NCBI GenBank assembly: GCA_050953835.1
Contig: JBMNNH010000008.1
Span: 41,013-105,012, forward strand
DNA from: Acetivibrionales bacterium
Lineage (GTDB): Bacteria; Bacillota; Clostridia; Acetivibrionales; JBMNNH01
Length of the DNA stretch: 64,000 nt
Reading direction: 5' to 3'
Shown: piece after piece, positions 1 through 64,000 of the stretch
Numbering within the stretch: position 1 is the first letter of the stretch
Layout: every line of letters starts with the position of its first letter
Program-made: the position numbers and the translations under genes
The notes under the pieces: generated by a model
Database searches by the model: none
Told to the model about the DNA's origin: nothing
Seen by the model: only the letters and a program-made list of their open reading frames with translations

Positions 1-625
1 TTGCAGAACCTCCTGTTGCAAGAATCACGGCTGTTAATGGGTTTTTCATGAGCTCTTCCGTAGCTTCCATAGTACATATATCCATACATCCAATAATGCC
101 TTTGGGTGCTCCTGCTGATAACGCTGCCTCTTCCATAATGCGGGCTGCTTCCATTGAACATTTCACCGCTCTGGGATGGGGTGAAAATACTATTCCGTTT
201 CTGGCTTTAAGAGATATAATAGATTTAAACATAACCGTTGATGTGGGATTGGTGGTAGGAATAATCCCTGCAATTACACCAACCGGTTCTGCAATCTCAA
301 CAATCTTCCTTGTTATATCCTCGTTTATGATTCCAGCGGTACGTATACCTTTAATATATTCGAATACATTTTTTGTGGCGAATTGGTTTTTTACAGTTTT
401 ATCATCCACAACTCCGAACCCTGTTTCTTCTACAGCCATTAAAGCCAGGCGCCTTGAATTTTCATAGCCTGCCAAAGCCATAGCTTCAACTATTTTGTCA
501 ACCTTTCCCTGATTGAATTGGGCAAATATCTCCTGGGCAGCCTTAGCCTTCTTCAACAAATCCCGTACCTTTTGTATGGAAAGAATGTCTTTGTCAAAAT
601 TACTGCTGTTATATAAATTATCCAC
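1..625 (-). CDS. CoA-acylating aldehyde dehydrogenase (PduP/EutE family), N-terminal part; gene runs off the left edge
   Basis: Absent from the ORF track (no stop inside the window). The minus-strand frame opens after TGA at 632-634. GTG at 625 has GAGGGA about 11 nt upstream. It reads VDNLYNSS..KAKAAQEIFAQFNQGKVDKIVEAM..EETGFGVVDDKTVKN..IAEPVGVIAGIIPTTNPTSTV..ARNGIVFSPHPRA, the N-terminal layout of BMC-type acylating AldDH. The + ORF 48..467 is its antisense shadow. Confidence 0.85.
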   Translation of the reverse strand, partial: MDNLYNSSNFDKDILSIQKVRDLLKKAKAAQEIFAQFNQGKVDKIVEAMALAGYENSRRLALMAVEETGFGVVDDKTVKNQFATKNVFEYIKGIRTAGIINEDITRKIVEIAEPVGVIAGIIPTTNPTSTVMFKSIISLKARNGIVFSPHPRAVKCSMEAARIMEEAALSAGAPKGIIGCMDICTMEATEELMKNPLTAVILATGGSA

Positions 626-640
626 AATAAATCACATCCC

Positions 641-1444
641 TCAATAACCTGACTTAATAGCACTCTGGGGACTATTTCCTTTTACAATTGCAATTCCCGA
701 ACTTGTGCCAAGTCTTGTGGCCCCCGCTTTTATCAATCTGTCTGCATCCTCACGGGTCTTTATCCCGGTTGATCCCTTAACCTGAACATCAGGTCCTACA
801 GTCTTCTTCATCAGTGAAATGTCTTCAGGGGTTGCGGCTCCCGGGGCCATTCCAGTACAGGTTTTTACAAAATCAGCCCCCGCATTTTTAGCCAAAAGGC
901 ATGCCTTGACTTTTTCTTCATCGGACAACAGTCCTGTTTCAATTATTACCTTAACCAGAGCCTGCTTAGCGGCTGCATCTACCACTGCCTTAATATCTTT
1001 TGAAACAAGGTCGTAGTCTCCGTCCTTCAATGCCCCGATATTTATAACCATATCAACCTCTTGAGCTCCGTTTGCAATTGCGTCCCTTACCTCCGCAGCT
1101 TTAACAAAGGGCGTATTAGCTCCCAATGGGAAACCTATGACCGTGCAAACCTTTACACCGCTTCCTCTTAATAATTCGGCGCAATAACGTACATGTGTCG
1201 GGTTGACACATACAGAAGCGAAGCCATACTCCTTTGCCTCATTGCAAAATCTCTCAATTGTCTTTCTGCTAGTATCAGGTTTTAATACAGTATGGTCGAT
1301 ATATTTCGAATATTCCCTGTTCTCACTGCGCATCTGGAACCCAAATCCGGTACCATCAAGCTTATACTGGCCGGACTGTCCCAGTTCTCTTATTACTTCC
1401 CGGGTAATTTCCTCAATTAAACTTTTAACTTCCATAACTGCCAC
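641..1444 (-). CDS. deoC: deoxyribose-phosphate aldolase (DeoC/DERA class I aldolase) with ~45-aa N-terminal extension
   Basis: 267 aa. The core [67 protein letters not shown] matches DeoC. The first ~45 aa ([26 protein letters not shown]..) are extra relative to stand-alone DeoC. Confidence 0.9.
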
Positions 1445-1540
1445 CTCACAACATGTTCTTTTTATTTACAAGCGTATAAACACTTAATACTACTTTATTA
1501 ATCAGCGATGGAAACAAAGTAGTACTGAGCTGTATAAGCT

Positions 1541-1837
1541 TTAGGCAAGCTTTAAGAATCCTTTAGTGGTTGAGATCTCGTCAACAATTCCGGCTAAAGC
1601 AATATCTACAGGAGCTAGCTGATTGTCAGCCCTTATCACCTGCCGTGCAGACCTTCCCTCAGCAATTGCAATTACAACATCTCCAATTCCCGCGCCCACT
1701 CCATCCACGGCAAGAACCTCAGCTCCTGCAGCCTCTCCATTCACATCGATAGGTTGTATAAGCAAAAGCTTATGCCCAATCAAGTTTGCATTTTTTTGCG
1801 TTGCAACTATATTCCCGACAACTCTGGCAAGAATCAT
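1541..1837 (-). CDS. BMC vertex (pentamer) protein, EutN/CcmL/PduN family, copy 3
   Basis: The track ORF (138 aa) starts at an upstream in-frame codon that would overlap the preceding gene. ATG at 1837 has GGGGGAG 4 nt upstream and gives 98 aa: MILARVVGNIVATQK..LLLIQPID..AVDGVGAGIGDVVIAIAEG..D.ALAGIVD, a BMC-P pattern. Confidence 0.85.
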   Translation of the reverse strand: MILARVVGNIVATQKNANLIGHKLLLIQPIDVNGEAAGAEVLAVDGVGAGIGDVVIAIAEGRSARQVIRADNQLAPVDIALAGIVDEISTTKGFLKLA

Positions 1838-1931
1838 ACTACTCCCCCACACTTCATAAGAATAAAGGCGGCTTCGCCACTTTTGCATGCACATGTGCCT
1901 TTCCAACCCGGGTAATAAAAAACACTGTGCT

Positions 1932-2198
1932 TCACGGCCGGTATACTGAATCAACAATTCCTATAATGCCAGCATCAGCACAGGCATTGGGATCCGGCAG
2001 CGGCATTGCACCCTCTTTACTCCGGGCATAAAATATTAATTCCCCATACCCCGCACCTATTGTATCAACTGCCACAATAGGATTGCCCTGCCGGTTGCCT
2101 GCTGAATCCACAGGCTGAATGACCAGTAGTTTTATTCCTTCAAGCCTTTCATCTTTATATGTAGCTACAGCACTTCCGATCACCTTCGCAAGATGCAT
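1932..2198 (-). CDS. BMC vertex (pentamer) protein, EutN/CcmL/PduN family, copy 2
   Basis: 88 aa: MHLAKVIGSAVATYKDERLEGIKLLVIQPVD..AVDTIGAGYGELI..AGIIGIVD. Same fold signature as its neighbours. Confidence 0.85.
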   Translation of the reverse strand: MHLAKVIGSAVATYKDERLEGIKLLVIQPVDSAGNRQGNPIVAVDTIGAGYGELIFYARSKEGAMPLPDPNACADAGIIGIVDSVYRP

Positions 2199-2200
2199 TT

Positions 2201-2503
2201 CTATATCCTCCTGTGCTTGTCGTACACCCTCTTGCCTTCTATATCAATATAATCAAGAATTCCCATTATTGTTGCATCAACAGGTGTACCGTTTGTAACG
2301 TTGGTTTGTCTAGCTGAGCTTCCTGTTACTACAAGAACAATTTCAGAAACCCCAGCACCAACAGCATCAATGGCTACAACTGGTTTTCCCTCCTCCTGAA
2401 GATTAAGAAGGCTTACAGGCTGAACAACCTGCATCTTTTTACCATTAAGTTTTTCATCCTTGGTAGTACAGACAACCGTCCCTATTACTTTTGCAGCATA
2501 CAT
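2201..2503 (-). CDS. BMC vertex (pentamer) protein, EutN/CcmL/PduN family, copy 1
   Basis: 100 aa: MYAAKVIGTVVCTTKDEKLNGKKMQVVQPV..AIDAVGAGVSEIVLVVTGSSAR..DATIMGILD. Confidence 0.85.
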   Translation of the reverse strand: MYAAKVIGTVVCTTKDEKLNGKKMQVVQPVSLLNLQEEGKPVVAIDAVGAGVSEIVLVVTGSSARQTNVTNGTPVDATIMGILDYIDIEGKRVYDKHRRI

Positions 2504-2603
2504 TTAAGGGCCTCCTTTTGCAATATTATGCCCGGGCAAGTGTTAAGCCACCAAGCCTAGTAACACCAGTTGTCAGAATAAACTAGCACAACCCACAGTT
2601 AAA

Positions 2604-3665
2604 TTAGAATTTATACATTTCAATAAACTTATCGAAGAATTCTTTGTTTATCACATATCTTGAAATCTGTCTGTCCCAAATTTTTGCCATTTCTGCCGCC
2701 AGCTTCTTGGGCGAATTAAGGAAAGCATCTGTTGAGCCTCCTGCCATATGAGGTGTTACAGTTACGTTTTTCAATGAAAGGAGAGGATAATCCTTTCCCG
2801 GAGGTTCAACATCAAACACATCCAGCGCTGCCCCTGCTATTTTGCCTTCACTCAACACTTCATACAATGCGGCTTCATCAACAAGTGCAGACCTTGAGGT
2901 GTTTATAAGATATGCTTGCGGCTTCATATGTTGCAGCATTTCCCTGTTTATAAGCTTTTCCGTTTCCTTTGTAAGCCTTGCATGAATTGTCACAAAATCT
3001 GATTCTCTCATCACATCTTCAAGAGAAACACATTCTACCCCATAGGGGACATCCTTCGCATATGGATCATAGCCAATAAGATTGACATCAAAACCTATGA
3101 GCCTTTTTGCCACCTTAAGGCCTATTTCTCCCAGGCCTACTATCCCTACCGTCTTGCCTGGCAAGTCAGGTATATAATCGGAATTTGGATAAATCCTTGT
3201 CCACTTCCCATTTTTTAAATCATTATGACCTCTTGCAATATTCCTGCATTCGGCAATCATCAAGCCAACTGTAAAATCAGCAACGGCATCAGAATTCCTG
3301 CCGGGTGTATTGAAGACCAGAATATTTTTTTCCTCAGCATACTTTAAATTAATATTTTCATAACCAGCCCTTAATACCCCTATTATTTTCAAGCTCTTGC
3401 ATATATCTATCATCTTCTTTGTTATTGTACAAAACTCTGTAATTATTATGTCTGCATTTTCCACAGCATCAATTATATACTGGGGCGGTTCATATGCATC
3501 GCTTCCACCATTTTCAACCAGAAGGTTAATGTTCTGGAGTTCCTGAAAATCCTTCAGTTGCCAGTCAACAGCATTAATCTCCACTCCCAGCCTTTCAAGA
3601 GGCTTAAACCCTTTCGTTATATACTCCTTTGGAATAAATAAATCTCCAATACCGACAAGCTTCAT
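2604..3665 (-). CDS. D-isomer-specific 2-hydroxyacid dehydrogenase family protein (NAD-binding)
   Basis: Nucleotide fold GIVGLGEIGLKVAKRL, plus HARLTKET and PHMAG regions typical of the family. The track start is TTG at 3683. ATG at 3665 has GGGGGTG 5 nt upstream and is preferred. Confidence 0.8.
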   Translation of the reverse strand: MKLVGIGDLFIPKEYITKGFKPLERLGVEINAVDWQLKDFQELQNINLLVENGGSDAYEPPQYIIDAVENADIIITEFCTITKKMIDICKSLKIIGVLRAGYENINLKYAEEKNILVFNTPGRNSDAVADFTVGLMIAECRNIARGHNDLKNGKWTRIYPNSDYIPDLPGKTVGIVGLGEIGLKVAKRLIGFDVNLIGYDPYAKDVPYGVECVSLEDVMRESDFVTIHARLTKETEKLINREMLQHMKPQAYLINTSRSALVDEAALYEVLSEGKIAGAALDVFDVEPPGKDYPLLSLKNVTVTPHMAGGSTDAFLNSPKKLAAEMAKIWDRQISRYVINKEFFDKFIEMYKF

Positions 3666-3756
3666 TACTGCACCCCCAAACAAGAATTTGCCACACTTGC
3701 ATAGCTGTTAATATCCAGTTGTTGGTATGAATCGATTTATTAGTGTCTTTATATTT

Positions 3757-4806
3757 CTACGGAACAAGCACTATTTTTACTGCATTGCCCCCTTTTATCT
3801 CATTCATTGCATCGTGAAATTTTTCCATAGGCATCCTGTGTGTAATCAGCGGCCTGAACCTGTCGGGATTGGCTTTAAGAAGCCTGACTGCTTCTTCAAC
3901 ATGCTTTACTGTTGAGTCGGATGTTCCGAAAACAATGAGTTCGTTATAGTGTATTGTCCTGCTGTTAATATTCAGGATTTCATCGCCTACAGGAAGACTT
4001 GCAAAAAATGATACATACCCCCCTTTTCTTGCATACATGGGTGCTTTTCCCTGCACCTCATTACTTGGTGCCGTTATTACAACAAGATCAAAACCCTCCT
4101 GTCCTGATAAATCCTTATATTCATTGTCGATATCCTTCGGCTGTAGCACTGTGAATCCCATTTTCTCAGCTATCTCGGTTCTTTTCCCCGGGAATTCCAC
4201 ACAGCAAATATTTTCCACTCCTCTTGCCTTCAGGGTTACAGAATGCAGCATTCCTAAAGGACCAAGCCCTAAAACCAAAGCTGATTCTATTTTATCAATG
4301 GGTATGCGGCTGAGCCCATTAATAACACAGGATAAAGGTTCGCTCAACGCAGCAACATCAGCATCCAGGTTTCCAACTTCTACAAGATGCTTTTGCCGTA
4401 CCGCCTTAGCCGGTATCCTGATATAGGGAGCCATGGCACCAGGATAATTAAATCCCATTGCTTCAGCCTTCCTGCATAAGTTTGTCCTTCCCTGTCTGCA
4501 ATAAACACATTCACCGCAACCTATTGTTGTGGCCATTGTTACTCTCTGACCGGGTGTATAGCACTCTACTCCATTTCCTATTCCCGTAATTATGCCACAG
4601 AATTCATGCCCCATAACCTTTGGCGGCTGTATTCTCGGATTTCCCTTAAAGTACGACTTTATATCAGTTCCACATATAGCACAGGACTCCACCTTAACTA
4701 CAACTTCACCTTCACCAGGGGAACTAATTTCTTCAGCATTTTCAATTCTGACGTCCAGAGGGGCATAATATGCCACACACTTCCCAGCGGCAGAGATATT
4801 ACCCAT
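3757..4806 (-). CDS. Zn-dependent medium-chain alcohol/polyol dehydrogenase (sorbitol/threonine dehydrogenase-like)
   Basis: GHEFCGIITGIG, Cys cluster CGECVYCRQGRTNLC, GLGPLGML. The track start at 4866 would overlap the upstream SDR by 59 nt. ATG at 4806 sits 1 nt after the SDR stop (TGAtATG). Confidence 0.85.
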   Translation of the reverse strand: MGNISAAGKCVAYYAPLDVRIENAEEISSPGEGEVVVKVESCAICGTDIKSYFKGNPRIQPPKVMGHEFCGIITGIGNGVECYTPGQRVTMATTIGCGECVYCRQGRTNLCRKAEAMGFNYPGAMAPYIRIPAKAVRQKHLVEVGNLDADVAALSEPLSCVINGLSRIPIDKIESALVLGLGPLGMLHSVTLKARGVENICCVEFPGKRTEIAEKMGFTVLQPKDIDNEYKDLSGQEGFDLVVITAPSNEVQGKAPMYARKGGYVSFFASLPVGDEILNINSRTIHYNELIVFGTSDSTVKHVEEAVRLLKANPDRFRPLITHRMPMEKFHDAMNEIKGGNAVKIVLVP

Positions 4807-4807
4807 A

Positions 4808-5587
4808 TCAGTGCATCTCCCTTCCTCCGGTAATATTAAAGGCCTGACCGGTACAATAATCTCCATTGAGAGTCAGGAAGTACACAAACTCGACGACATC
4901 CTCAATCTGGGTCAATCTCTTGAGAGGTATCTTTGCAGTAAATTTCTTAATAACCTCTTCTCTGGAAAGACTAAGATTTTTAATATAACCCTTGCTTACT
5001 GAATCCCAAACTCCTGTTTCATCAGTTATTCCAGGGCAAACACAGTTTACATTGATATTATACTCAGCCAGTTCAAACGCCAGGGCATGAGTCAAAGCTA
5101 TAATCGCTCCTTTTGCAGCTGAATAATGTGCCATAAGTGCAGAACCGGTTTTACCTGATTTTGATGAAAAGCTGATTATCTTTCCTGCCTTGTTTTCTTT
5201 CATACCTTTTACTGCTCCTTGGATACAAAATAAACAACCGCTGACATTTACCCTCATTTGTTTATCCATCTGTTCTGCCGTAATTTCTTCGAAAGGCCGT
5301 TGGTCTACTATACCAGCATTGTTGACTAACGCATAGACCGGACCCATTTGATTGTAAATCTCATCAAAACAATTTAATACCTTTTCACGATCGGTGATAT
5401 CCAATACATATGCTTTAACTTTATAGCCTTCTTTTGCAAGGCGTTCAGCCTGGTTGACAACCTCTGGGTTTATATCAATCATAACCACCCTTGCTCCATC
5501 TTTGCAATATCTTTCCGAAATAGCAAGGCCTATGCTCCTTGCCGCCCCTGTAACAACACATACTTTTTCTTTTAATGAAACACCCAT
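4808..5587 (-). CDS. short-chain dehydrogenase, sorbitol-6-phosphate dehydrogenase (SrlD)-like
   Basis: TGAARSIG, SSKSGKTG..YSAAKGA (YxxxK), and C-terminal KIPLKR..YCTGQAFNITGG parallel E. coli SrlD as recalled from memory. RBS AGGAGGGG lies upstream of the ATG. Confidence 0.8.
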   Translation of the reverse strand: MGVSLKEKVCVVTGAARSIGLAISERYCKDGARVVMIDINPEVVNQAERLAKEGYKVKAYVLDITDREKVLNCFDEIYNQMGPVYALVNNAGIVDQRPFEEITAEQMDKQMRVNVSGCLFCIQGAVKGMKENKAGKIISFSSKSGKTGSALMAHYSAAKGAIIALTHALAFELAEYNINVNCVCPGITDETGVWDSVSKGYIKNLSLSREEVIKKFTAKIPLKRLTQIEDVVEFVYFLTLNGDYCTGQAFNITGGREMH

Positions 5588-5619
5588 TGTAACCCCTCCT
5601 GATATATAGTGCTGAGTAC

Positions 5620-5648
5620 ATTATAACTTTTTCCATAACATTTGTCAA
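5620..5648 (-). promoter_or_regulatory. internal sigma-A-type promoter P2 (TTGACA - 17 nt - TATAAT) upstream of the SDR gene
   Basis: The minus strand reads tagaTTGACAaatgttatggaaaaagtTATAATgtactc. The -35 is 5643-5648 and the -10 is 5620-5625, both perfect consensus with a 17-nt spacer. Confidence 0.7.
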
Positions 5649-5678
5649 TCTAATTTTAACTTTTTCCATAACATTTGT
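5624..5678. repeat. two perfect 22-nt direct repeats (taactttttccataacatttgt) with 33-nt period
   Basis: Copies lie at 5624-5645 and 5657-5678. On the operon strand each reads ACAAATGTTATGGAAAAAGTTA. The promoter-proximal copy fills the P2 spacer. Confidence 0.9.
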
Positions 5679-5722
5679 TAGTAATGTATTTTGTAGTTGC
5701 CCCTATATGCAATAACCATATT

Positions 5723-6520
5723 TTACTTCCCTGTTACTATTTTTATTGAACGGCTCGCTCCAATTCTATTAGCTCCTGCTTCAATTAACGCTGCCGCCGA
5801 TGTGTGATCCTTTATTCCTCCGTCTGCCTTAATACCCATTTCAGAGCCTACAACCTGCCTCATCATTTTTATATCATCAACGGTAACACCCTCCGCCCTT
5901 GAGCCCGCTGCAACTTTTAAGTACTGAGCCCCTGCCATTTTTGCAATTACACCGATTCTTACCTTTTCTTCCTCCGTCAGTAATCCAAGGTCAACTACAA
6001 CCTTTATAACCGCATTTCCTTTTGCCGCATCCACCACAGACTCAATATCATGCTTTACTGATTTGAAATCACCATACTTCAGAAGCCCAACATTAACAGG
6101 CAAATCAATTTCTGAAGCTCCCTTTTCTATTACTTCGAGGGTTTCCATAACCTTGATGCTTGTAGTAGCGGTCCCAAAAGGAAATGCCACTGCTGTTGAT
6201 ACTTTAACTCCGCTTCCTTTTAGCATACCTGCGGCAAACTGAACAAAACATGGAGACAGGCTTACATTAGCAAATCCATAAGTCACCGCTTCTTCACAAA
6301 ATTTTATTACCATGTCTGGGGTAGCATCAGGCCTTATCATTGAATGTTCAATAAGGGCAGCCATATCTCTGTCATAATCCATGTCAATATTATGGGTTTT
6401 TAATATGCTTTGTGCTGATTGATTCAAAATATTTGAATTGCTATTAATATTTGAATTACCATTATTAAGAGCCTCTTCAACAACTTCATTTACAACTGCA
6501 TCAATAATATTGGTATACAT
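5723..6520 (-). CDS. DeoC/LacD-family class I aldolase, divergent paralogue, with ~65-aa N-terminal extension
   Basis: 265 aa. The core IEHSMIRPDATPD..GFANVSLSP..STAVAFPFGT..EIDLPVNVGLLK..IKVVVDLGLL..AQYLKVAAG..RIGASRS is collinear with the DeoC at 641-1444. The N-terminus is MYTNIIDAVVNEVVEEAL followed by an Asn/Ser-rich linker. Confidence 0.8.
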   Translation of the reverse strand: MYTNIIDAVVNEVVEEALNNGNSNINSNSNILNQSAQSILKTHNIDMDYDRDMAALIEHSMIRPDATPDMVIKFCEEAVTYGFANVSLSPCFVQFAAGMLKGSGVKVSTAVAFPFGTATTSIKVMETLEVIEKGASEIDLPVNVGLLKYGDFKSVKHDIESVVDAAKGNAVIKVVVDLGLLTEEEKVRIGVIAKMAGAQYLKVAAGSRAEGVTVDDIKMMRQVVGSEMGIKADGGIKDHTSAAALIEAGANRIGASRSIKIVTGK

Positions 6521-6579
6521 ATGAAACCACCTTTCTTCTTAATAGGATACAGATTACCAGCAAATGTATAACAAAAGTT

Positions 6580-6620
6580 ATAACAATTGTTATTATACTC
6601 TCTTTTCCATTTAAATTCAA
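6580..6620 (-). promoter_or_regulatory. sigma-A-type promoter P1 (TTGAAT - 17 nt - TATAAT) with overlapping 14-bp perfect palindrome ATAACAATTGTTAT
   Basis: The minus strand reads TTGAATttaaatggaaaagagagTATAATaacaattgttataac. The -35 is 6615-6620 and the -10 is 6592-6597. The palindrome at 6580-6593 covers the expected transcription start. Confidence 0.65.
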
Positions 6621-6689
6621 GTGGATTTCATAATAATGCAACCTTTGTGTCAAATCACTGTTTGAGCAAAATAGTTGCCTTTTTTATAT

Positions 6690-6727
6690 GATTTGATATT
6701 ATTTTGCGAGTTTGATTTGACATTAAG
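6690..6727. repeat. 38-nt element, inverted copy of 21662-21699 (37/38 identical)
   Basis: The reverse complement, cttaatgtcaaatcaaactcGcaaaataatatcaaatc, matches cttaatgtcaaatcaaactcAcaaaataatatcaaatc at 21662-21699. Confidence 0.9.
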
Positions 6728-6731
6728 ATGG

Positions 6732-6760
6732 AAAAAAGCCCCGGTTAATCGGGGCTTTTT
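6732..6760 (-). terminator. bidirectional Rho-independent terminator downstream of the SLH-protein gene
   Basis: aaaaaGCCCCGgttaatCGGGGCttttt: a GC-rich 7-bp core stem flanked by A and T runs. Confidence 0.8.
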
Positions 6761-6795
6761 CATTATCTCTATGCCTTAGAGCTTAAGTATAATTA

Positions 6796-8382
6796 TTAAT
6801 CGTCTATTTCTATTTCTACAATAACATTGTTTACTATCTCAAATACTCCTTCCTGCCCTTCCCGAAGGTCATCAATGTCTGCATCATCACCATCTATTGT
6901 GATTTCTACATCGTCACTTACATAGTAAATAATATCTTCCCCATCAACTTCCAGTTCCAGTTTCCTACCGGAATCAAGAATTTCTTCTATCTCGCCTTCC
7001 ACTTCAAATTCATTGTCTTCTGCCTTGATGCTTACCACAACATTATCTTTAAGCTTAAGCTCAGCTTCCATTCCTTCAACTAGTTCATCCAGGTCAGCAT
7101 TTTTCCCTTCTATTTTCACATCCGCATCATCTGAAAGCTCATACCTCTGTTCATCAATCCATATATGGAATACACCACTCAAGTCTAATTCACGGGTAAT
7201 AATCCCTTTAATTTTCTTTTCTTTCTGCTCTTTTCTTTCCCTGTGGACATATATCTTCCTTGCCCTGTTTTTATTATCAACAGTTACAGTCACATCCACA
7301 CCGGTTTCCAGTTCGTCAAAATCTCCTCTTTCATTCTTGAAGAGAACAGTTACATTATCAAGTACCTGGAAAGTAATTCTCATTTTTTCTATTTCAATAG
7401 TTATTTCATTACGGCTTTTTTCGGTTAAAAACCCGGTATATTGACTGATAATTTTATTGTCTTCATCCTTTTCATCAATAACTTCAATAAATATTACCTC
7501 TCCATCTTCAACTTCAACTTCAACCATTAAGCCTTTACGCAAATCATCATAATCACTCCTGCCGTTTTTGCCGTATACAATTACATCATCCTCATCAACC
7601 GAAAAGGTCTTTAGATCCCTGCCATCCTTCAGGACTATCCTGTCATCATCAATAGCATATATAATCCCTCTGTATGTATCATCATCTATATCATTATCAA
7701 TCTTCTCATCCAAATTATAAAACAGTGTTGCCATTTCAGCCCTGGTCAGGGTACCCATGGGATTAAACCTTTGACCGTCCCCAACCATTATCTTCATTTC
7801 ATATACAAGGTACACATAGCCCACAGATCCTACCGGTACTGCAGCTGCATCTTTAAAAATGTCTTCAAGGTCTTCATCCATACTGTCTTCAGCTTCTTCT
7901 TCATATCCAAGAGCCCTTATAATGTATTTTGCCATTTCATGCCTTCTAATAGGTTCATTCGGATCAAAATACATCATATCCACATCATCAAGTATGCCCT
8001 TTTCTTCTGCCAGCGTAATATAGCCCTTTGCCCAGTTTTGTACGTTTTTACCCTTGTACTTCTTTGGCAGGCTGTTGATGGATAAGGCTTCGTCCTCCCA
8101 GCCCATAACTCTTAGGGACATAATAACCGCTTCAAGCTTTGTAACCTGGTTTTTAGGTAAAAACATGCCATTATTTCCTTTAACAATCCCCTTTGACATC
8201 AGCTTCTCGATTGCCTTCTGTGCCCACTTAACAGCGTCCGAATCAACAAAGAATTTTTTGGCTATCCCAGGGGGAACAGATTTACTGCTTCCTGTTTTCC
8301 AGGCTGGCTGCGCAAAAACTGCTGTTGACACCAGAGATACCGTTATAAATAGAGCCAGAATTGCAGATACAAACTTTTTCAT
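6796..8382 (-). CDS. secreted S-layer-homology (SLH) domain protein with acidic C-terminal repeat modules
   Basis: Signal peptide MKKFVSAILALFITVSLVSTAVFA. Three SLH-like segments (FVDSDAVKWAQKAIEKL.., NVQNWAKGYITLAEEKGI.., FKDAAAVPVGSVGYVYLVYE..). These are followed by at least 4 repeats of a D/E-rich ~40-aa module (DDVxVxxxGxxxDxDDLxxGxxVxVxVxDGxV). ATG at 8382 is preferred over GTG at 8391. Confidence 0.85.
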   Translation of the reverse strand: MKKFVSAILALFITVSLVSTAVFAQPAWKTGSSKSVPPGIAKKFFVDSDAVKWAQKAIEKLMSKGIVKGNNGMFLPKNQVTKLEAVIMSLRVMGWEDEALSINSLPKKYKGKNVQNWAKGYITLAEEKGILDDVDMMYFDPNEPIRRHEMAKYIIRALGYEEEAEDSMDEDLEDIFKDAAAVPVGSVGYVYLVYEMKIMVGDGQRFNPMGTLTRAEMATLFYNLDEKIDNDIDDDTYRGIIYAIDDDRIVLKDGRDLKTFSVDEDDVIVYGKNGRSDYDDLRKGLMVEVEVEDGEVIFIEVIDEKDEDNKIISQYTGFLTEKSRNEITIEIEKMRITFQVLDNVTVLFKNERGDFDELETGVDVTVTVDNKNRARKIYVHRERKEQKEKKIKGIITRELDLSGVFHIWIDEQRYELSDDADVKIEGKNADLDELVEGMEAELKLKDNVVVSIKAEDNEFEVEGEIEEILDSGRKLELEVDGEDIIYYVSDDVEITIDGDDADIDDLREGQEGVFEIVNNVIVEIEIDD

Positions 8383-8578
8383 AAATAACACCCTTTCCCA
8401 TAAATGATAATAAATATAAGTATAACCATAATTTTTTGGCTTATAATATATATGTTCGAAATAGGATTATTATTTTAAGGGTATTTTTAAAGATTATTTT
8501 GGTAATTTATTACAAGTTGCCGGTTTTTCTTCTAGTTCACTTCCTCATTGGAGACCAATACCACTATAACACAGATTG

Positions 8579-8686
8579 AACCTTCCAAGGCCGCATAATA
8601 AAAGGGACACTCCCTATTTAAGGAATGTCCCCTTTTGATGGCGTGCCCAGCAGGAGTCGAACCCGCAACCTTTTGATCCGTAGTCA
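8579..8686. repeat. 108-bp direct repeat copy A: tRNA-Arg 3' 48 nt (8639-8686) plus its downstream terminator region; att-like island boundary
   Basis: By eye it is base-for-base identical to 21376-21483. It contains tggcgtgcccagcaggagtcgaacccgcaaccttttgatccgtagtca, which is the 3' part of the tRNA from the anticodon stem to CCA. Confidence 0.9.
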
Positions 8687-8774
8687 TGCCGAACAAAGAT
8701 TCGATTATTGTGTTACTTTCATTTTTTTCATTACTTTATAAAAATATATGCATAAAAATATTAAAAAAGTCAAC

Positions 8775-8823
8775 AATAAAAATAGTATCAATTGACACTA
8801 TTTTTATTGACTCATAGTATAAT
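8775..8823 (+). promoter_or_regulatory. candidate promoter/operator of the toxin-antitoxin-like operon: 34-bp palindrome overlapping TTGACA
   Basis: The arms aataaaaatagtatcaa|ttgacactatttttatt (8775-8808) are 17 bp each with 1 mismatch. TTGACA lies at 8792-8797. Possible -10 elements are TAGTAT (17-nt spacer) or TATAAT at 8818-8823 (20-nt spacer, suboptimal). Confidence 0.45.
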
Positions 8824-8874
8824 AAAGTATATAATTAATTTGTACCTTTATATATGAGGAGATGGTAGTGTTCG

Positions 8875-9252
8875 ATGATAAAAACAGAAGAAGAGGTTGA
8901 AGTATTTTTAGATAAAATACATGCAATTATTGAAGAAGATGAAAGAAACTTAGTACTTTTAGGTCGGACAAAGGGATTGGATAAAACAGATGTTTTTATG
9001 AAAGAATACAATATTAAGCATAAAATGATTTGTGATGAATTATTAAAATTAAGTGTATTGAATTATTCATATACAGAATATGATGATAACCCAAAGTGGA
9101 AACATGAAGAAATATGGGTATTTGGTAAGTTTTTTATGGTTGAAGGAATAGAATGCAACGAGACAATTTACATTAAATTAAAATTGCGAAATAACGTAAT
9201 ATGTATGTCGTTTCATCCCCAAGTGTTCAGTTTAAAATATCCATACTTATAA
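8875..9252 (+). CDS. putative toxin, MqsR/RelE-fold-like (125 aa)
   Basis: The C-terminal half (LSVLNYSYTEYDDNPKWKHEEIWVF....IYIKLKLRNNVICMSFHPQ) parallels E. coli MqsR (LSESDFYKSMTTYSDHTIWQDVY...VYLKITVIHDVLIVSFKEK, from memory). It lies immediately upstream of an MqsA-like gene, as in mqsRA. Confidence 0.5.
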   Translation: MIKTEEEVEVFLDKIHAIIEEDERNLVLLGRTKGLDKTDVFMKEYNIKHKMICDELLKLSVLNYSYTEYDDNPKWKHEEIWVFGKFFMVEGIECNETIYIKLKLRNNVICMSFHPQVFSLKYPYL

Positions 9253-9313
9253 TTATTTTTTAAAGATATATTTAGGTAATTAAATATTATTATACAATTT
9301 AGGGGGATTAATT

Positions 9314-10339
9314 ATGGAGGTTAAAACGGAGGATTTAAGTGTAATGATGCAATATTGTTACGAATGTGACGATAATGTAAAAGTAATAATTAAAGAAGAA
9401 AAAATAGAAACCGAAATAAAAGGAATATGCTTTTCTTATTTAGGTAAAGTTGCTTATTGTGAAAAATGCGGTAGTGAAGTGTATATAGCATCAATAAATG
9501 ACGAAAATACTGAAAAAGCAAATCAAAATTATCGAACAGCCGTTGGAATAATTCAAGTTAGTGAAATTCAAGAATTGCTTATTAAGTACAATATAGGACA
9601 AAAACCTCTAGCAAAATTATTAGGATGGGGAGAATCAACTATCATAAGATACTTGCAAGGTTTAACCCCTTCAAGGGAATATAGTAATAGATTGAAGGAA
9701 CTTTTTAATCCTATAAAAATGAAAGAATTGTTAGATTTCAATAAAAATGCTATTACTAATATTGCATTTAATAAAATTAATAAAAAAATTCAAGAAAATA
9801 TTGATTTAGTAAAAGGAAGTAATATTAAGCCTATAAAAGTTGCTAATTATTTTCTACAAAAGATGGAAGTTGACGCTGGCGAATCTATTACCCCATTAAA
9901 AGTACAAAAGCTAGTTTATTATTCTCAGGCATGGATGTTATCTATGTTTGATAGAATAATTTTTAATGAGGACTTCCAAGCTTGGCAGCATGGTCCAGTA
10001 ATGCCTGAGATGTATGTTTATTTTAAAAATCTTGGATATAACAGCAATGATAGCTTACCTAAAGTAAATAGTTTAAACTATATATTTGATGAGAATGAAA
10101 AATTAGTACTTGAATTTGTATGGAATGTTTACGGTAAATATGATGGCAAATATCTTGAAAAGATCACACATTCGGAAGAACCTTGGCAGATAGCATGGGA
10201 AGATCGCGAAGAAGTAGATAAAGGAAATTCAATTATTACAAAAGAAAGCATGAGACAATATTACAAGAAGTTAAAAAATGATCTCGACATTGAATTAGAC
10301 TCAATAAGCAATCTAAATAAGTTATATTGTTCTATATGA
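9314..10339 (+). CDS. putative antitoxin: MqsA-like Zn-ribbon + HTH fused to a Panacea (DUF4065/SocA-like) domain
   Basis: N-terminal CxxC...CxxC (YCYECDD..YCEKCGSEVY), then an HTH (QKPLAKLLGWGESTIIRYLQG). The C-terminal KVQKLVYYSQAWMLSMFDRIIFNEDFQAWQHGPVMPEMY is the DUF4065 signature. RBS AGGGGGA. Confidence 0.7.
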   Translation: MEVKTEDLSVMMQYCYECDDNVKVIIKEEKIETEIKGICFSYLGKVAYCEKCGSEVYIASINDENTEKANQNYRTAVGIIQVSEIQELLIKYNIGQKPLAKLLGWGESTIIRYLQGLTPSREYSNRLKELFNPIKMKELLDFNKNAITNIAFNKINKKIQENIDLVKGSNIKPIKVANYFLQKMEVDAGESITPLKVQKLVYYSQAWMLSMFDRIIFNEDFQAWQHGPVMPEMYVYFKNLGYNSNDSLPKVNSLNYIFDENEKLVLEFVWNVYGKYDGKYLEKITHSEEPWQIAWEDREEVDKGNSIITKESMRQYYKKLKNDLDIELDSISNLNKLYCSI

Positions 10340-10354
10340 AAGTGAGTGAAAAGG

Positions 10355-10474
10355 ATGAGTCAAACAAAGTCAAGTATCAGAGGGAAGCAAAAAAAGAAAA
10401 TTGTTCCGGTCAAAAGTTATAGGAAAAAGGACGGAACAAAAGTAGCAGCTCATAGAAGGTCAACGCCGGAATAA
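10355..10474 (+). CDS. possible 39-aa Lys/Arg-rich peptide
   Basis: MSQTKSSIRGKQKKKIVPVKSYRKKDGTKVAAHRRSTPE, starting 16 nt after the antitoxin stop and lying before the operon terminator. The RBS is poor. It is below the ORF-track size cutoff. Confidence 0.3.
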   Translation: MSQTKSSIRGKQKKKIVPVKSYRKKDGTKVAAHRRSTPE

Positions 10475-10498
10475 TAAAGGCTACAAAATGATTTATAA

Positions 10499-10532
10499 GG
10501 TCAATGAGTTTATCATTGACCAATTTTTATTT
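10499..10532 (+). terminator. Rho-independent terminator of the TA-like operon
   Basis: GGTCAATGAgtttaTCATTGACC (9-bp stem) followed by aatttttattt. Confidence 0.75.
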
Positions 10533-10722
10533 GTCTTTATATGTTTTTGGCAAGAACAGATCCGCAGGTTATGTAAATAGTTTTGCTGGTTTGTAAAATA
10601 GCTGTCCTTCTTTGTTTATTGCATAATAAAATTGGACAAAGTTGCAAAAGGCCATTGAAGGCACCACACCAAAATAATATCCTTGTAGTTGGTGATAAAT
10701 CGATTACAAGGAGGAATGGAGG

Positions 10723-12238
10723 ATGCTATCAATGACCCAAGTTAAGGATATCAGAAAAATGTATTTTGAGGAAGGGAAAAACATTAGTCAAATAGCCAGA
10801 GAAACCGGCTATGACCGTAAAACAGTGAAAAAATACCTTGACAAAGATGATTGGAATAAAGAGCTGCCAAAAGTAAAAAAGGAACCTGCATTTCCAAAGC
10901 TTGATCCATACAAGACGGATATTGATACCTGGCTAAGTGAAGATAAAAAAGCCAGGCGTAAACAAAGGCACACAGCAAAACGAATATATGAACGGTTGGT
11001 AGAGAAGTACAAGGATGACTTCGACAGTTCCTACAGAACCGTTGCAGGTTACGTGGCAATAAAGAAAAGAGAAATTTTTGGTGAAGATAAAGGTTTTTTG
11101 CCCTTAGAGCATATACCAGGCGAAGCACAAGCAGATTTTGGTGATGCTGATTTTTATGAAAACAGCAGGCTATACAGCGGCAAACAGTTAACTCTAACGT
11201 TTCCACACAGTAATAAGGGTTATACCCAAGTTTTCAAGGGAGAGAATCAGGAATGTCTATTCGAAGGCTTAAAAACGATATTTGAGCACATAGGCGGAGT
11301 GCCGCCAAGGATATGGTTTGATAATGCAAGCACCATTGTTGCTAAGATCATTAAAGGTGGAGGCCGAACCCTGACAGACGATTTCATGCGGTTTATGGAG
11401 CATTATCGCTTTGAAGCAGTCTTTTGTAACGTGGATGCCGGGCATGAGAAGGGTAATGTAGAAAACAAGGTCGGGTATCATAGGCGAAATATGCTGGTAC
11501 CGGTACCGAGGTTTGAAAGCATCGGTGAATTCAATAAAGAGCTCCTACTCCAGTGTGAAGAGGATGCCAAAAGGAAACATTACCGCAAAGAAGGAACAAT
11601 TGAAGAGCTTTACAGGGATGATGCCGCAGCCCTTTTGGGATTGCCTAAAGTAGTCTTTGATGCTAGCAAATACATAACGGTAAAGACAAATGGATATGGT
11701 AAATTTCTGCTTAACAAAGGCTTACACGAATACTCTGTAGCACCTAAATATGCAAATGCGTATGTATTGGTTAAGTTAACTGCTTTTCATGTAATAGTTC
11801 TTGATGAAAGCTATCGTGAGATAGTGTGTCATGATAGACTCTACGGTGACCACAAACAGCAGAGTATGAAGTGGTTGCCCTACCTTAACCAATTGGCACG
11901 ACGGCCAGGGGCATTAAAATATACAGGTATATATCATATGCTGCCACAGCCTGTAAAAGAGTATATGGAGAATATAAGCAAGCCAGACAAAGGAAAAGTG
12001 TTAAGGGCTATTGCTGATCTGACTCAGAAGAGTAGCTTTGAAAAGGCGGTGGAAACTGTCAGTACTGCGCTATCCTATGGTGCTCACTGATATAGACAGT
12101 CTAATAAATCTACACAGCCGGTTGCATAAAAGAGTACTGCAGCTTGAACCGGTGCGCCTGCCTGAGTATATACCGAAGTTAAAAAGGTATGAGCTTAACT
12201 TTATGGCCTATGATAAAAGTCTTGGAAGGCAGGTGTAA
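10723..12238 (+). pseudogene. istA: IS21 transposase IstA, interrupted by a +1 frame change near 12070-12090
   Basis: ORF 10723..12090 (455 aa) ends early. ORF 12038..12238, in the +1 frame, continues the homology to the C-terminus of the second IstA and stops 4 nt before istB. The joined length is 1516 nt, one nt more than the intact 1515-nt istA of copy 2. Confidence 0.75.
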
Positions 12239-12242
12239 AGGG

Positions 12243-12968
12243 ATGTTAGTATCTGATATTGCTGCTTGCTGTAAAAAACTTCGCTTCAGCAAGAATCTGG
12301 TGGAAATGTCGGGTAAAATACAAGCAGACAGCCATCAGGAATACCTGCTTAAACTTCTTCAAGCAGAGATTATGTATCGTGAGAAAGTAAGGAAGGATAA
12401 ACTATTAAAGAAAGCAGGCTTTTATACCATAAAGACCTTTGAGAGCTTTAGATTTGATGAAGTAACGCTCCCTGGCGATATCACCCCAGAATATCTTAAA
12501 GAATGCGAGTTTATCGCGAGCAAGACCAATATTGTTATGTATGGCAACATAGGAACTGGTAAGACTCATCTTTCCATTGCCTTAGGAGTAGAGGCCTGTA
12601 AGAAGGGTTTAGAGGTTAGGTTTTTCAGGACATCAGCACTTGTAAACAAGTTGGCAGAGCTAAAGAAAGCTGGGACATTATCTGCTTTTCTAAAAACACT
12701 TTATAGAGCCGACCTTTTGATCTGTGATGAGTGGGGTTATGTCCCTCTTGACCGGGTAGGAGCACAACTTCTGTTTGAAGTAATATCCGAGTGTTATGAG
12801 CGCAAATCGGTAATCATCAACACTAATATAGAGTTTTCAAGATGGGTAAATGTGTTCTATGATGAACAGATGACAGGTGCTATCATTGACCGAATACTCC
12901 ACCACTGCCACCTACTGCTATTTCCCGGTCAAAGCAACAGATTGAGGGAATCGGCAATAAACACATGA
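12243..12968 (+). CDS. istB: IS21 helper ATPase IstB
   Basis: Walker A GNIGTGKTH, Walker B LLICDEWGY, and C-terminal IIDRILHHCHLL. ATG at 12243 follows the istA stop. Confidence 0.9.
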   Translation: MLVSDIAACCKKLRFSKNLVEMSGKIQADSHQEYLLKLLQAEIMYREKVRKDKLLKKAGFYTIKTFESFRFDEVTLPGDITPEYLKECEFIASKTNIVMYGNIGTGKTHLSIALGVEACKKGLEVRFFRTSALVNKLAELKKAGTLSAFLKTLYRADLLICDEWGYVPLDRVGAQLLFEVISECYERKSVIINTNIEFSRWVNVFYDEQMTGAIIDRILHHCHLLLFPGQSNRLRESAINT

Positions 12969-13069
12969 GAATTTGGCTGGTAAAACTACTGGGGTTAACA
13001 TAAAAATTCCCCATCGGTGCCTGGGGAAAAATTTTTGCAAAAGTGAGGAATTTTCACTTGCAAAAAACA

Positions 13070-13402
13070 AACAGAAAAGAGTCATATGGCGACGGCAATC
13101 GGAGTTGCAGCTTGTTCCAGGAAAGAAGGTAAAATTTTATCGTACATCAGCTTTAGTTAACCTTTTGAGCGAGGCAAAGGCAAAAGGGGAATTACAGCGG
13201 TTTATGAAGCGATTGAGAAAAACAGATTTACTGATCTGTGATGAATGGGGGTATGTTCCCTTTGAAAAAGAGGGTTCACAGCTACTGTTTCAGGTTATTT
13301 CCGAATGCTATGAAAAAAGGAGCGTGATAATTACAACAAACCTGGTATTTAGTAAATGGAATGGTATTTTCTATGATGAAAAGCTGACAAGTGCAATTAT
13401 TG
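13070..13402 (+). pseudogene. istB remnant of a third IS21 copy, cut at both ends by IS21 copies 1 and 2 and internally frameshifted
   Basis: It reads (T)EKSHMATAIGVAACSRK, shifts frame, then KKVKFYRTSALVNLL..LLICDEWGYVPFEKEGSQLLFQVISECYEKRSVIITTN..YDEKLTSAII, and stops at the copy 2 end. It parallels IstB of copy 2 from Walker A to AIID. The first ~33 codons of track ORF 12973..13419 are IS1-end sequence, not real coding. Confidence 0.8.
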
Positions 13403-13532
13403 TGTTTTTGGTACAATGAAAATCGAGCATTCCGGAACTTAAAAAACCCTGCATAAAATGGAAACTCCATTGCCAACACCCAGAAAAAATATTACCCTTT
13501 TAGATGTCCACTCTAAAGGGGGTAAAGAAAGG

Positions 13533-15047
13533 ATGCTTTCAATGGAGCAAATATATCATATCAAATATCTGAAGAATCATGAAGAGAAATCACTTAGGGA
13601 GATTTCAAGAGAAACGGGACACCACTTTGATACTGTTAGAAAATACGTTGAAAAGGAAGACTTCAATATTGCGATGTCCCAGAAACAGAAAAGGAAGGGC
13701 AAGCTGGAACCATTCAAACATCTGATAGACCAATGGCTCAAAGATGATTTATCATCCTGGCACAAGCAGCGTCATACAGCACAAAGAGTATATGACCGAC
13801 TTAAAGAAATATATGGTGATGAGTTTGATGTATCGGACCGGTCTGTAAGAAAATATGTAGCAGCCAAGAAAGAGGAACTCTACAAAGGGAACGAAGGCTT
13901 CATTCCACTTATGCACTATCCTGGTGAGGCTCAGGCAGACTTTGGGCAAGCACAGTTCATAGAAAAAGGAATCAAATATGACGGGTATTACCTTACCCTA
14001 TCCTTCCCATATAGCAATGCAGGGTACACTCAGCTATTCAAATCCGAGAATCAGGAGTGTCTGTTAGAAGGACTAAAAAGTATATTTGAACACATAGGCG
14101 GCTCTCCGAGAGAAATATGGTTTGATAATGCATCAACCATAGTGGATGCGATCCGTAAAGAAGGAGAAAGAGATCTCAACAAAGGCTTCCAGCGCTTTAT
14201 GTTGCACTACAACTTCATAAGTAATTTCTGTAATGCTAATTCAGGCCATGAAAAAGGCCATGTAGAAAACAAAGTAGGTTATATAAGGAGAAACCTCTTA
14301 GTACCGATGCCGGAGTTCGATGACATAAGGGAATTTAACAGGGTGCTTTTAAACAGATGTGAGTTGGACATGCACCGGAAGCACTACAATAAGCCCGGAA
14401 CCATTGCGGAACTATTCAATGAAGATAAAGAAGCCTTAATCCGGCTGCCTAAGATTCCTTTTGAGGTATTCAGGCTTCAAGCTTCCAAAGCAGATAATTA
14501 TGGCAAAGTCAAATACGATAACAGAATATATTCCAGTTCTCCGGAACAAGCAGGAAAACAAGTGTGGGTTAAGGCTGGAGCATATGAAGTAGCTATACTG
14601 AATAGTGACTACAGAGAGATAATCAGGCATGATAGACTCTATGGAGAACAGAAAGAATCCATGAAATGGGTGCCGTATCTTGAGATAATGGCAAAACGGC
14701 CTAATGCACTAAAATATACAGGATTCTTTAAAGAACTTCCTACTACTCTTCAAGACTACTTCAATAAATGTAACTATGAAGAAAAGAAAGCTGCACTAAA
14801 AGCATTAGCCAGAATGATTGGTAACAGTGATATAAGCTTTGCAATCAAGGCATTCGAATATACAATAGGTAAAGGTCTTTATGATACAGACAGCATATGG
14901 GCGTATTACTGCCGGATAATATCCAAAGCTGCAGATGTAATTGATGTTAAAGTTCCAGATAAGGTTCCGGAACTTAAGGGATATCATACAGATACAAGTA
15001 TATATGATAAGCTTCTTTCCGGAGGTGGTAACGGATGGAGGCAATGA
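13533..15047 (+). CDS. istA: IS21 transposase IstA (504 aa)
   Basis: An HTH N-terminus (SLREISRETGHHFDTVRKYV) and a DDE region (..WFDNASTIV..HEKGHVENKVGY..). Start chosen at MLSMEQIY by analogy with copy 1 (MLSMTQVK) and an upstream purine-rich RBS. Confidence 0.9.
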   Translation: MLSMEQIYHIKYLKNHEEKSLREISRETGHHFDTVRKYVEKEDFNIAMSQKQKRKGKLEPFKHLIDQWLKDDLSSWHKQRHTAQRVYDRLKEIYGDEFDVSDRSVRKYVAAKKEELYKGNEGFIPLMHYPGEAQADFGQAQFIEKGIKYDGYYLTLSFPYSNAGYTQLFKSENQECLLEGLKSIFEHIGGSPREIWFDNASTIVDAIRKEGERDLNKGFQRFMLHYNFISNFCNANSGHEKGHVENKVGYIRRNLLVPMPEFDDIREFNRVLLNRCELDMHRKHYNKPGTIAELFNEDKEALIRLPKIPFEVFRLQASKADNYGKVKYDNRIYSSSPEQAGKQVWVKAGAYEVAILNSDYREIIRHDRLYGEQKESMKWVPYLEIMAKRPNALKYTGFFKELPTTLQDYFNKCNYEEKKAALKALARMIGNSDISFAIKAFEYTIGKGLYDTDSIWAYYCRIISKAADVIDVKVPDKVPELKGYHTDTSIYDKLLSGGGNGWRQ

Positions 15048-15757
15048 TAGAAGCATACTGCAAAAAGCTTAAGATAGGCAAAGTATTTTATGAGGGATAC
15101 AAGGATATACAAGCAAATACCCATGAGGAATTTCTATTGGAGCTGCTTAGAAGAGAACTTGAAAACCGTGAACTGGTAAGGAAAAACCGTTACATAAAAG
15201 GAGCAAATTTTGACGTACTAAAAACCTTTGAAGGATACAGCTTTGATAACATACAGATACCACCTGCAATAACTGTAGAAGATTTGAAAGCAGCAAAGAT
15301 CATAGAAAAGAAGGAGAATCTGATACTTTATGGACCCGTAGGAACCGGCAAAAGTCACCTTGCTACTGCAATAGGCATCGAAGCCTGCAACAGAGGCAAA
15401 CGAGTAAAATTCTTCAGGACGGCGGCTTTGGTGAATATGCTAACAGATGCTAAGGTAAATGGGGAACTAAGAAAGTTAATGAAGCAGATAGAAAAGAGTG
15501 ATCTGCTGATATGTGATGAATGGGGCTATATACCCTTTGAAAAGGATGGAGCACAGCTCTTGTTCCAGGTAATATCGGACTGCTATGAGAAACGGAGCGT
15601 TATCATAACTACGAACCTGGAATTCAGTAAATGGAATGGTATCTTCTATGATGAAAAGATGACCAATGCGATCATCGATCGGCTGATACACCACAGTCAT
15701 CTGCTGGTATTCACCGGTCAGAGCTACAGATTAAAACACTCTACCATGAATTGCTAG
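15035..15757 (+). CDS. istB: IS21 helper ATPase IstB
   Basis: GPVGTGKSH, LLICDEWGY, IIDRLIHHSHLL. The start overlaps the istA stop. Confidence 0.9.
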   Translation: MEAMIEAYCKKLKIGKVFYEGYKDIQANTHEEFLLELLRRELENRELVRKNRYIKGANFDVLKTFEGYSFDNIQIPPAITVEDLKAAKIIEKKENLILYGPVGTGKSHLATAIGIEACNRGKRVKFFRTAALVNMLTDAKVNGELRKLMKQIEKSDLLICDEWGYIPFEKDGAQLLFQVISDCYEKRSVIITTNLEFSKWNGIFYDEKMTNAIIDRLIHHSHLLVFTGQSYRLKHSTMNC

Positions 15758-15806
15758 AACTGGAATCTGGGTGCTACAAAAATTAAGTTCCGGAATGCTA
15801 CAAAAC

Positions 15807-17740
15807 GATGTTGCCAAAAACATAAGCCGACCTTAAACCTTGATTTCTAATTGTTTTACCCATTATATCCGTATACGTTTCATCGTAATCCACTTCATCC
15901 AACTTACCGCCCGACTCATTCGAATTTGTACTAGGTAAATTTATTTTAGTTGGAGTCCGCTTAAAATCAGAAAACCAATATGTATAAATACTATCCCGTA
16001 TAAACCCTATATCTAAATTCTGCCATGCACCATTTACGTTTAAAATACTGTTTGCCTTTATCGATATCGGGTAACCTGCTCTTAACGAATTTATATTCCT
16101 CATAGAGGCTGATGTATCCCACGGTGCTATAACTTCTATTTCCCTATTATAAGGCATTTTGTGGGGAATCCATGAATTATCCTTATAACTTCCATTATAA
16201 TTTTGTTTCAAATAACGCATTTGAGCAGTATTCCACATATAATATGTCCTAGTTGCAGTTTTCCGCTTAGGTGAAGTCCAATAATAACTTACCTTTTTTT
16301 CTCCCGTAACAGGGTCTATTGTCGTTTTACTCCTACGTTCTTGCTCATACCATTCTACAGTATAATTAAATTCGTCCCACCAACCTATATAACCATTGCT
16401 CTGATATACCCCATCTACATTAATAGCACTTCCTGGACTGACACTGATACAGATTTTATGTTATCATCATAGTTTTCCTCTTGTATAGATTGACGTGGAT
16501 TAACTTCCCCAATTAAAGGCATATCTATAGGAGATGATAGCGGATTTTCTATAGCAGTCAAATTGACAGTTACATCTTTCGTCTCATTTGCACCTATACT
16601 AAATGTTGTCTCTACTATATCTTCCCCATTATCAAGTTGTAACTGAACATTATCATAAGAATTTGATGATTCATTGGTAATACTACAAACCACACTAAAC
16701 CCTTGTTCGGATTGTAAATCTGACGGTGCTGAAATACTATTCAATACTAAATTAGTATTTCCTGTACTAAACATAGGGAAATCTATAGCCGACATTTTAC
16801 TGAAACTGTCGATTTGGTCCGCTTCTACTACATATACACAATAATATAATTTGTAATCAAATTGTAGAGATACTGCACCACCGTCTGAAAAAGTGCCTTT
16901 GCCTATCGTTAAATCTTCTGAATCGTAGTCTTTATTGTCATATCTCTTATCGGCAAACCTTATTTTAAACCCAGATTCAAGATTACCATAAATGTCTTTT
17001 ATTTGAGTTGGAAGTATTCTACCTTCAGCTGCATCGGGTATATTACCCTCTGCAAAAATATCCCCTTCTATAAGATATCCCTTAGCATGTCCTGCATTTA
17101 CATTAACCCCATTTTTGCCGAATAAAGAATAATCATTGCTCCCAAAATCAGGGTGTACTAATGGTATAGGTAATTCCGTGTTTTTTAAATGTGGAAACTG
17201 GTCATAAGTCAATATCCTTTCTCCAAGCACCTTATTGACCTTATAAAAATGAAATTTTGGATGTAATTCTATAGTTGTTTCTCCTGTATCTTCGTTTACA
17301 GTATAATTATACCACCTATTACCAATCCCAGAACCTCCATTCCAATGACTTATATCAACATCAAAATTGAAATAATCTTGAAGTTTGATTTCCTCTGGAT
17401 TGGTTGTCATTAAAGCATTTCTTACCATATTCCCTTTAGCTGTTTCTTCCCTAGCTTTATTCATTAATTCTTGAGACATCTTAAATGTGAATGTTGCTGG
17501 TTCTGAACCTAATTTCTCCATTAATACATTCAAATTATTGCCTACCTCTTCATCCATTACCTTTAACCCATTAGATTCGTTTTTCCAGTACCCACCAGAA
17601 TAATGCCATATTTCAATAGTATCAGTTATATACATATCATCCAATATTCTAAACAAGTCTGTTTCTGCCTGCACATAAGTAATTGATAATAGTAATAACA
17701 AAAATACACAAAATACTACAAAAATTTTTCTTTTCAACAC
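15807..17740 (-). pseudogene. secreted CARDB-like-domain protein gene, frameshifted near 16418-16460 and 3'-truncated by IS21 copy 2
   Basis: ORF 16415..17740 has a signal peptide (MLKRKIFVVFCVFLLLLLSITYVQA) and a CARDB-like segment (FSVVCSITNESSNSYDNVQLQL..ANETKDVTVNL..EENYDDN). A second frame is open from 16460 to 15798 with no start codon until 16238. Its stop (15798-15800) lies inside the IS21 terminus. Confidence 0.7.
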
Positions 17741-17759
17741 TTTATCGCCCCTTGTAAAT

Positions 17760-18956
17760 TTATCGTTTTACTATCTTTGATACATCATAATCCGAAGAAT
17801 ATTTCGTCGATTCACGTTTATAGTCCAATACAGTAATCTCCCATTCGTCTGGTTCGGCATCTTCCCATGTCACATAATAAAAAATTGATGCTCCAACATT
17901 TGGTTTACCTATAGCTACTTCTATCACAAAATACCATATATCATCTACAGATGTGGCTCCATTAACTATACGTTTGAAACCTTTGTACATAGGTATTTTA
18001 TGTTCTTCAACTCTTGATTCTTCCCAAGTTGTTAGATGAGTGCCTGCCTTATAATCTTTTAATACTATATGAAATTCCCAATCTACAATATATCCATCTG
18101 GTATATCGTCTGGATACTTAAACTCAATATAGCACTTTCCATCTTGCCCCTTATATATACTGAGATTATCGAGAATCAACTCGATAAATTCCTGCTCTTT
18201 TTCTGGTTTCATTTTCCCATTAGGAAGAATGTCTTCCTCTGGGTCAAAAGAAACGGTTCTCTGTTCGCCTGAATGCTCTTGAAATGCTTTTTCTGCCTCT
18301 TCCCTTGCTTTTTTCCTTTCTTCCTTATATGCTATTGGGTCGTCTTTGTATTTTTTAATTCTTAATAAAATAGTTGCAAGTTCACATCTAAGTGATGTCT
18401 TATCATACCCAAATTGCCTTAAACCTTCTTCACTTCTTCCTGTGCCTTCGGTCAGATACTCTTTAAAAGCACTATTTATATATCCCCTTTCTTCATCCGA
18501 AATACTTAATGTATCTTCAAATATAATTTCGGACGCATCTACAGGTTCTATCCCTAAAGCCCTCACGCTAAACTTAATCATATCTTGCCTAGGTATTTCG
18601 GCTAACGGATTTTCGATATCACCAGATTCAATGATACCATTTCCTTCAGCGTGCCTAATATATTTATCATACCATCTACCTTCTACATCTTCTATTTCGT
18701 CTTCAAATACCCTTACTAATGCTGTAATAAACTCTGCATATGTTATAACATTGTTTGGATTGAATCTTCCCTGTCCATCGCCTGTTATCAATTTCAATTT
18801 CTTGGCTTCTAATACATCGTTATAGTACCATCTACCTGACTCTACATCAGTGAATTGTTCATTGCCTACAGCGAATACATTCATATTAGGTAACATTCCT
18901 ATAATCGCTGCAATTATAAGTAATACACCCAAAATTTTATTTGTTTTGTTTTTCAT
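17760..18956 (-). CDS. secreted SLH-domain protein with unknown C-terminal domain
   Basis: Signal peptide MKNKTNKILGVLLIIAAIIGMLPNMNVFA. SLH-like segments FTDVESGRWYYNDVLEAKKLKLITG.. and VEGRWYDKYIRHAEGNGII... Confidence 0.8.
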   Translation of the reverse strand: MKNKTNKILGVLLIIAAIIGMLPNMNVFAVGNEQFTDVESGRWYYNDVLEAKKLKLITGDGQGRFNPNNVITYAEFITALVRVFEDEIEDVEGRWYDKYIRHAEGNGIIESGDIENPLAEIPRQDMIKFSVRALGIEPVDASEIIFEDTLSISDEERGYINSAFKEYLTEGTGRSEEGLRQFGYDKTSLRCELATILLRIKKYKDDPIAYKEERKKAREEAEKAFQEHSGEQRTVSFDPEEDILPNGKMKPEKEQEFIELILDNLSIYKGQDGKCYIEFKYPDDIPDGYIVDWEFHIVLKDYKAGTHLTTWEESRVEEHKIPMYKGFKRIVNGATSVDDIWYFVIEVAIGKPNVGASIFYYVTWEDAEPDEWEITVLDYKRESTKYSSDYDVSKIVKR

Positions 18957-19161
18957 GTTAAACCCTCCAATTTTATTATTTATTTACATTTAAATAATTT
19001 ATTTTACAATAGAATTGAATTTTTAAAAAAATTTTTTAAATAATTTTGTTATTAAAATCGGATAGACCCCCTTTGTTTGGAGAATTTGACCGATAGCTCA
19101 ATATATCTCATGATATCTTAATTTTTCACTTTACTCATACCGTCCGCATTTATTCCACAGT

Positions 19162-19298
19162 CCTCTTTACAATGAGCCTCTGCCGGCATGTTGTAAGGCA
19201 TCACGGGCACCACCCATTCTGAACAGGAGGAAGGCCTTCGTAGTATGGTTGATGCCTGGCAAGAAAGCCTAACATGCCGGACACTCATTGTAAAGAGG
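19162..19298. other. 137-nt extended imperfect hairpin inside the IS3, between the orfB stop and the terminal IR
   Basis: A 15-bp perfect outer stem (19162-19176 with 19284-19298), a 10-bp stem (19183-19192 with 19271-19280), and an 8-bp stem (19196-19203 with 19250-19257). Confidence 0.7.
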
Positions 19299-19322
19299 CT
19301 TTTGCGGCATAAACGCTACTTC

Positions 19323-20279
19323 CTACAATGTTATCACTAAAGAGCGTGCAGTTCCGTTTAGGGTTGCCTTGTGGAACTCTGCCGGGTTCATGTTAAATAT
19401 GGATCTATGGATCCTCCGGTTATTGTACCGTTGCATGAACTCATGCACAGCTTCATATGCTTCTTTATAAGTTTCAAACTCCCATCGCCCCAAGCATTCG
19501 TCCTCCAGTATCCGGTGAAATGATTCAATATGAGCGTTTTTATTCGGGGTCTTGCATGGAATCCTTTCATGCTCTACTGTAGCTGATGCACACTTGTCCT
19601 CGAATTTATGGCTGATAAACTGTGGCCCATTATCAGAACGTATTACTGGTTTTGAATCTGCATCAAAGAGATTCCGCCGCATAAGGGCTCTAACCAATGT
19701 TGCAGCTGCGTCCTCTCCCTCACAATGCAGGCCTATGTGGTAATCAATAATTTCTCTGTCATATACATCAATAATGGACTGTATGTAAAAGAATCTGTCT
19801 TCTCCGACGATATAGCCGTATTTTATATCTGTTTCCCACAATTGGTTCGGTGCTGTTACCACACGGTTTATTGCGATTTTTCTTGGATATTTAGCTTTGA
19901 CTACTCTTTGCGGCCGCAGCACCCCCAACTCTTTACATAATCTATATACCTTCTTCTTGTTGATAATCAATTTATACATTCTGCGCAGCTCAATCGTCAA
20001 TTTATAGTAACCATATGCAAAGCAGTCTCCTGCAATAAGAGCCAGAATCCATTCCTTGATCTGCATATCACAAATCTTCTTGCCTTCTGTAGTATAGGAA
20101 TAGCCTGGTATTGGCCTTCCGCCGTTTTCTACTTTTTCTTCATCGGCTCTCTCTACAGCGTAGTAGTATGTTGACGGATTCAAGTTTACGGTTTTCAGAA
20201 CAAAAGTTGCCTCATACCCTTTGCTAATCCACTTTGTGGCAATTTCTACCTTGGGGGTAACGGAATTTTCGTTTTTTTT
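19323..20279 (-). CDS. IS3 transposase OrfB (DDE/rve integrase core), expressed as OrfAB by -1 frameshift
   Basis: WETDIKYGYI..IIDVYDREIIDYH..IRSDNGPQFIS..AHIESFHRILEDE (D,D,E context). The -1 frame is open from the slippery run TTAAAAAAAAC (A8 at 20272-20279) and reads ..KKNENSVTPKVEIATKWISKGYEATFVLKTVNLNPSTYYY. Confidence 0.85.
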   Translation of the reverse strand, partial: KKNENSVTPKVEIATKWISKGYEATFVLKTVNLNPSTYYYAVERADEEKVENGGRPIPGYSYTTEGKKICDMQIKEWILALIAGDCFAYGYYKLTIELRRMYKLIINKKKVYRLCKELGVLRPQRVVKAKYPRKIAINRVVTAPNQLWETDIKYGYIVGEDRFFYIQSIIDVYDREIIDYHIGLHCEGEDAAATLVRALMRRNLFDADSKPVIRSDNGPQFISHKFEDKCASATVEHERIPCKTPNKNAHIESFHRILEDECLGRWEFETYKEAYEAVHEFMQRYNNRRIHRSIFNMNPAEFHKATLNGTARSLVITL

Positions 20280-20575
20280 AAAAGATCTCTAAGAATTTCT
20301 ATTTCAAGTTCTTTTTCTCCGAGTAATTTCTTTAGCTGGAGATTCTGTTCAATAGCTTTTTTTACTTCTTTTGGATCTTCTAACAGACCTGGAGCCGAGT
20401 AAAGAGCCTTCTTGGTCATTTTCTTCATCGGATCAGGTTTTGCCGCCCTAACCCACCTTGCAACAATTGATGGACTAATATCGTATTTTCTTCCTACAAG
20501 ACTTGAGTTTCCCGTCTCTAAAGCTTCTTTCACAACTTGCCTTTTAAATTCTTCCGGATGTCTTTTTGCTCCCAT
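20246..20575 (-). CDS. IS3 transposase OrfA (HTH)
   Basis: 109 aa: HPEEFKRQVVKEALETGNSSLVGRKYDISPSIVARWV, followed by a leucine-zipper-like LQLKKLLGEKELEIEILRDLLKK. Confidence 0.9.
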   Translation of the reverse strand: MGAKRHPEEFKRQVVKEALETGNSSLVGRKYDISPSIVARWVRAAKPDPMKKMTKKALYSAPGLLEDPKEVKKAIEQNLQLKKLLGEKELEIEILRDLLKKTKIPLPPR

Positions 20576-20630
20576 TTTCTTTCTCCCCTTTGCTTATTTA
20601 TATTATATAAGCTTTGGGTCTAATTGTCCA

Positions 20631-20788
20631 AGGTGATTAGGGGGCTTATGAAATTCTATATTTATACTCAATATGTCTATTAGAAAAAGAAAAATAAATA
20701 TAATAGTCGAGATAGCTATGTCAAACCTTGTACTATTAGTAGTTTTAGAGTTCTTAACAACTTTTGAATATTTATTTTTACTTTTCAT
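20631..20788 (-). pseudogene. small membrane-protein ORF interrupted by the IS3 insertion
   Basis: A good RBS (GAGGTGAtattATG). It reads MKSKNKYSKVVKNSKTTNSTRFDIAISTIIFIFLFLIDILSINIEFHKPPNH and then crosses the IS3 end at 20630. The frame can resume beyond 19077. Confidence 0.3.
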
Positions 20789-21375
20789 AATATCACCTCA
20801 TATGTTAATATTCTCCATTATATTGCAAACTCCTCCCTTTTATTTGATAAATTGTTATTTTTTCTAGTTAATTACTTGGTTTATATATTAGATATAAGAC
20901 TATTTTACTAACATGGCTCAAAAACTAATAAAAGTACCGGTAACTTTTCGAATAACTCTTACAATTTTCTTTCTTTATATCAATAAGCTTAGATTATAAA
21001 TTGGATTATAGATTGGATTAGAGACTATGAGGAGTCAAGCAAACAATATTCCCTTCAAGATTAAATATTTTAATGGTTGCCTTTTCCCCGTTAACTAGCT
21101 CAAAGGCAGTTTAGTTTTGCCATTTTCAATACCATTGGATAAATATGTAGTGTTATTATTTCTAATATCAGTTCTTCTTTGAAGGTAGTCAAAAGTATCA
21201 GTAAAACATACATTGTTACTTAGACTAGTTTGAGTCACAGAATCAATGCATAATTATTCAAAAAAATCCTGCAAACCCGCATTGTACCGTTGAGAAATAA
21301 TAAGATTTCGTTACTTTTAAACTGAAAATATGCAAGTCTAAAACTATTTATGCATAAATAAAAACTTCGGAACAA

Positions 21376-21483
21376 AACCTTCCAAGGCCGCATAATAAAA
21401 GGGACACTCCCTATTTAAGGAATGTCCCCTTTTGATGGCGTGCCCAGCAGGAGTCGAACCCGCAACCTTTTGATCCGTAGTCA
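21376..21483. repeat. 108-bp direct repeat copy B (overlaps the 3' 48 nt of intact tRNA-Arg)
   Basis: Identical to 8579-8686. Confidence 0.9.
21391..21433 (-). terminator. terminator downstream of tRNA-Arg
   Basis: On the minus strand the stem GGGGACA..TGTCCC is followed by ttttatt. It is duplicated within repeat copy A. Confidence 0.6.
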
Positions 21484-21512
21484 AACGCTCTATCCAATTG
21501 AGCTATAGGCAC
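21436..21512 (-). tRNA. tRNA-Arg (anticodon ACG), CCA encoded
   Basis: Reverse complement: GTGCCTA TA GCTC AATTGGATA GAGC G TTTGA CTACGGA TCAAA AGGTT GCGGG TTCGACT CCTGC TGGGCAC G CCA. This folds as a 77-nt cloverleaf with anticodon loop CT-ACG-GA. Confidence 0.95.
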
Positions 21513-21661
21513 ATACTAAATACGCATAAAGTGAACATATTATATAATAATACAAATGCAGCTTAAAATCAACTACATTATGAAATAAGGGTAAATATAT
21601 TATATGAAGAAAATGCTTCCAGGAACGGATGCTTCAAGCTTAAGAGCTTGTAGTGTTCAGC

Positions 21662-21699
21662 CTTAATGTCAAATCAAACTCACAAAATAATATCAAATC
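21662..21699. repeat. 38-nt element, inverted copy of 6690-6727
   Basis: See 6690-6727. It is followed by AAAGGTTG and TTGAATTT strings that also occur downstream of the other copy. Confidence 0.9.
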
Positions 21700-21940
21700 T
21701 AATAGAAAGGTTGAATTTGCAACCTCTTTGACTCGGAACATCAGTACATGGAATAACATGGGACATGCTTTGAAAATCTGCTCATACATATGGGAAAACA
21801 ATTTTGCCCCTACAATCTGATTCCAGACAAAACAAAACTGTAAAATTGAGATAACATTGAAAAAGCATTAATTCTCCGGTAAAAACACAGCTCAACAACC
21901 CAGAACTATTTTATTCTCCCTGTAATATAACAATGTTTTA

Positions 21941-21967
21941 TGGTATAATCTTGTATGCTATACAAGA
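21941..21967 (+). promoter_or_regulatory. extended -10 (TGGTATAAT) followed by an 8-bp inverted repeat, upstream of the dnaD-like gene
   Basis: tatggtataat at 21941-21949, then TCTTGTATgctATACAAGA at 21949-21967. The -35 is weak. Confidence 0.45.
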
Positions 21968-21999
21968 ATAATCTGCTAATAATTTGAGAGGGTGTTTGC

Positions 22000-22977
22000 A
22001 TGATTTTTCAATCAAATAATTCGATACTGTATTCAGATACACTACTACCGGACATATTTATTACCGAATACATGCCCTCAATGAACTGTAATTATTTAAA
22101 AGTATATATATACTGCCTGTTTTTAAGCAAGCATAGCAAGCATGCTTCAGCCTATGAACTCTCAAAGAAGCTTGAAATGGAGGTTCAGACAGTTAAGGAC
22201 GCACTTGATTATCTCGAAAATATAGGTATCATTACAAGGGCGGAAAATGGGATTAAGATTGTTGACCTTAAGGAAAAAGAAATAAAAAAAGTGTACAGGA
22301 TGAAGTCCACCTCTACCCCTGAAGAGGCTTTACTTAGCACAGAAAGAAATAAGAAGCGCAACAAGATAGTTTCCGCAATTAATAACTCCTTTTTCCAAGG
22401 TCTTATGTCTCCATCATGGTATACTGATATTGATGCATGGTTTGACAGGTACAAGTTTGAAGAAGATGTGATGTATGCACTCTTTCAGCACTGCTATGAC
22501 CACAGAGGCCTGTCCAGGCATTACATAACCAAAGTGGCGGAAAACTGGTACAGCAAAAAAATAAAGAATTCCTTTGATCTGGACAAATACTTCATTGAAT
22601 ATGAAAAGCTCCGGGACATTAAAAACAAAATTTGCAAGAAACTTAAGCTCTCTAGAAACCTTACCGAATATGAGGAGGAATATGTTGAAAACTGGGTTTT
22701 GGGCTGCAATTACAGCTTTGAAATCATTGAGCTTGCACTAAAAAAGACCACAGGTAAAACAAACCCAAGCTTCAGATACATAAACGCAATAATTAACGAC
22801 TGGCACCAGAACGGGTTAAAAACCAAACAGGAAATCCTCCTTTATGATAAGAACAAAAAGCTTTCAAATGCAAAAAAACCGGCAAACGACCCCAAAGTGC
22901 CCCAGCAAGGCAACTTTGAGCAGAGAAAATATGATGATGAATATTTTGATAACCTTTATGATAATATACCGAAATAA
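22000..22977 (+). CDS. DnaD-domain replication initiation protein (B. subtilis DnaB/DnaD-like)
   Basis: An N-terminal winged-helix-like region (ASAYELSKKLEMEVQTVKDALDYLENIGII) and a DnaD-type repeat region (WFDRYKFEEDVMYALFQHCYD.., IIELALKKTTGKTNPSFRYINAIINDW). It is paired with a loader ATPase. Confidence 0.8.
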   Translation: MIFQSNNSILYSDTLLPDIFITEYMPSMNCNYLKVYIYCLFLSKHSKHASAYELSKKLEMEVQTVKDALDYLENIGIITRAENGIKIVDLKEKEIKKVYRMKSTSTPEEALLSTERNKKRNKIVSAINNSFFQGLMSPSWYTDIDAWFDRYKFEEDVMYALFQHCYDHRGLSRHYITKVAENWYSKKIKNSFDLDKYFIEYEKLRDIKNKICKKLKLSRNLTEYEEEYVENWVLGCNYSFEIIELALKKTTGKTNPSFRYINAIINDWHQNGLKTKQEILLYDKNKKLSNAKKPANDPKVPQQGNFEQRKYDDEYFDNLYDNIPK

Positions 22978-22992
22978 ATGTAAGGAGTATAT

Positions 22993-24030
22993 ATGGGAGA
23001 AAGTATCCACAATGCCATATTAACTGAATATGAAAAAAAACGGCAGGCAGCCATTGACAGGGTTATACTGAGAAAAAGTGAAATTTACTCCAGAATTCCT
23101 GAACTTGAGCATATAGATTCCCGGATTCATACGGAGGGTGTGAAGTATAACAAAATGATTCTGCTCAGCGGCAAGCAGTCCATGGAAGCAGCCTCAGAGC
23201 TGGGTGTAAAAATTGAAGACCTTAAAAAGGAAAAAGTGGAACTTCTGAACAAACATGGGTATCCAGCTGATTACCTGGAGATAGCCCATGAATGTCCTTT
23301 ATGCAAAGACACAGGGTTCATCCAGACCGAAAACGGCTCAAAAAAGTGTACCTGCTACAAGCAGCAGCTCATTAGCCATGCATATAAAAACTCAAATTTA
23401 TCCCTTATAAAAACAGAAAACTTTGGGAACTTTGATGCAAATCTTTATTCAGATGAAATTAATGAAAAGAAATACGGATTAAAAATTTCTCCAAGAAAGA
23501 ATATACTGAATATAAAGGAAAGATGCCTTGAATTTATAGACAGATTTCATATACCTGAAGAAAAAAATCTGTTCTTCAGCGGCCCAACGGGGGTTGGGAA
23601 AACATTCATGTGTAACTGTGTATCAAAGGAACTGCTTGACAGAGGATATACGGTACTTTATCAGACTGCACCCATGCTGTTCTCAGCCATTAATCAACAA
23701 AAGGCAAAGGCTTTTAAGGAAGGCATTTCTGACAATTCAACCTATAAGAACATATTTGATGCAGACCTCCTTATTATTGATGATCTTGGCACTGAATCAC
23801 CCAGTGCTGCCAGATATGCGGATCTTTTAACCATACTCAACACCCGGCATATGAACAACTTTTCAAAACCATGTAAAACCATAATTTCTACAAATATAGG
23901 TATTAAAAATCTTTATGAATACTATGATGAAAGAAATGCCTCCAGAATCATAGGCTACTTTTCTCTGCTTTGTTTTATTGGAGACGATATCCGGCCGCTA
24001 AAAAGGGCAGGTGCAGGCGCAACAAAATAA
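22993..24030 (+). CDS. helicase-loader ATPase, DnaI/DnaC-like
   Basis: Zn motif CPLCKDTGF..CTCY, Walker A GPTGVGKTF, Walker B LLIIDDLG. Confidence 0.85.
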   Translation: MGESIHNAILTEYEKKRQAAIDRVILRKSEIYSRIPELEHIDSRIHTEGVKYNKMILLSGKQSMEAASELGVKIEDLKKEKVELLNKHGYPADYLEIAHECPLCKDTGFIQTENGSKKCTCYKQQLISHAYKNSNLSLIKTENFGNFDANLYSDEINEKKYGLKISPRKNILNIKERCLEFIDRFHIPEEKNLFFSGPTGVGKTFMCNCVSKELLDRGYTVLYQTAPMLFSAINQQKAKAFKEGISDNSTYKNIFDADLLIIDDLGTESPSAARYADLLTILNTRHMNNFSKPCKTIISTNIGIKNLYEYYDERNASRIIGYFSLLCFIGDDIRPLKRAGAGATK

Positions 24031-24257
24031 GCTTAGTCCAAGCCATTAAGTCTCTATATGCTTTCTATGGCTTCAACATTTAATCCCTGCATCCTGAGCC
24101 CCTGTGCCACATAAATCAGTTCGCTGGAAACAGCCCCGGCAAAAACCACAAAGTTTGACGAGGCCAGTTCCGCCTGTTTCCTTAAATACCTAGACCGCAA
24201 CTGCGCCTATCAACTCAATCCCAGACATATCCTCAAGCATTGGTTTTATATCCTATC

Positions 24258-25649
24258 CTACATTGTAAGTATTCCATCCTCTGTATTTATTATAATCAGT
24301 ATATCCTCTTCCTTTCCGTTCTCCGCATTAATATAAACCAGAAAATCCTTATCGTTGAATCTCCCTTTAAACTCATAAGCAAACAGCTCAGTTTTGTAGT
24401 TAGTCGGAATTATTGCCATACCGGAGCTCAATATATTCAGCCTTGGATTTACTCTGGCCCTTGCCTCCTCTTCGGACAGTTTGGGCTCTGGTATGTCTCT
24501 TTCAACGTGCGCAGAAAGGTATCCCTTTGCTTCATAGCCAATGATTTCTCCATTATCCAGAGCAATCTTAAGCTTTATAAGGTCAGGATATACTGTAACA
24601 TTATCCTGCTTATAGGCATAGTTTATGGTAGCCGTGTTGTCCTCCTTTATATAATAGGTATCCACCATATTCTTTATTCCCCTGCTCTCCAGGAATTCCC
24701 TGCCTAAAGCTTTTGCCCTTTCCACATCAACCGTCTTTTCGGCCACAGGCCTGTCATAAATCAGCCAGAAAGGATGCCCTCCCTTCTGCGTCACAGACAT
24801 TATCGCCGTCTGCTCTTCCGGAACGTTTTTGAACGTAACCTTATAGCTGAAGGTTCTTATAGGCTCGGTATCATTCTGGTTATGAAGTTCCACCGCCTGA
24901 ACCCTGTCTGCCCCCAGGAAATCTATTACCTTTTGTTTTGCTTCTTCAGCGTTTAAGTCATTACCGGTTATTCCTCTGGGCTTAATGGTGACCAGATGGT
25001 CTGAAAACGGTCCGTCATAAATTAACTTGGGCATATCCTGAAAAGTCTTGTCAATGTTTTCAAACTGCTGGTGAGGAAGATTTTCTGAAGTCTTTTGAAA
25101 AACCCCCTCTCCCCTTTTTGAGAGTTCTCCCCATTTAATCCTTCCGGTCAGTATCTGGCTTTGGAGTTCGTCCAGGCTGTCCCCCAAAGAAACCGAGTAG
25201 CCATACAAATCCTGTATAGTATTGTATTGGTCTTCGTTGAGATGTTTACCGTCCATGTTCTGGTTGTTCAGCGAGTACGCCAGGTCGCCAACCTGTGTAA
25301 GGAACTTGGAAGTATTTGCAAGTACCTGCTGCGAAATAGGCAGCTGTCCCAGGTTTGCCTGAGCCAGGTTTGCCTGTCTCCAGGCTTCCTGCAATGTAGC
25401 CGCAGTCTTTGCAGGGGTTGATGACACAAGGGATTTCATTAAAAGCACCTCTACATTACGCACATAACCTACCATATCATAAAAAGTCCTACTATATCTA
25501 TTATCCAGTTGCTGCCGCAGATTTGCAGAGTTTCTGTACTGTGAAATTCCCCATATGGAGACGGCAGCAATTACAACTAATACAATACTGTACATTTTTC
25601 TATCCTGAAGTCTTCTTTTTAAATCAAGAAGCTTTTCCCTTATACTCAA
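24258..25649 (-). CDS. ypeB: germination protein YpeB
   Basis: 463 aa with an N-terminal membrane anchor and C-terminal PepSY-like repeats. It lies immediately downstream of sleB, the canonical sleB-ypeB pair. Confidence 0.85.
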   Translation of the reverse strand: MSIREKLLDLKRRLQDRKMYSIVLVVIAAVSIWGISQYRNSANLRQQLDNRYSRTFYDMVGYVRNVEVLLMKSLVSSTPAKTAATLQEAWRQANLAQANLGQLPISQQVLANTSKFLTQVGDLAYSLNNQNMDGKHLNEDQYNTIQDLYGYSVSLGDSLDELQSQILTGRIKWGELSKRGEGVFQKTSENLPHQQFENIDKTFQDMPKLIYDGPFSDHLVTIKPRGITGNDLNAEEAKQKVIDFLGADRVQAVELHNQNDTEPIRTFSYKVTFKNVPEEQTAIMSVTQKGGHPFWLIYDRPVAEKTVDVERAKALGREFLESRGIKNMVDTYYIKEDNTATINYAYKQDNVTVYPDLIKLKIALDNGEIIGYEAKGYLSAHVERDIPEPKLSEEEARARVNPRLNILSSGMAIIPTNYKTELFAYEFKGRFNDKDFLVYINAENGKEEDILIIINTEDGILTM

Positions 25650-25660
25650 AGTACCACCTC

Positions 25661-26137
25661 CTATTTACCAAAATAATGCTTTCCGATTTTTTTTACTATC
25701 TGCCTGCTCCATATCCATTTACTAGTGGCAGTGGCAGGATTCCAATAGTAAATGCATCCATCTGTGGGATCCCAGCCGTTCAAAGCATCTCTTGCCGCCT
25801 TTAACACTGTTGAGCCTTTGTCTATTGGTACATTTATCTGTCCATCTGATACCGCAGTAAATGCACCCGGCTGATATATTACTCCCGCAATAGTCTTAGG
25901 AAATTTTGGGTCCCTTGTACGGTTGATAATAACCGCCCCCACTGCTACCTGCCCTTCATAAGGCTCTCCCCGCGCCTCTCCGTTTATTGCCCTTGCAAGG
26001 AGCTGCTCATCACTGGTGCCTCCGCCCTGTGCATACACCAGGCCTGTCTTTCGCAAATAGTAATTGCCTCCGAAAATTGATAAGGTACATAAAATCAAAA
26101 CTACAGCAATCATGGCAATAATTTTTCCCTTTTTCAA
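25661..26137 (-). CDS. sleB: spore cortex-lytic enzyme, SleB/CwlJ hydrolase family
   Basis: ARAINGEARGEPYEGQVAVGAVIINRTRDPKFPKTIAGVIYQPGAFTAV is the hydrolase_2 signature. It has an N-terminal anchor. Confidence 0.85.
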   Translation of the reverse strand: MKKGKIIAMIAVVLILCTLSIFGGNYYLRKTGLVYAQGGGTSDEQLLARAINGEARGEPYEGQVAVGAVIINRTRDPKFPKTIAGVIYQPGAFTAVSDGQINVPIDKGSTVLKAARDALNGWDPTDGCIYYWNPATATSKWIWSRQIVKKIGKHYFGK

Positions 26138-26300
26138 AAACTATACCTCCTTTCCGCTGCAACAGTGATATTTTCTGTCATTACGTAAAAAATATTCACA
26201 TACAGCCAGAATTAGATATAGTTAATTCTTATATGCAATTTCAATATCTGTGATATTTACTTCGTGATATATACTTATATTAGAGATTTGTGCTCTGAAA

Positions 26301-27269
26301 TTAAAACAACCGTTTTACTCCGATTAGCCTGTCATTGAAGAAAGGTTCATCCAGTGATGAAATGGTAACGTAACCCTTCGATTTGCTGGCATAAAGGAAG
26401 TTTCCATCACCCAGGGCTATTCCTATATCCGATATATCATCAGAACCTGGTTCTCTGCTGAAATATACAAGATCTCCCCTGTTAATAAGCTTTTTTGAAA
26501 CCATACTGCCTGCTCTAAACTGCTCATTTGCGCTCCGTGGCAGATCCACACCATTTATTCTTGCAGAAATATAGGTCAAACCGGAGCAGTCTATGCCCCA
26601 TGTGCTTATCCCTCCCAGCAGATAGCTGGTGCCTTTTAGTTTCAATGCAGTGGCAACAAAATCTTCTGCACTTGTTTGCGGTATATGCTTTTGCACAGGA
26701 AGTTCAATGGTCCCTGTTTCACTTATCCAGCCGATAACCCTGCCGGGCAGTGCAACCTGATAAGCCCCTTCCATCTTCTTGCTTGAGTAAAACTCCGTTC
26801 CCATAACAACTTCTTTAATAGTAATTCCGCCCTGTGGCTGCGACAATACTCTCTTCGACTTTCCGGTAACTAAAACTCTGAAATTGTAGTCCTCTGCTGT
26901 TATGCTATAGCAGTCGGTGTCTGCAAACCTGGATTTGATCCATCCTGTGCAGCCGTCTGCAGTTTTTACCTTTATCCAGACCCCTTCCTCTTCCAATACT
27001 GCCACCGGCTGATTGAAAATTGCCTGTGTTATCCTTTCCGACTTAATATCAGGCTTCTTGAAAACATCCACTACAGTATCTACAATGACTGCAATATGCT
27101 CATTGGGATTTTTCGAATAACCAGAGACCTGCCCATTTCGTGCCGGGCTATCTGAAGCTTTGTCCGGGGAGGTTTCATTAAAGGCCTCTTCTGCTTTATT
27201 ATCACAGGCTGCAATAACAGCAGCAATAATAATTATTAATATAAGTAAAATTAAAATTTTCTTCTTCAC
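26301..27269 (-). CDS. lipoprotein with SH3-like repeats and C-terminal NlpC/P60 (C40) peptidase domain
   Basis: Lipobox ..AAVIAAC. Catalytic region GIDCSGLTYISARINGVDLPRSANEQ..GDLVYF..DIGIALGDGNFLYAS. Confidence 0.85.
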   Translation of the reverse strand: MKKKILILLILIIIIAAVIAACDNKAEEAFNETSPDKASDSPARNGQVSGYSKNPNEHIAVIVDTVVDVFKKPDIKSERITQAIFNQPVAVLEEEGVWIKVKTADGCTGWIKSRFADTDCYSITAEDYNFRVLVTGKSKRVLSQPQGGITIKEVVMGTEFYSSKKMEGAYQVALPGRVIGWISETGTIELPVQKHIPQTSAEDFVATALKLKGTSYLLGGISTWGIDCSGLTYISARINGVDLPRSANEQFRAGSMVSKKLINRGDLVYFSREPGSDDISDIGIALGDGNFLYASKSKGYVTISSLDEPFFNDRLIGVKRLF

Positions 27270-27280
27270 AGCTTGTCCTC

Positions 27281-29272
27281 CTAAAGCCCGATAATATTCA
27301 CCTGGTCTCCCATTATCCTGCGGACTGTTTCCACTTCCCTGGTTTTGCAGGTAAAATATACAACCTGCCTTGCCCGGGATACTTCCTTCAGATATTCAAG
27401 TGTCTGAGCAATCCTCGTGTCGTCATATTGTGCAAAAGCTTCATCCATTATAACCGGCAGCTTTTCACCGTTTTCCTCAATCAGTTCCAATGCCGCAAGC
27501 CTGAGGGCAAAATACATCTGGTCAACGGTTCCGCCGCTTAAATCTAAAGCAGAACACACACTCTCTGTTTCAGGCAATATTGTTTTCAAACAAAGCCTAT
27601 CATCTGTCCTTAAGTCTCTATAATGGCCCCCTGTTATTCTGCCGATAATCTCTCCCATTCTTTTATTCAGCCTTGGAACAAAATCTTCCTGTATTTCTTC
27701 TGCAGCCTCAGCCAGGACATCTATTGCGGTTTTTAAAGCTAATTCCAGTTCAGCCAGGCTGTTTTTTGTTTCTTCCAGTCCGGCAATTTCTTCCTCAACC
27801 CTCTGGATCTCTTCATTATCCGGTATCCCCCGCAGCAACGTTTCATACTCTTTTATTCTTAAAGATAATGTGCTCATGCTGCTGCAAGTATTGTCGTAAT
27901 CATATTCCCATACTTCTTCCATCCTGCTTATATCCGAAGCAGTCAGATCCAGCCCCAAATTGTCTATCAGGTTGGCTGTTTCATCACTGTAGCCATACAT
28001 GCCGTTATTTGATTCCTTCCATTTTTCGCCCATTCTTTGAACTGAGGCGTTCAAATTATGCTCCATATCACATGTCCTGTAATCAATCCCGTCAAGTGCA
28101 GCCTGCATACTGCTGTAGTCTTTTATGTGCACGCCGCATTCAGCTGAAAGGCGGCTCAATATATCATTGAGTTCATCTTTGAGCATAATAATCTCAGACG
28201 TCCTTTGACCCTGCTTTTTACCTGCATTTATCTTTAACAAAACAGAAACAAGAATAATCAATGCCGCTGCAGCCGTTCCGATAAAAAATATTGTGGATAT
28301 AATAAAGCCTGCTGCGCAAAACAATACTGCAATTGCAGTAAAAACTGCGAGAGCATAATTTACCGGTGATTCTCTTCTGTCCTTGCTGCCAGTATTTCCG
28401 TGACTCAGCAAAGCCTGCTGCAGCATTTTTTCCCTGCTTTGCACATCTTTCAGGTTTTTCCTCAGTATCCCGCAAACTTTATTATTTCTAATAATATCCT
28501 TCTTGATATCAATAAGCCTTTTCACTTCTTCCAGCATGTCTTTTCTTGCTTCAAGGCGGGCTTTTTCATTCTCCGCCTCATCCAGGGCAACTTGGGTAGC
28601 CAGAAGTGATTCCCTTTCCTCTTTTAGACTGCTTTTAGCCTTACGAAGAGATTCGAGCCTTTCGTTAACCCTGTCCATCGGCCTGGTTGAAGTCTTTTCT
28701 GTGCCAACATGTTCTTTAAGGGCATCCCTCAGTGCCTTGTCAGCTCTTTGATAGGATATACTTTCAAAACCCGTCTGGCTTATGTTGACCAGCCTGTTTA
28801 AAAGCTCCCTGCTTCCCTCAGCGTAAATTTTTGTCTGCATCTGCCCTATAAAAGCGGTACTGTTGAAACACTCTTCATTCAAGCCAAGCTGTTTTTCAGC
28901 AAAATGAGTGTTTTTTGATCTGCCGACGCTGTAGACACCGGTGATATCATTCAACTGTGAGTCAAAGAGCTTCATACTGCCTTCCTCAAAATCTCTTTCA
29001 ACTCTGTATGCTTTTCCATCATCCAGCCGGTACTCAAGAATACCTCCATAAACATCACAGCGCCAGGGCTTGTACCTTCTTAGAGGCGGCAATGCCCCCT
29101 CTTTAGAAGCCCGTCCCCCCTTCAAGCCAAATAACATGCCTTTGATAAACCATTGGACGGTAGTTTTGCCTGATTCATTCTCTCCATAGAAAACATTCAG
29201 CCCTCTTTTAAGGTTTACGGTTATATTCACAATTTTTCCAAAACCCTTAATAACCAGTCTTTCTATATACAT
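27281..29272 (-). CDS. SMC/SbcC-like AAA ATPase (YhaN/SbcE-like) with central hydrophobic hairpin
   Basis: Walker A GENESGKTT, coiled-coil segments, signature/Walker B LSGGTVDQMYFALRLA..PVIMDEAF, and a hydrophobic stretch at aa 306-347. Confidence 0.8.
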   Translation of the reverse strand: MYIERLVIKGFGKIVNITVNLKRGLNVFYGENESGKTTVQWFIKGMLFGLKGGRASKEGALPPLRRYKPWRCDVYGGILEYRLDDGKAYRVERDFEEGSMKLFDSQLNDITGVYSVGRSKNTHFAEKQLGLNEECFNSTAFIGQMQTKIYAEGSRELLNRLVNISQTGFESISYQRADKALRDALKEHVGTEKTSTRPMDRVNERLESLRKAKSSLKEERESLLATQVALDEAENEKARLEARKDMLEEVKRLIDIKKDIIRNNKVCGILRKNLKDVQSREKMLQQALLSHGNTGSKDRRESPVNYALAVFTAIAVLFCAAGFIISTIFFIGTAAAALIILVSVLLKINAGKKQGQRTSEIIMLKDELNDILSRLSAECGVHIKDYSSMQAALDGIDYRTCDMEHNLNASVQRMGEKWKESNNGMYGYSDETANLIDNLGLDLTASDISRMEEVWEYDYDNTCSSMSTLSLRIKEYETLLRGIPDNEEIQRVEEEIAGLEETKNSLAELELALKTAIDVLAEAAEEIQEDFVPRLNKRMGEIIGRITGGHYRDLRTDDRLCLKTILPETESVCSALDLSGGTVDQMYFALRLAALELIEENGEKLPVIMDEAFAQYDDTRIAQTLEYLKEVSRARQVVYFTCKTREVETVRRIMGDQVNIIGL

Positions 29273-29278
29273 TGGACC

Positions 29279-30433
29279 TCACTCTTGTCTGACAGTTATT
29301 TCGCCCTTTTCCAAGCCTTCCATTCCCATGTAAAGCGCTTTTCTCAGAATGTCCGCTCTTTTCTTATCATCACAGCTTTCTATAAGGGAAAGCATCTTGC
29401 GTACAAAAAGCCCTCGCAATCCGGGTTCTGACTTCATGGTTTCAAAATCATAATCCGGTATAGTTTCGTCTACTAATTTCATAAAAAATATTTTATCATC
29501 AAACTGTGAAGAAATATATTCCTTGCCGACCTTGTACCCCTGTTCCACATAACCTCTAAGTACTACACGTGCCAGGACAGAGGAGCAGTCTTTTCCATTC
29601 AAAGCTTCGGATACCTTTTGAATAATCTGCTCATCGTTGTTGCATCCATTAGCATCAATTTCAATATGCTCATAGCTTTTTTCATTCACATAGACAGGTC
29701 TCACTTTCAAAGATGCCTTTTCTCTTGTCTCCTTTGATATGGTTCCTATTAATACGGAATGTTCGCCTATTTCATCAAATCCTAAGGGCTCAGGGCTCCC
29801 AGGATTATATATGGTACCCCTGCTTCCTGATGCACAAAACTGTTTATGGAAATGGCCAAGCCCTATATAGTCCACTCCAAGAGAATCAAGCCAGCTGCTC
29901 TCAAAAGGGTTGTATATATTTTTGCCGATGTTCATATCAACCGTCCCATGAATAAGAAGTATGTTAATCAATGCGGCATTTACGGGCTCTGTCCCATCTA
30001 TAAGCGGACCCATCCCGCTCCGGCCGTCCAGGCCTGCCCCGTATATTCGGACACCCATATCTTCCGGAGTAAACACTGGATTATCGGCATTTAGTATATA
30101 TACATTATTGCTCCACTCATAATTCCTATAGTAAGAATCAATGGTGTATGGGTCATGGTTTCCGGGTATTATAAAGATTTTTATATCCGGAATAGTCTTG
30201 AATCCTTCATTAATGAAATTTATGGTTGACTTTCTGACATAATCATGCTCATATAAATCGCCGCCTATTAAAACCAAATCCACCTTCTCCATGTCGGCGA
30301 CCTGAATAATCCTTCTAAAGACCTTCTTCAGGTCTTTCCTTCTTGTAAGGGATTTTCCGTTTCCAGCTCCTATTGAAGAGAACGGCATGTCCAAGTGCAG
30401 GTCGGAAAAGTGGAGAAACTTTATTCTTTCCAT
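29279..30433 (-). CDS. metallophosphoesterase DNA-repair exonuclease (SbcD/YhaO-like)
   Basis: HFSDLHLD, GGDLYEH, GNHD, GHFH calcineurin-like motifs. It is adjacent to the SbcC-like ATPase. Confidence 0.85.
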   Translation of the reverse strand: MERIKFLHFSDLHLDMPFSSIGAGNGKSLTRRKDLKKVFRRIIQVADMEKVDLVLIGGDLYEHDYVRKSTINFINEGFKTIPDIKIFIIPGNHDPYTIDSYYRNYEWSNNVYILNADNPVFTPEDMGVRIYGAGLDGRSGMGPLIDGTEPVNAALINILLIHGTVDMNIGKNIYNPFESSWLDSLGVDYIGLGHFHKQFCASGSRGTIYNPGSPEPLGFDEIGEHSVLIGTISKETREKASLKVRPVYVNEKSYEHIEIDANGCNNDEQIIQKVSEALNGKDCSSVLARVVLRGYVEQGYKVGKEYISSQFDDKIFFMKLVDETIPDYDFETMKSEPGLRGLFVRKMLSLIESCDDKKRADILRKALYMGMEGLEKGEITVRQE

Positions 30434-30817
30434 TCAGGACACCTCTATAACGGCATATGCAACCGCATAATCCTTGCAGTGTGACAGGCTCAGTGAAATG
30501 CTTTCCCCATTTATTTTCTCAAATATTTCCCTGCACTTATTATGCAAAACCACATATGGTTTACCAAACTCGTCATTCAATATCTCAATATCCTTCAGTG
30601 ATACACCCTGCCCTATACCTGTTCCGAAAGCCTTTGATACTGCTTCTTTTGCAGCAAACCTGGCAGCATAGCTCTCATACTTTACATTCTTCTTCAATTC
30701 ACAGTATTCTATTTCCCTATCGGTAAAAACCCTGTCCCTAAAGGCATTATTTCCCTCTCCGACAGATTTCTTTATCCTGTCAATCTCTATTATGTCTACA
30801 CCGCAACGAATACTCAA
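30434..30817 (-). CDS. acpS: holo-[acyl-carrier-protein] synthase
   Basis: GVDIIEIDRI..FTDREIEY..YAARFAAKEAVSKAFGTGI. TTG at 30817 with AGGAAGG 8 nt upstream is preferred over GTG at 30826. Confidence 0.85.
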   Translation of the reverse strand: MSIRCGVDIIEIDRIKKSVGEGNNAFRDRVFTDREIEYCELKKNVKYESYAARFAAKEAVSKAFGTGIGQGVSLKDIEILNDEFGKPYVVLHNKCREIFEKINGESISLSLSHCKDYAVAYAVIEVS

Positions 30818-30910
30818 AAAAAGCACCTTCCTGGTTAATCAATCTATATTTAATAGTACCACATTTTAAATACAGATTCGACACAAAACCATTTTTCCTT
30901 TTAGTTTCTT

Positions 30911-31600
30911 TTATTCCGCTTTTTCCCCCAGCAGGTGTTGGGCCTTTGCCTGTGCTCTTTCTCTGGCACAATTCAAATCAAGCCTTGCTATCTTAAGTTC
31001 TATATTTGCATCACCCAATGAACTAATTGCTCTGGCCTGTGCAGCCTTTCTGCTGACAAGCTCCCTTGCCCTTTCCATACATCTGCTAAGCTGCTCAAGA
31101 TTAGTATTGGTACCGGCATATCCCGCATTGATTGAATTGATTTTCTCCCTTAAAGAGGCTATTTTTGCCTGGGATTTCAGGGACTTTAGCTCTTCAATCC
31201 TTGCGTTCATATCTGCTTCAAACACCCTGTAGTCACTTTTTATCCTTTCCACTTCCGACAAGGCATTACTATAGGCCGATTTATTTTCTTCACAGGCGTT
31301 TTCAAGCTCTTCCTCCCTAATAAGCAGTTCTATAAGAAGTTCCTTATCTTTCCTTTGCGCAGCCGCCTCTATCCTTGACCTGACAGTATCCAGCTTTTTC
31401 TCAGTATTCTTCATTTCAAGCTTCATCATCTCAGCATTGGTTTGTATTTCAATTATTTGCTCTTCTGCTTCCTTCCTGACTTTTTGAATTCTGCTGCTGA
31501 TATCTTCAAAAAGAATATCAGGATTCCTTTCTTCAATATTACCGACAAACAAGCTGAAAAAACCACGCAATAAAACTCCGCACCTTCTTATAAAGCCCAT
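30911..31600 (-). CDS. pspA: PspA/IM30-family protein
   Basis: A long heptad coiled coil with a PspA-like N-terminus (MGFIRR..NIEERNPDILFE). ATG at 31600 has GGGAGAGG 7 nt upstream. Confidence 0.7.
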   Translation of the reverse strand: MGFIRRCGVLLRGFFSLFVGNIEERNPDILFEDISSRIQKVRKEAEEQIIEIQTNAEMMKLEMKNTEKKLDTVRSRIEAAAQRKDKELLIELLIREEELENACEENKSAYSNALSEVERIKSDYRVFEADMNARIEELKSLKSQAKIASLREKINSINAGYAGTNTNLEQLSRCMERARELVSRKAAQARAISSLGDANIELKIARLDLNCARERAQAKAQHLLGEKAE

Positions 31601-31775
31601 AAACAAACCTCTCCCGATTTCAGAATTTTACAGAGTATAATTTCTACTTTGTTAACTGTAGTAATAGCTCCCCTGTTTATTCTTATGACATTCAAGCAGG
31701 AAAAATTAATATTTCCACACTAAAAGCAGGAAAATTACGGTCAGGAAATAATTATCCGGGAGGCTTGGCAGTTAA

Positions 31776-32459
31776 TTAAAGACCCTGTGTTTTCTTAATG
31801 GCTTTTATTATTGTCTCCTGTTGGTTTATTATATGATTTATAGCAGTATTTTTTGCCTGGTCGTTATCTTTTTTTTCAATAGCATCAATTATTTTCTGGT
31901 GTTCCCTGAAAACTTCCATACCGCTGCTGTAGTCCTTTAGATAAATAACCCTGAATCTCTGAACCTGTTCCCTTAGATTGTTAATAATCTGTAAAAGCTT
32001 TTCATTCCTGGATGCACGGTAAATAATATCATGGAACTCTACATCTTTTTTTATTGAACCCTGAAGGTTCTCCTTTAATATATACCTTTCAAACTGTGCA
32101 TTCACTTGTTTCAATTCCTTCAGTTCATCGTCGGTAATCCTGTCGGCTGACAAGCCTGTTGCAAATCCGTCCAGTGTTGCTCTGAGTTCAAGCACGTCCA
32201 TTATATCCTTAATTGATAAATCGGCTACATGCGCACCCCTTCGGGGAATCATTTTTACAAGGCCTTCAAGCTCCAGTTTTCTAATGGCTTCCCTCACAGG
32301 AGTTCTGCTAACACCCATCTTTTCTGCAAGCTGGACCTCCATAAGCCTTTCGCCTGGTTTTAACTCCCCGACAATAATGGCCTCTCTTAATGTGTTGAAA
32401 ATTACTTCCCTTAAAGGTTTGTAATCATTGAAACTTACTTTTGATAATCTGCCTGCCAT
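31776..32459 (-). CDS. GntR-family transcriptional regulator (FadR/FCD subfamily)
   Basis: wHTH ERLMEVQLAEKMGVSRTPVREAIRKLELEGLV plus an FCD-type C-terminal helical domain. Confidence 0.85.
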   Translation of the reverse strand: MAGRLSKVSFNDYKPLREVIFNTLREAIIVGELKPGERLMEVQLAEKMGVSRTPVREAIRKLELEGLVKMIPRRGAHVADLSIKDIMDVLELRATLDGFATGLSADRITDDELKELKQVNAQFERYILKENLQGSIKKDVEFHDIIYRASRNEKLLQIINNLREQVQRFRVIYLKDYSSGMEVFREHQKIIDAIEKKDNDQAKNTAINHIINQQETIIKAIKKTQGL

Positions 32460-33328
32460 TACTTATCTCCTCCCACAAAAGTTTCTGTTAAACAACTATA
32501 CCAATTACAGCTTTTAATTGAATTATATGCAAGCCTGGCCGCATGCCTGCCTTCAAATATACCGAACACGGTAGGCCCGCTTCCGCTCATTAAACTTCCT
32601 GCTGCCCCAAGGCTTAACAGTCTTTCCTTAATCTCACCTATCACGGGATATTTCTTTATAGTCACCGTCTCAAGCACGTTCACCATGTTTCTGGCTAAAT
32701 CCCTGAAATTCCCTTCAGTGATTGCTTTTAGCAGCCTGTCTGTATCCGGCCTTTGCCTTACTTTATCTAGATCCAGGTTTTCATATACCCATTTTGTCGA
32801 TATATGGATTTTCGGCTTAATCAAAACAATGTGCAATCTGGGCAGCGCCTGCAGCTCTGTTAAAAGCTCCCCAATACCTTCAGCCAATGCAGTTCTGCCC
32901 ATAATACAGTACGGTACATCAGCTCCTACCTGTTTTCCGATAGCCATTAATTCCCTTTCGCCCAACTTCAGATCAAACAACCGGTTCATACCTTTAATAA
33001 CAGCTGCAGCGTCGGAGCTTCCTCCTGCAAGTCCCGCAGCAACAGGGATCCTCTTTCTGATTTTTATCCTTATCCCTTTGCTTATACTAAACCTGTTCTT
33101 AATCAGTTCAGCTGCTCTATATACAGTATTGCCACTTCCCGCAGGCAGCCATGGACAATCGGTAACAACCTGAATACCTTTAGGAATAATATCAAGTGAA
33201 ATACGGTCATGTAATTGCACAAGCTGCATTATCATTTTCACTTCGTGGTACCCGTCTTCTCTTTTGCGTAAAACATCAAGCGACAGGTTTATTTTTGCCC
33301 TTGCCTTCATTTCGGCGGAGTTCATCAC
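32459..33328 (-). CDS. ispE: 4-diphosphocytidyl-2-C-methyl-D-erythritol kinase
   Basis: KINLSLDV, GHMP motif PVAAGLAGGSSDAAA, MSGSGPTVFG. Confidence 0.9.
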   Translation of the reverse strand: MMNSAEMKARAKINLSLDVLRKREDGYHEVKMIMQLVQLHDRISLDIIPKGIQVVTDCPWLPAGSGNTVYRAAELIKNRFSISKGIRIKIRKRIPVAAGLAGGSSDAAAVIKGMNRLFDLKLGERELMAIGKQVGADVPYCIMGRTALAEGIGELLTELQALPRLHIVLIKPKIHISTKWVYENLDLDKVRQRPDTDRLLKAITEGNFRDLARNMVNVLETVTIKKYPVIGEIKERLLSLGAAGSLMSGSGPTVFGIFEGRHAARLAYNSIKSCNWYSCLTETFVGGDK

Positions 33329-33411
33329 ACATCTCCTTGTTAAATAATAATCTGTAATCTATACCCCTTTCTTCTTTGCATATTATATACAAAAAACAAT
33401 CTAATTTCAAC

Positions 33412-33446
33412 AAAAAGTGCCTGAAATTCAACTTCAGGCACTTTTT
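33412..33446 (-). terminator. bidirectional terminator downstream of the LysM gene
   Basis: aaaaaGTGCCTGAAattcaacTTCAGGCACttttt. Confidence 0.8.
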
Positions 33447-33475
33447 ATTTCTAAATTATTCACTTTTTGTACAAT

Positions 33476-35047
33476 TTAATTAATCTTCCTTCTGGGAATA
33501 ATAACCTGTTGTCCAGCAACTGCAGTATCACCTTCCCCAAGATTATTTGCTCTCCTCAGGTCATCTACAGTGGTAAAATACCTTTTTGCAATACTCCAAA
33601 GAGTATCACCCGGCTGTGTAAAGTATATTATGACACTGGGACGTTCATCCAGGCTTCTTTCGTCCAATTCAATTTCTTCCACACTATCCAGAAGAGGGAC
33701 TTCAATTCTCCTTGAAACCTTTACTGCAGCCTTAATCATTGCCCTAATTTCAACTCTACGGGCAGACTGCAGACTATAGTTACAGTGCTCCACGCTTAAA
33801 TCCACATCACAATGCATTTCCTTGCCTAACACTGGGATATGGATTTCCTCTTCAAAGGGTATCTCCTTTATTCCGCAAGAAACCGGCTGTTCACTGTTTT
33901 CCGGCAAGTAAAGCACGTTGTTGTTTACGACCCCCTCTATTATAACTTTGCCGTCATAGACCCTATAATCCGAAAGGGCAGATTTGCATAGCACATTTAA
34001 TAGTTCCTGTATTTCCGGGTTTTCCTCCTGTACTTCAAAAACATCTTTGACAGCTATCTGATGCATTCTTTCTTCAACAATTTCCTCCATATCAATAGCC
34101 TTTTGTTCTAAATCAAGCCTCCTATCGGGGCTGTATGCGTCTGAAATAATTTCTACATCCCTGTCTTCATAACCCTCGGCCGACATAACTATGGTTGCCT
34201 GGGCTTTTATGCTCCTTAATTCTCCATCGCCGTCCTCTTCCGGGTCAAATTGCAAATTGCTTATGGAATAATCAACCCTGCAGTTGGAGTTCTCATTTAT
34301 TCCAGGGAAATCAATAATATGTGTAAAAGGTATCCCATGCTCCATGAACTGGATTGTTTCCTGTTCATCATCTCCGGTATAGAGTGTCGAAATATTTAAT
34401 TCACCTTTTGCAATAACCTTGTTTTCGGTTAGCTTAACATCTTTTTCGCTGATTCTTACATCTGTCCTTAAGATTTCCTTTATGGTCGGTTTTTCTAACG
34501 GAATTTCCAGTATTTCATTGATATCACAATGCTCCTGACTACTGCCAAGATAAGAGTTTATACAATATTTGCCCCTTAGAACCTGTATATTATCCAGACC
34601 TACAAGGTCGCTTGCCACCTGGTATTCAACCTCATTAACCACTTTTCCGTCAACCTTCACTATGGCTTTGACATTTATTTTCCTGCCGTTTAAAATTTCA
34701 TATTCCAAGTGTTCCAAATCACATTTTACCCTGCACTTCATTCCCTGCTCCGAATCAGCTATATCAAGGCTATATGAAAAATCTGTACTGGTGTTTATGC
34801 CCTTTACCGAATTCACTTCATCCTCTGGCACATAAAGGATTCTATAATTAATAGTAGCGTTGATAAGAACCTTGTTTTGTATTACCTCACTGCTGTTAAC
34901 AAAAACATCTCCATCCAACAGAAGAATATGTGCAATATCCGGCTTTATATCCGGAACAATAATATCACTATCAACAACTGTCTGGGAAGTTTCAGAACCT
35001 ATTACCTGGTTGAGCCTTATTGCTTCTCTAACAAGTTCGAGAGACAT
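33476..35047 (-). CDS. sporulation LysM protein (SipL/SpoVID-like)
   Basis: C-terminal LysM (GDTLWSIAKRYFTTVDDLRRANNL). Its position between veg and ispE resembles C. difficile sipL (recalled). ATG at 35047 has AGGAGGAGG 8 nt upstream. Confidence 0.6.
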   Translation of the reverse strand: MSLELVREAIRLNQVIGSETSQTVVDSDIIVPDIKPDIAHILLLDGDVFVNSSEVIQNKVLINATINYRILYVPEDEVNSVKGINTSTDFSYSLDIADSEQGMKCRVKCDLEHLEYEILNGRKINVKAIVKVDGKVVNEVEYQVASDLVGLDNIQVLRGKYCINSYLGSSQEHCDINEILEIPLEKPTIKEILRTDVRISEKDVKLTENKVIAKGELNISTLYTGDDEQETIQFMEHGIPFTHIIDFPGINENSNCRVDYSISNLQFDPEEDGDGELRSIKAQATIVMSAEGYEDRDVEIISDAYSPDRRLDLEQKAIDMEEIVEERMHQIAVKDVFEVQEENPEIQELLNVLCKSALSDYRVYDGKVIIEGVVNNNVLYLPENSEQPVSCGIKEIPFEEEIHIPVLGKEMHCDVDLSVEHCNYSLQSARRVEIRAMIKAAVKVSRRIEVPLLDSVEEIELDERSLDERPSVIIYFTQPGDTLWSIAKRYFTTVDDLRRANNLGEGDTAVAGQQVIIPRRKIN

Positions 35048-35152
35048 ATTCCAATCCTCCTCCTGTATTACTTGCAATATTTTGCAGATTGAGTAAATTA
35101 ATCACTTAATAATATATATTGACAAGGCGTATAAAATATTACTGAAGGCAAC

Positions 35153-35187
35153 AAAAAAACAGCCGTTTCTTTTCGGCTGCTTTTTTT
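35153..35187 (-). terminator. bidirectional terminator downstream of veg
   Basis: aaaaaaaCAGCCGtttcttttCGGCTGcttttttt. Confidence 0.8.
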
Positions 35188-35221
35188 GTTAAATGCAACT
35201 AATAACCATACTCCAAACCTG

Positions 35222-35497
35222 TCAACAGACTTCTATTTTTTTATCGCCCTTATAAACAACCAGCTCAACTGCTTTAGTTAGTATATCCGTATAACTGTAT
35301 GAAACTCTCCTTGTAGTATCATAATCATTTTCAAACTTTACTATAAAAATACTTGGATAAGACTTTTCCAATATTCCCTCTTTAATAAATGCTTTTTTTC
35401 TTCCTTTATTCGCCTTAAGCTGGACTTTTTGACCTACACAGGTTTCAATGTCTTTTTTTATTTGGAATAGGTCACCCTTTTCTATCATTGGTATCAC
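35222..35497 (-). CDS. veg: Veg (DUF1021) protein
   Basis: IKKDIETCVGQKVQLKANKGRKK..EGILEKSYPSIFIV..RVSYSYTDILTKAVELV parallels B. subtilis Veg. Confidence 0.9.
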   Translation of the reverse strand: MIPMIEKGDLFQIKKDIETCVGQKVQLKANKGRKKAFIKEGILEKSYPSIFIVKFENDYDTTRRVSYSYTDILTKAVELVVYKGDKKIEVC

Positions 35498-35667
35498 CTC
35501 ATCTTCTGTTTAATTGCACTCGCACATACTTAATCATTATAACACGTATAAGTGTACTTTGTCAAAAAAAATATATATTATAACAATAACTATTTAATTA
35601 TGTCAAGTGTTTTTTGAAAAAAGTATAATTTCCCTATAAATTTTCCTGTATTAACGATTGGGAAATA

Positions 35668-35958
35668 TCAGAAATAGCTTTTTTTAGAGTGGTTTTTCCG
35701 CAGTGAAGAACTAATCTCACAGGATTTCTTTTGTGCCGGCATGAAACAATTCCTTGTATATTCCCTGACACTCTGCTCACTTTGCTTTTCCAGATCTGCT
35801 TCTGGTGCATCGGCTTCAATTCTGTATGAAATTCCTTTGAGAATTGCAATGGTTTCTTTTTCGTCCCTTTTTATGTCAACAATCTTAAAAAAGATATCCT
35901 TGCCATATGATTTCCTGGCTACAATATCTCCGATTTTCAAATTGTCCATTTCTTTCAC
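35668..35958 (-). pseudogene. yabG: yabG N-terminal fragment (sporulation protease YabG truncated to ~1/3 length) or stand-alone N-domain
   Basis: LKIGDIVARKSYGKDIFFKIVDIKRDEKETIAILKGISYRIEADAPEADL parallels the B. subtilis YabG N-terminus (from memory). Only ~460 bp lie between this start and veg, too short for a ~290-aa peptidase. Confidence 0.6.
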
Positions 35959-36019
35959 CCTTATATCTATACTTATACAATATCATATGTTAAAGGCTTA
36001 TGTTGTGTGATATCAAATA

Positions 36020-37015
36020 CTATGCATTTAAAAGCATTTGCTCAAAACTTTTGATGAATTCTTCCTGACACTCTATTTCGTCAGTGGCTTCCTTTATTCT
36101 CATAAGAAAATTCTTCCCTGCCTGTATTCTTTTGCTGTTATAATACCTGTTGGAAATCCTCCAAAACTTTTGAGGGAACATAATCAATATTATAATAATT
36201 TCCATTTCCTCATGGCTTAAATCCTCAACAGTAGTGTACTGTTTCAGAATAGCCTCCGCCTTATTAATATCCCAGCCACATTTTCTCATCTTCCTTCTGA
36301 TGAAGTTCGCCAGATCATGCATCTTAAGCTCAAAACAGCAGTAATCAAAGTTAATGACATATAGTTGGTCCCTGCAGTTTATTACATTATGCTGTGTAAA
36401 ATCCTGATGGCACACCACACCGTTTTTTTTTGCCTCTATTACCAGATCATTATATGACGATTTTGAAAGCCTGTCTAAGGATTTTTCAGCCATATAGTTG
36501 AAATAATCAACTTTTTCCATGAAAATATTATCAAAACCGGTTTTTCTTTTTTCTGCATACTTTTTCAGCCTTCTTATCTCATGCATCCTTTTTTGCAGCT
36601 GCTCAGGAAGTTTGCCCAATTTATCCTTCACTATGCATCCCTGTGGCGGAATATATCCTCTTGAAGCATTATGCACAGATGCAAGCAGTTTTGCCGCATC
36701 TCTAACCTCTTTTTCACTGTCCATATTTAACGCTTTGCCCTCTGCCATATCACTTAATGTGTAGCATTCATGGTTTATCACAATGTACGGGCTGCCTTCC
36801 CAGGTACATAAATATCTATCTATATTATTAAATCCATTAGTATGTAAATGTTCTTTAACCCCATGAATAAAAAGAACCCTTTGAGGACTGAACTTACATA
36901 CCTTCAGAATCTTTTTTCCCTTTGATGTTTCTATTATATAACCGTCCCTGAATGGAACCACACTTTTGATCTTTATCATATATTGCTCCGAAATGTCCTT
37001 GTCTAATCTCTGCAT
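36020..37015 (-). CDS. CotS-family spore-coat kinase-like protein
   Basis: Phosphotransferase motifs VCHQDFTQHNVI and INFDYCCFELKMHDLANFI. ATG at 37015 has GGAGGA 6 nt upstream. Confidence 0.8.
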   Translation of the reverse strand: MQRLDKDISEQYMIKIKSVVPFRDGYIIETSKGKKILKVCKFSPQRVLFIHGVKEHLHTNGFNNIDRYLCTWEGSPYIVINHECYTLSDMAEGKALNMDSEKEVRDAAKLLASVHNASRGYIPPQGCIVKDKLGKLPEQLQKRMHEIRRLKKYAEKRKTGFDNIFMEKVDYFNYMAEKSLDRLSKSSYNDLVIEAKKNGVVCHQDFTQHNVINCRDQLYVINFDYCCFELKMHDLANFIRRKMRKCGWDINKAEAILKQYTTVEDLSHEEMEIIIILIMFPQKFWRISNRYYNSKRIQAGKNFLMRIKEATDEIECQEEFIKSFEQMLLNA

Positions 37016-37220
37016 GTCCAATCCTCCATACATTTAAATAACAACGTATGGTTACCCCCTTTGTAAACCTTGTCAAGGAAATCCATTATAGCTGCACATT
37101 CCTATGCTCAAATTATATGCTGTATAAAAGGCGCATAGAACGTTGCCAGCTTGGCACCATGTGCGAAAAGGCATGAATTAATGAATTGTATATACCCTTA
37201 CTCTCTCCTTCATTCTGGAA

Positions 37221-37496
37221 TCAGGATTTGAAAATATATTTCAAAGCGATAAGCAGCAGTATTCCTGGAACCCCAAGCATGCCCACTATAAGAGATGAGA
37301 AAATATTTACCGCAAGGTGGAATCCGAAAATCCCTCCCACAGCGTTTATAACAATTAATACAATTCCCCCAATTAATGCATTATAAATAAGTTTCAAAAT
37401 AACTTTCATAGGTATCAAAAATAATCTCCCTAAAATATACAAGAATATAATACCGGCGATATACGCAATAATTGTTGTATAGTCAGTGCCCATCAA
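37221..37496 (-). CDS. bofA: pro-sigma-K processing inhibitor BofA
   Basis: 91 aa with two TM helices: ..KLIYNALIGGIVLIVINAVGGIFGFHLAVN..SLIVGMLGVPG. It lies next to yaaL, as in B. subtilis. Confidence 0.85.
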   Translation of the reverse strand: MMGTDYTTIIAYIAGIIFLYILGRLFLIPMKVILKLIYNALIGGIVLIVINAVGGIFGFHLAVNIFSSLIVGMLGVPGILLLIALKYIFKS

Positions 37497-37601
37497 CTTA
37501 CACCGCTTCCATTATACGTTAAGTATTATGTTCTCTGTATATTTATATATACTTGGCCACGGTTTTATTACAAAAAAAGAATTCAAAAATGCATCTTCGC
37601 T

Positions 37602-37967
37602 TTATCTGATTGATATTCCTTCCTTTTGCGTGATTGGATAAATATCTGAATGTGGAAATACTTCAAGCTTTATTCCCATTTCCTTAGCCTTCTTTAAAAA
37701 GTGCTGGTATCTTACCTCACATGCTTTTATTTTATAGGTATAATAATCAACAATTGCTTCGTCTCCGGCATATTCAAAGCCCCTGTTAGCATCTACCCAT
37801 TCCTGATGGGCTTCCCTTGCGATTTCAACCAATTCCGCTGCTTCGCTGCTGTTGCAGTATAGACAACTACCGGCTTTTTTCTTTAAGAACATGCTTTTAA
37901 CTATTCTAGCCAACTGACTGCTATTTTCTAAGCCTATATGCTGGTTTCTGTTCCGGTTCAACTCCAT
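37602..37967 (-). CDS. yaaL: YaaL-family protein (DUF2508)
   Basis: EAHQEWVDANRGFEY..DEAIVDYYTYKIKACEVRYQHFLKKAKEMGI matches the DUF2508 pattern. ATG at 37967 has AAGGAGA 6 nt upstream. Confidence 0.75.
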   Translation of the reverse strand: MELNRNRNQHIGLENSSQLARIVKSMFLKKKAGSCLYCNSSEAAELVEIAREAHQEWVDANRGFEYAGDEAIVDYYTYKIKACEVRYQHFLKKAKEMGIKLEVFPHSDIYPITQKEGISIR

Positions 37968-38046
37968 GCAAATTCTCCTTATATACACAATATGTTATTA
38001 AGTATAAACAGAAACCACTCATAATATACATTATTTAACATAAATT

Positions 38047-38640
38047 TTAAGAAAACCCACTTTTCTTCAGGTAGTCTAAAACAGCTTTTGAAGTTTTATA
38101 CCTGAATTTCCCCCAGTCACTCCACCTACCTTCAATATTATCCAGTAAATAGACTATATCCTTCAGGTCTTCCAGATTTACTTCCCTTACCTCGCTAATC
38201 TCATTATCGCTTGCATCTTTAAGTAAATTACCGTCTTTTTCCCTCACAATAAATATATAAGAATAGAACATTACACTATCATTATTGTGCATAAACTTGA
38301 TTTTTAAAACACCTGCAAAACTTATTATTTCCGCTTCAAGGCCTAACTCCTCTTTTATTTCCCTGTAAACGGCATCAATTATATTTTCTTTGTATCCTAC
38401 ACCACCGGTTGGTATTCTGAATACTCCGTCCGGGTATTCGCTGCATGTTGTGGTTATTATTCTTCCATTAGGCCGTATCACGCAGAAAACTACCTCTCCC
38501 CGCCTGTCATGCTGGACAGAATTCTTAATTCTGTTAAAGTAACTGCTTTTTTCATATTTTATAACAACGTCCTTAGCATATGCTTCTGAGTTGAATTTTC
38601 TGCATATTTCCCTGAATTCCCCTTCATTGAACCTGTTCAT
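38047..38640 (-). CDS. NUDIX hydrolase
   Basis: Nudix box GGVGYKENIIDAVYREIKEELGLEA. Confidence 0.8.
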   Translation of the reverse strand: MNRFNEGEFREICRKFNSEAYAKDVVIKYEKSSYFNRIKNSVQHDRRGEVVFCVIRPNGRIITTTCSEYPDGVFRIPTGGVGYKENIIDAVYREIKEELGLEAEIISFAGVLKIKFMHNNDSVMFYSYIFIVREKDGNLLKDASDNEISEVREVNLEDLKDIVYLLDNIEGRWSDWGKFRYKTSKAVLDYLKKSGFS

Positions 38641-38896
38641 ACCAACCCCCCAAACAAGAACCTTACAGATAAATTAATTTTAAACTTTAAAACAGGATAT
38701 GTCCATACCCGCATAGTTCTTGGATGTATTTTCTATGTATGACCCATATAAAACCTATTGTGTTTTTTACATATAATTGCGATAATATATTAGATAGTGT
38801 TTCAAATACAATAAAATGTGGAACAAAGAAAATGCAGTTTACGTCAATAAACATAATACTGCAACAAGCTTTAATCATTACTGGGGTGTTAGCAAT

Positions 38897-40750
38897 ATGA
38901 ATGGCGAGGTACATAAATCTCCACTTAAACAAAAACCATTAAGCATTCTGATAATTACTATAGGGGTTTTCAGTTTGTTGATGCTGGGTATAGCTGGCCA
39001 ACTAACCTATTCAGTCCTTAAATACGACAGGGTATACAATGGTATTTATATAAACAATATACATGTTGGTAAGCTGTCATTAAATGAAATGGACGATCTA
39101 TTAAAAAGCAGTTTTGGAAACAATCTTCAATCGCAAAAGATTACACTTAATGCAGGTAAAGCCGTAAGGGAATTTACCCTTGAAGAACTGGAAGCTGCAT
39201 ACAATCTCGAAAAGGCAGTTGAAGAGGCCTACAGCATTGGCAGATCAGGCAACCTGTTCAACAGACTGTACAGCATTATTTCAGCTGGCAGAAAAGGGAT
39301 GAATATAAACATAACTGTAGATTACAACAGAGAAAAACTTGATAGTATAGTAAACAGCTTATATGACGAGATTTTCGTTAACGTAAAAGAAGCTGACGTT
39401 TTGATAGAAGAGGAAAAGGTAACTATACGTTCAGGGCACAGCGGTATAAGTATTGATAAGGATGAAGTAACTGCTGCTGTGGAGTCTTTAATTCAAAAAG
39501 AAGAAGGCGGTTCTATAGATATACAGGTAGAAATCACGAAACCTAATAAAATTGAAATAGAAGATATTTACGATCAAATCATAAAAGAGCCCCAGAATGC
39601 TTCTGTACAGATTGAAAACAATAAGGTAAAGATAATACCTCATATTACAGGAAGGCATGTTGAAAAAGCAGATCTCATATCCGTATCAAATCAGCTTGAA
39701 TTAACTGAAGATACTGAAATGACTATTCCCATAAAAACTGTCCAGCCTGAAATAACTGATGAGAAGCTAAACAGTATTCTTTTTAGGGATACTCTTGGCA
39801 CTATGAATACGTATTTTAGCTCCTCAGGCCAAAACGACAGTAACCGGGCTGAGAATATAAGACTAGCCGCAACAACTATTAACGGCTTGATATTAGGGCC
39901 GGATGAAGTTTTCTCCTTTAATGGGGTATTAGGTCCAAGGACAGCAGAAAAAGGATATAAGGAAGCTCACGCATATATTGGCGGAGAAGTAATAGATGAT
40001 ATAGGTGGAGGAATATGCCAGGTTTCCTCAACTCTTTATAATGCAGTACTGTATGCAGGCCTGCAGGTAGTCGAACGCAGCAACCATATGTTCACAGTGG
40101 GTTACGTACCGCTTGGACTTGATGCGGCAGTGTCGTATGGTGGCCCAGATTTAAAATTTAAAAACTCAACTCCATGGCCTATAAAAATTGAAGCTTCCAT
40201 AATAAACAACAACAGAGTTAGTTTTACAATAAAGGGTACTTCCGAAAACCCAAAGAAGCAGTTTGAATTTATATCAAAGCTTGTTAATACTATTGACTTT
40301 CCAACAAAGTTTATAGATGACCCTAATATCCCTGAAGGCCAGACCAAGATAAAACAGAACGGAAAAAAAGGTTATGTAGCCGACACATATAGAATTGTTA
40401 AAGAAGACGGGAAGGTTATTGAGGAAGTAAAGCTGCATACCAGTACTTACAACCCGCTAACTGAGGAAATCCTGCGGGGGACAAAAAAGATTGAGAATAT
40501 ACCACCTGAACAGCAAGAGAAAATACCTGGTGAAGAGATTAAAAGTGACACTGAAGAGCCCGAAGTAACTGAAGAGCCTGAAGGACCCGAAGAAATTAAA
40601 ACAGATACAGGAGAAGGAGCCAGAAATGATAATGATGTGAATACCGGAGCAGATATGGGAGAAGATGTACGTCCGGATACGGGGATAGACCCTGGTGAAG
40701 AAACACAGGTAGATAATGTAATGGATTCAGGACAATATCCTGATATATAA
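38897..40750 (+). CDS. VanW-family membrane-anchored protein with G5-like domain and acidic C-terminal tail
   Basis: A TM anchor (LSILIITIGVFSLLMLGIAG), the VanW core (GGGICQVSSTLYNAVLYAGLQVVERSNH), and a G5-like region (KIKQNGKKGYVADTYRIV). ATG at 38897 has GGGGTG 8 nt upstream. Confidence 0.85.
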   Translation: MNGEVHKSPLKQKPLSILIITIGVFSLLMLGIAGQLTYSVLKYDRVYNGIYINNIHVGKLSLNEMDDLLKSSFGNNLQSQKITLNAGKAVREFTLEELEAAYNLEKAVEEAYSIGRSGNLFNRLYSIISAGRKGMNINITVDYNREKLDSIVNSLYDEIFVNVKEADVLIEEEKVTIRSGHSGISIDKDEVTAAVESLIQKEEGGSIDIQVEITKPNKIEIEDIYDQIIKEPQNASVQIENNKVKIIPHITGRHVEKADLISVSNQLELTEDTEMTIPIKTVQPEITDEKLNSILFRDTLGTMNTYFSSSGQNDSNRAENIRLAATTINGLILGPDEVFSFNGVLGPRTAEKGYKEAHAYIGGEVIDDIGGGICQVSSTLYNAVLYAGLQVVERSNHMFTVGYVPLGLDAAVSYGGPDLKFKNSTPWPIKIEASIINNNRVSFTIKGTSENPKKQFEFISKLVNTIDFPTKFIDDPNIPEGQTKIKQNGKKGYVADTYRIVKEDGKVIEEVKLHTSTYNPLTEEILRGTKKIENIPPEQQEKIPGEEIKSDTEEPEVTEEPEGPEEIKTDTGEGARNDNDVNTGADMGEDVRPDTGIDPGEETQVDNVMDSGQYPDI

Positions 40751-40772
40751 AATATAAAAGGATGAAACGCTA

Positions 40773-40800
40773 AGGTGGTTCGCATGAACCACCTCTTATT
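40773..40800. terminator. bidirectional terminator between convergent genes
   Basis: AGGTGGTTCgcatGAACCACCT followed by cttatttta. Confidence 0.7.
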
Positions 40801-41304
40801 TTAATATGTGTCTACACTAGTTGCACCATTATTCCTTAAAATGGACGCTATCTGGTCAATCTTTTCTTCATTATCTACCCTCATGCTGAATAGAATTTTT
40901 CCTGCTCTAATATCCGTTTCATATTGTTTACTTTTGTCCTCCGGTATCCCAAGGTCAACAAGCCCCCCCACAATTCCACCAGTTACTGCCCCCGATAAGA
41001 GTCCTGTTATCGGGCCGGCTGCAGCTACAATACCCAGACCGGGAACAACCATACTTCCTGCACCAATAAGCAGCCCCGCCAGGCCGCCTAAAACTCCGCC
41101 AGTAATTACTCCGTCCGAAACATTATCGGTTACCGGCCTGTCACCGGCCATCATAGTGGCTGTCTGCTTTCTGTTCTCACCATTCTCACGCTGTTTTGCA
41201 ACAATGGAAATATCTTCAGTCCTCAATCCCCTGTCTTTTATTTCCCTTGCGGCATTTTCAGCTGAGTTGTATTCATCAAAAACTGCGGCAATTGTCTTTG
41301 ACAT
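40801..41304 (-). CDS. glycine-zipper membrane / general-stress-type protein
   Basis: Soluble terminal domains flank the Gly-rich hydrophobic core GVITGGVLGGLAGLLIGAG..GIVAAAGPITGLLSGAVTGGIVGGLVDLG. Confidence 0.65.
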   Translation of the reverse strand: MSKTIAAVFDEYNSAENAAREIKDRGLRTEDISIVAKQRENGENRKQTATMMAGDRPVTDNVSDGVITGGVLGGLAGLLIGAGSMVVPGLGIVAAAGPITGLLSGAVTGGIVGGLVDLGIPEDKSKQYETDIRAGKILFSMRVDNEEKIDQIASILRNNGATSVDTY

Positions 41305-41526
41305 AAAATACCTCCTTAAAATATTTATTTTCTGTTCATTAATAGCTTGCTTTTAAATCTCCTGATTATTCATGATTATTGCAATTAAGTGACAAATAAA
41401 AATCCAAGCGAAACCATTGAGCAGAATAATTACCTTGAAAGTATAGCCCTGTAACTAACTTTTAATATAATTAGTCATTTAACTGATGTATAATTATTAT
41501 AGTAAGTTTGACAGGAGTGTTTACAT

Positions 41527-42099
41527 ATGAAAAATTATCCCTTTTTAAGAATAGTTGCATGCATGATAATCAGTATATTCTTTATCTCTGCTCACGTTAA
41601 CGCTGAGGTTGACCCTGCTGTTATAAGCAAGAGTTCTTCGACACTCGTAAAGCTTGAACTGTTAAAGGGTGATGATACTGGCAATTTGAAGTTGGATGAT
41701 AAGATTACCAGGTGTGAATTTGTGACTTTGGTTATCAGGTTAATGGGCTATGACAAAAATACCGATACCGATGATATTAGTCTTACCTTCACAGACTTAA
41801 GCGAAAGGCACTGGGCATATAAAAACTTCAAGATAGCAGTCAAACGCAATCTTATAAAAGGATATGATGACAATACGGTTGGAGCAGATAACTTTGTAAC
41901 ATATACTGAAGCTCAGGCAATACTTATCAGGGCGCTCGGTTATGAAGGCACAATGACTGGAAAGTGGCCTGTTAATGTACTGACCAAAGCTGAAGAGCTT
42001 AAACTCAATAAAAATGTTGATGTACCGCAGGATAAACAACTGACACGGGGAGAAGCTTCGGTACTGATATACAACTCGCTGTTGGTAGACTTTAAATGA
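41527..42099 (+). CDS. small secreted SLH-domain protein
   Basis: Signal peptide ..ISIFFISAHVNA. SLH-like segments (KITRCEFVTLVIRLMG; FTDLSERHWAYKNFKIAVKRNLIKGYDD..TYTEAQAILIRALG). Confidence 0.75.
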   Translation: MKNYPFLRIVACMIISIFFISAHVNAEVDPAVISKSSSTLVKLELLKGDDTGNLKLDDKITRCEFVTLVIRLMGYDKNTDTDDISLTFTDLSERHWAYKNFKIAVKRNLIKGYDDNTVGADNFVTYTEAQAILIRALGYEGTMTGKWPVNVLTKAEELKLNKNVDVPQDKQLTRGEASVLIYNSLLVDFK

Positions 42100-42370
42100 G
42101 TATGTGATGTTTGATATCGAGTTTTTGTTCGATAACATCCAGCTTTTCATAAGTCTGCTTTTTTTTCAGTCAAATTATGCTCCAAGTTTGCTGCCGTGTC
42201 CCTGTTCAACCCAAAGCACATCATTCTTTAAACTTCGAATATTCTCTTTAGTTTCATATCTAAAGGCATTCATATCCTGGCGAAATTCCGTAAATTCGCT
42301 ATAAATCTTCGTCAATAGCTCATATATAAACAAATGCCACCTCCAAGGAAATCCTTGAAAGTGGCCTGTG

Positions 42371-42462
42371 TGGCGGAGAAGCCGGGATTCGAACCCGGGC
42401 TAGAGTTGCCCCTACTAACGGTTTAGCAAACCGTCCCCTTCAGCCTACTTGGGTACTTCTCC
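42371..42462 (-). tRNA. tRNA-Ser (anticodon GCU)
   Basis: Reverse complement GGAGAAG..ACGGT TTGCTAA ACCGT..long variable arm..CCGGGTTCGAATCCCGG CTTCTCC G CCA. Confidence 0.95.
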
Positions 42463-42471
42463 ATATTTTAC

Positions 42472-42562
42472 TGGCGGAGAGACTGGGATTCGAACCCAGG
42501 GTAGGCTCACACCTACGCCGGTTTTCAAGACCGGTGCCTTAAACCAACTCGACCATCTCTCC
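42472..42562 (-). tRNA. tRNA-Ser (anticodon UGA)
   Basis: Reverse complement GGAGAGA..CCGGT CTTGAAA ACCGG..long variable arm..CTGGGTTCGAATCCCAG TCTCTCC G CCA. Confidence 0.95.
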
Positions 42563-42689
42563 ACGAGTCACATGAGATAATATAACATGTTTCCGCCAGT
42601 TTTGTCAATACAGTTAAGCAAATTATTATTGGATATTATTTACAGCAGCAAATTCCAGCCATTATGCTAACCCGAGTTTAATATTGACT

Positions 42690-43961
42690 TTATTTAATAA
42701 TTTCCAGTCCACCCATATATTTTCTTAGAGCTTCAGGTATAACAACAGAACCGTCAGCCTGCTGATAATTTTCAAGTATGGATGCCGTCGTACGCCCTAC
42801 AGCAACTCCTGATCCGTTAAGGGTGTGTAAAAACTCCGGCTTTTCTTTCGGCCCTCTTCTAAACCTTATGCCTGCTCTCCGTGCCTGAAAATCTTCAAAA
42901 TTACTACATGATGAAATTTCCACATAGCGGTTGTAGCTTGGCATCCAAACCTCCAGGTCATAAGTCATGGCTGAAGAAAATCCCAAATCGCCAATACATA
43001 ACTTTACTACCCTATAAGGAAGGCCTAATTCTTTCAGCACATCTTCGGCGTCCTGCGTGAGGGATTCCAGTTCTTGGTAAGACGATTCCGGCACTACAAA
43101 TTTTACAAGCTCCACTTTATTAAACTGATGCTGCCTTATCAGCCCTCTGGTGTCTCTTCCTGCTGATCCGGCCTCAGCTCTGAAGCATGCCGAATATGCT
43201 GCGTGCTTAATTGGGAGATCCTCAATATTCAGTATCTGCTCCCTGTACATGTTTGTTACAGGTACCTCTGCTGTTGGTATCAGAAAGTACTCCGTATTTG
43301 CTACTTTAAATGCGTCCTCTTCAAACTTAGGCAGTTGTCCTGTACCAATCATACTGTTACGGTGAACAAGGAAAGGAGGTAAAATTTCTGTATAGCCGTG
43401 CTTTTCAATATGCATATCCAGCATAAAATTTACAAGTGCCCTTTCCATCTTAGCCCCAAGGCCCTTATAAAAAGTAAACCTAGCACCCGTAACCTTCGCA
43501 GCTGTAGCTGTATCCAGAATGTCCAAGCCTTCTCCAATGTCCCAATGTGCTTTTGGTTCAAAATCAAATTTCCTTATTTCGCCCCATCTTCGGACTTCAA
43601 CATTATCTTGGTCACTGCTACCTTCAGGAACTCTTTCATTCGGGATATTGGGAATTGTAAGCAATATTTTTTCAATCTCGTAATCTATTGCTTTCAATTT
43701 CTGATCTAATTCCTTTACTTTATCTGAAAGCTCTTTCATTTCTGCCAATAATGATGAAGAATCCCTGCCTTCCCTTTTATACTGTGCAATGAGTTTTGAA
43801 TCTGCATTTTGTTTACTTTTCATCTTTTCGACTTCAAAAATTAACTCTCTTCTTTTATTATCAAGAGAAACAAACTCATCAATATTCAAGGAACCTTTGC
43901 TTTTTGCTATAGCATTTTTAAGTATGGCTGGGTCTTTTCTTATTAATTTCAGATCTAACAT
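42690..43961 (-). CDS. serS: seryl-tRNA synthetase
   Basis: 423 aa with an N-terminal coiled-coil arm and class II motifs (..[21 protein letters not shown].., ..GSGVAVGRT..). Confidence 0.95.
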
Positions 43962-44048
43962 ATGACTGCTCCTTTATTATTAATAATATATACAATACTA
44001 TATACCTAAATTATCATCAAGTTTCCTGAATTTTATAACGGGTTTGAA

Positions 44049-44585
44049 TTATAAAACTTCTTCGGGAAAATCATCCGTATATGTATTATATGCTCTCTTT
44101 TTCGCAATGCTTATAGCTTTTATTTCTTCAGCGGAAAGTGCATACTTAGATTTTCCGTTGATTATAGGCTTTGCGTATGTCGCTGTGCTGTCTCTTGAAT
44201 ATAACCCGCTCAGTACTATACCATTATCATTACTATCTAATAATGCCAGAGAAAAGCTCAAATCACTTCCCACATTATCAAACGCATTATATCTTACTAT
44301 TCCTACCTTTTGAACACAACTCAAAAGGTTTCTTTCAACCTTGTTAATATGGTTTTCAATTTCCCTGCTCTTAGCAGCAACATTATTAACCTTGATTATA
44401 CACTTTTCTAATACACCTTCAAGGCTAAGATTATCCTCGCCGTTCATAAAAAAATCGTACTTATCCTTTAATCTTTTAATTCTTAAATGGGTTGATATAT
44501 TAAGTATAATCAGGATTAATATTAATAAAATATTAGTCCCTCCTATTATTAGCCAAACAAGAGAAATATTAAACAAGTCTTCCAT
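44049..44585 (-). CDS. DUF4446-family membrane protein
   Basis: An N-terminal TM helix (VWLIIGGTNILLILILIIL) then the conserved ..VGIVRYNAFDNVGSDLSFSLALLD..GIVLSGLY. It is commonly found after parB in Firmicutes. ATG at 44585 avoids the parS site. Confidence 0.75.
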   Translation of the reverse strand: MEDLFNISLVWLIIGGTNILLILILIILNISTHLRIKRLKDKYDFFMNGEDNLSLEGVLEKCIIKVNNVAAKSREIENHINKVERNLLSCVQKVGIVRYNAFDNVGSDLSFSLALLDSNDNGIVLSGLYSRDSTATYAKPIINGKSKYALSAEEIKAISIAKKRAYNTYTDDFPEEVL

Positions 44586-44606
44586 ACTAATTGTCCTCCC
44601 CCATAA

Positions 44607-44622
44607 TGTTTCACGTGAAACA
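44607..44622. other. parS centromere-like site (perfect TGTTTCACGTGAAACA)
   Basis: An exact 16-bp palindrome in the parB-DUF4446 intergenic gap. Confidence 0.9.
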
Positions 44623-44638
44623 AATAACATTGCATCCA

Positions 44639-45487
44639 TTACTTTAAAGCTATTGAATCAACCAATTCTATAATCCTGTCTAATTCTTCCTCTGAGTAGT
44701 ATTCAATCATTATTTTTCCTTTTTTATTATTATCTATTAATTTTACCTTCGTACCAAATATTCCCTTAAACTTTTCCTCTATTTCAAGTAATTGCTCGTT
44801 TACCACCTTTGCTTTTTTTTCCGGCTTTTTATTTATATACCTTTTAACAAGTTTCTCTGTATCACGTACATTTAATTCTTTATTTATTATCTCATCTGCT
44901 AATTTATTCTGTAATTCTTTGTCTTCAATTACAATCAGTGTCCTGGCATGCCCACTTGTAATTTTTTCTTCTATTATATATTGTTTTATTTTATTGCTTA
45001 GGCTGAGCAGCCTTATGGAATTTGCTATTGCAGACCTGCTTTTGCCAACAGTTCTGGAAATCTCCTCCTGGGTCATTTTGAATTCCTTAATAAGCTTTTC
45101 ATATGCTTCTGCTTCTTCTACCGGGTTTAAGTCCTGTCTTTGAAGATTTTCTATTAGGGCTATCTCAGTTAATTCCCTATCGTTTAAATCCTTAATTATG
45201 ACCGGTACAGTATCTAATCCAGCCAGTCTGGCAGCACGCCATCTTCTTTCCCCTGCAACTATCCTGTATATATTGTTTTCCTTCTTTACAATAATAGGCT
45301 GGACAATACCATGCAGTTTTATCGACTCAGCAAGCTGCTTAAGTTTTTCAATATCAAACATCTTCCTTGGCTGTCCGGTGTTGGGCTCAATTTCATTCAG
45401 CTTCAGTTCAATAACTCCATTCTGCTCATCACTATTTAAATCCATTGATATAAGGGCTCCCAGTCCCTTCCCAAGCCCTTTTTTCAT
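44639..45487 (-). CDS. parB: chromosome partitioning protein ParB/Spo0J
   Basis: IEPNTGQPRK, IVAGERRWRAARLAG, ALIENLQRQDLNPVEEA, and an HTH (QEEISRTVGKSRSAIANSIRLL). Confidence 0.95.
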   Translation of the reverse strand: MKKGLGKGLGALISMDLNSDEQNGVIELKLNEIEPNTGQPRKMFDIEKLKQLAESIKLHGIVQPIIVKKENNIYRIVAGERRWRAARLAGLDTVPVIIKDLNDRELTEIALIENLQRQDLNPVEEAEAYEKLIKEFKMTQEEISRTVGKSRSAIANSIRLLSLSNKIKQYIIEEKITSGHARTLIVIEDKELQNKLADEIINKELNVRDTEKLVKRYINKKPEKKAKVVNEQLLEIEEKFKGIFGTKVKLIDNNKKGKIMIEYYSEEELDRIIELVDSIALK

Positions 45488-46266
45488 ATCACTTTTCCAA
45501 CCTCCTCTGAATATTCTATTACTTCCTCAGCAAGCTCCAGATAGCATTCAGACCCCTTTGATTTTGGATCATACAGTATAATTGGCAGTCCATAGCTTGG
45601 TGCTTCACTCAACCTTACATTTCTGGGTATCACAGTTCTATAAACCTTATTCCTGAAATATTTTTTAACATCCTCAACCACCTGTATTGATAGATTAGTG
45701 CGTGCATCAAACATGGTAAGCACTACACCCTCAACATCAAGTGTCTTATTTAAATGCCTTTGTACCAGTTTTACTGTATTCATTAATTGGCTTAATCCCT
45801 CAAGCGCATAGTATTCGCACTGGATAGGTACAAGTATAGTATCTGCAGCAGTTAATGCATTTACAGTTAATAGTCCTAAAGATGGCGGACAATCTATCAG
45901 AATAAAATCGTATTCATCTTTAATTTCTTCCAGTACAGTTTTCATTCTCGTTTCCCTTGATATTACAGATACAAGTTCAACCTCAGCTCCTGCAAGATTT
46001 ACATTCGATGGACATAGTTTTAGATTTTCCAGCATTGTGTCAACTATTACATTTTTAATATCCTCGCTATTAATTAAGATATCATATGTAGATTTTTTAA
46101 TGTTATCTTTCTCAACTCCAAGCCCGCTTGTAGTGTTTCCCTGTGGGTCAGTATCAATCAGCAAAACTTTTTTTCCCTTATAAGCCAGACAGGAACTTAA
46201 ATTTACGGCAGTAGTAGTCTTACCTACCCCGCCCTTCTGGTTTGCAATTGCAATAGTTTTAGCCAA
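45484..46266 (-). CDS. parA: chromosome partitioning ATPase ParA/Soj
   Basis: Deviant Walker A NQKGGVGKTTT, ILIDCPPSLG. TTG at 46266 has AAGGAG 8 nt upstream. The track start GTG at 46275 overlaps the RBS. Confidence 0.9.
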   Translation of the reverse strand: MAKTIAIANQKGGVGKTTTAVNLSSCLAYKGKKVLLIDTDPQGNTTSGLGVEKDNIKKSTYDILINSEDIKNVIVDTMLENLKLCPSNVNLAGAEVELVSVISRETRMKTVLEEIKDEYDFILIDCPPSLGLLTVNALTAADTILVPIQCEYYALEGLSQLMNTVKLVQRHLNKTLDVEGVVLTMFDARTNLSIQVVEDVKKYFRNKVYRTVIPRNVRLSEAPSYGLPIILYDPKSKGSECYLELAEEVIEYSEEVGKVI

Positions 46267-46509
46267 AAATCTCACTCCTTAGAAATCTGTATATATCATC
46301 GCCGGGATAATCTTAATAATCGCAAACATGTCCACAACAGACTAAAATGATTATACCATAAAGTTTCCTGTATTAACAATTTTTTTGTGAGACAACACAT
46401 TTTGATTGCGCACAGTTATTCAGGTGCACAGATCAAGAAAATATGCCTTACATACGGTTTAGTGCTTTTTGAGTGACTTGACGCCCCTTTTTCTTCTATT
46501 TATTAAAAT

Positions 46510-46525
46510 TGTTTCACGTGAAACA
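46510..46525. other. parS centromere-like site (perfect TGTTTCACGTGAAACA)
   Basis: An exact 16-bp palindrome about 240 bp upstream of parA. Confidence 0.9.
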
Positions 46526-46625
46526 ATGTATATTTAATCCATTACTGAATATATATAAATTAAGCATTAACCGAATTCTTCATTATCTGTTAATGCTTAA
46601 TCATTTTACTATTTAGGAGATTTTT

Positions 46626-46895
46626 ATGTGGAAATCTATCCTTACAGCATTTTTTCTAGTATTCCTGGCAGAACTTGGCGATAAAACACAATTGTCAACC
46701 ATGCTCCTTGCATCAAAATCTTCTTCAATCTGGTATATTTTTATTGGTTCATCACTGGCCCTTGTTCTGTCATCATTACTTGGTGTCCTTGCCGGTTCAA
46801 TAATAAACAGGTATGTTTCTCAAAATTGTATGCAAATTTTCTCCGGCCTAGCCTTTCTTATTATTGGTGTACTTCTTCTATTAGGCAAAATATAG
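46626..46895 (+). CDS. half-size UPF0016 (GDT1/TMEM165-like) membrane protein
   Basis: 89 aa with a single ELGDKTQ motif and three hydrophobic segments. Confidence 0.75.
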   Translation: MWKSILTAFFLVFLAELGDKTQLSTMLLASKSSSIWYIFIGSSLALVLSSLLGVLAGSIINRYVSQNCMQIFSGLAFLIIGVLLLLGKI

Positions 46896-46899
46896 ATTT

Positions 46900-48852
<1,953 letters not shown>

Positions 48853-49155
48853 CTAGACATTCTTATTTGTTTTATATTTTTTCTTATTATTATCAGCCAT
48901 TCTTTCAAACTGTCTTACCCTTTTCTGAAGTGTAACTGATGAAATAGGTGACAGATAAATTATACTCTTTTTATCTGTTTCAGTTATCACAAAACTTTTA
49001 GGCAGTTCATTATTAACACTTTTAACAAATCCTTCTTCTTCAGCAGTTTTCAAAAACTCCTTTGTGAACTTGGATACTGTAGTATTATCTATGTCAAAAA
49101 TTGCAATTATACTTTTTGTAGGAATTACCATATTACCGCCTATATGCAAAAACAC
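48853..49155 (-). CDS. remB: DUF370 protein (RemB/YaaB-like)
   Basis: MFLHIGGNMVIPTKSIIAIFD is a typical DUF370 start. It lies between recF and gyrB. Confidence 0.8.
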   Translation of the reverse strand: MFLHIGGNMVIPTKSIIAIFDIDNTTVSKFTKEFLKTAEEEGFVKSVNNELPKSFVITETDKKSIIYLSPISSVTLQKRVRQFERMADNNKKKYKTNKNV

Positions 49156-49254
49156 TGTTTTACCTCCCTGCCTTTTTGGCTGTCTTCACTATTATATTTT
49201 ACAGTATTAATTTTATCCTTGCAAATATATCAACAGTTTCATTTCTTTAATCCC

Positions 49255-50373
49255 TTATATTAATTTTTCGATTATTTCCCCATTATTTACATAATAGTAG
49301 CTATAATTACTTTTTAGTTTGCTTTCGAAAAAATTCTTATCTGTACATGTAATAAATGCCTGAATTTTCTGTAGATTATTAAACAAGTATTCCTGCCTTT
49401 TAGCATCCAGTTCAGATAATACATCATCAAGCAAAAGCACCGGGTACTCATCGGTTTCTTCCTTCATTATATCAATTTCCGAAAGCTTTACCGAAAGTAT
49501 GGCAGTCCTCTGCTGCCCCTGGGATCCATACAGCTTTATATTCTTCCCGTCTAAAAAAATTTCATAATCGTCCCTTTGAGGTCCGCACAATGTCATGCCT
49601 TTTTGAATTTCCCTGTTTTGCAAAAGTTCTATAGTATATATAAAAGCTTTTTCAATTTCTTCCCTGCTTTTTATTCCATTTATCTTTATTGTACTGTTGT
49701 ACTTAATATTTAATTCTTCAAGCCCGTTTGTCAGAATTAAGTGATTCTTGTGAGCATAACTGCTTAACCTTTCAATAAAATCATATCTCCTCTTTATTAT
49801 TCTTGACCCAACCTTAGCAAGGTTTTCGTTCCATATATCCAATGTATCTATTAAGTTCCTCTTTTCCTGCAATTCTTTCAGCAGGTTATTTCTTTGAAAT
49901 AGTACCCTGTAGTACTGTTGAAGGTCATAAAAATATGCCGGTTTTAACTGGCTGATGGTAATATCAAGGAATCTTCTTCTTTCAGACGGCCCCTCCTTTA
50001 TTATCATCAAATCCTCAGGCGAGAACATTACGGCATTAAGTCGCCCCATCAGATCTCCAATCTTCTTAGCAGGTATTTCATTAATCCTTATTCTTTTCTT
50101 TCTATTCTTCTCATATATAATCTCTATAACCGAGGAATCAGCATCCTTTTTTACATCAATTTTTACTAAATAATTATCTTCATTGAATTTAATCATTTCA
50201 ATATCTTTGGATGTTCGGTGGGATCTTCCGGAAGCACAAAGGTATATAGCTTCTAAAATATTTGTCTTTCCTTGTCCGTTGAACCCATAAATAATATTCA
50301 TATTCCTGGAAAATTCAACATCAAGAATACTGTAGTTTCTGAAATTTTTTAATTCTATACCCTGTATATACAC
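49255..50373 (-). CDS. recF: DNA replication and repair protein RecF
   Basis: NFRNY.., Walker A GFNGQGKTNILEA, signature GSQGQQRT, Walker B LLLDDVLSELD. Confidence 0.95.
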   Translation of the reverse strand: MYIQGIELKNFRNYSILDVEFSRNMNIIYGFNGQGKTNILEAIYLCASGRSHRTSKDIEMIKFNEDNYLVKIDVKKDADSSVIEIIYEKNRKKRIRINEIPAKKIGDLMGRLNAVMFSPEDLMIIKEGPSERRRFLDITISQLKPAYFYDLQQYYRVLFQRNNLLKELQEKRNLIDTLDIWNENLAKVGSRIIKRRYDFIERLSSYAHKNHLILTNGLEELNIKYNSTIKINGIKSREEIEKAFIYTIELLQNREIQKGMTLCGPQRDDYEIFLDGKNIKLYGSQGQQRTAILSVKLSEIDIMKEETDEYPVLLLDDVLSELDAKRQEYLFNNLQKIQAFITCTDKNFFESKLKSNYSYYYVNNGEIIEKLI

Positions 50374-50399
50374 TTTTTTAACCCCTATTCTTCAGAAGC

Positions 50400-50615
50400 T
50401 TACTGCACAATATCTATCAAAAACTCTCTTCCATGTACCTCAACAATATCTCCTTTTCTAAGCTTTTTACCCCTCTTCTTTTCTTCTGAGCCGTTAACAT
50501 TAACTTCCCCATTTGCGATTAAAAGTTTTGCTTCTGATCCCATATTACATATTCCGGTATATTTCAAAAACTGATCCAGTTTTATATATTCTGTTTTAAT
50601 GGTAATTTTCTCCAT
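50400..50615 (-). CDS. yaaA: S4-domain RNA-binding protein YaaA
   Basis: 71 aa: IKLDQFLK..GSEAKLLIANGEVNVNG..KLRKGD. It lies between dnaN and recF. Confidence 0.85.
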   Translation of the reverse strand: MEKITIKTEYIKLDQFLKYTGICNMGSEAKLLIANGEVNVNGSEEKKRGKKLRKGDIVEVHGREFLIDIVQ

Positions 50616-50712
50616 TTACTCATCCCTTTCCCCTTAATAAATATAAAGACGGAATTAACCGCCCTTATCTATTGTTTCCATCATTTTCAACATTATTTAT
50701 TGTTTAAACTGC

Positions 50713-51810
50713 CTATCTTCTTACAGGCAGTACCATATAACTGAAATAATCATCTTCGACAGGTTTTACAGTGCATGGACCAACATTGTTTGTAAAAAAT
50801 ATTTCTACAAATTCATCTTCAATCACCCTTAAACAATCAATAAAGTATCTTGGATTAAACGCAATATCCAGATCCTTTCCATCCATTTCCACCCTTATCT
50901 CTTCTTTTGCAGCGCCAACATCAGTATTTGATGTAATTATTATGTTGTCATCGCATATATTAAACCTTACAGGATATCTTCTTTCCTCATTAGTTATTAT
51001 TAATGATGCTCTTTCAATGCTGGAAAGAATATCCTTAACCCTTACTTTTACCTTTGTTTCGTATTCTTTCGGAATAATATTTCCATAATTCAGGTATTCA
51101 CCTTCAAGAAGCCTTGAGACAATCTTGCAGTTTCCCAAATCAAACAGTATTTGATTAGCTGCATTATATATTGCAACTTCCTCATCAGAAGGCTGGAGAA
51201 TTTTTGATATTTCATTAAGTGTCTTACCAGGCACAACAACTTTTATGTCAGAGGTCTCATTACTTACATTATTTTTCCTCAAAGCCATTCTATAACCGTC
51301 AATGGATACAAAAGTTAGCTGGCCGCTGCTGCACTCTATTAGTGAGCCTGTAAGGATAGGTCTGTTCTCATCTACGCTTACTGCGAAAATTGTCTGCTTG
51401 ATCATTTCTTTAATCAGCTTTTGACTTATCTTTAAAGCATTTTCCTTTTCAATTACTGGAAGAGACGGGAATCCGTCCGCCTTTAGCCCTTTTATTTCAA
51501 AATGGGAATTTTCACAGTCTATTAAAACCATTTCATTCTCTTTAAGTTCCATCAATACTTCGGAATCTGGCAGTCTTCTTACTATTTCGCCGAATATTTT
51601 AGAATTTAAAACTATTGAACCCTGATTTATAATATCTGCTTCTATGAAGCATTCTATTCCTATTTCAAGGTCATTCCCTGTTAGTTTAAACTTTTCGCCT
51701 GCTTCCAGCAGAATTCCCTCAAGTATGGGAAGGGTTGATTTTGGCGATACTGCTTTTTGTGCTATGTTTATTCCATTTATTAGGTTTTCTTTAGAACATA
51801 TAACCTTCAT
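50713..51810 (-). CDS. dnaN: DNA polymerase III beta sliding clamp
   Basis: 365 aa with a three-domain clamp pattern (..TLPILEGILLE.., ..LTFVSIDGYRMA.., ..MVLPVR C-terminus). Confidence 0.95.
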   Translation of the reverse strand: MKVICSKENLINGINIAQKAVSPKSTLPILEGILLEAGEKFKLTGNDLEIGIECFIEADIINQGSIVLNSKIFGEIVRRLPDSEVLMELKENEMVLIDCENSHFEIKGLKADGFPSLPVIEKENALKISQKLIKEMIKQTIFAVSVDENRPILTGSLIECSSGQLTFVSIDGYRMALRKNNVSNETSDIKVVVPGKTLNEISKILQPSDEEVAIYNAANQILFDLGNCKIVSRLLEGEYLNYGNIIPKEYETKVKVRVKDILSSIERASLIITNEERRYPVRFNICDDNIIITSNTDVGAAKEEIRVEMDGKDLDIAFNPRYFIDCLRVIEDEFVEIFFTNNVGPCTVKPVEDDYFSYMVLPVRR

Positions 51811-52047
51811 ATGCTGGAAATCTCCTTTCTTATTTAATAAGTATTAACAAATTAGTAATAATAATAGTAAGTGTTGTTAATAATGTTTAAAAGTACTTCT
51901 TGTCCAACAAAATTCTAGGTTAGAACTTGTTGTCAAAGCTGTTGATAATTTATATTTGTATTAACATATCTAGCATAAATCAAACTTCAAATAAGTTATC
52001 CACAGAATTTTTTCATTTCTTTAACACTTTCTGTGAATAAATAATAA
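51811..52047. other. oriC, dnaA-dnaN part: DnaA boxes plus DnaA-trio-like run and AT-rich tract
   Basis: A perfect box TTATCCACA at 51996-52004. TGTTGATAA at 51940-51948 (the reverse complement TTATCAACA has 1 mismatch). A degenerate TGTTGTTAA at 51872-51880. TAG TAA TAA TAA TAG TAA at 51853-51870. Confidence 0.75.
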
Positions 52048-53382
52048 CTAATTGCCGGAAATATTCCTTCTTAGCTCCTCTACAGCTCTTCGGGTTTCTG
52101 AATTGAGCTTTATGCCCTCATTTATTTTATCACAGGCATGTAAAACCGTTGTGTGATCCCTTCCGCCGAAAGCATCTCCTATCTTCGGAAGGGACATGTC
52201 TGTCAGTTCCCTGCACAGGTACATTGCAATTTGCCTTGGATATGCGATTTCTCTATTTCTCTTTTTTGATTTAAACTCTTCAGGCTTTAAATCAAAGTAC
52301 CTTGAAACTGCATCTATAATCGACTGGGTATTTATTATCCTTGCCTTGTTTGCAGATAGGATATCTTTTAAAGCCTCAGTAGCAAGTTCAACTGTAATAT
52401 CGTTCTCTGTCAGAGAGGAATAAGCTATTACTCTGTTTAATGCACCTTCAAGCTCCCTTATATTTGATGCAATTTTGTCTGCAATGAATACTATCACTTC
52501 ATCATCTACAAAAATCTTTTCTATTTGAGCTTTTTTCCTTAATATTGCTATTCTGGTTTCAAGGTCAGGCGGCTGAATATCAGCTATCAATCCCCACTCA
52601 AACCTTGAGCGAAGTCTGTCCTCCAATGTGGTTATTTCCTTTGGGGGTTTGTCGCTGGATATGATAATTTGTTTATTTGCTTCGTATAAAGCGTTAAAAG
52701 TATGGAAAAACTCCTCCTGTGTCCGTTCCTTACCGCCAATGAACTGAATGTCGTCAATTAAAAGAATATCAATATTCCTGTACTTGTTCCGGAACTGCTC
52801 ATTTCTATCGTCCTTAATAGCATTAATAAGCTCATTTGTGAATTTTTCAGAAGAAACATATAATACCCTGAGATTTGAATTATCCAAAATATAATGACCT
52901 ATTGCGTGCATTAGGTGGGTTTTTCCAAGCCCCACTCCTCCATACAAAAACAAAGGATTATAAGCCTTTGCAGGTGATTCTGCTACTGCAACCGATGCAG
53001 CATGCGCAAGCCTGTTGCTATTGCCAATTACAAATGTATCAAATGTGTATTTTGGATTAAGTATGGATATAAAATCATCGTCAACCTGCTGGTTTTCCTG
53101 TTTATTTTTAGGATATTTGTTTATGCTTTCCTGCGAAGGTACTAAAAAATTAACATCATATTCTTTTGATGTAGCCTGTTTCAAAGCATTCTTAATTAGT
53201 GTTGAGTACCTTGATTCCAGTATTCCCTTGTTAAACTCCGCTGGTACACCAAGGTCAATGGAACCGGAATTCAAAGATACAGGTTCAATAGTTTTAATCC
53301 ATGTATTGAAACTGATTTCAGTTAATTCATTTTTTAGTAAATTGAGTGTATTATTCCATATACTGTTAAGCTGTGAACCCAT
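52048..53382 (-). CDS. dnaA: chromosomal replication initiator DnaA
   Basis: Walker [22 protein letters not shown], and a domain IV HTH (..[36 protein letters not shown]). ATG at 53382 has GGAGG 7 nt upstream. Confidence 0.97.
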
Positions 53383-53412
53383 GACATACCTCCACAAAAA
53401 TAATTTTGTCAC

Positions 53413-53700
53413 TTATATAGAATTGTTGACATATAATTGAATAAATTAAACTTTTATAATATTAAATGATATAAATATTCCCCTGTTTACATTAGTATTA
53501 TTTAAAGTTAACAGCTTGTACCAATACTGTTGAAAAGTATAAAAAAATTACAGCTTATCAACAAGCATTAATAATATATCAGACTTTAAATCAATATTCA
53601 ATATAAAAATAGCAAAGATATCCACAATTAATAGATAAAAAACACCACTTATCCACAGAATGTTAACATTATCAAAGAAATCGGAATTACAATTTTCCTT
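53413..53700. other. oriC, dnaA-rpmH part: DnaA-box cluster
   Basis: TTATCAACA at 53555-53563, ATATCCACA at 53618-53626, and a perfect TTATCCACA at 53649-53657. Confidence 0.75.
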
Positions 53701-53728
53701 GACACGTTTCAGAGTTATAATATATAAT
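53699..53728 (+). promoter_or_regulatory. candidate rpmH promoter (TTGACA - 18 nt - TATAAT)
   Basis: ccTTGACAcgtttcagagttataataTATAATttg. Confidence 0.55.
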
Positions 53729-53856
53729 TTGTTTGTGTCTCTAATGAATTATTTATTCTTAAAAAGATGACTAAATTTTTTAAAATGGGAAAAATTATTA
53801 AATGACAATATACTGGCTCATGTAGAGTTGTTAAGTGGAAGATTGGGGGTGCAACA

Positions 53857-53991
53857 GTGTTAAGGACATATCAGCCTAAGAAGAGGCAAAGAAAAAAAGA
53901 GCACGGTTTTAGAAAAAGAATGAGTACTGCAAACGGAAGAAAAGTTTTACAAAGACGCAGGCGTAAAGGAAGAAAAGTGCTTTCAGCGTAA
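53857..53991 (+). CDS. rpmH: 50S ribosomal protein L34
   Basis: Below the ORF-track cutoff. GTG start with GGGGGTG upstream. It reads (M)[43 protein letters not shown]. Confidence 0.9.
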
Positions 53992-54015
53992 GACCGCATG
54001 AGTGTGGTCTTTTTC
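53991..54015 (+). terminator. hairpin + T-run after rpmH
   Basis: AGACCGCAtgagTGTGGTCTtttt (one G-U pair). Confidence 0.55.
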
Positions 54016-54043
54016 TTTAATAAAGCGTTGAAAAGAGGGTAGT

Positions 54044-54409
54044 ATGAAAAAAACTGTTCCTTTAAAAAAAAATTATGAGTTTTTAAGAGTATATAAAAAT
54101 GGACAGTTCTTTGTTGGAAGGTTTATTGTTTTGTATGTACTTAAAAATAAAATGGAAAAAAACAGATTGGGTATAACCACAAGCAGGAAGGTTGGAAAAA
54201 GCGTTATAAGGAACAGGCTGAGAAGATTAATTAGGGAAAATTATAGGGCATATGAAGAGTTTATATACGAAGGATACGATATTGTTTTTGTTGCAAGAAG
54301 TACAGAAACTATGCCCACATTTATGGATATCAATAAGGAAATGAAATATTTACTAAAAAAACTAAATATATTTGATCAGGAGCGTTGGAGTTGTTTGCAA
54401 AACTCTTAG
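54044..54409 (+). CDS. rnpA: ribonuclease P protein component
   Basis: 121 aa, basic. ..[25 protein letters not shown].. is the RnpA signature. Confidence 0.9.
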
Positions 54410-54603
54410 TATTCTTCATAACAATATACCAAAAATATTTATCTCCTTTAAAGAAGCCTTGCTGCAGGTTTTATCCTACATGTTCGCATTATGCCGTAGA
54501 TGCTATAAAAAAGTATGGCGCAATAAAGGGGAGCGGCATGGCAATTAGAAGAATACTTAAATGCCACCCTTTTCATCCGGGAGGATATGATCCTGTCAAA
54601 TAA
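54385..54603 (+). CDS. yidD: membrane protein insertion efficiency factor YidD
   Basis: [48 protein letters not shown]. The start is uncertain (TTG at 54385 or 54391). Confidence 0.85.
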
Positions 54604-54620
54604 GAAAAGGAGTAAATAAG

Positions 54621-55502
54621 ATGTTGGATTTTATAGCTTACCCATTGGGGCAGATATTGTACTTTATATACAACAATTTATCATTTTTCAATTATGGACT
54701 TGCGATAATTCTATTTACGCTGTTTACCAGGCTGGTTCTTTTGCCCCTGACTATAAAGCAGTATAAGTCCACTGCTAAAATGCAATTGATACAGCCTCAG
54801 ATACAGGAAATACAGAAGAGGTATAAAAACGACAAGGAAAAGCTTAACCAGGAATTGATGAAGGTTTATCAGGAAAACAACATAAACCCTGCAGGTGGAT
54901 GCCTTCCTTTGCTAATACAAATGCCCATACTTATTTCCCTGTATTGGGTAATTACGCAGCCGCTTAAGTTTATGCTTAACAAAACACCAGATCAGATAGA
55001 TGCGCTTATTGCCAAAATTCCGGAAGCTTTTGCAGCAGGTTACTCAAAACAGATAGGTGTCCTTGACTTTTTCGGGCAGTTCCCTGAAAAACTTGCAGGG
55101 CTGGAAAACCTTTTGTTAAGGGATGAATTGATAAACCTTAGTTTTCTTGGATTAAACCTTGGTAAAATACCAACTTACAAACCCGATATTCTTTTTGGGC
55201 CTGAGATGGGGACTTATCTTCCTCTGCTTATCTTTCCTATCGTAGGAGTAATTACGACATTTATTTCTGCAAAAATTTCAATGCTTAAAAGTAATAAGAA
55301 TGATAAAAAAACAAAGGATTCGGGTATGGCAGGCTCAATGTCCAACTCCATGCTTTATATGGGCCCTGTACTGACGTTGATTTTTTCGTTTCAACTACCT
55401 GCAGGGGTTATATTGTATTGGATAGCAGGTTATGTGTTTCAGATTTTCCAACAGCTGTATATAAACAAGCACGTCATTGAAAAGAAGGAGGTTGCATCAT
55501 AA
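54621..55502 (+). CDS. yidC: membrane insertase YidC/SpoIIIJ
   Basis: GLAIILFTLFTRLVLLPLTIKQ, NPAGGCLPLLIQMPI, PAGVILYW. Confidence 0.9.
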   Translation: MLDFIAYPLGQILYFIYNNLSFFNYGLAIILFTLFTRLVLLPLTIKQYKSTAKMQLIQPQIQEIQKRYKNDKEKLNQELMKVYQENNINPAGGCLPLLIQMPILISLYWVITQPLKFMLNKTPDQIDALIAKIPEAFAAGYSKQIGVLDFFGQFPEKLAGLENLLLRDELINLSFLGLNLGKIPTYKPDILFGPEMGTYLPLLIFPIVGVITTFISAKISMLKSNKNDKKTKDSGMAGSMSNSMLYMGPVLTLIFSFQLPAGVILYWIAGYVFQIFQQLYINKHVIEKKEVAS

Positions 55503-55505
55503 TAA

Positions 55506-56126
55506 ATGGGTAATATGGTGGAAAAAACCGGTAAGAACGTACGGGAAGCGATAGATAGTGCATTGGCAGAACTAAATGCTGATGAAAGCAGTGTAGAAAT
55601 AGAAGTATTGGATGAAGGAAGCAAAGGACTGCTTGGTTTGCTTGGCAATAAAGTGGCAAGGGTGAGGGTTACTCTGAAAGAAGCCGGTAAAGAATTGGCA
55701 CAGGGTTTCCTTAAAGATGTTTTTGAAAAGATGGGAATAGACGCTGATTTGGATTTAAAAGAAGATGATGATTCACTGTTGATAAATATTAGCGGCAAGG
55801 ATAGCGGCATAATAATCGGCCGCAGAGGTGAAACCCTTGATGCGCTGCAGTACCTGACAAGCCTGGTAGTAAACAGGGAAAATGAAAACTACAAAAGGGT
55901 TACCATAGATATAGAAAACTACAGGCAAAAGAGAGAGGAAACCCTTGTAAAACTAGCAAACAGACTGGCGAACAAGGTGCTTAAATACAGGAAAAGCATA
56001 ACGCTTGAGCCTATGAACCCATATGAGAGGAAGATAATCCATTCAACACTGCAGGACCATAGAGACATTGAAACATATAGTGTTGGAGATGAACCTAACA
56101 GGAAAGTTGTTATAAAGCTTAAGTAA
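55506..56126 (+). CDS. jag: Jag/SpoIIIJ-associated RNA-binding protein (KH + R3H)
   Basis: N-terminal Jag domain, KH (IIGRRGETLDALQYL), and R3H (EPMNPYERKIIHSTL). Confidence 0.9.
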   Translation: MGNMVEKTGKNVREAIDSALAELNADESSVEIEVLDEGSKGLLGLLGNKVARVRVTLKEAGKELAQGFLKDVFEKMGIDADLDLKEDDDSLLINISGKDSGIIIGRRGETLDALQYLTSLVVNRENENYKRVTIDIENYRQKREETLVKLANRLANKVLKYRKSITLEPMNPYERKIIHSTLQDHRDIETYSVGDEPNRKVVIKLK

Positions 56127-56165
56127 GTATAAGAAATTAAATATAACTATATAGGAAGAAAAGGG

Positions 56166-56196
56166 TGGTTCAGGGGTGTATTCCTGAACCATTTTT
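56166..56196 (+). terminator. terminator/attenuator hairpin between jag and mnmE
   Basis: TGGTTCAGGggtgtattCCTGAACCAttttt. Confidence 0.7.
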
Positions 56197-56221
56197 AAAG
56201 GGAAAGTGAGTATGCATTAGT

Positions 56222-57610
56222 ATGTATGATAATGATACCATAGCTGCCATATCAACTCCGTATGGAACAGGCGGGATAGGAATAATAAGAATAAGCGGAG
56301 AGAATGCATTCGAAATAGTAAAAAAAATATTTAGCGGGAAAACGCCTTTTGAAAAAATCAGGTCCCATTCAATAAGGTACGGGAAAATAATAGAGCCGGA
56401 AAGCGGAGAAACAATAGACGAAGTCTTGATATCAAAAATGCAAAAACCCAATACCTTTACAAGGGAAGATGTGGTAGAAATAAACTGTCATGGGGGCACA
56501 CTGGTTTTAAAACGCATACTTGAACTGGTTGTGAAGCAGGGCGCAAGATTGGCTGAGCCTGGCGAATTTACAAAAAGGGCGTTCCTAAATGGAAGAATTG
56601 ACCTCTCACAGGCTGAGGCGGTTATTGATCTGATAAACTCAAAAACAGGGGAAAGTTCCAGGGCAGCAGTAGATCAGCTGGAAGGAAAGCTTTCAAAAAG
56701 GATAAAGGAAGCCAGGCAAAAGTTGATTGAGTTAATTGCTCACATTGAAGTAACTGTGGATTACCCTGAACATGATATTGAAGAAATAACAGGAGAAAAT
56801 GTGTATAAGGAGCTTGTGGGTATAAAAAGAATGCTCGGCAGAATAGTGGAAGGGTTCGACAAAGGGAGGATAATTAGGGAAGGGATAAACGCAGTAATTA
56901 TAGGCAGACCCAATGTTGGCAAATCATCCCTCCTGAATGAGCTTTCCGGCAAAACCAGAGCCATTGTAACAGATATACCAGGCACAACCAGGGATATTAT
57001 TGAGGAGTATATAAACATAAACGGCATACCTGTCAGGATTACTGATACGGCGGGAATCAGGGAAACAGAGGACATTGTTGAAAAAATCGGGGTTGAATCT
57101 GCAAGGAAGGCGATAGAGAAAGCAGACCTAATAATAATGATGATGGATGCCAAGGACGGAATAAGAAATGAAGATATCAGCCTTCTTAACATGATAAAGC
57201 ACAAAAAGCATATTATTGTCTTTAATAAAATGGATCTCATAGATGACGGTGCTGGAGCGGATCCTATTGAAGGCCTTCCGGATGAGGAAAAGGAAAACGT
57301 TGTTAAAACTTCTTTGAAGGAAGATTTCGGAATAGACCACCTGCAGGAGGAAATAACAAGGCTCTTCATGAAAGGCGGGATAAACCCCAACAGCGAATAC
57401 CTTGTAACCAATATAAGGCACAAGGATGCCATAGATAAAGCATTGGACAGTATAAATGAAGCGCTTAAAGCATTTGAAAGCAAAATGCCTCTGGATTTAG
57501 TGACCATAGATATCAAGAATGCTGCAGAATTTTTAGGGCAGATTACAGGTGAATCGGTGAGCGAAGATGTTATGCACGAGATTTTCAGCAGGTTCTGCCT
57601 GGGCAAGTAA
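56222..57610 (+). CDS. mnmE: tRNA modification GTPase MnmE
   Basis: DTIAAISTP, G1 GRPNVGKSS, DTAGIRE, NKMD, and C-terminal FCLGK. Confidence 0.95.
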   Translation: MYDNDTIAAISTPYGTGGIGIIRISGENAFEIVKKIFSGKTPFEKIRSHSIRYGKIIEPESGETIDEVLISKMQKPNTFTREDVVEINCHGGTLVLKRILELVVKQGARLAEPGEFTKRAFLNGRIDLSQAEAVIDLINSKTGESSRAAVDQLEGKLSKRIKEARQKLIELIAHIEVTVDYPEHDIEEITGENVYKELVGIKRMLGRIVEGFDKGRIIREGINAVIIGRPNVGKSSLLNELSGKTRAIVTDIPGTTRDIIEEYININGIPVRITDTAGIRETEDIVEKIGVESARKAIEKADLIIMMMDAKDGIRNEDISLLNMIKHKKHIIVFNKMDLIDDGAGADPIEGLPDEEKENVVKTSLKEDFGIDHLQEEITRLFMKGGINPNSEYLVTNIRHKDAIDKALDSINEALKAFESKMPLDLVTIDIKNAAEFLGQITGESVSEDVMHEIFSRFCLGK

Positions 57611-57649
57611 AAAGTGGTATGTCCCATACCTTAGAATCAGGGAGGAAAT

Positions 57650-59527
57650 ATGGAATACTTTGCAGGAGAATATGATATAGTTGTGGTTGGTGCGGGCCAT
57701 GCAGGCTGTGAAGCAGCACTGGCTGCATCAAGACTTGGACTGAAAACAATAATCTTTTCCATAAATCTGGACAGTATAGCAAACATGCCATGCAATCCAA
57801 ATATAGGAGGAACTGCCAAAGGGCATCTTGTAAGGGAGATAGATGCCCTTGGGGGCGAAATGGCCAAAAATACTGATAAAACTTTTATACAATCTAAAAT
57901 ACTAAATTCTGCTAAGGGTCCGGCTGTTTTTTCGCTGCGTGCACAGGTAGACAGAAGAAGGTATCAGATGGAAATGAAAAATACCCTGGAGAACCAGGAA
58001 AATCTTGAAATCAAACAGGCGGAAGTAATAGAAATTATTAGTGAAGACAAAAAAAAGGTAACCGGTATAAAAACGCACACGGGTGCAATATACAAATGTA
58101 AAGCAGTAATTCTTACCACTGGCACCTTCCTTAAAGCAAGAATAATAATAGGGGATGTAAGCTATAGTGGCGGACCGGACGGCCTTTTCCCGGCCAACAA
58201 GCTTTCAGACAGTTTAAAAGAACTGGGAATAGAGCTTCTCAGATTTAAAACAGGGACACCTGCAAGAATTAACAGGAGAAGCATTGATTTTTCAAAAATG
58301 GAGGAACAGCCCGGAGATGAAAGGATAGTACCTTTTTCATTTGAGACTGAAGAAATGCAGAAAGAACAGGTTTCATGCTGGCTAACCTATACCAATGAAA
58401 AGACCCATAAAATCATAAATGATAACCTTCACAGATCCCCACTATTTGGAGGAATGATTGAAGGGATAGGAGCAAGGTACTGCCCTTCAATAGAGGACAA
58501 GGTGGTAAGGTTTAAAGACAAGCAAAGCCATCAGGTGTTTGTAGAACCTATGGGCCTGGGGACACAGGAAATGTATTTGCAGGGGATGTCAAGCAGCCTC
58601 CCTGAAGATGTACAGACAGAGATGATAAAAACGCTGCCGGGACTGGAGAATGTGTCTATAATGCGAAGCGGATATGCTATTGAATACGACTGTATTAACC
58701 CTAACCAGCTAAACCTGGCACTAGAATTTAAGCAAATAGAAGGATTGTACGGGGCAGGACAGATAAATGGCAGTTCAGGTTATGAGGAAGCTGCAGCGCA
58801 GGGATTAATAGCCGGAATAAACGCAGCAATGAAAATCAAGGGGAAAAAGCCCTTGATTCTGGATAGGTCACAGGCTTATATCGGAGTATTGATAGATGAT
58901 CTGGTTACAAAAGGAACCAATGAACCTTACAGGATGATGACATCAAGGGCTGAGTACAGGCTGCTGTTAAGACAGGACAATGCGGACTTGAGGCTTACGC
59001 CCATAGGCTATGAAATAGGACTGATAAGTGAAGAAAGGTATAAAAGATTCATCGACAAGAAAAACAAAATTGAAGAAGAGATAAAGAGACTTGAAAAAAC
59101 AACTATAGCACCTACAGAAAAAGTTAATGCTTTTCTTCAAAGCAGAGGCAGCTCTCCTATAACAACAGGCATAAAGCTTGCTGAGCTATTGCGAAGGCCA
59201 GAAATTACCTATGAAAACCTGAAGGAAGTGGATGAGAGCCGCCCGGTACTACCCTATGCGGTACAGGAACAGGTTTCTGTTTCAATTAAATATGAAGGCT
59301 ATATAAAAAGACAGATGCTGCAGGTGGAACAGTTTAAAAAGCTCGAAAAAAGAAAGCTTCCGGAAGGCCTTGACTATAACGAAATAAAAGGGATGAGACT
59401 GGAAGCAAGGCAAAAACTCAACAAAATTAAGCCGGATTCCATAGGACAGGCATCCAGAATATCCGGTGTGTCACCTTCTGATATAAATGTGTTGGTTATA
59501 TATTTGGAACAAATGCGCAGAAGATGA
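57650..59527 (+). CDS. mnmG: tRNA uridine-5-carboxymethylaminomethyl modification enzyme MnmG
   Basis: FAD fold [27 protein letters not shown]-like [26 protein letters not shown]. Confidence 0.95.
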
Positions 59528-59606
59528 AAAGTACAAAAAGCGGGCACATTCCTTAACACAAGTTGAAATACAAGGCTGTGTCCCCATACCTTAAAAGGAG
59601 AACTAT

Positions 59607-60332
59607 ATGATCAGCAACACAGAACTAATTAACCTGTTAAAGCAGGGAGCGCAAGGACTCAATATAAACATTAGCGACATACAGGCCGGCAAATTCATGC
59701 AGTATATGAGTCTTTTGAAGGAATGGAACACAAAGGTAAACCTTACAGCTATAGAAGATGAAGAAGGAATAATAATCAAGCATTTTATAGACTCACTGAC
59801 TATCCTTCCCTGCATTGAAGAAAATGCAAGTGTAATAGATATAGGAAGCGGGGCAGGCTTCCCGGGGATCCCCTTGAAAATTATGAATCCCAGTATCGAA
59901 CTTACTTTGCTGGATTCATTGGAAAAGAGAATAAAATTTTTAAATGAAGTTATCAGCAGGGTAAAACTGGACAGAGTGAATGCTGTGCACGGAAGAGCGG
60001 AAGATTTCGGTAAAGACGGCTCGTATAGGGAAAAGTTCAGTTACTCAATAGCCAGGGCTGTAGCAAACCTTCCTGTACTTCTTGAATACTGCATTCCCTT
60101 TGTAAAGATAGGCGGCTGCTTTATTGCAATGAAGGGAAGAAATACAGCCCAGGAGATTGAAGAGTCAAAGAAAGCCCTTGACGTATTTGGAGGGGAGATA
60201 ACTGAAATAAAAGAATTTATTCTCCCATACACTGATAGTAAAAGAACCATAATAATAATAAAAAAGTTACGACAAACCCCGACAAGTTATCCCAGAAAGT
60301 CAGGAAAACCATCAAAAAATCCGTTGAAATAA
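59607..60332 (+). CDS. rsmG: 16S rRNA (guanine527-N7)-methyltransferase RsmG
   Basis: WNTKVNLTAI, SAM motif DIGSGAGFPGIPLKI, ARAVA. Confidence 0.95.
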   Translation: MISNTELINLLKQGAQGLNINISDIQAGKFMQYMSLLKEWNTKVNLTAIEDEEGIIIKHFIDSLTILPCIEENASVIDIGSGAGFPGIPLKIMNPSIELTLLDSLEKRIKFLNEVISRVKLDRVNAVHGRAEDFGKDGSYREKFSYSIARAVANLPVLLEYCIPFVKIGGCFIAMKGRNTAQEIEESKKALDVFGGEITEIKEFILPYTDSKRTIIIIKKLRQTPTSYPRKSGKPSKNPLK

Positions 60333-60480
60333 TCTATATAATGCAGTAAAATAGGGCATTTGGGCGAACGATTATATCCAAAAAAAAAAGGATTTAAAAA
60401 ACCGGTGGCGAAGTAATATTATTCTAAGAAGAAAAATGTTTATGTCAATTATGAATATATTACTAAGGATGGTGATATTA

Positions 60481-61326
60481 ATGCTGGAGAGCAAAATACA
60501 CGCAGCAAAACCGGAGAAAAAGAGCAAAAAAGACTTACCTAAGGATATATCATATATAAAAATTGATAATATAAGGCCAAATCCCTACCAACCAAGAAAA
60601 CAATTCAAAAAAGGCTCACTGGAAGAACTCTGTGATTCAATAAAAGAATATGGTGTACTTCAGCCTATTAGTGTAAGAAAGATTACAAACAACAGCTATG
60701 AGCTGGTTGCTGGTGAAAGAAGGCTAAGAGCTTCAATAATGGCGGGTCTTTCTGAAATACCGGCGATAATTATAAATGTTGACGATAACGATTCAGCAGT
60801 GATGGCACTAATAGAAAATCTGCAAAGGGAAGACCTGAGCTATATGGAAGAAGCCGAAGGGTACAATAACCTGATAAGGGATCATGGTTTCACCCAGGAG
60901 GAACTGGCACAGAAAATCGGAAAAAGCCAGTCAACCATAGCAAACAAAATAAGGCTTTTGAAGCTTCCGCCAATGGTTAAAAAAATACTGGCCGACAATA
61001 ATCTGACCGAAAGGCATGCAAGGGCACTATTAAAGCTTCACGATGAACAGCTCCAGTTGAAGGTGTTGAAAAGGGTATGTGAAAGCGGTCTTAATGTAAA
61101 AAAGACCGAAGCACTGGTAGAACGGGCTATAGAAAGGTATACCAGAAGGATTAATGATCCGGTTAAAGAAAAGAAGATTTCAAGAGCCATAAAAGATATT
61201 AGAATATTTGTAAATACAATAAGGCAGGCCGTTGATTTGATGAAAAAGTCCGGAGTAAACGCAAAAGCGGTTCAGATTGACAGAGGGGAATATGTTGAGT
61301 TTATTGTAAGGGTGTCCAAGAACTAA
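60481..61326 (+). CDS. noc: ParB-family nucleoid occlusion protein Noc
   Basis: IRPNPYQPRK, LVAGERRLRAS, ALIENLQREDLSYMEEA, and an HTH (QEELAQKIGKSQSTIANKIRLL). It lies directly after rsmG. ATG at 60481 has GGTGA 6 nt upstream. The Noc versus second-ParB assignment rests on position only. Confidence 0.8.
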   Translation: MLESKIHAAKPEKKSKKDLPKDISYIKIDNIRPNPYQPRKQFKKGSLEELCDSIKEYGVLQPISVRKITNNSYELVAGERRLRASIMAGLSEIPAIIINVDDNDSAVMALIENLQREDLSYMEEAEGYNNLIRDHGFTQEELAQKIGKSQSTIANKIRLLKLPPMVKKILADNNLTERHARALLKLHDEQLQLKVLKRVCESGLNVKKTEALVERAIERYTRRINDPVKEKKISRAIKDIRIFVNTIRQAVDLMKKSGVNAKAVQIDRGEYVEFIVRVSKN

Positions 61327-61374
61327 CAGGTTTGTCAGGAGGAACAAACAGTACGTACATAAAAAAACCCCGAA

Positions 61375-61414
61375 GCAGAAACGGAACGTGGGGGACGTTC
61401 CGTTTCTGCTTTTT
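61375..61414 (+). terminator. strong Rho-independent terminator after noc
   Basis: GCAGAAACGGAACGTgggggACGTTCCGTTTCTGCttttt (15-bp stem). Confidence 0.9.
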
Positions 61415-61564
61415 CCTTTTAATTAAGTATGGGCTGATTATTTAAGTCAATACTATTATTAAAAGCGTATACAAAATGAAAAAAGTGGACAGGATGCAAA
61501 AAGTTCTATAAAATATATAATCATATGTAAATTTTATTGTACTGAAACGGAGTGTATTAAATAA

Positions 61565-64000
61565 ATGGCAGACACAGAAGCAAAACAGGCACGAATTATT
61601 CCGGTCGATATAGAAGCGGAAATGAAAAAATCCTTTATAGATTATGCAATGAGCGTAATTGCAGACAGGGCTCTCCCCGATGTAAGGGACGGCCTTAAAC
61701 CTGTGCATAGAAGAATACTGTATGCCATGTATATTAACGGCTTTACTCCGGACAAAGCATACAGAAAATGTGCCACCACTGTTGGTGAGGTTCTTGGTAA
61801 ATTCCATCCCCATGGGGATGCTGCAGTATATGACAGTCTTGTGCGTATGGCTCAGGATTTTTCCCTTCGCCATACTTTAATTGACGGGCATGGCAATTTT
61901 GGTTCCCGCGACGGGGATTCCGCAGCAGCTTACAGGTATACTGAGGCCAGGCTGGCAAAAATATCCATGGAGATGCTGTCTGATATAAACAAGGATACTG
62001 TTGATTTTAAACCTAATTTTGACGAGCGTGAAATGGAACCCGTAGTGCTTCCATCCCGTTTTCCAAATCTTCTGGTAAACGGCTCATCCGGTATAGCAGT
62101 TGGAATGGCAACAAATATTCCTCCCCACAACCTGGTTGAAACTATAGACGGTATTATTCATTCCATAGACAACCCGGACTGTACGATAGAAGAGTTAAAC
62201 CAGATAATAAAAGGCCCCGACTTCCCTACCGCAGGCACTATAGTTGGGAAAAGGGGTATAAAGGATGCTTATACTACCGGAAGAGGAAGAATAGTGGTAA
62301 GGGCAAAGGCTGAAATTGAGCAGGTAAGCAGCAACAGACAGCGCATAGTTGTTAAGGACTTGCCTTATCAGGTAAACAAGGCCAGATTGATTGAAAAAAT
62401 TGCTGATCTTGTCAAAGAAAAAAGAGTGGAAGGCATCTCAGATATAAGGGATGAATCGGACAGAAATGAAGCCGTTAGAATTGTTATCGAATTAAAAAGA
62501 GATGCTAACGGAAACATTGTTCTCAATCAGCTGTATAAACACACACAGCTCCAGGATACTTTCAATGTAAATATGCTTGCCCTTGTCCAGACCGCAGATG
62601 GAAAATTTGAACCAAAGGTGCTAAATCTGAAGCAGACTCTGGACTATTATATTGCACATCAAAAAGATGTAATAAGAAGAAGGACGCAATTTGAACTGGA
62701 CAAGGCTGAAGCCAGAGCACATATTTTGGAGGGCTTGAAGATTGCGCTGGACAACCTTGATGAGGTTATCAGAATAATCAGGAGTTCAAAAACAGAGCCC
62801 ATTGCTAAAGAAGGACTTATAGAAAGGTTTGGCCTAAGCGAAAAACAAGCCCAGGCAATAGTAGATATGAGACTGGGAAGGCTTACAGGCCTGGAGAGGG
62901 AAAAAATCGATAATGAATACAGGGAACTCCTTGAAAAGATTGCATACTATAAAGATGTCCTGGCAAATGAGTATATGGTATTAAACATCATTAAGGAAGA
63001 GCTGGAAGTAATTAAGAACAAATATGGTGATGAAAGGAGAACTGAAATCACTATTGATGAAGATGAGATTAATATTGAAGACTTGATAAAGGAAGAGGAA
63101 AGTGTTATTACACTTACTCATTTCGGGTATATAAAGAGGATTCCTGCTGACACTTACAAAATTCAAAAAAGGGGAGGAAAGGGCATTCAGGGGCTAAGCA
63201 CCCGCGAAGATGACTTTGTGGAGAATCTCTTTATAACATCAACCCATAACTATATACTCTTTTTTACAAACAAGGGAAAGGTTTACCGGCTCAAAGCTTA
63301 TCAGATACCCGAATCAGGCAGGCATGCAAAAGGTACGGCCATAGTCAATTTGCTTGAACTGGATCCCAATGAAAGTGTTACAACGGTAATACCCATTCAA
63401 GAATATAAAGAAGGACTGTATCTGGTATTAGCCACTAAAAACGGGCTGGTGAAAAAAACTGATCTTATGCAGTATGATAACATAAGAAAAGGAGGCCTTA
63501 TTGCAGTTACCCTGCGGGAAAATGATGAGCTTATCGGTGTAAGGCTGACGGATGGCACTAAGGACATAATGCTGGTAACTAGAAACGGGCTGTCAATTAG
63601 GTTCAATGAGAAGGATGTACGCCCATTAGGCAGGGTATCACAGGGAGTTCGGGGTATAAGGCTTGAAGAAGGCGATAGTGTAATAGGAATGGGTTATGTT
63701 GCGGAAGACACTACTCTCCTGGTAGTGACGGAAAACGGGTTTGGCAAAAGAACCGATGTTGATGAATATAAGCCGCAGTCAAGAGGGGGTAAAGGTGTTC
63801 TGACTTATAGGGCTACTGAAAAGACCGGAAAAATTGCCGGCATGAAAATTGTAAACGACAACGATGACGTCATGCTGATAAGCTCGGATGGCACAATCAT
63901 AAGGATGAAGGTTGATGAGATAAGTGTACTGAGCAGAGCTACACAGGGTGTAAAATTAATGAGGCAGAATGACGGCAGCAAAGTGGTTGGTGTTACCAGA
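61565..64000 (+). CDS. gyrA: DNA gyrase subunit A, N-terminal 812 codons; runs off the right edge
   Basis: Absent from the ORF track (no stop in the window). ATG at 61565. It reads MADTEAKQARIIPVDIEAEMKKSFIDYAMSVIADRALPDVRDGLKPVHRRILYAM..HPHGDAAVYDSLVRMAQDF..AAYRYTEARL (active-site Tyr context). Confidence 0.95.
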   Translation, partial: MADTEAKQARIIPVDIEAEMKKSFIDYAMSVIADRALPDVRDGLKPVHRRILYAMYINGFTPDKAYRKCATTVGEVLGKFHPHGDAAVYDSLVRMAQDFSLRHTLIDGHGNFGSRDGDSAAAYRYTEARLAKISMEMLSDINKDTVDFKPNFDEREMEPVVLPSRFPNLLVNGSSGIAVGMATNIPPHNLVETIDGIIHSIDNPDCTIEELNQIIKGPDFPTAGTIVGKRGIKDAYTTGRGRIVVRAKAEIEQVSSNRQRIVVKDLPYQVNKARLIEKIADLVKEKRVEGISDIRDESDRNEAVRIVIELKRDANGNIVLNQLYKHTQLQDTFNVNMLALVQTADGKFEPKVLNLKQTLDYYIAHQKDVIRRRTQFELDKAEARAHILEGLKIALDNLDEVIRIIRSSKTEPIAKEGLIERFGLSEKQAQAIVDMRLGRLTGLEREKIDNEYRELLEKIAYYKDVLANEYMVLNIIKEELEVIKNKYGDERRTEITIDEDEINIEDLIKEEESVITLTHFGYIKRIPADTYKIQKRGGKGIQGLSTREDDFVENLFITSTHNYILFFTNKGKVYRLKAYQIPESGRHAKGTAIVNLLELDPNESVTTVIPIQEYKEGLYLVLATKNGLVKKTDLMQYDNIRKGGLIAVTLRENDELIGVRLTDGTKDIMLVTRNGLSIRFNEKDVRPLGRVSQGVRGIRLEEGDSVIGMGYVAEDTTLLVVTENGFGKRTDVDEYKPQSRGGKGVLTYRATEKTGKIAGMKIVNDNDDVMLISSDGTIIRMKVDEISVLSRATQGVKLMRQNDGSKVVGVTR

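Follow-up and report, generated by a model that had tools for sequence, protein, structure and literature searches.

The left end of the window (the whole 64-kb stretch of DNA analysed) is the first, promoter-proximal third of a complete bacterial microcompartment (BMC) operon cluster of ~20–25 kb. By its gene signature, the locus is assigned to the sugar-phosphate-utilising (SPU) class of BMCs, where it lies closest to SPU4 as a conserved Clostridia variant of this catalogued kind. It probably encodes an aldehyde-trapping metabolosome served by a sugar- or polyol-fed pathway; two tagged aldolases, found together with a sugar transporter, a kinase and dehydrogenases, suggest that an imported sugar or polyol is burnt, rather than DNA debris.

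The first-pass annotation of this DNA had described a minus-strand gene string running from 6520 to 1, and all nine of its genes were found in place, in the order DeoC1, a short-chain dehydrogenase (SDR1), a Zn-dependent dehydrogenase (Zn-ADH), a 2-hydroxyacid dehydrogenase, three EutN/CcmL genes, DeoC2 and the 5′ part of an aldehyde dehydrogenase (AldDH). It had also taken the string for part of a BMC operon whose hexamer genes, PduL and regulators lie outside the window, which was borne out by a metagenome contig (L001/L017) that is 99.985% identical to window positions 1–6676 and extends leftwards past the window edge. There, two BMC-H genes, whose products are 79% identical to each other, begin 32 bp downstream of the AldDH stop codon, within the ~10 kb in which the annotation had expected them, and are followed by PduL, a ~100-aa protein bearing an eut_hyp/EutQ-N/PduM-C motif, an FGGY kinase, a second short-chain dehydrogenase (SDR2), a 103-aa unknown protein and an Fe-ADH. 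All genes from DeoC1 through Fe-ADH are encoded in one direction in the source organism. Beyond Fe-ADH lie a short protein with only a His_kinase domain, a response regulator of the AraC type, a complete histidine kinase and two binding proteins of the Peripla_BP_4 family; the contig stops where the following gene begins, leaving ~26 kb of the locus visible. One 122,820-bp NCBI contig of 'Acetivibrionales bacterium' encodes proteins identical to DeoC1, DeoC2 and Fe-ADH. Within the whole 64-kb window, tblastn found no homologues of BMC-H, BMC-T, PduS or PduL.

Table 1 Features at the left end of the window
Feature	Position	Strand	Evidence
GC-rich hairpin with flanking A/T runs (bidirectional terminator)	6733–6760	−	12-bp stem, 6 GC pairs
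Promoter-like site TTGAAT-17-TATAAT	6592–6620	−	consensus match; putative function
DeoC1, divergent-clade DERA-family aldolase	5723–6520	−	TIGR00126, 201.6 bits (cut-off 117.3)
Exact 22-nt direct repeat ACAAATGTTATGGAAAAAGTTA	5657–5678 and 5624–5645 (region 5620–5678)	−	sequence match
SDR1, polyol/polyol-phosphate-type short-chain dehydrogenase	4808–5587	−	adh_short, E 1e-53
Zn-ADH, Zn-dependent medium-chain dehydrogenase, 349 aa	3757–4806	−	ADH_N, E 2e-26; Glu_dehyd_C; ADH_zinc_N
D-isomer-specific 2-hydroxyacid dehydrogenase, 353 aa	2604–3665	−	2-Hacid_dh_C, E 3e-61
BMC-P pentamer paralogue 1, 100 aa	2201–2503	−	EutN_CcmL, E 3e-28
BMC-P pentamer paralogue 2, 88 aa	1932–2198	−	EutN_CcmL, E 8e-25
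BMC-P pentamer paralogue 3, 98 aa	1541–1837	−	EutN_CcmL, E 7e-25
DeoC2, canonical SPU-type DERA	641–1435	−	TIGR00126, 284.5 bits
CoA-acylating acetaldehyde dehydrogenase, 5′ part, 208 codons	1–625	−	start GTG 625; runs off base 1

The same architecture was found in Anaerobacterium chartisolvens (L012) and in abundant Clostridia MAGs, including a lineage (L013) present in 228 collection blocks. The order from DeoC1 to Fe-ADH and the regulators is identical in the source organism, A. chartisolvens and L013; gene by gene, the latter two are 52–95% identical to the window organism from DeoC1 through Fe-ADH, and 39–44% identical in the short His_kinase-only ORF. L013 has a CUT2 ABC transporter immediately upstream of these genes, and L017 and L020 have one downstream.

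The assignment rests on the published SPU signature, a tagged deoxyribose-phosphate aldolase (DERA, the signature enzyme), an AldDH and three BMC-P (PMC4207490, PMC8217296, PMC11585597), which equals the gene logic that the annotation had recognised. The three small proteins do belong to the EutN/CcmL family, with paralogue 2 being 41% identical to paralogue 1, and paralogue 3 37–40% identical to the other two. With SPU4 (Sutter et al. 2021, PMC8217296 Supplementary Data 2; PMC11585597) the locus shares a Firmicute host (Clostridiales sensu lato), a DERA and a PduL-type PTAC that both carry N-terminal tags, an AldDH, a contiguous divergent BMC-P triplet, two similar BMC-H, a main locus without BMC-T and, as in some SPU4 loci, an Fe-ADH. 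SPU4 as described also has RPI (pfam02502) and TPI (pfam00121), neither of which was found in the 26 kb seen of the window-type locus; RPI is said to be common to SPU subtypes generally, and is missing from 11 of the 29 curated SPU4 loci, as it is here. Whereas SPU4 has a full eut_hyp protein, only the C-terminal motif of eut_hyp occurs in our locus, on the ~100-aa protein and at the PduL C-terminus, and whereas the SPU4 AldDH has an N-terminal tag and belongs to the EUT1/PduP branch, the one in the window is TIGR02518/AdhE-like and has its tail at the C-terminus. Published SPU4 descriptions (PMC8217296, PMC11585597) make no mention of several features present here: the second tagged DERA paralogue, the FGGY kinase, the three or four dehydrogenases of polyol type, the CUT2 ABC system and the three-component sensor for sugars.

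The annotation's view that the SPU class has no biochemically characterised member is outdated, as the DERA and RPI of SPU6, the only SPU enzymes assayed, have been purified and studied in vitro (Dwyer et al. 2024, PMC11585597). SPU6, found only in Chloroflexi, shares with our locus the signature DERA with an N-terminal extension and conserved catalytic Asp/Lys/Lys, the BMC-P triplet, and an AldDH with a C-terminal tag on the EUT2/EUT3/GRM1/2 side of the AldDH tree. Unlike our locus, it has RPI, BMC-Tdp and one BMC-H, and lacks a PTAC; its DERA extension measures ~70 residues (a helix and two strands), compared to a ~20-residue helix plus linker here.

For the AldDH, the previously proposed PduP/EutE (PRK15398) type was rejected: the visible fragment matches TIGR02518 with 281.7 bits (E 1e-83 over 206 residues), and the full 489-aa protein from the overlapping contig scores 668.7 bits, above the cut-off of 620.1. 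The top PDB match (541 bits) is 3k9d, deposited as 'aldehyde dehydrogenase', which we take to be the eut-operon enzyme of Listeria monocytogenes. An N-terminal extension is excluded by stop codons immediately before the GTG, and the protein ends in an amphipathic tail whose helix is conserved across four loci. Judged by family models, the window AldDH is thus assigned to the TIGR02518/AdhE-like (EUT2) type with a C-terminal tail. PduL carries an N-terminal amphipathic helix and a disordered linker, with the helix likewise conserved across four loci.

Both DeoC proteins have ~40–50 residues before the first conserved DERA motif, compared to 7–10 in housekeeping DERAs. In AF2 models, DeoC1 (pLDDT 89.6) opens with an amphipathic helix (residues 2–19), followed by a disordered Asn/Ser-rich linker (22–44) and a TIM barrel, and DeoC2 has an N-terminal helix (3–17), a disordered linker (19–33), a TIM barrel and a C-terminal Tyr, with linker pLDDT below 50 in both. 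A conserved helix followed by a variable linker was present in 62 DeoC1-type and 120 DeoC2-type proteins, the latter with the motif MEINKLIEEITxEVLKELG, and in none of 56 housekeeping DERAs. These helices are predicted to be encapsulation peptides. No tag like those of DERA, PduL and AldDH was seen on any dehydrogenase or kinase of the locus: Fe-ADH has no obvious tag, and in SDR1 the adh_short domain begins at residue 8, with no encapsulation-peptide-like extension. The NCBI annotation of DeoC2 spans only 230 aa, so that its tag is cut off.

The two paralogues differ in how closely they follow housekeeping DeoC/Dra (B. halodurans BH1352, PDB 6d33), with which they share the fold, 44–47% identity, the Schiff-base Lys and the Asp/Lys relay, and from which they differ in being tagged. 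DeoC2 has a housekeeping-like active site, keeping all invariant residues save one Gly-to-Thr change, as well as the C-terminal Tyr. DeoC1 falls slightly below the Pfam DeoC gathering score (23.0 vs 23.8); the B. halodurans DERA is its top Foldseek match (TM 0.94). DeoC1-type proteins lack the C-terminal Tyr tail and show ~25 changes at positions invariant in housekeeping and SPU-type DERAs, including DHTLLK to EHSMIR, DMV to DLP, IIET to VVDL, KTSTG to K(I/V)AA(T/G) and KASGG to KADGG. By sequence, DeoC1 is thus an additional tagged DERA in which the catalytic Lys/Asp are retained and the substrate pocket is remodelled.

The 'SrlD-like' label given earlier to SDR1 amounts to no more than a resemblance, its best NCBIfam matches being below cut-off (sorbitol-6-P DH, 194.8 vs 307; L-iditol 2-DH, 207.6 vs 338), and its orthologues in L012, L013, L015 and L016 are 66–83% identical. 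For Zn-ADH, whose start follows the gene calls on the identical contig (the longest ORF reaches 4866), the top matches, threonine 3-DH and scyllo-inosose 3-DH, are also below cut-off, as are the PGDH and glyoxylate reductase models for the 2-hydroxyacid dehydrogenase. The binding proteins lack close relatives among characterised proteins: they match a ribose SBP best in the PDB (E 1.5e-9), and all their NCBIfam matches are far below cut-off.

Our best reading of the substrate is a free (deoxy)sugar or polyol taken up from outside the cell. The earlier suggestion of a (deoxy)sugar, polyol or sugar phosphate processed by the dehydrogenases is strengthened, short of proof, because the FGGY kinase, SDR2, the CUT2 system and the binding-protein/histidine kinase/AraC-type regulator sensor share the conserved locus. 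An extracellular monosaccharide or polyol would be sensed by the latter and imported through the CUT2 ABC transporter; untagged cytosolic dehydrogenases and the FGGY kinase would convert it to a 2-deoxy-aldose (phosphate), which would pass into the shell. The tagged DERA(s) would cleave it to acetaldehyde and glyceraldehyde-3-phosphate, though the second product of the divergent DeoC1 may be non-phosphorylated or a different triose or tetrose. Acetaldehyde would be trapped as acetyl-CoA by the tagged AldDH, PduL would form acetyl-phosphate and recycle CoA, and Fe-ADH would make ethanol, regenerating NAD+. No step forming the 2-deoxy centre (e.g. a dehydratase) is recognisable in the locus, so that nothing connects an ordinary sugar or polyol to a compound that DERA could cleave. 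A substrate that already lacks the oxygen is therefore favoured, with free 2-deoxy-D-ribose, or another deoxy-sugar or deoxy-polyol, as candidates. Counting against such a substrate, the locus contains no deoxyribokinase-type (PfkB) kinase. The sugar- or polyol-fed reading is further weakened by the distant matches of the binding proteins, by the absence of RPI from the 26 kb seen and by the lack of an obvious tag on Fe-ADH.

The published model for all SPU subtypes has Dr5P entering from DNA breakdown (PMC8217296, PMC11585597). Were our locus such a canonical DNA-scavenging SPU, it would receive cytosolic 2-deoxyribose-5-phosphate from deoxynucleosides and the adjacent sugar genes would serve an unrelated pathway, which would agree with the near-complete retention of housekeeping residues, C-terminal Tyr included, in DeoC2. 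We consider this unlikely: the dehydrogenase genes are part of the operon itself, flanked by a tagged DERA on one side and the shell genes on the other, with intergenic gaps of 0–135 bp and an order kept across genera at 67–83% identity; SDR1, SDR2, FGGY and a CUT2 ABC transporter are found again, together with two DeoC and DERA-BMC genes, in a second architecture whose gene arrangement differs (L015, L016, L022); and nucleoside phosphorylase, phosphopentomutase and nucleoside transporter genes are absent from all loci examined.

Somewhat less likely again is an EUT2-derived acetaldehyde organelle whose aldehyde source, such as a glycyl-radical enzyme or ethanolamine lyase, lies elsewhere, or with DERAs that condense acetaldehyde onto triose phosphate. 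A condensing role has reportedly been proposed for the BMC-associated DERA of Atribacteria, and in one relative (L007) a glycyl-radical enzyme and its activase lie directly upstream of a two-DERA BMC. The AldDH matches the EUT2 family TIGR02518 at equivalog level and is closest to 3k9d, and the Firmicute EUT2 ethanolamine BMC also shares a PduL-type PTAC, an EutM-like BMC-H and the eut_hyp/EutQ-type motif of the small protein. Our locus lacks the EutA/B/C lyase, EutL and EutT of that BMC, and has three BMC-P rather than one and DERA as its probable aldehyde source. Against this reading, EutB/C, glycyl-radical enzyme and diol dehydratase are absent from window-type loci, the two DERAs are the only tagged enzymes able to generate aldehyde, and AldDH, PduL and ADH form the standard catabolic core for aldehyde removal.

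Least probable is lsr-like import and phosphorylation of an AI-2/DPD-like 1-deoxy-pentodiulose or related diketone sugar, with DeoC acting like LsrF: among solved structures, the FGGY kinase is closest to the AI-2 kinase LsrK (5ya0, 151.7 bits, vs 116.6 for xylulokinase), and the related type-A loci hold the lsr operon family set (CUT2 ABC transporter, FGGY, a SorC-type regulator, also present in L020, a ribulose-phosphate 3-epimerase homologue and a DeoC-family protein), but the LsrK model scores only 215.8 against a cut-off of 528, below XylB (227.6), both DeoC proteins score above the DERA equivalog cut-off with LsrF models unmatched at E ≤ 0.001, LsrG is absent, and it seems implausible that a signal molecule at micromolar levels would be given a protein organelle.

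At the right border of the locus, the hairpin terminates the upstream SLH-domain gene (6796–8391), and a promoter-like site lies ~70 nt before the start codon of DeoC1; together they make the boundary drawn in the first-pass annotation a sensible one. Further into the operon, ACAAATGTTATGGAAAAAGTTA occurs twice in the 64 kb against 0.02 matches expected, its proximal copy lying within a perfect TTGACA-17-TATAAT promoter (5648–5620) upstream of the SDR1 gene. The repeat region is a candidate operator with an internal promoter, and the motif is also found at operon heads in L013/L014, L022 and L016.

ORF reading and profile searches recovered all nine consecutive minus-strand genes, from position 6520 to 1, of the bacterial microcompartment (BMC) operon that the first-pass annotation had described in this window, beginning with one aldolase of the DERA family (DeoC1) and including a second (DeoC2). 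The three small proteins it had ascribed to the EutN/CcmL family match that family and are paralogues with 37–41% pairwise identity. No homologues of BMC-H, BMC-T, PduS or PduL were found anywhere in the 64-kb window, and Rfam searches detected no riboswitch or other RNA in the locus, their sole matches being three tRNAs in other parts of the window. A PDB sequence search with strict E-value limits returned no close solved relative of the first SDR (SDR1), the Zn-dependent dehydrogenase (Zn-ADH), the D-2-hydroxyacid dehydrogenase (2-HADH) or the FGGY kinase encoded further left.

Features of the locus, of its continuation on an overlapping metagenome contig (L001 and L017, the same contig), of related loci (L007, L012, L013, L016, L020, L022) and of the rest of the window
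Feature	Position	Strand	Remarks
Toxin-antitoxin-like pair (possible)	8875–10339	+	125-aa protein; 341-aa protein, SocA/Panacea E 2e-19
SLH-domain protein	6796–8391	−	531 aa
Hairpin terminator	6733–6760		closes SLH gene
Promoter-like site	6620–6592	−	ahead of DeoC1
DeoC1	5723–6520	−	TIGR00126 201.6 bits, cut-off 117.3; Pfam DeoC 0.8 bits under gathering score
Direct repeat, two copies	5620–5678	−	22 nt
SDR1	4808–5587	−	profile search
Zn-dependent MDR dehydrogenase	3757–4806	−	profile search
2-HADH	2604–3665	−	profile search
Three EutN/CcmL genes (BMC-P, PF03319)	2201–2503, 1932–2198, 1541–1837	−	E 3e-28 to 8e-25
DeoC2	641–1435	−	TIGR00126 284.5 bits, cut-off 117.3
CoA-acylating aldehyde dehydrogenase (AldDH), first 208 codons	GTG 625, exits window at 1	−	profile search
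AldDH, complete	L017		489 aa
Two BMC-H (PF00936)	directly after AldDH		103 and 91 aa; 131–132 bits on EutM model, just below cut-off 133
PduL/PTAC	after BMC-H pair		285 aa; PRK15070 270.8, cut-off 209
ORF missed by gene callers	L001 9120–9431, between PduL and FGGY kinase		~104 aa; ~2.4–2.75 kb past left edge of window
FGGY kinase	after ~104-aa ORF		493 aa
SDR2	after FGGY kinase		253 aa
103-aa protein	between SDR2 and Fe-ADH
Fe-ADH	after 103-aa protein		392 aa; PF00465 match
His_kinase-only protein	L017 11356–11832, after Fe-ADH		158 aa
AraC-type response regulator	after His_kinase-only protein		537 aa
HAMP/His_kinase/HATPase sensor kinase	after response regulator		489 aa
Two Peripla_BP_4 binding proteins	L017 14904–16004 and 16281–17420, after sensor kinase		366 and 379 aa; contig ends at start of next gene
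His_kinase-only proteins of relatives	L012 19059–19517; L013 17726–18193; L020 5345–5803
Repeat copies in relatives	L013 5173–5259; L022 8451–8472; L016 12000–12021
Glycyl-radical enzyme ORF and radical-SAM activase	L007 54–2304
Two IS21-family elements, IS3-family integrase-core ORF	10723–15757, 19323–20183
tRNA genes	21439–21512, 42374–42462, 42475–42562
Chromosomal genes	22000–35077

An exact look-up of the first pentamer protein returned six metagenome contigs, the longest of which (Logan SRR31061295_59211, 19,998 bp) is 99.985% identical to window positions 1–6676. Because of this identity, and because a single NCBI contig of 122,820 bp ('MAG: Acetivibrionales bacterium') has DeoC1, DeoC2 and Fe-ADH entries with exactly these sequences, we assign the continuation to the same genome as the window. 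The first-pass annotation had called the locus incomplete in the window, with hexamer genes, PduL and regulators outside it; all of these lie past the left edge. Its observation was correct and its interpretation essentially so, and the locus is complete in the source genome. That reading had been made to depend on BMC-H genes within about 10 kb downstream of the AldDH gene, and they are present there, since the first starts 32 bp past the AldDH stop codon. With AldDH (TIGR02518 668.7, cut-off 620.1), PduL and Fe-ADH, the core aldehyde chemistry is present.

The ORF missed by the gene callers is orthologous to 95–111-aa proteins at the same place in four related loci (L012, L013, L007 and L020). 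Over its first ~45 residues it matches the C-terminal end of TIGR02536 (eut_hyp) as well as the start of EutQ and the end of PduM; its 31 bits on TIGR02536 (cut-off 152.6) stem only from the C-terminal ~45-residue motif of that model, and the same motif ends the PduL protein (...ITPLAKDAIRELKV...). The 103-aa protein has no family match and no counterpart in the related loci. Separately, short proteins of 152–162 aa that carry a His_kinase (PF06580) domain only, without HATPase or transmembrane part, precede the AraC-type response regulator in every window-type locus, with a full-length kinase present besides.

The same gene order, from DeoC1 through Fe-ADH and the regulators, was found in Anaerobacterium chartisolvens (GCA_003337415.1, contig QPJT01000006.1 at about 184–206 kb, L010/L012) and in a Clostridiales MAG lineage (L013/L014) whose DERA is indexed in 228 collection blocks, with per-gene identities to the window organism of 52–95% from DeoC1 through Fe-ADH and of 39–44% for the short His_kinase-only ORF. 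A complete CUT2 ABC transporter, consisting of a binding protein, a double ABC ATPase and two BPD_transp_2 permeases, lies directly upstream of the DeoC1-type gene in L013, and in an abundant lineage indexed in 173 blocks (L020) the DeoC1-type gene lies downstream of the BMC genes, flanked by the sensor binding protein on one side and the transporter on the other. Scanning a genome collection with DeoC1 returned two loci only; the source MAG is not a GTDB representative. A second architecture, type A (L015, L016 and L022), was reached through the DeoC2 homologues P0210, P0194 and P0237 and likewise combines two DeoC genes with orthologues of SDR1 and SDR2 (56–68% identical), an FGGY kinase and a CUT2 ABC transporter. 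Unlike the window type, it has an N-terminally tagged AldDH of the PduP/EutE type, PduS/PduT, a class II aldolase, a ribulose-phosphate 3-epimerase homologue and a SorC-type regulator, the latter two lying with the transporter and the kinase on the upstream side. Since a DERA-containing BMC, sugar import, a sugar kinase and SDRs recur together in independent gene orders, chance adjacency is disfavoured.

One further relative, from Bacillota bacterium OH_PBB_98 (L007, JAEWDM010000016.1), has a glycyl-radical enzyme ORF and a radical-SAM activase directly upstream of a two-DERA BMC that also encodes PduS/PduT and an EutQ-like cupin. The glycyl-radical ORF spans only the C-terminal part of the PFL-like domain, and the locus may be a GRM/SPU hybrid or may hold a decayed glycyl-radical enzyme.

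The class of sugar-phosphate-utilising (SPU) loci dates from 2014 (PMC4207490), and seven subtypes were distinguished in 2021 (PMC8217296). In 2024 it was redefined by the combination of an AldDH with a DERA extended at its N-terminus, every locus having a BMC-P triplet and the extended DERA (pfam01791) being the universal SPU signature (Dwyer 2024, PMC11585597). The annotation had recognised SPU gene logic in the combination of DeoC, AldDH and BMC-P genes, and we place the locus in this class because the signature is there: two N-terminally extended DERA genes, both above the TIGR00126 cut-off, an AldDH and the pentamer triplet. The catalytic residues for DERA activity on 2-deoxyribose-5-phosphate are conserved in both DeoC proteins. 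The accompanying statement that the class has no biochemically characterised member is outdated, because the DERA and the RPI of SPU6 were assayed in vitro in 2024, these assays of one Chloroflexi DERA and RPI being the only SPU experiments (PMC11585597).

Among the catalogued subtypes, we would file the locus as a variant nearest SPU4, a placement made by comparison with the published subtype descriptions. Like SPU4, it has a Firmicutes host, a BMC-P triplet with two similar BMC-H proteins (79% identical to each other) and a PTAC with an N-terminal helix; in the portions of the catalogue available to us, SPU4 is also described without a consistent BMC-T and with an Fe-ADH in some loci (PMC8217296). 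The SPU class as a whole is described with at least one BMC-Ts and with an RpiB-type RPI. No BMC-T gene was found in the ~26 kb of the locus, and one may lie in a satellite locus elsewhere; the L007 relative carries the PduS/PduT pair. Unlike SPU4, the window locus is without TPI (PF00121), a full eut_hyp (TIGR02536) protein and RPI, no RpiB-type RPI (PF02502) being found in window 1–6620, in the 13.3 kb beyond, or in L012, L013 and L007. RPI is missing in SPU5 and in 11 of 29 SPU4 loci (PMC11585597). A canonical SPU4 locus with RPI and TPI was not found among the three DeoC2-homologue loci examined, all of them type A.

The AldDH marks a further difference, in that the SPU4 enzyme is N-terminally tagged and belongs to the EUT1/PduP branch, whereas the window enzyme is of the TIGR02518 type with a C-terminal tail. 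Its earlier description as PduP/EutE-type was not borne out: the protein stays below the PRK15398 cut-off (247.3 versus 403) and exceeds that of TIGR02518, and its best PDB match is 3k9d ('aldehyde dehydrogenase') with 541 bits, compared with 161–196 bits for PduP-type structures. We take 3k9d to be the enzyme of the Listeria monocytogenes eut operon. The AldDHs of the type-A loci L015 and L016 score 648–649 on PRK15398 and have an N-terminal helix. As far as the catalogue text at hand extends, the EUT2-side AldDH trunk is ascribed only to SPU6 among the SPU subtypes (PMC8217296), and the names Anaerobacterium, Acetivibrio and Ruminiclostridium are absent from the part of its supplement text covered here. 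A literature search found no paper on this two-DERA variant.

Other sugar- and aldehyde-related systems share parts of this gene content. The type-A upstream genes together with a DeoC-family gene make up the same protein-family set as the lsr (AI-2) operon; the window locus itself lacks the LsrK, LsrF and LsrG equivalogs. Against the LsrK model its FGGY kinase reaches 215.8 (cut-off 528), no LsrG-like gene is present, and an LsrF-like assignment of the aldolases was rejected, the DeoC proteins matching the DERA model only. An EUT2 ethanolamine BMC was rejected with no EutB/EutC in any window-type locus, and a LacD-like reading on profile-search evidence.

Both DERA clades begin with a conserved amphipathic helix of ~18 residues (consensus MDLxxIDKIVKEVLEE in DeoC1-type and MEINKLIEEITxEVLKELG in DeoC2-type proteins) followed by a linker of variable length and composition; helix and linker are absent from all 56 housekeeping DERAs recovered. 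AlphaFold models of DeoC1 (mean pLDDT 89.6) and DeoC2 (88.3) place the helix at residues 2–19 and 3–17, respectively, followed by a stretch with pLDDT below 50 at 22–44 in DeoC1 and disorder at 19–33 in DeoC2, and then the barrel. PduL has a ~30-residue N-terminal helix before its PTAC domain. Stop codons immediately ahead of the AldDH start leave no space for an extension at that end, and the protein carries an amphipathic C-terminal tail conserved in four loci (NEVFKAVEEFLRN, AEITRAIEELIKA, EEIERAVERYLSA and EEVIKAIDEMIKV). Judged by domain coordinates, the SDRs, Zn-ADH, 2-HADH, FGGY kinase and Fe-ADH have no such extensions. We therefore predict encapsulation peptides at the N-termini of both DERAs and PduL and at the C-terminus of the AldDH, with these enzymes probably inside the shell and the dehydrogenases and kinase in the cytosol. 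Start-site choice bears on such predictions: the GTG-start version of DeoC2 has 267 aa and no exact match in the look-up, gene callers pick an ATG three codons later, and the NCBI record for the source MAG (P0121), at 230 aa, begins only after the encapsulation peptide, a concrete instance of the BMC-cargo start-site problem noted by Dwyer et al. 2024.

An alignment of 62 DeoC1-type, 120 DeoC2-type and 56 housekeeping DERAs showed that the two aldolases are unlike each other. The catalytic Asp, the Schiff-base Lys and two further Lys are kept in all three groups. DeoC2-type proteins agree with housekeeping DERAs at practically all conserved positions apart from a Gly-to-Thr replacement in the Gly-Gly loop, and 95 of the 120 end in a Tyr. 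DeoC1-type proteins differ at ~25 positions at which the other two groups never vary, including DHTLLK to EHSMIR in strand 1, DMV to DLP after the catalytic Asp, IIET to VVDL, KTSTGF to K(I/V)AA(T/G)(T/S) after the Schiff-base Lys, and KASGG to KADGG; an invariant Asp (D233 in the window DeoC1) thereby adjoins the phosphate-binding Gly-Gly loop, the Ser/Thr after the Schiff-base Lys is lost, and the C-terminal Tyr tail never occurs. The fold is still that of a DERA (Foldseek TM 0.94 to the B. halodurans enzyme). The E. coli enzyme binds the phosphate and the C3/C4 hydroxyls in a pocket made up of the Ser-Ser motif and the segments that follow K167 and K201, and acidic substitutions in that pocket (S238D) shift preference toward non-phosphorylated deoxyribose. 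Because of the ~25 clade-specific substitutions and this precedent, DeoC1 appears to be a neofunctionalised, encapsulated DERA paralogue with changed substrate specificity.

As a separate observation, 57 of the 120 SPU-type DERA homologues (P0134, P0138, P0140–P0144 and others) have a C-terminal tail of the form CxxCxxCxxxCP, which resembles half of a ferredoxin 4Fe-4S motif and immediately precedes the near-invariant terminal Tyr. The window DeoC2 has kept the Tyr without those cysteines, the motif never occurs in the DeoC1-type or housekeeping DERAs aligned, and no mention of it was found in the portions of the SPU literature available.

In the pathway we propose, a three-component sensor (binding protein, LytS/YesM-type kinase and AraC-type regulator) and the CUT2 importer would serve an extracellular monosaccharide or polyol, from which cytosolic dehydrogenases and the FGGY kinase would make a 2-deoxy-aldose or its phosphate. 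The encapsulated DERA or DERAs would then free acetaldehyde, which the encapsulated acetaldehyde dehydrogenase and PduL would convert through acetyl-CoA to acetyl-phosphate, with Fe-ADH balancing NADH. All characterised relatives of the binding proteins and of the kinase are distant. No enzyme creating a 2-deoxy centre was recognised in the locus, which favours a substrate that is imported in deoxy form, for example free 2-deoxyribose or a deoxy-polyol. Tentatively, and with somewhat less than even confidence, we suggest that window-type and type-A loci encode an as yet undescribed microcompartment pathway for a free imported sugar or polyol and not for DNA-derived Dr5P, in which two unlike encapsulated DERAs cooperate and the DeoC1 clade is a neofunctionalised signature enzyme, its remodelled substrate and phosphate pocket accepting a non-phosphorylated or other 2-deoxy-aldose. 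If true, the physiological role generally assumed for SPU organelles would have to be reconsidered, at least for those of Firmicutes.

A candidate operator for a shared regulator is the exact 22-nt direct repeat ACAAATGTTATGGAAAAAGTTA, whose two copies are the only matches in 64 kb (0.02 expected). Ahead of SDR1, the proximal copy occupies the spacer between promoter boxes that match the sigma-70 consensus perfectly (TTGACA-17-TATAAT), and near-identical copies stand at operon heads of both architectures (L013/L014, L022 and L016).

The finding is not categorically new, because the class has been catalogued and its signature enzyme assayed. Relative to the published SPU descriptions, as far as their available text extends, three features are new: a conserved gene arrangement with two DERAs, one of them a divergent tagged paralogue; the presence of an AldDH of the EUT2 type in a DERA organelle; and the recurrent tight linkage to genes for sensing, importing and phosphorylating sugars and for polyol-type dehydrogenases. 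This linkage questions the DNA-scavenging model for these organelles. DERA organelles have recruited either major AldDH lineage, the N-tagged PduP type in type A and the C-tagged EUT2 type in the window type, and this swap is a clear case of modular core-enzyme exchange between BMC types. To our knowledge, no SPU organelle has so far been studied in vivo. SPU is one of the most widespread BMC classes, and the locus family offers several approaches to its natural substrate and physiology: the ligands of the dedicated binding-protein sensor and of the ABC importer can be screened, the kinase and dehydrogenases must join the imported compound to the aldolase, and the two encapsulated aldolases can be told apart, all testable in that the cultured host Anaerobacterium chartisolvens carries the same operon.

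The flank upstream of DeoC1 holds ABC transporter or sensor genes in the relatives; in the window it holds an SLH-domain protein and mobile elements, the transporter genes of the window organism lying on the opposite side of the operon. The SLH protein has a long Asp/Glu-rich C-terminal region in which beta-like segments are repeated (...VEVEVEDGEVIFIEVID...). It has no relation to the BMC, and the hairpin terminates its gene. Between this flank and the IS elements lies a possible toxin-antitoxin pair, a protein without family match followed by one with a SocA/Panacea antitoxin domain. Two different IS21-family elements follow in tandem, one with a 455-aa ORF that has no Pfam match (IstA-like by sequence reading) and a 259-aa IstB (PF01695), the other with a 529-aa ORF that has a Mu-transposase C-terminal domain and a 240-aa IstB, together with the IS3-family ORF. 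The chromosomal genes further on include DnaD/DnaI-like, YpeB/SleB, NlpC/P60, SbcCD-like, PspA, GntR regulator, GHMP kinase and SipL genes, and the rest of the window is consistent with ordinary Clostridia chromosomal content and a spore-forming host.
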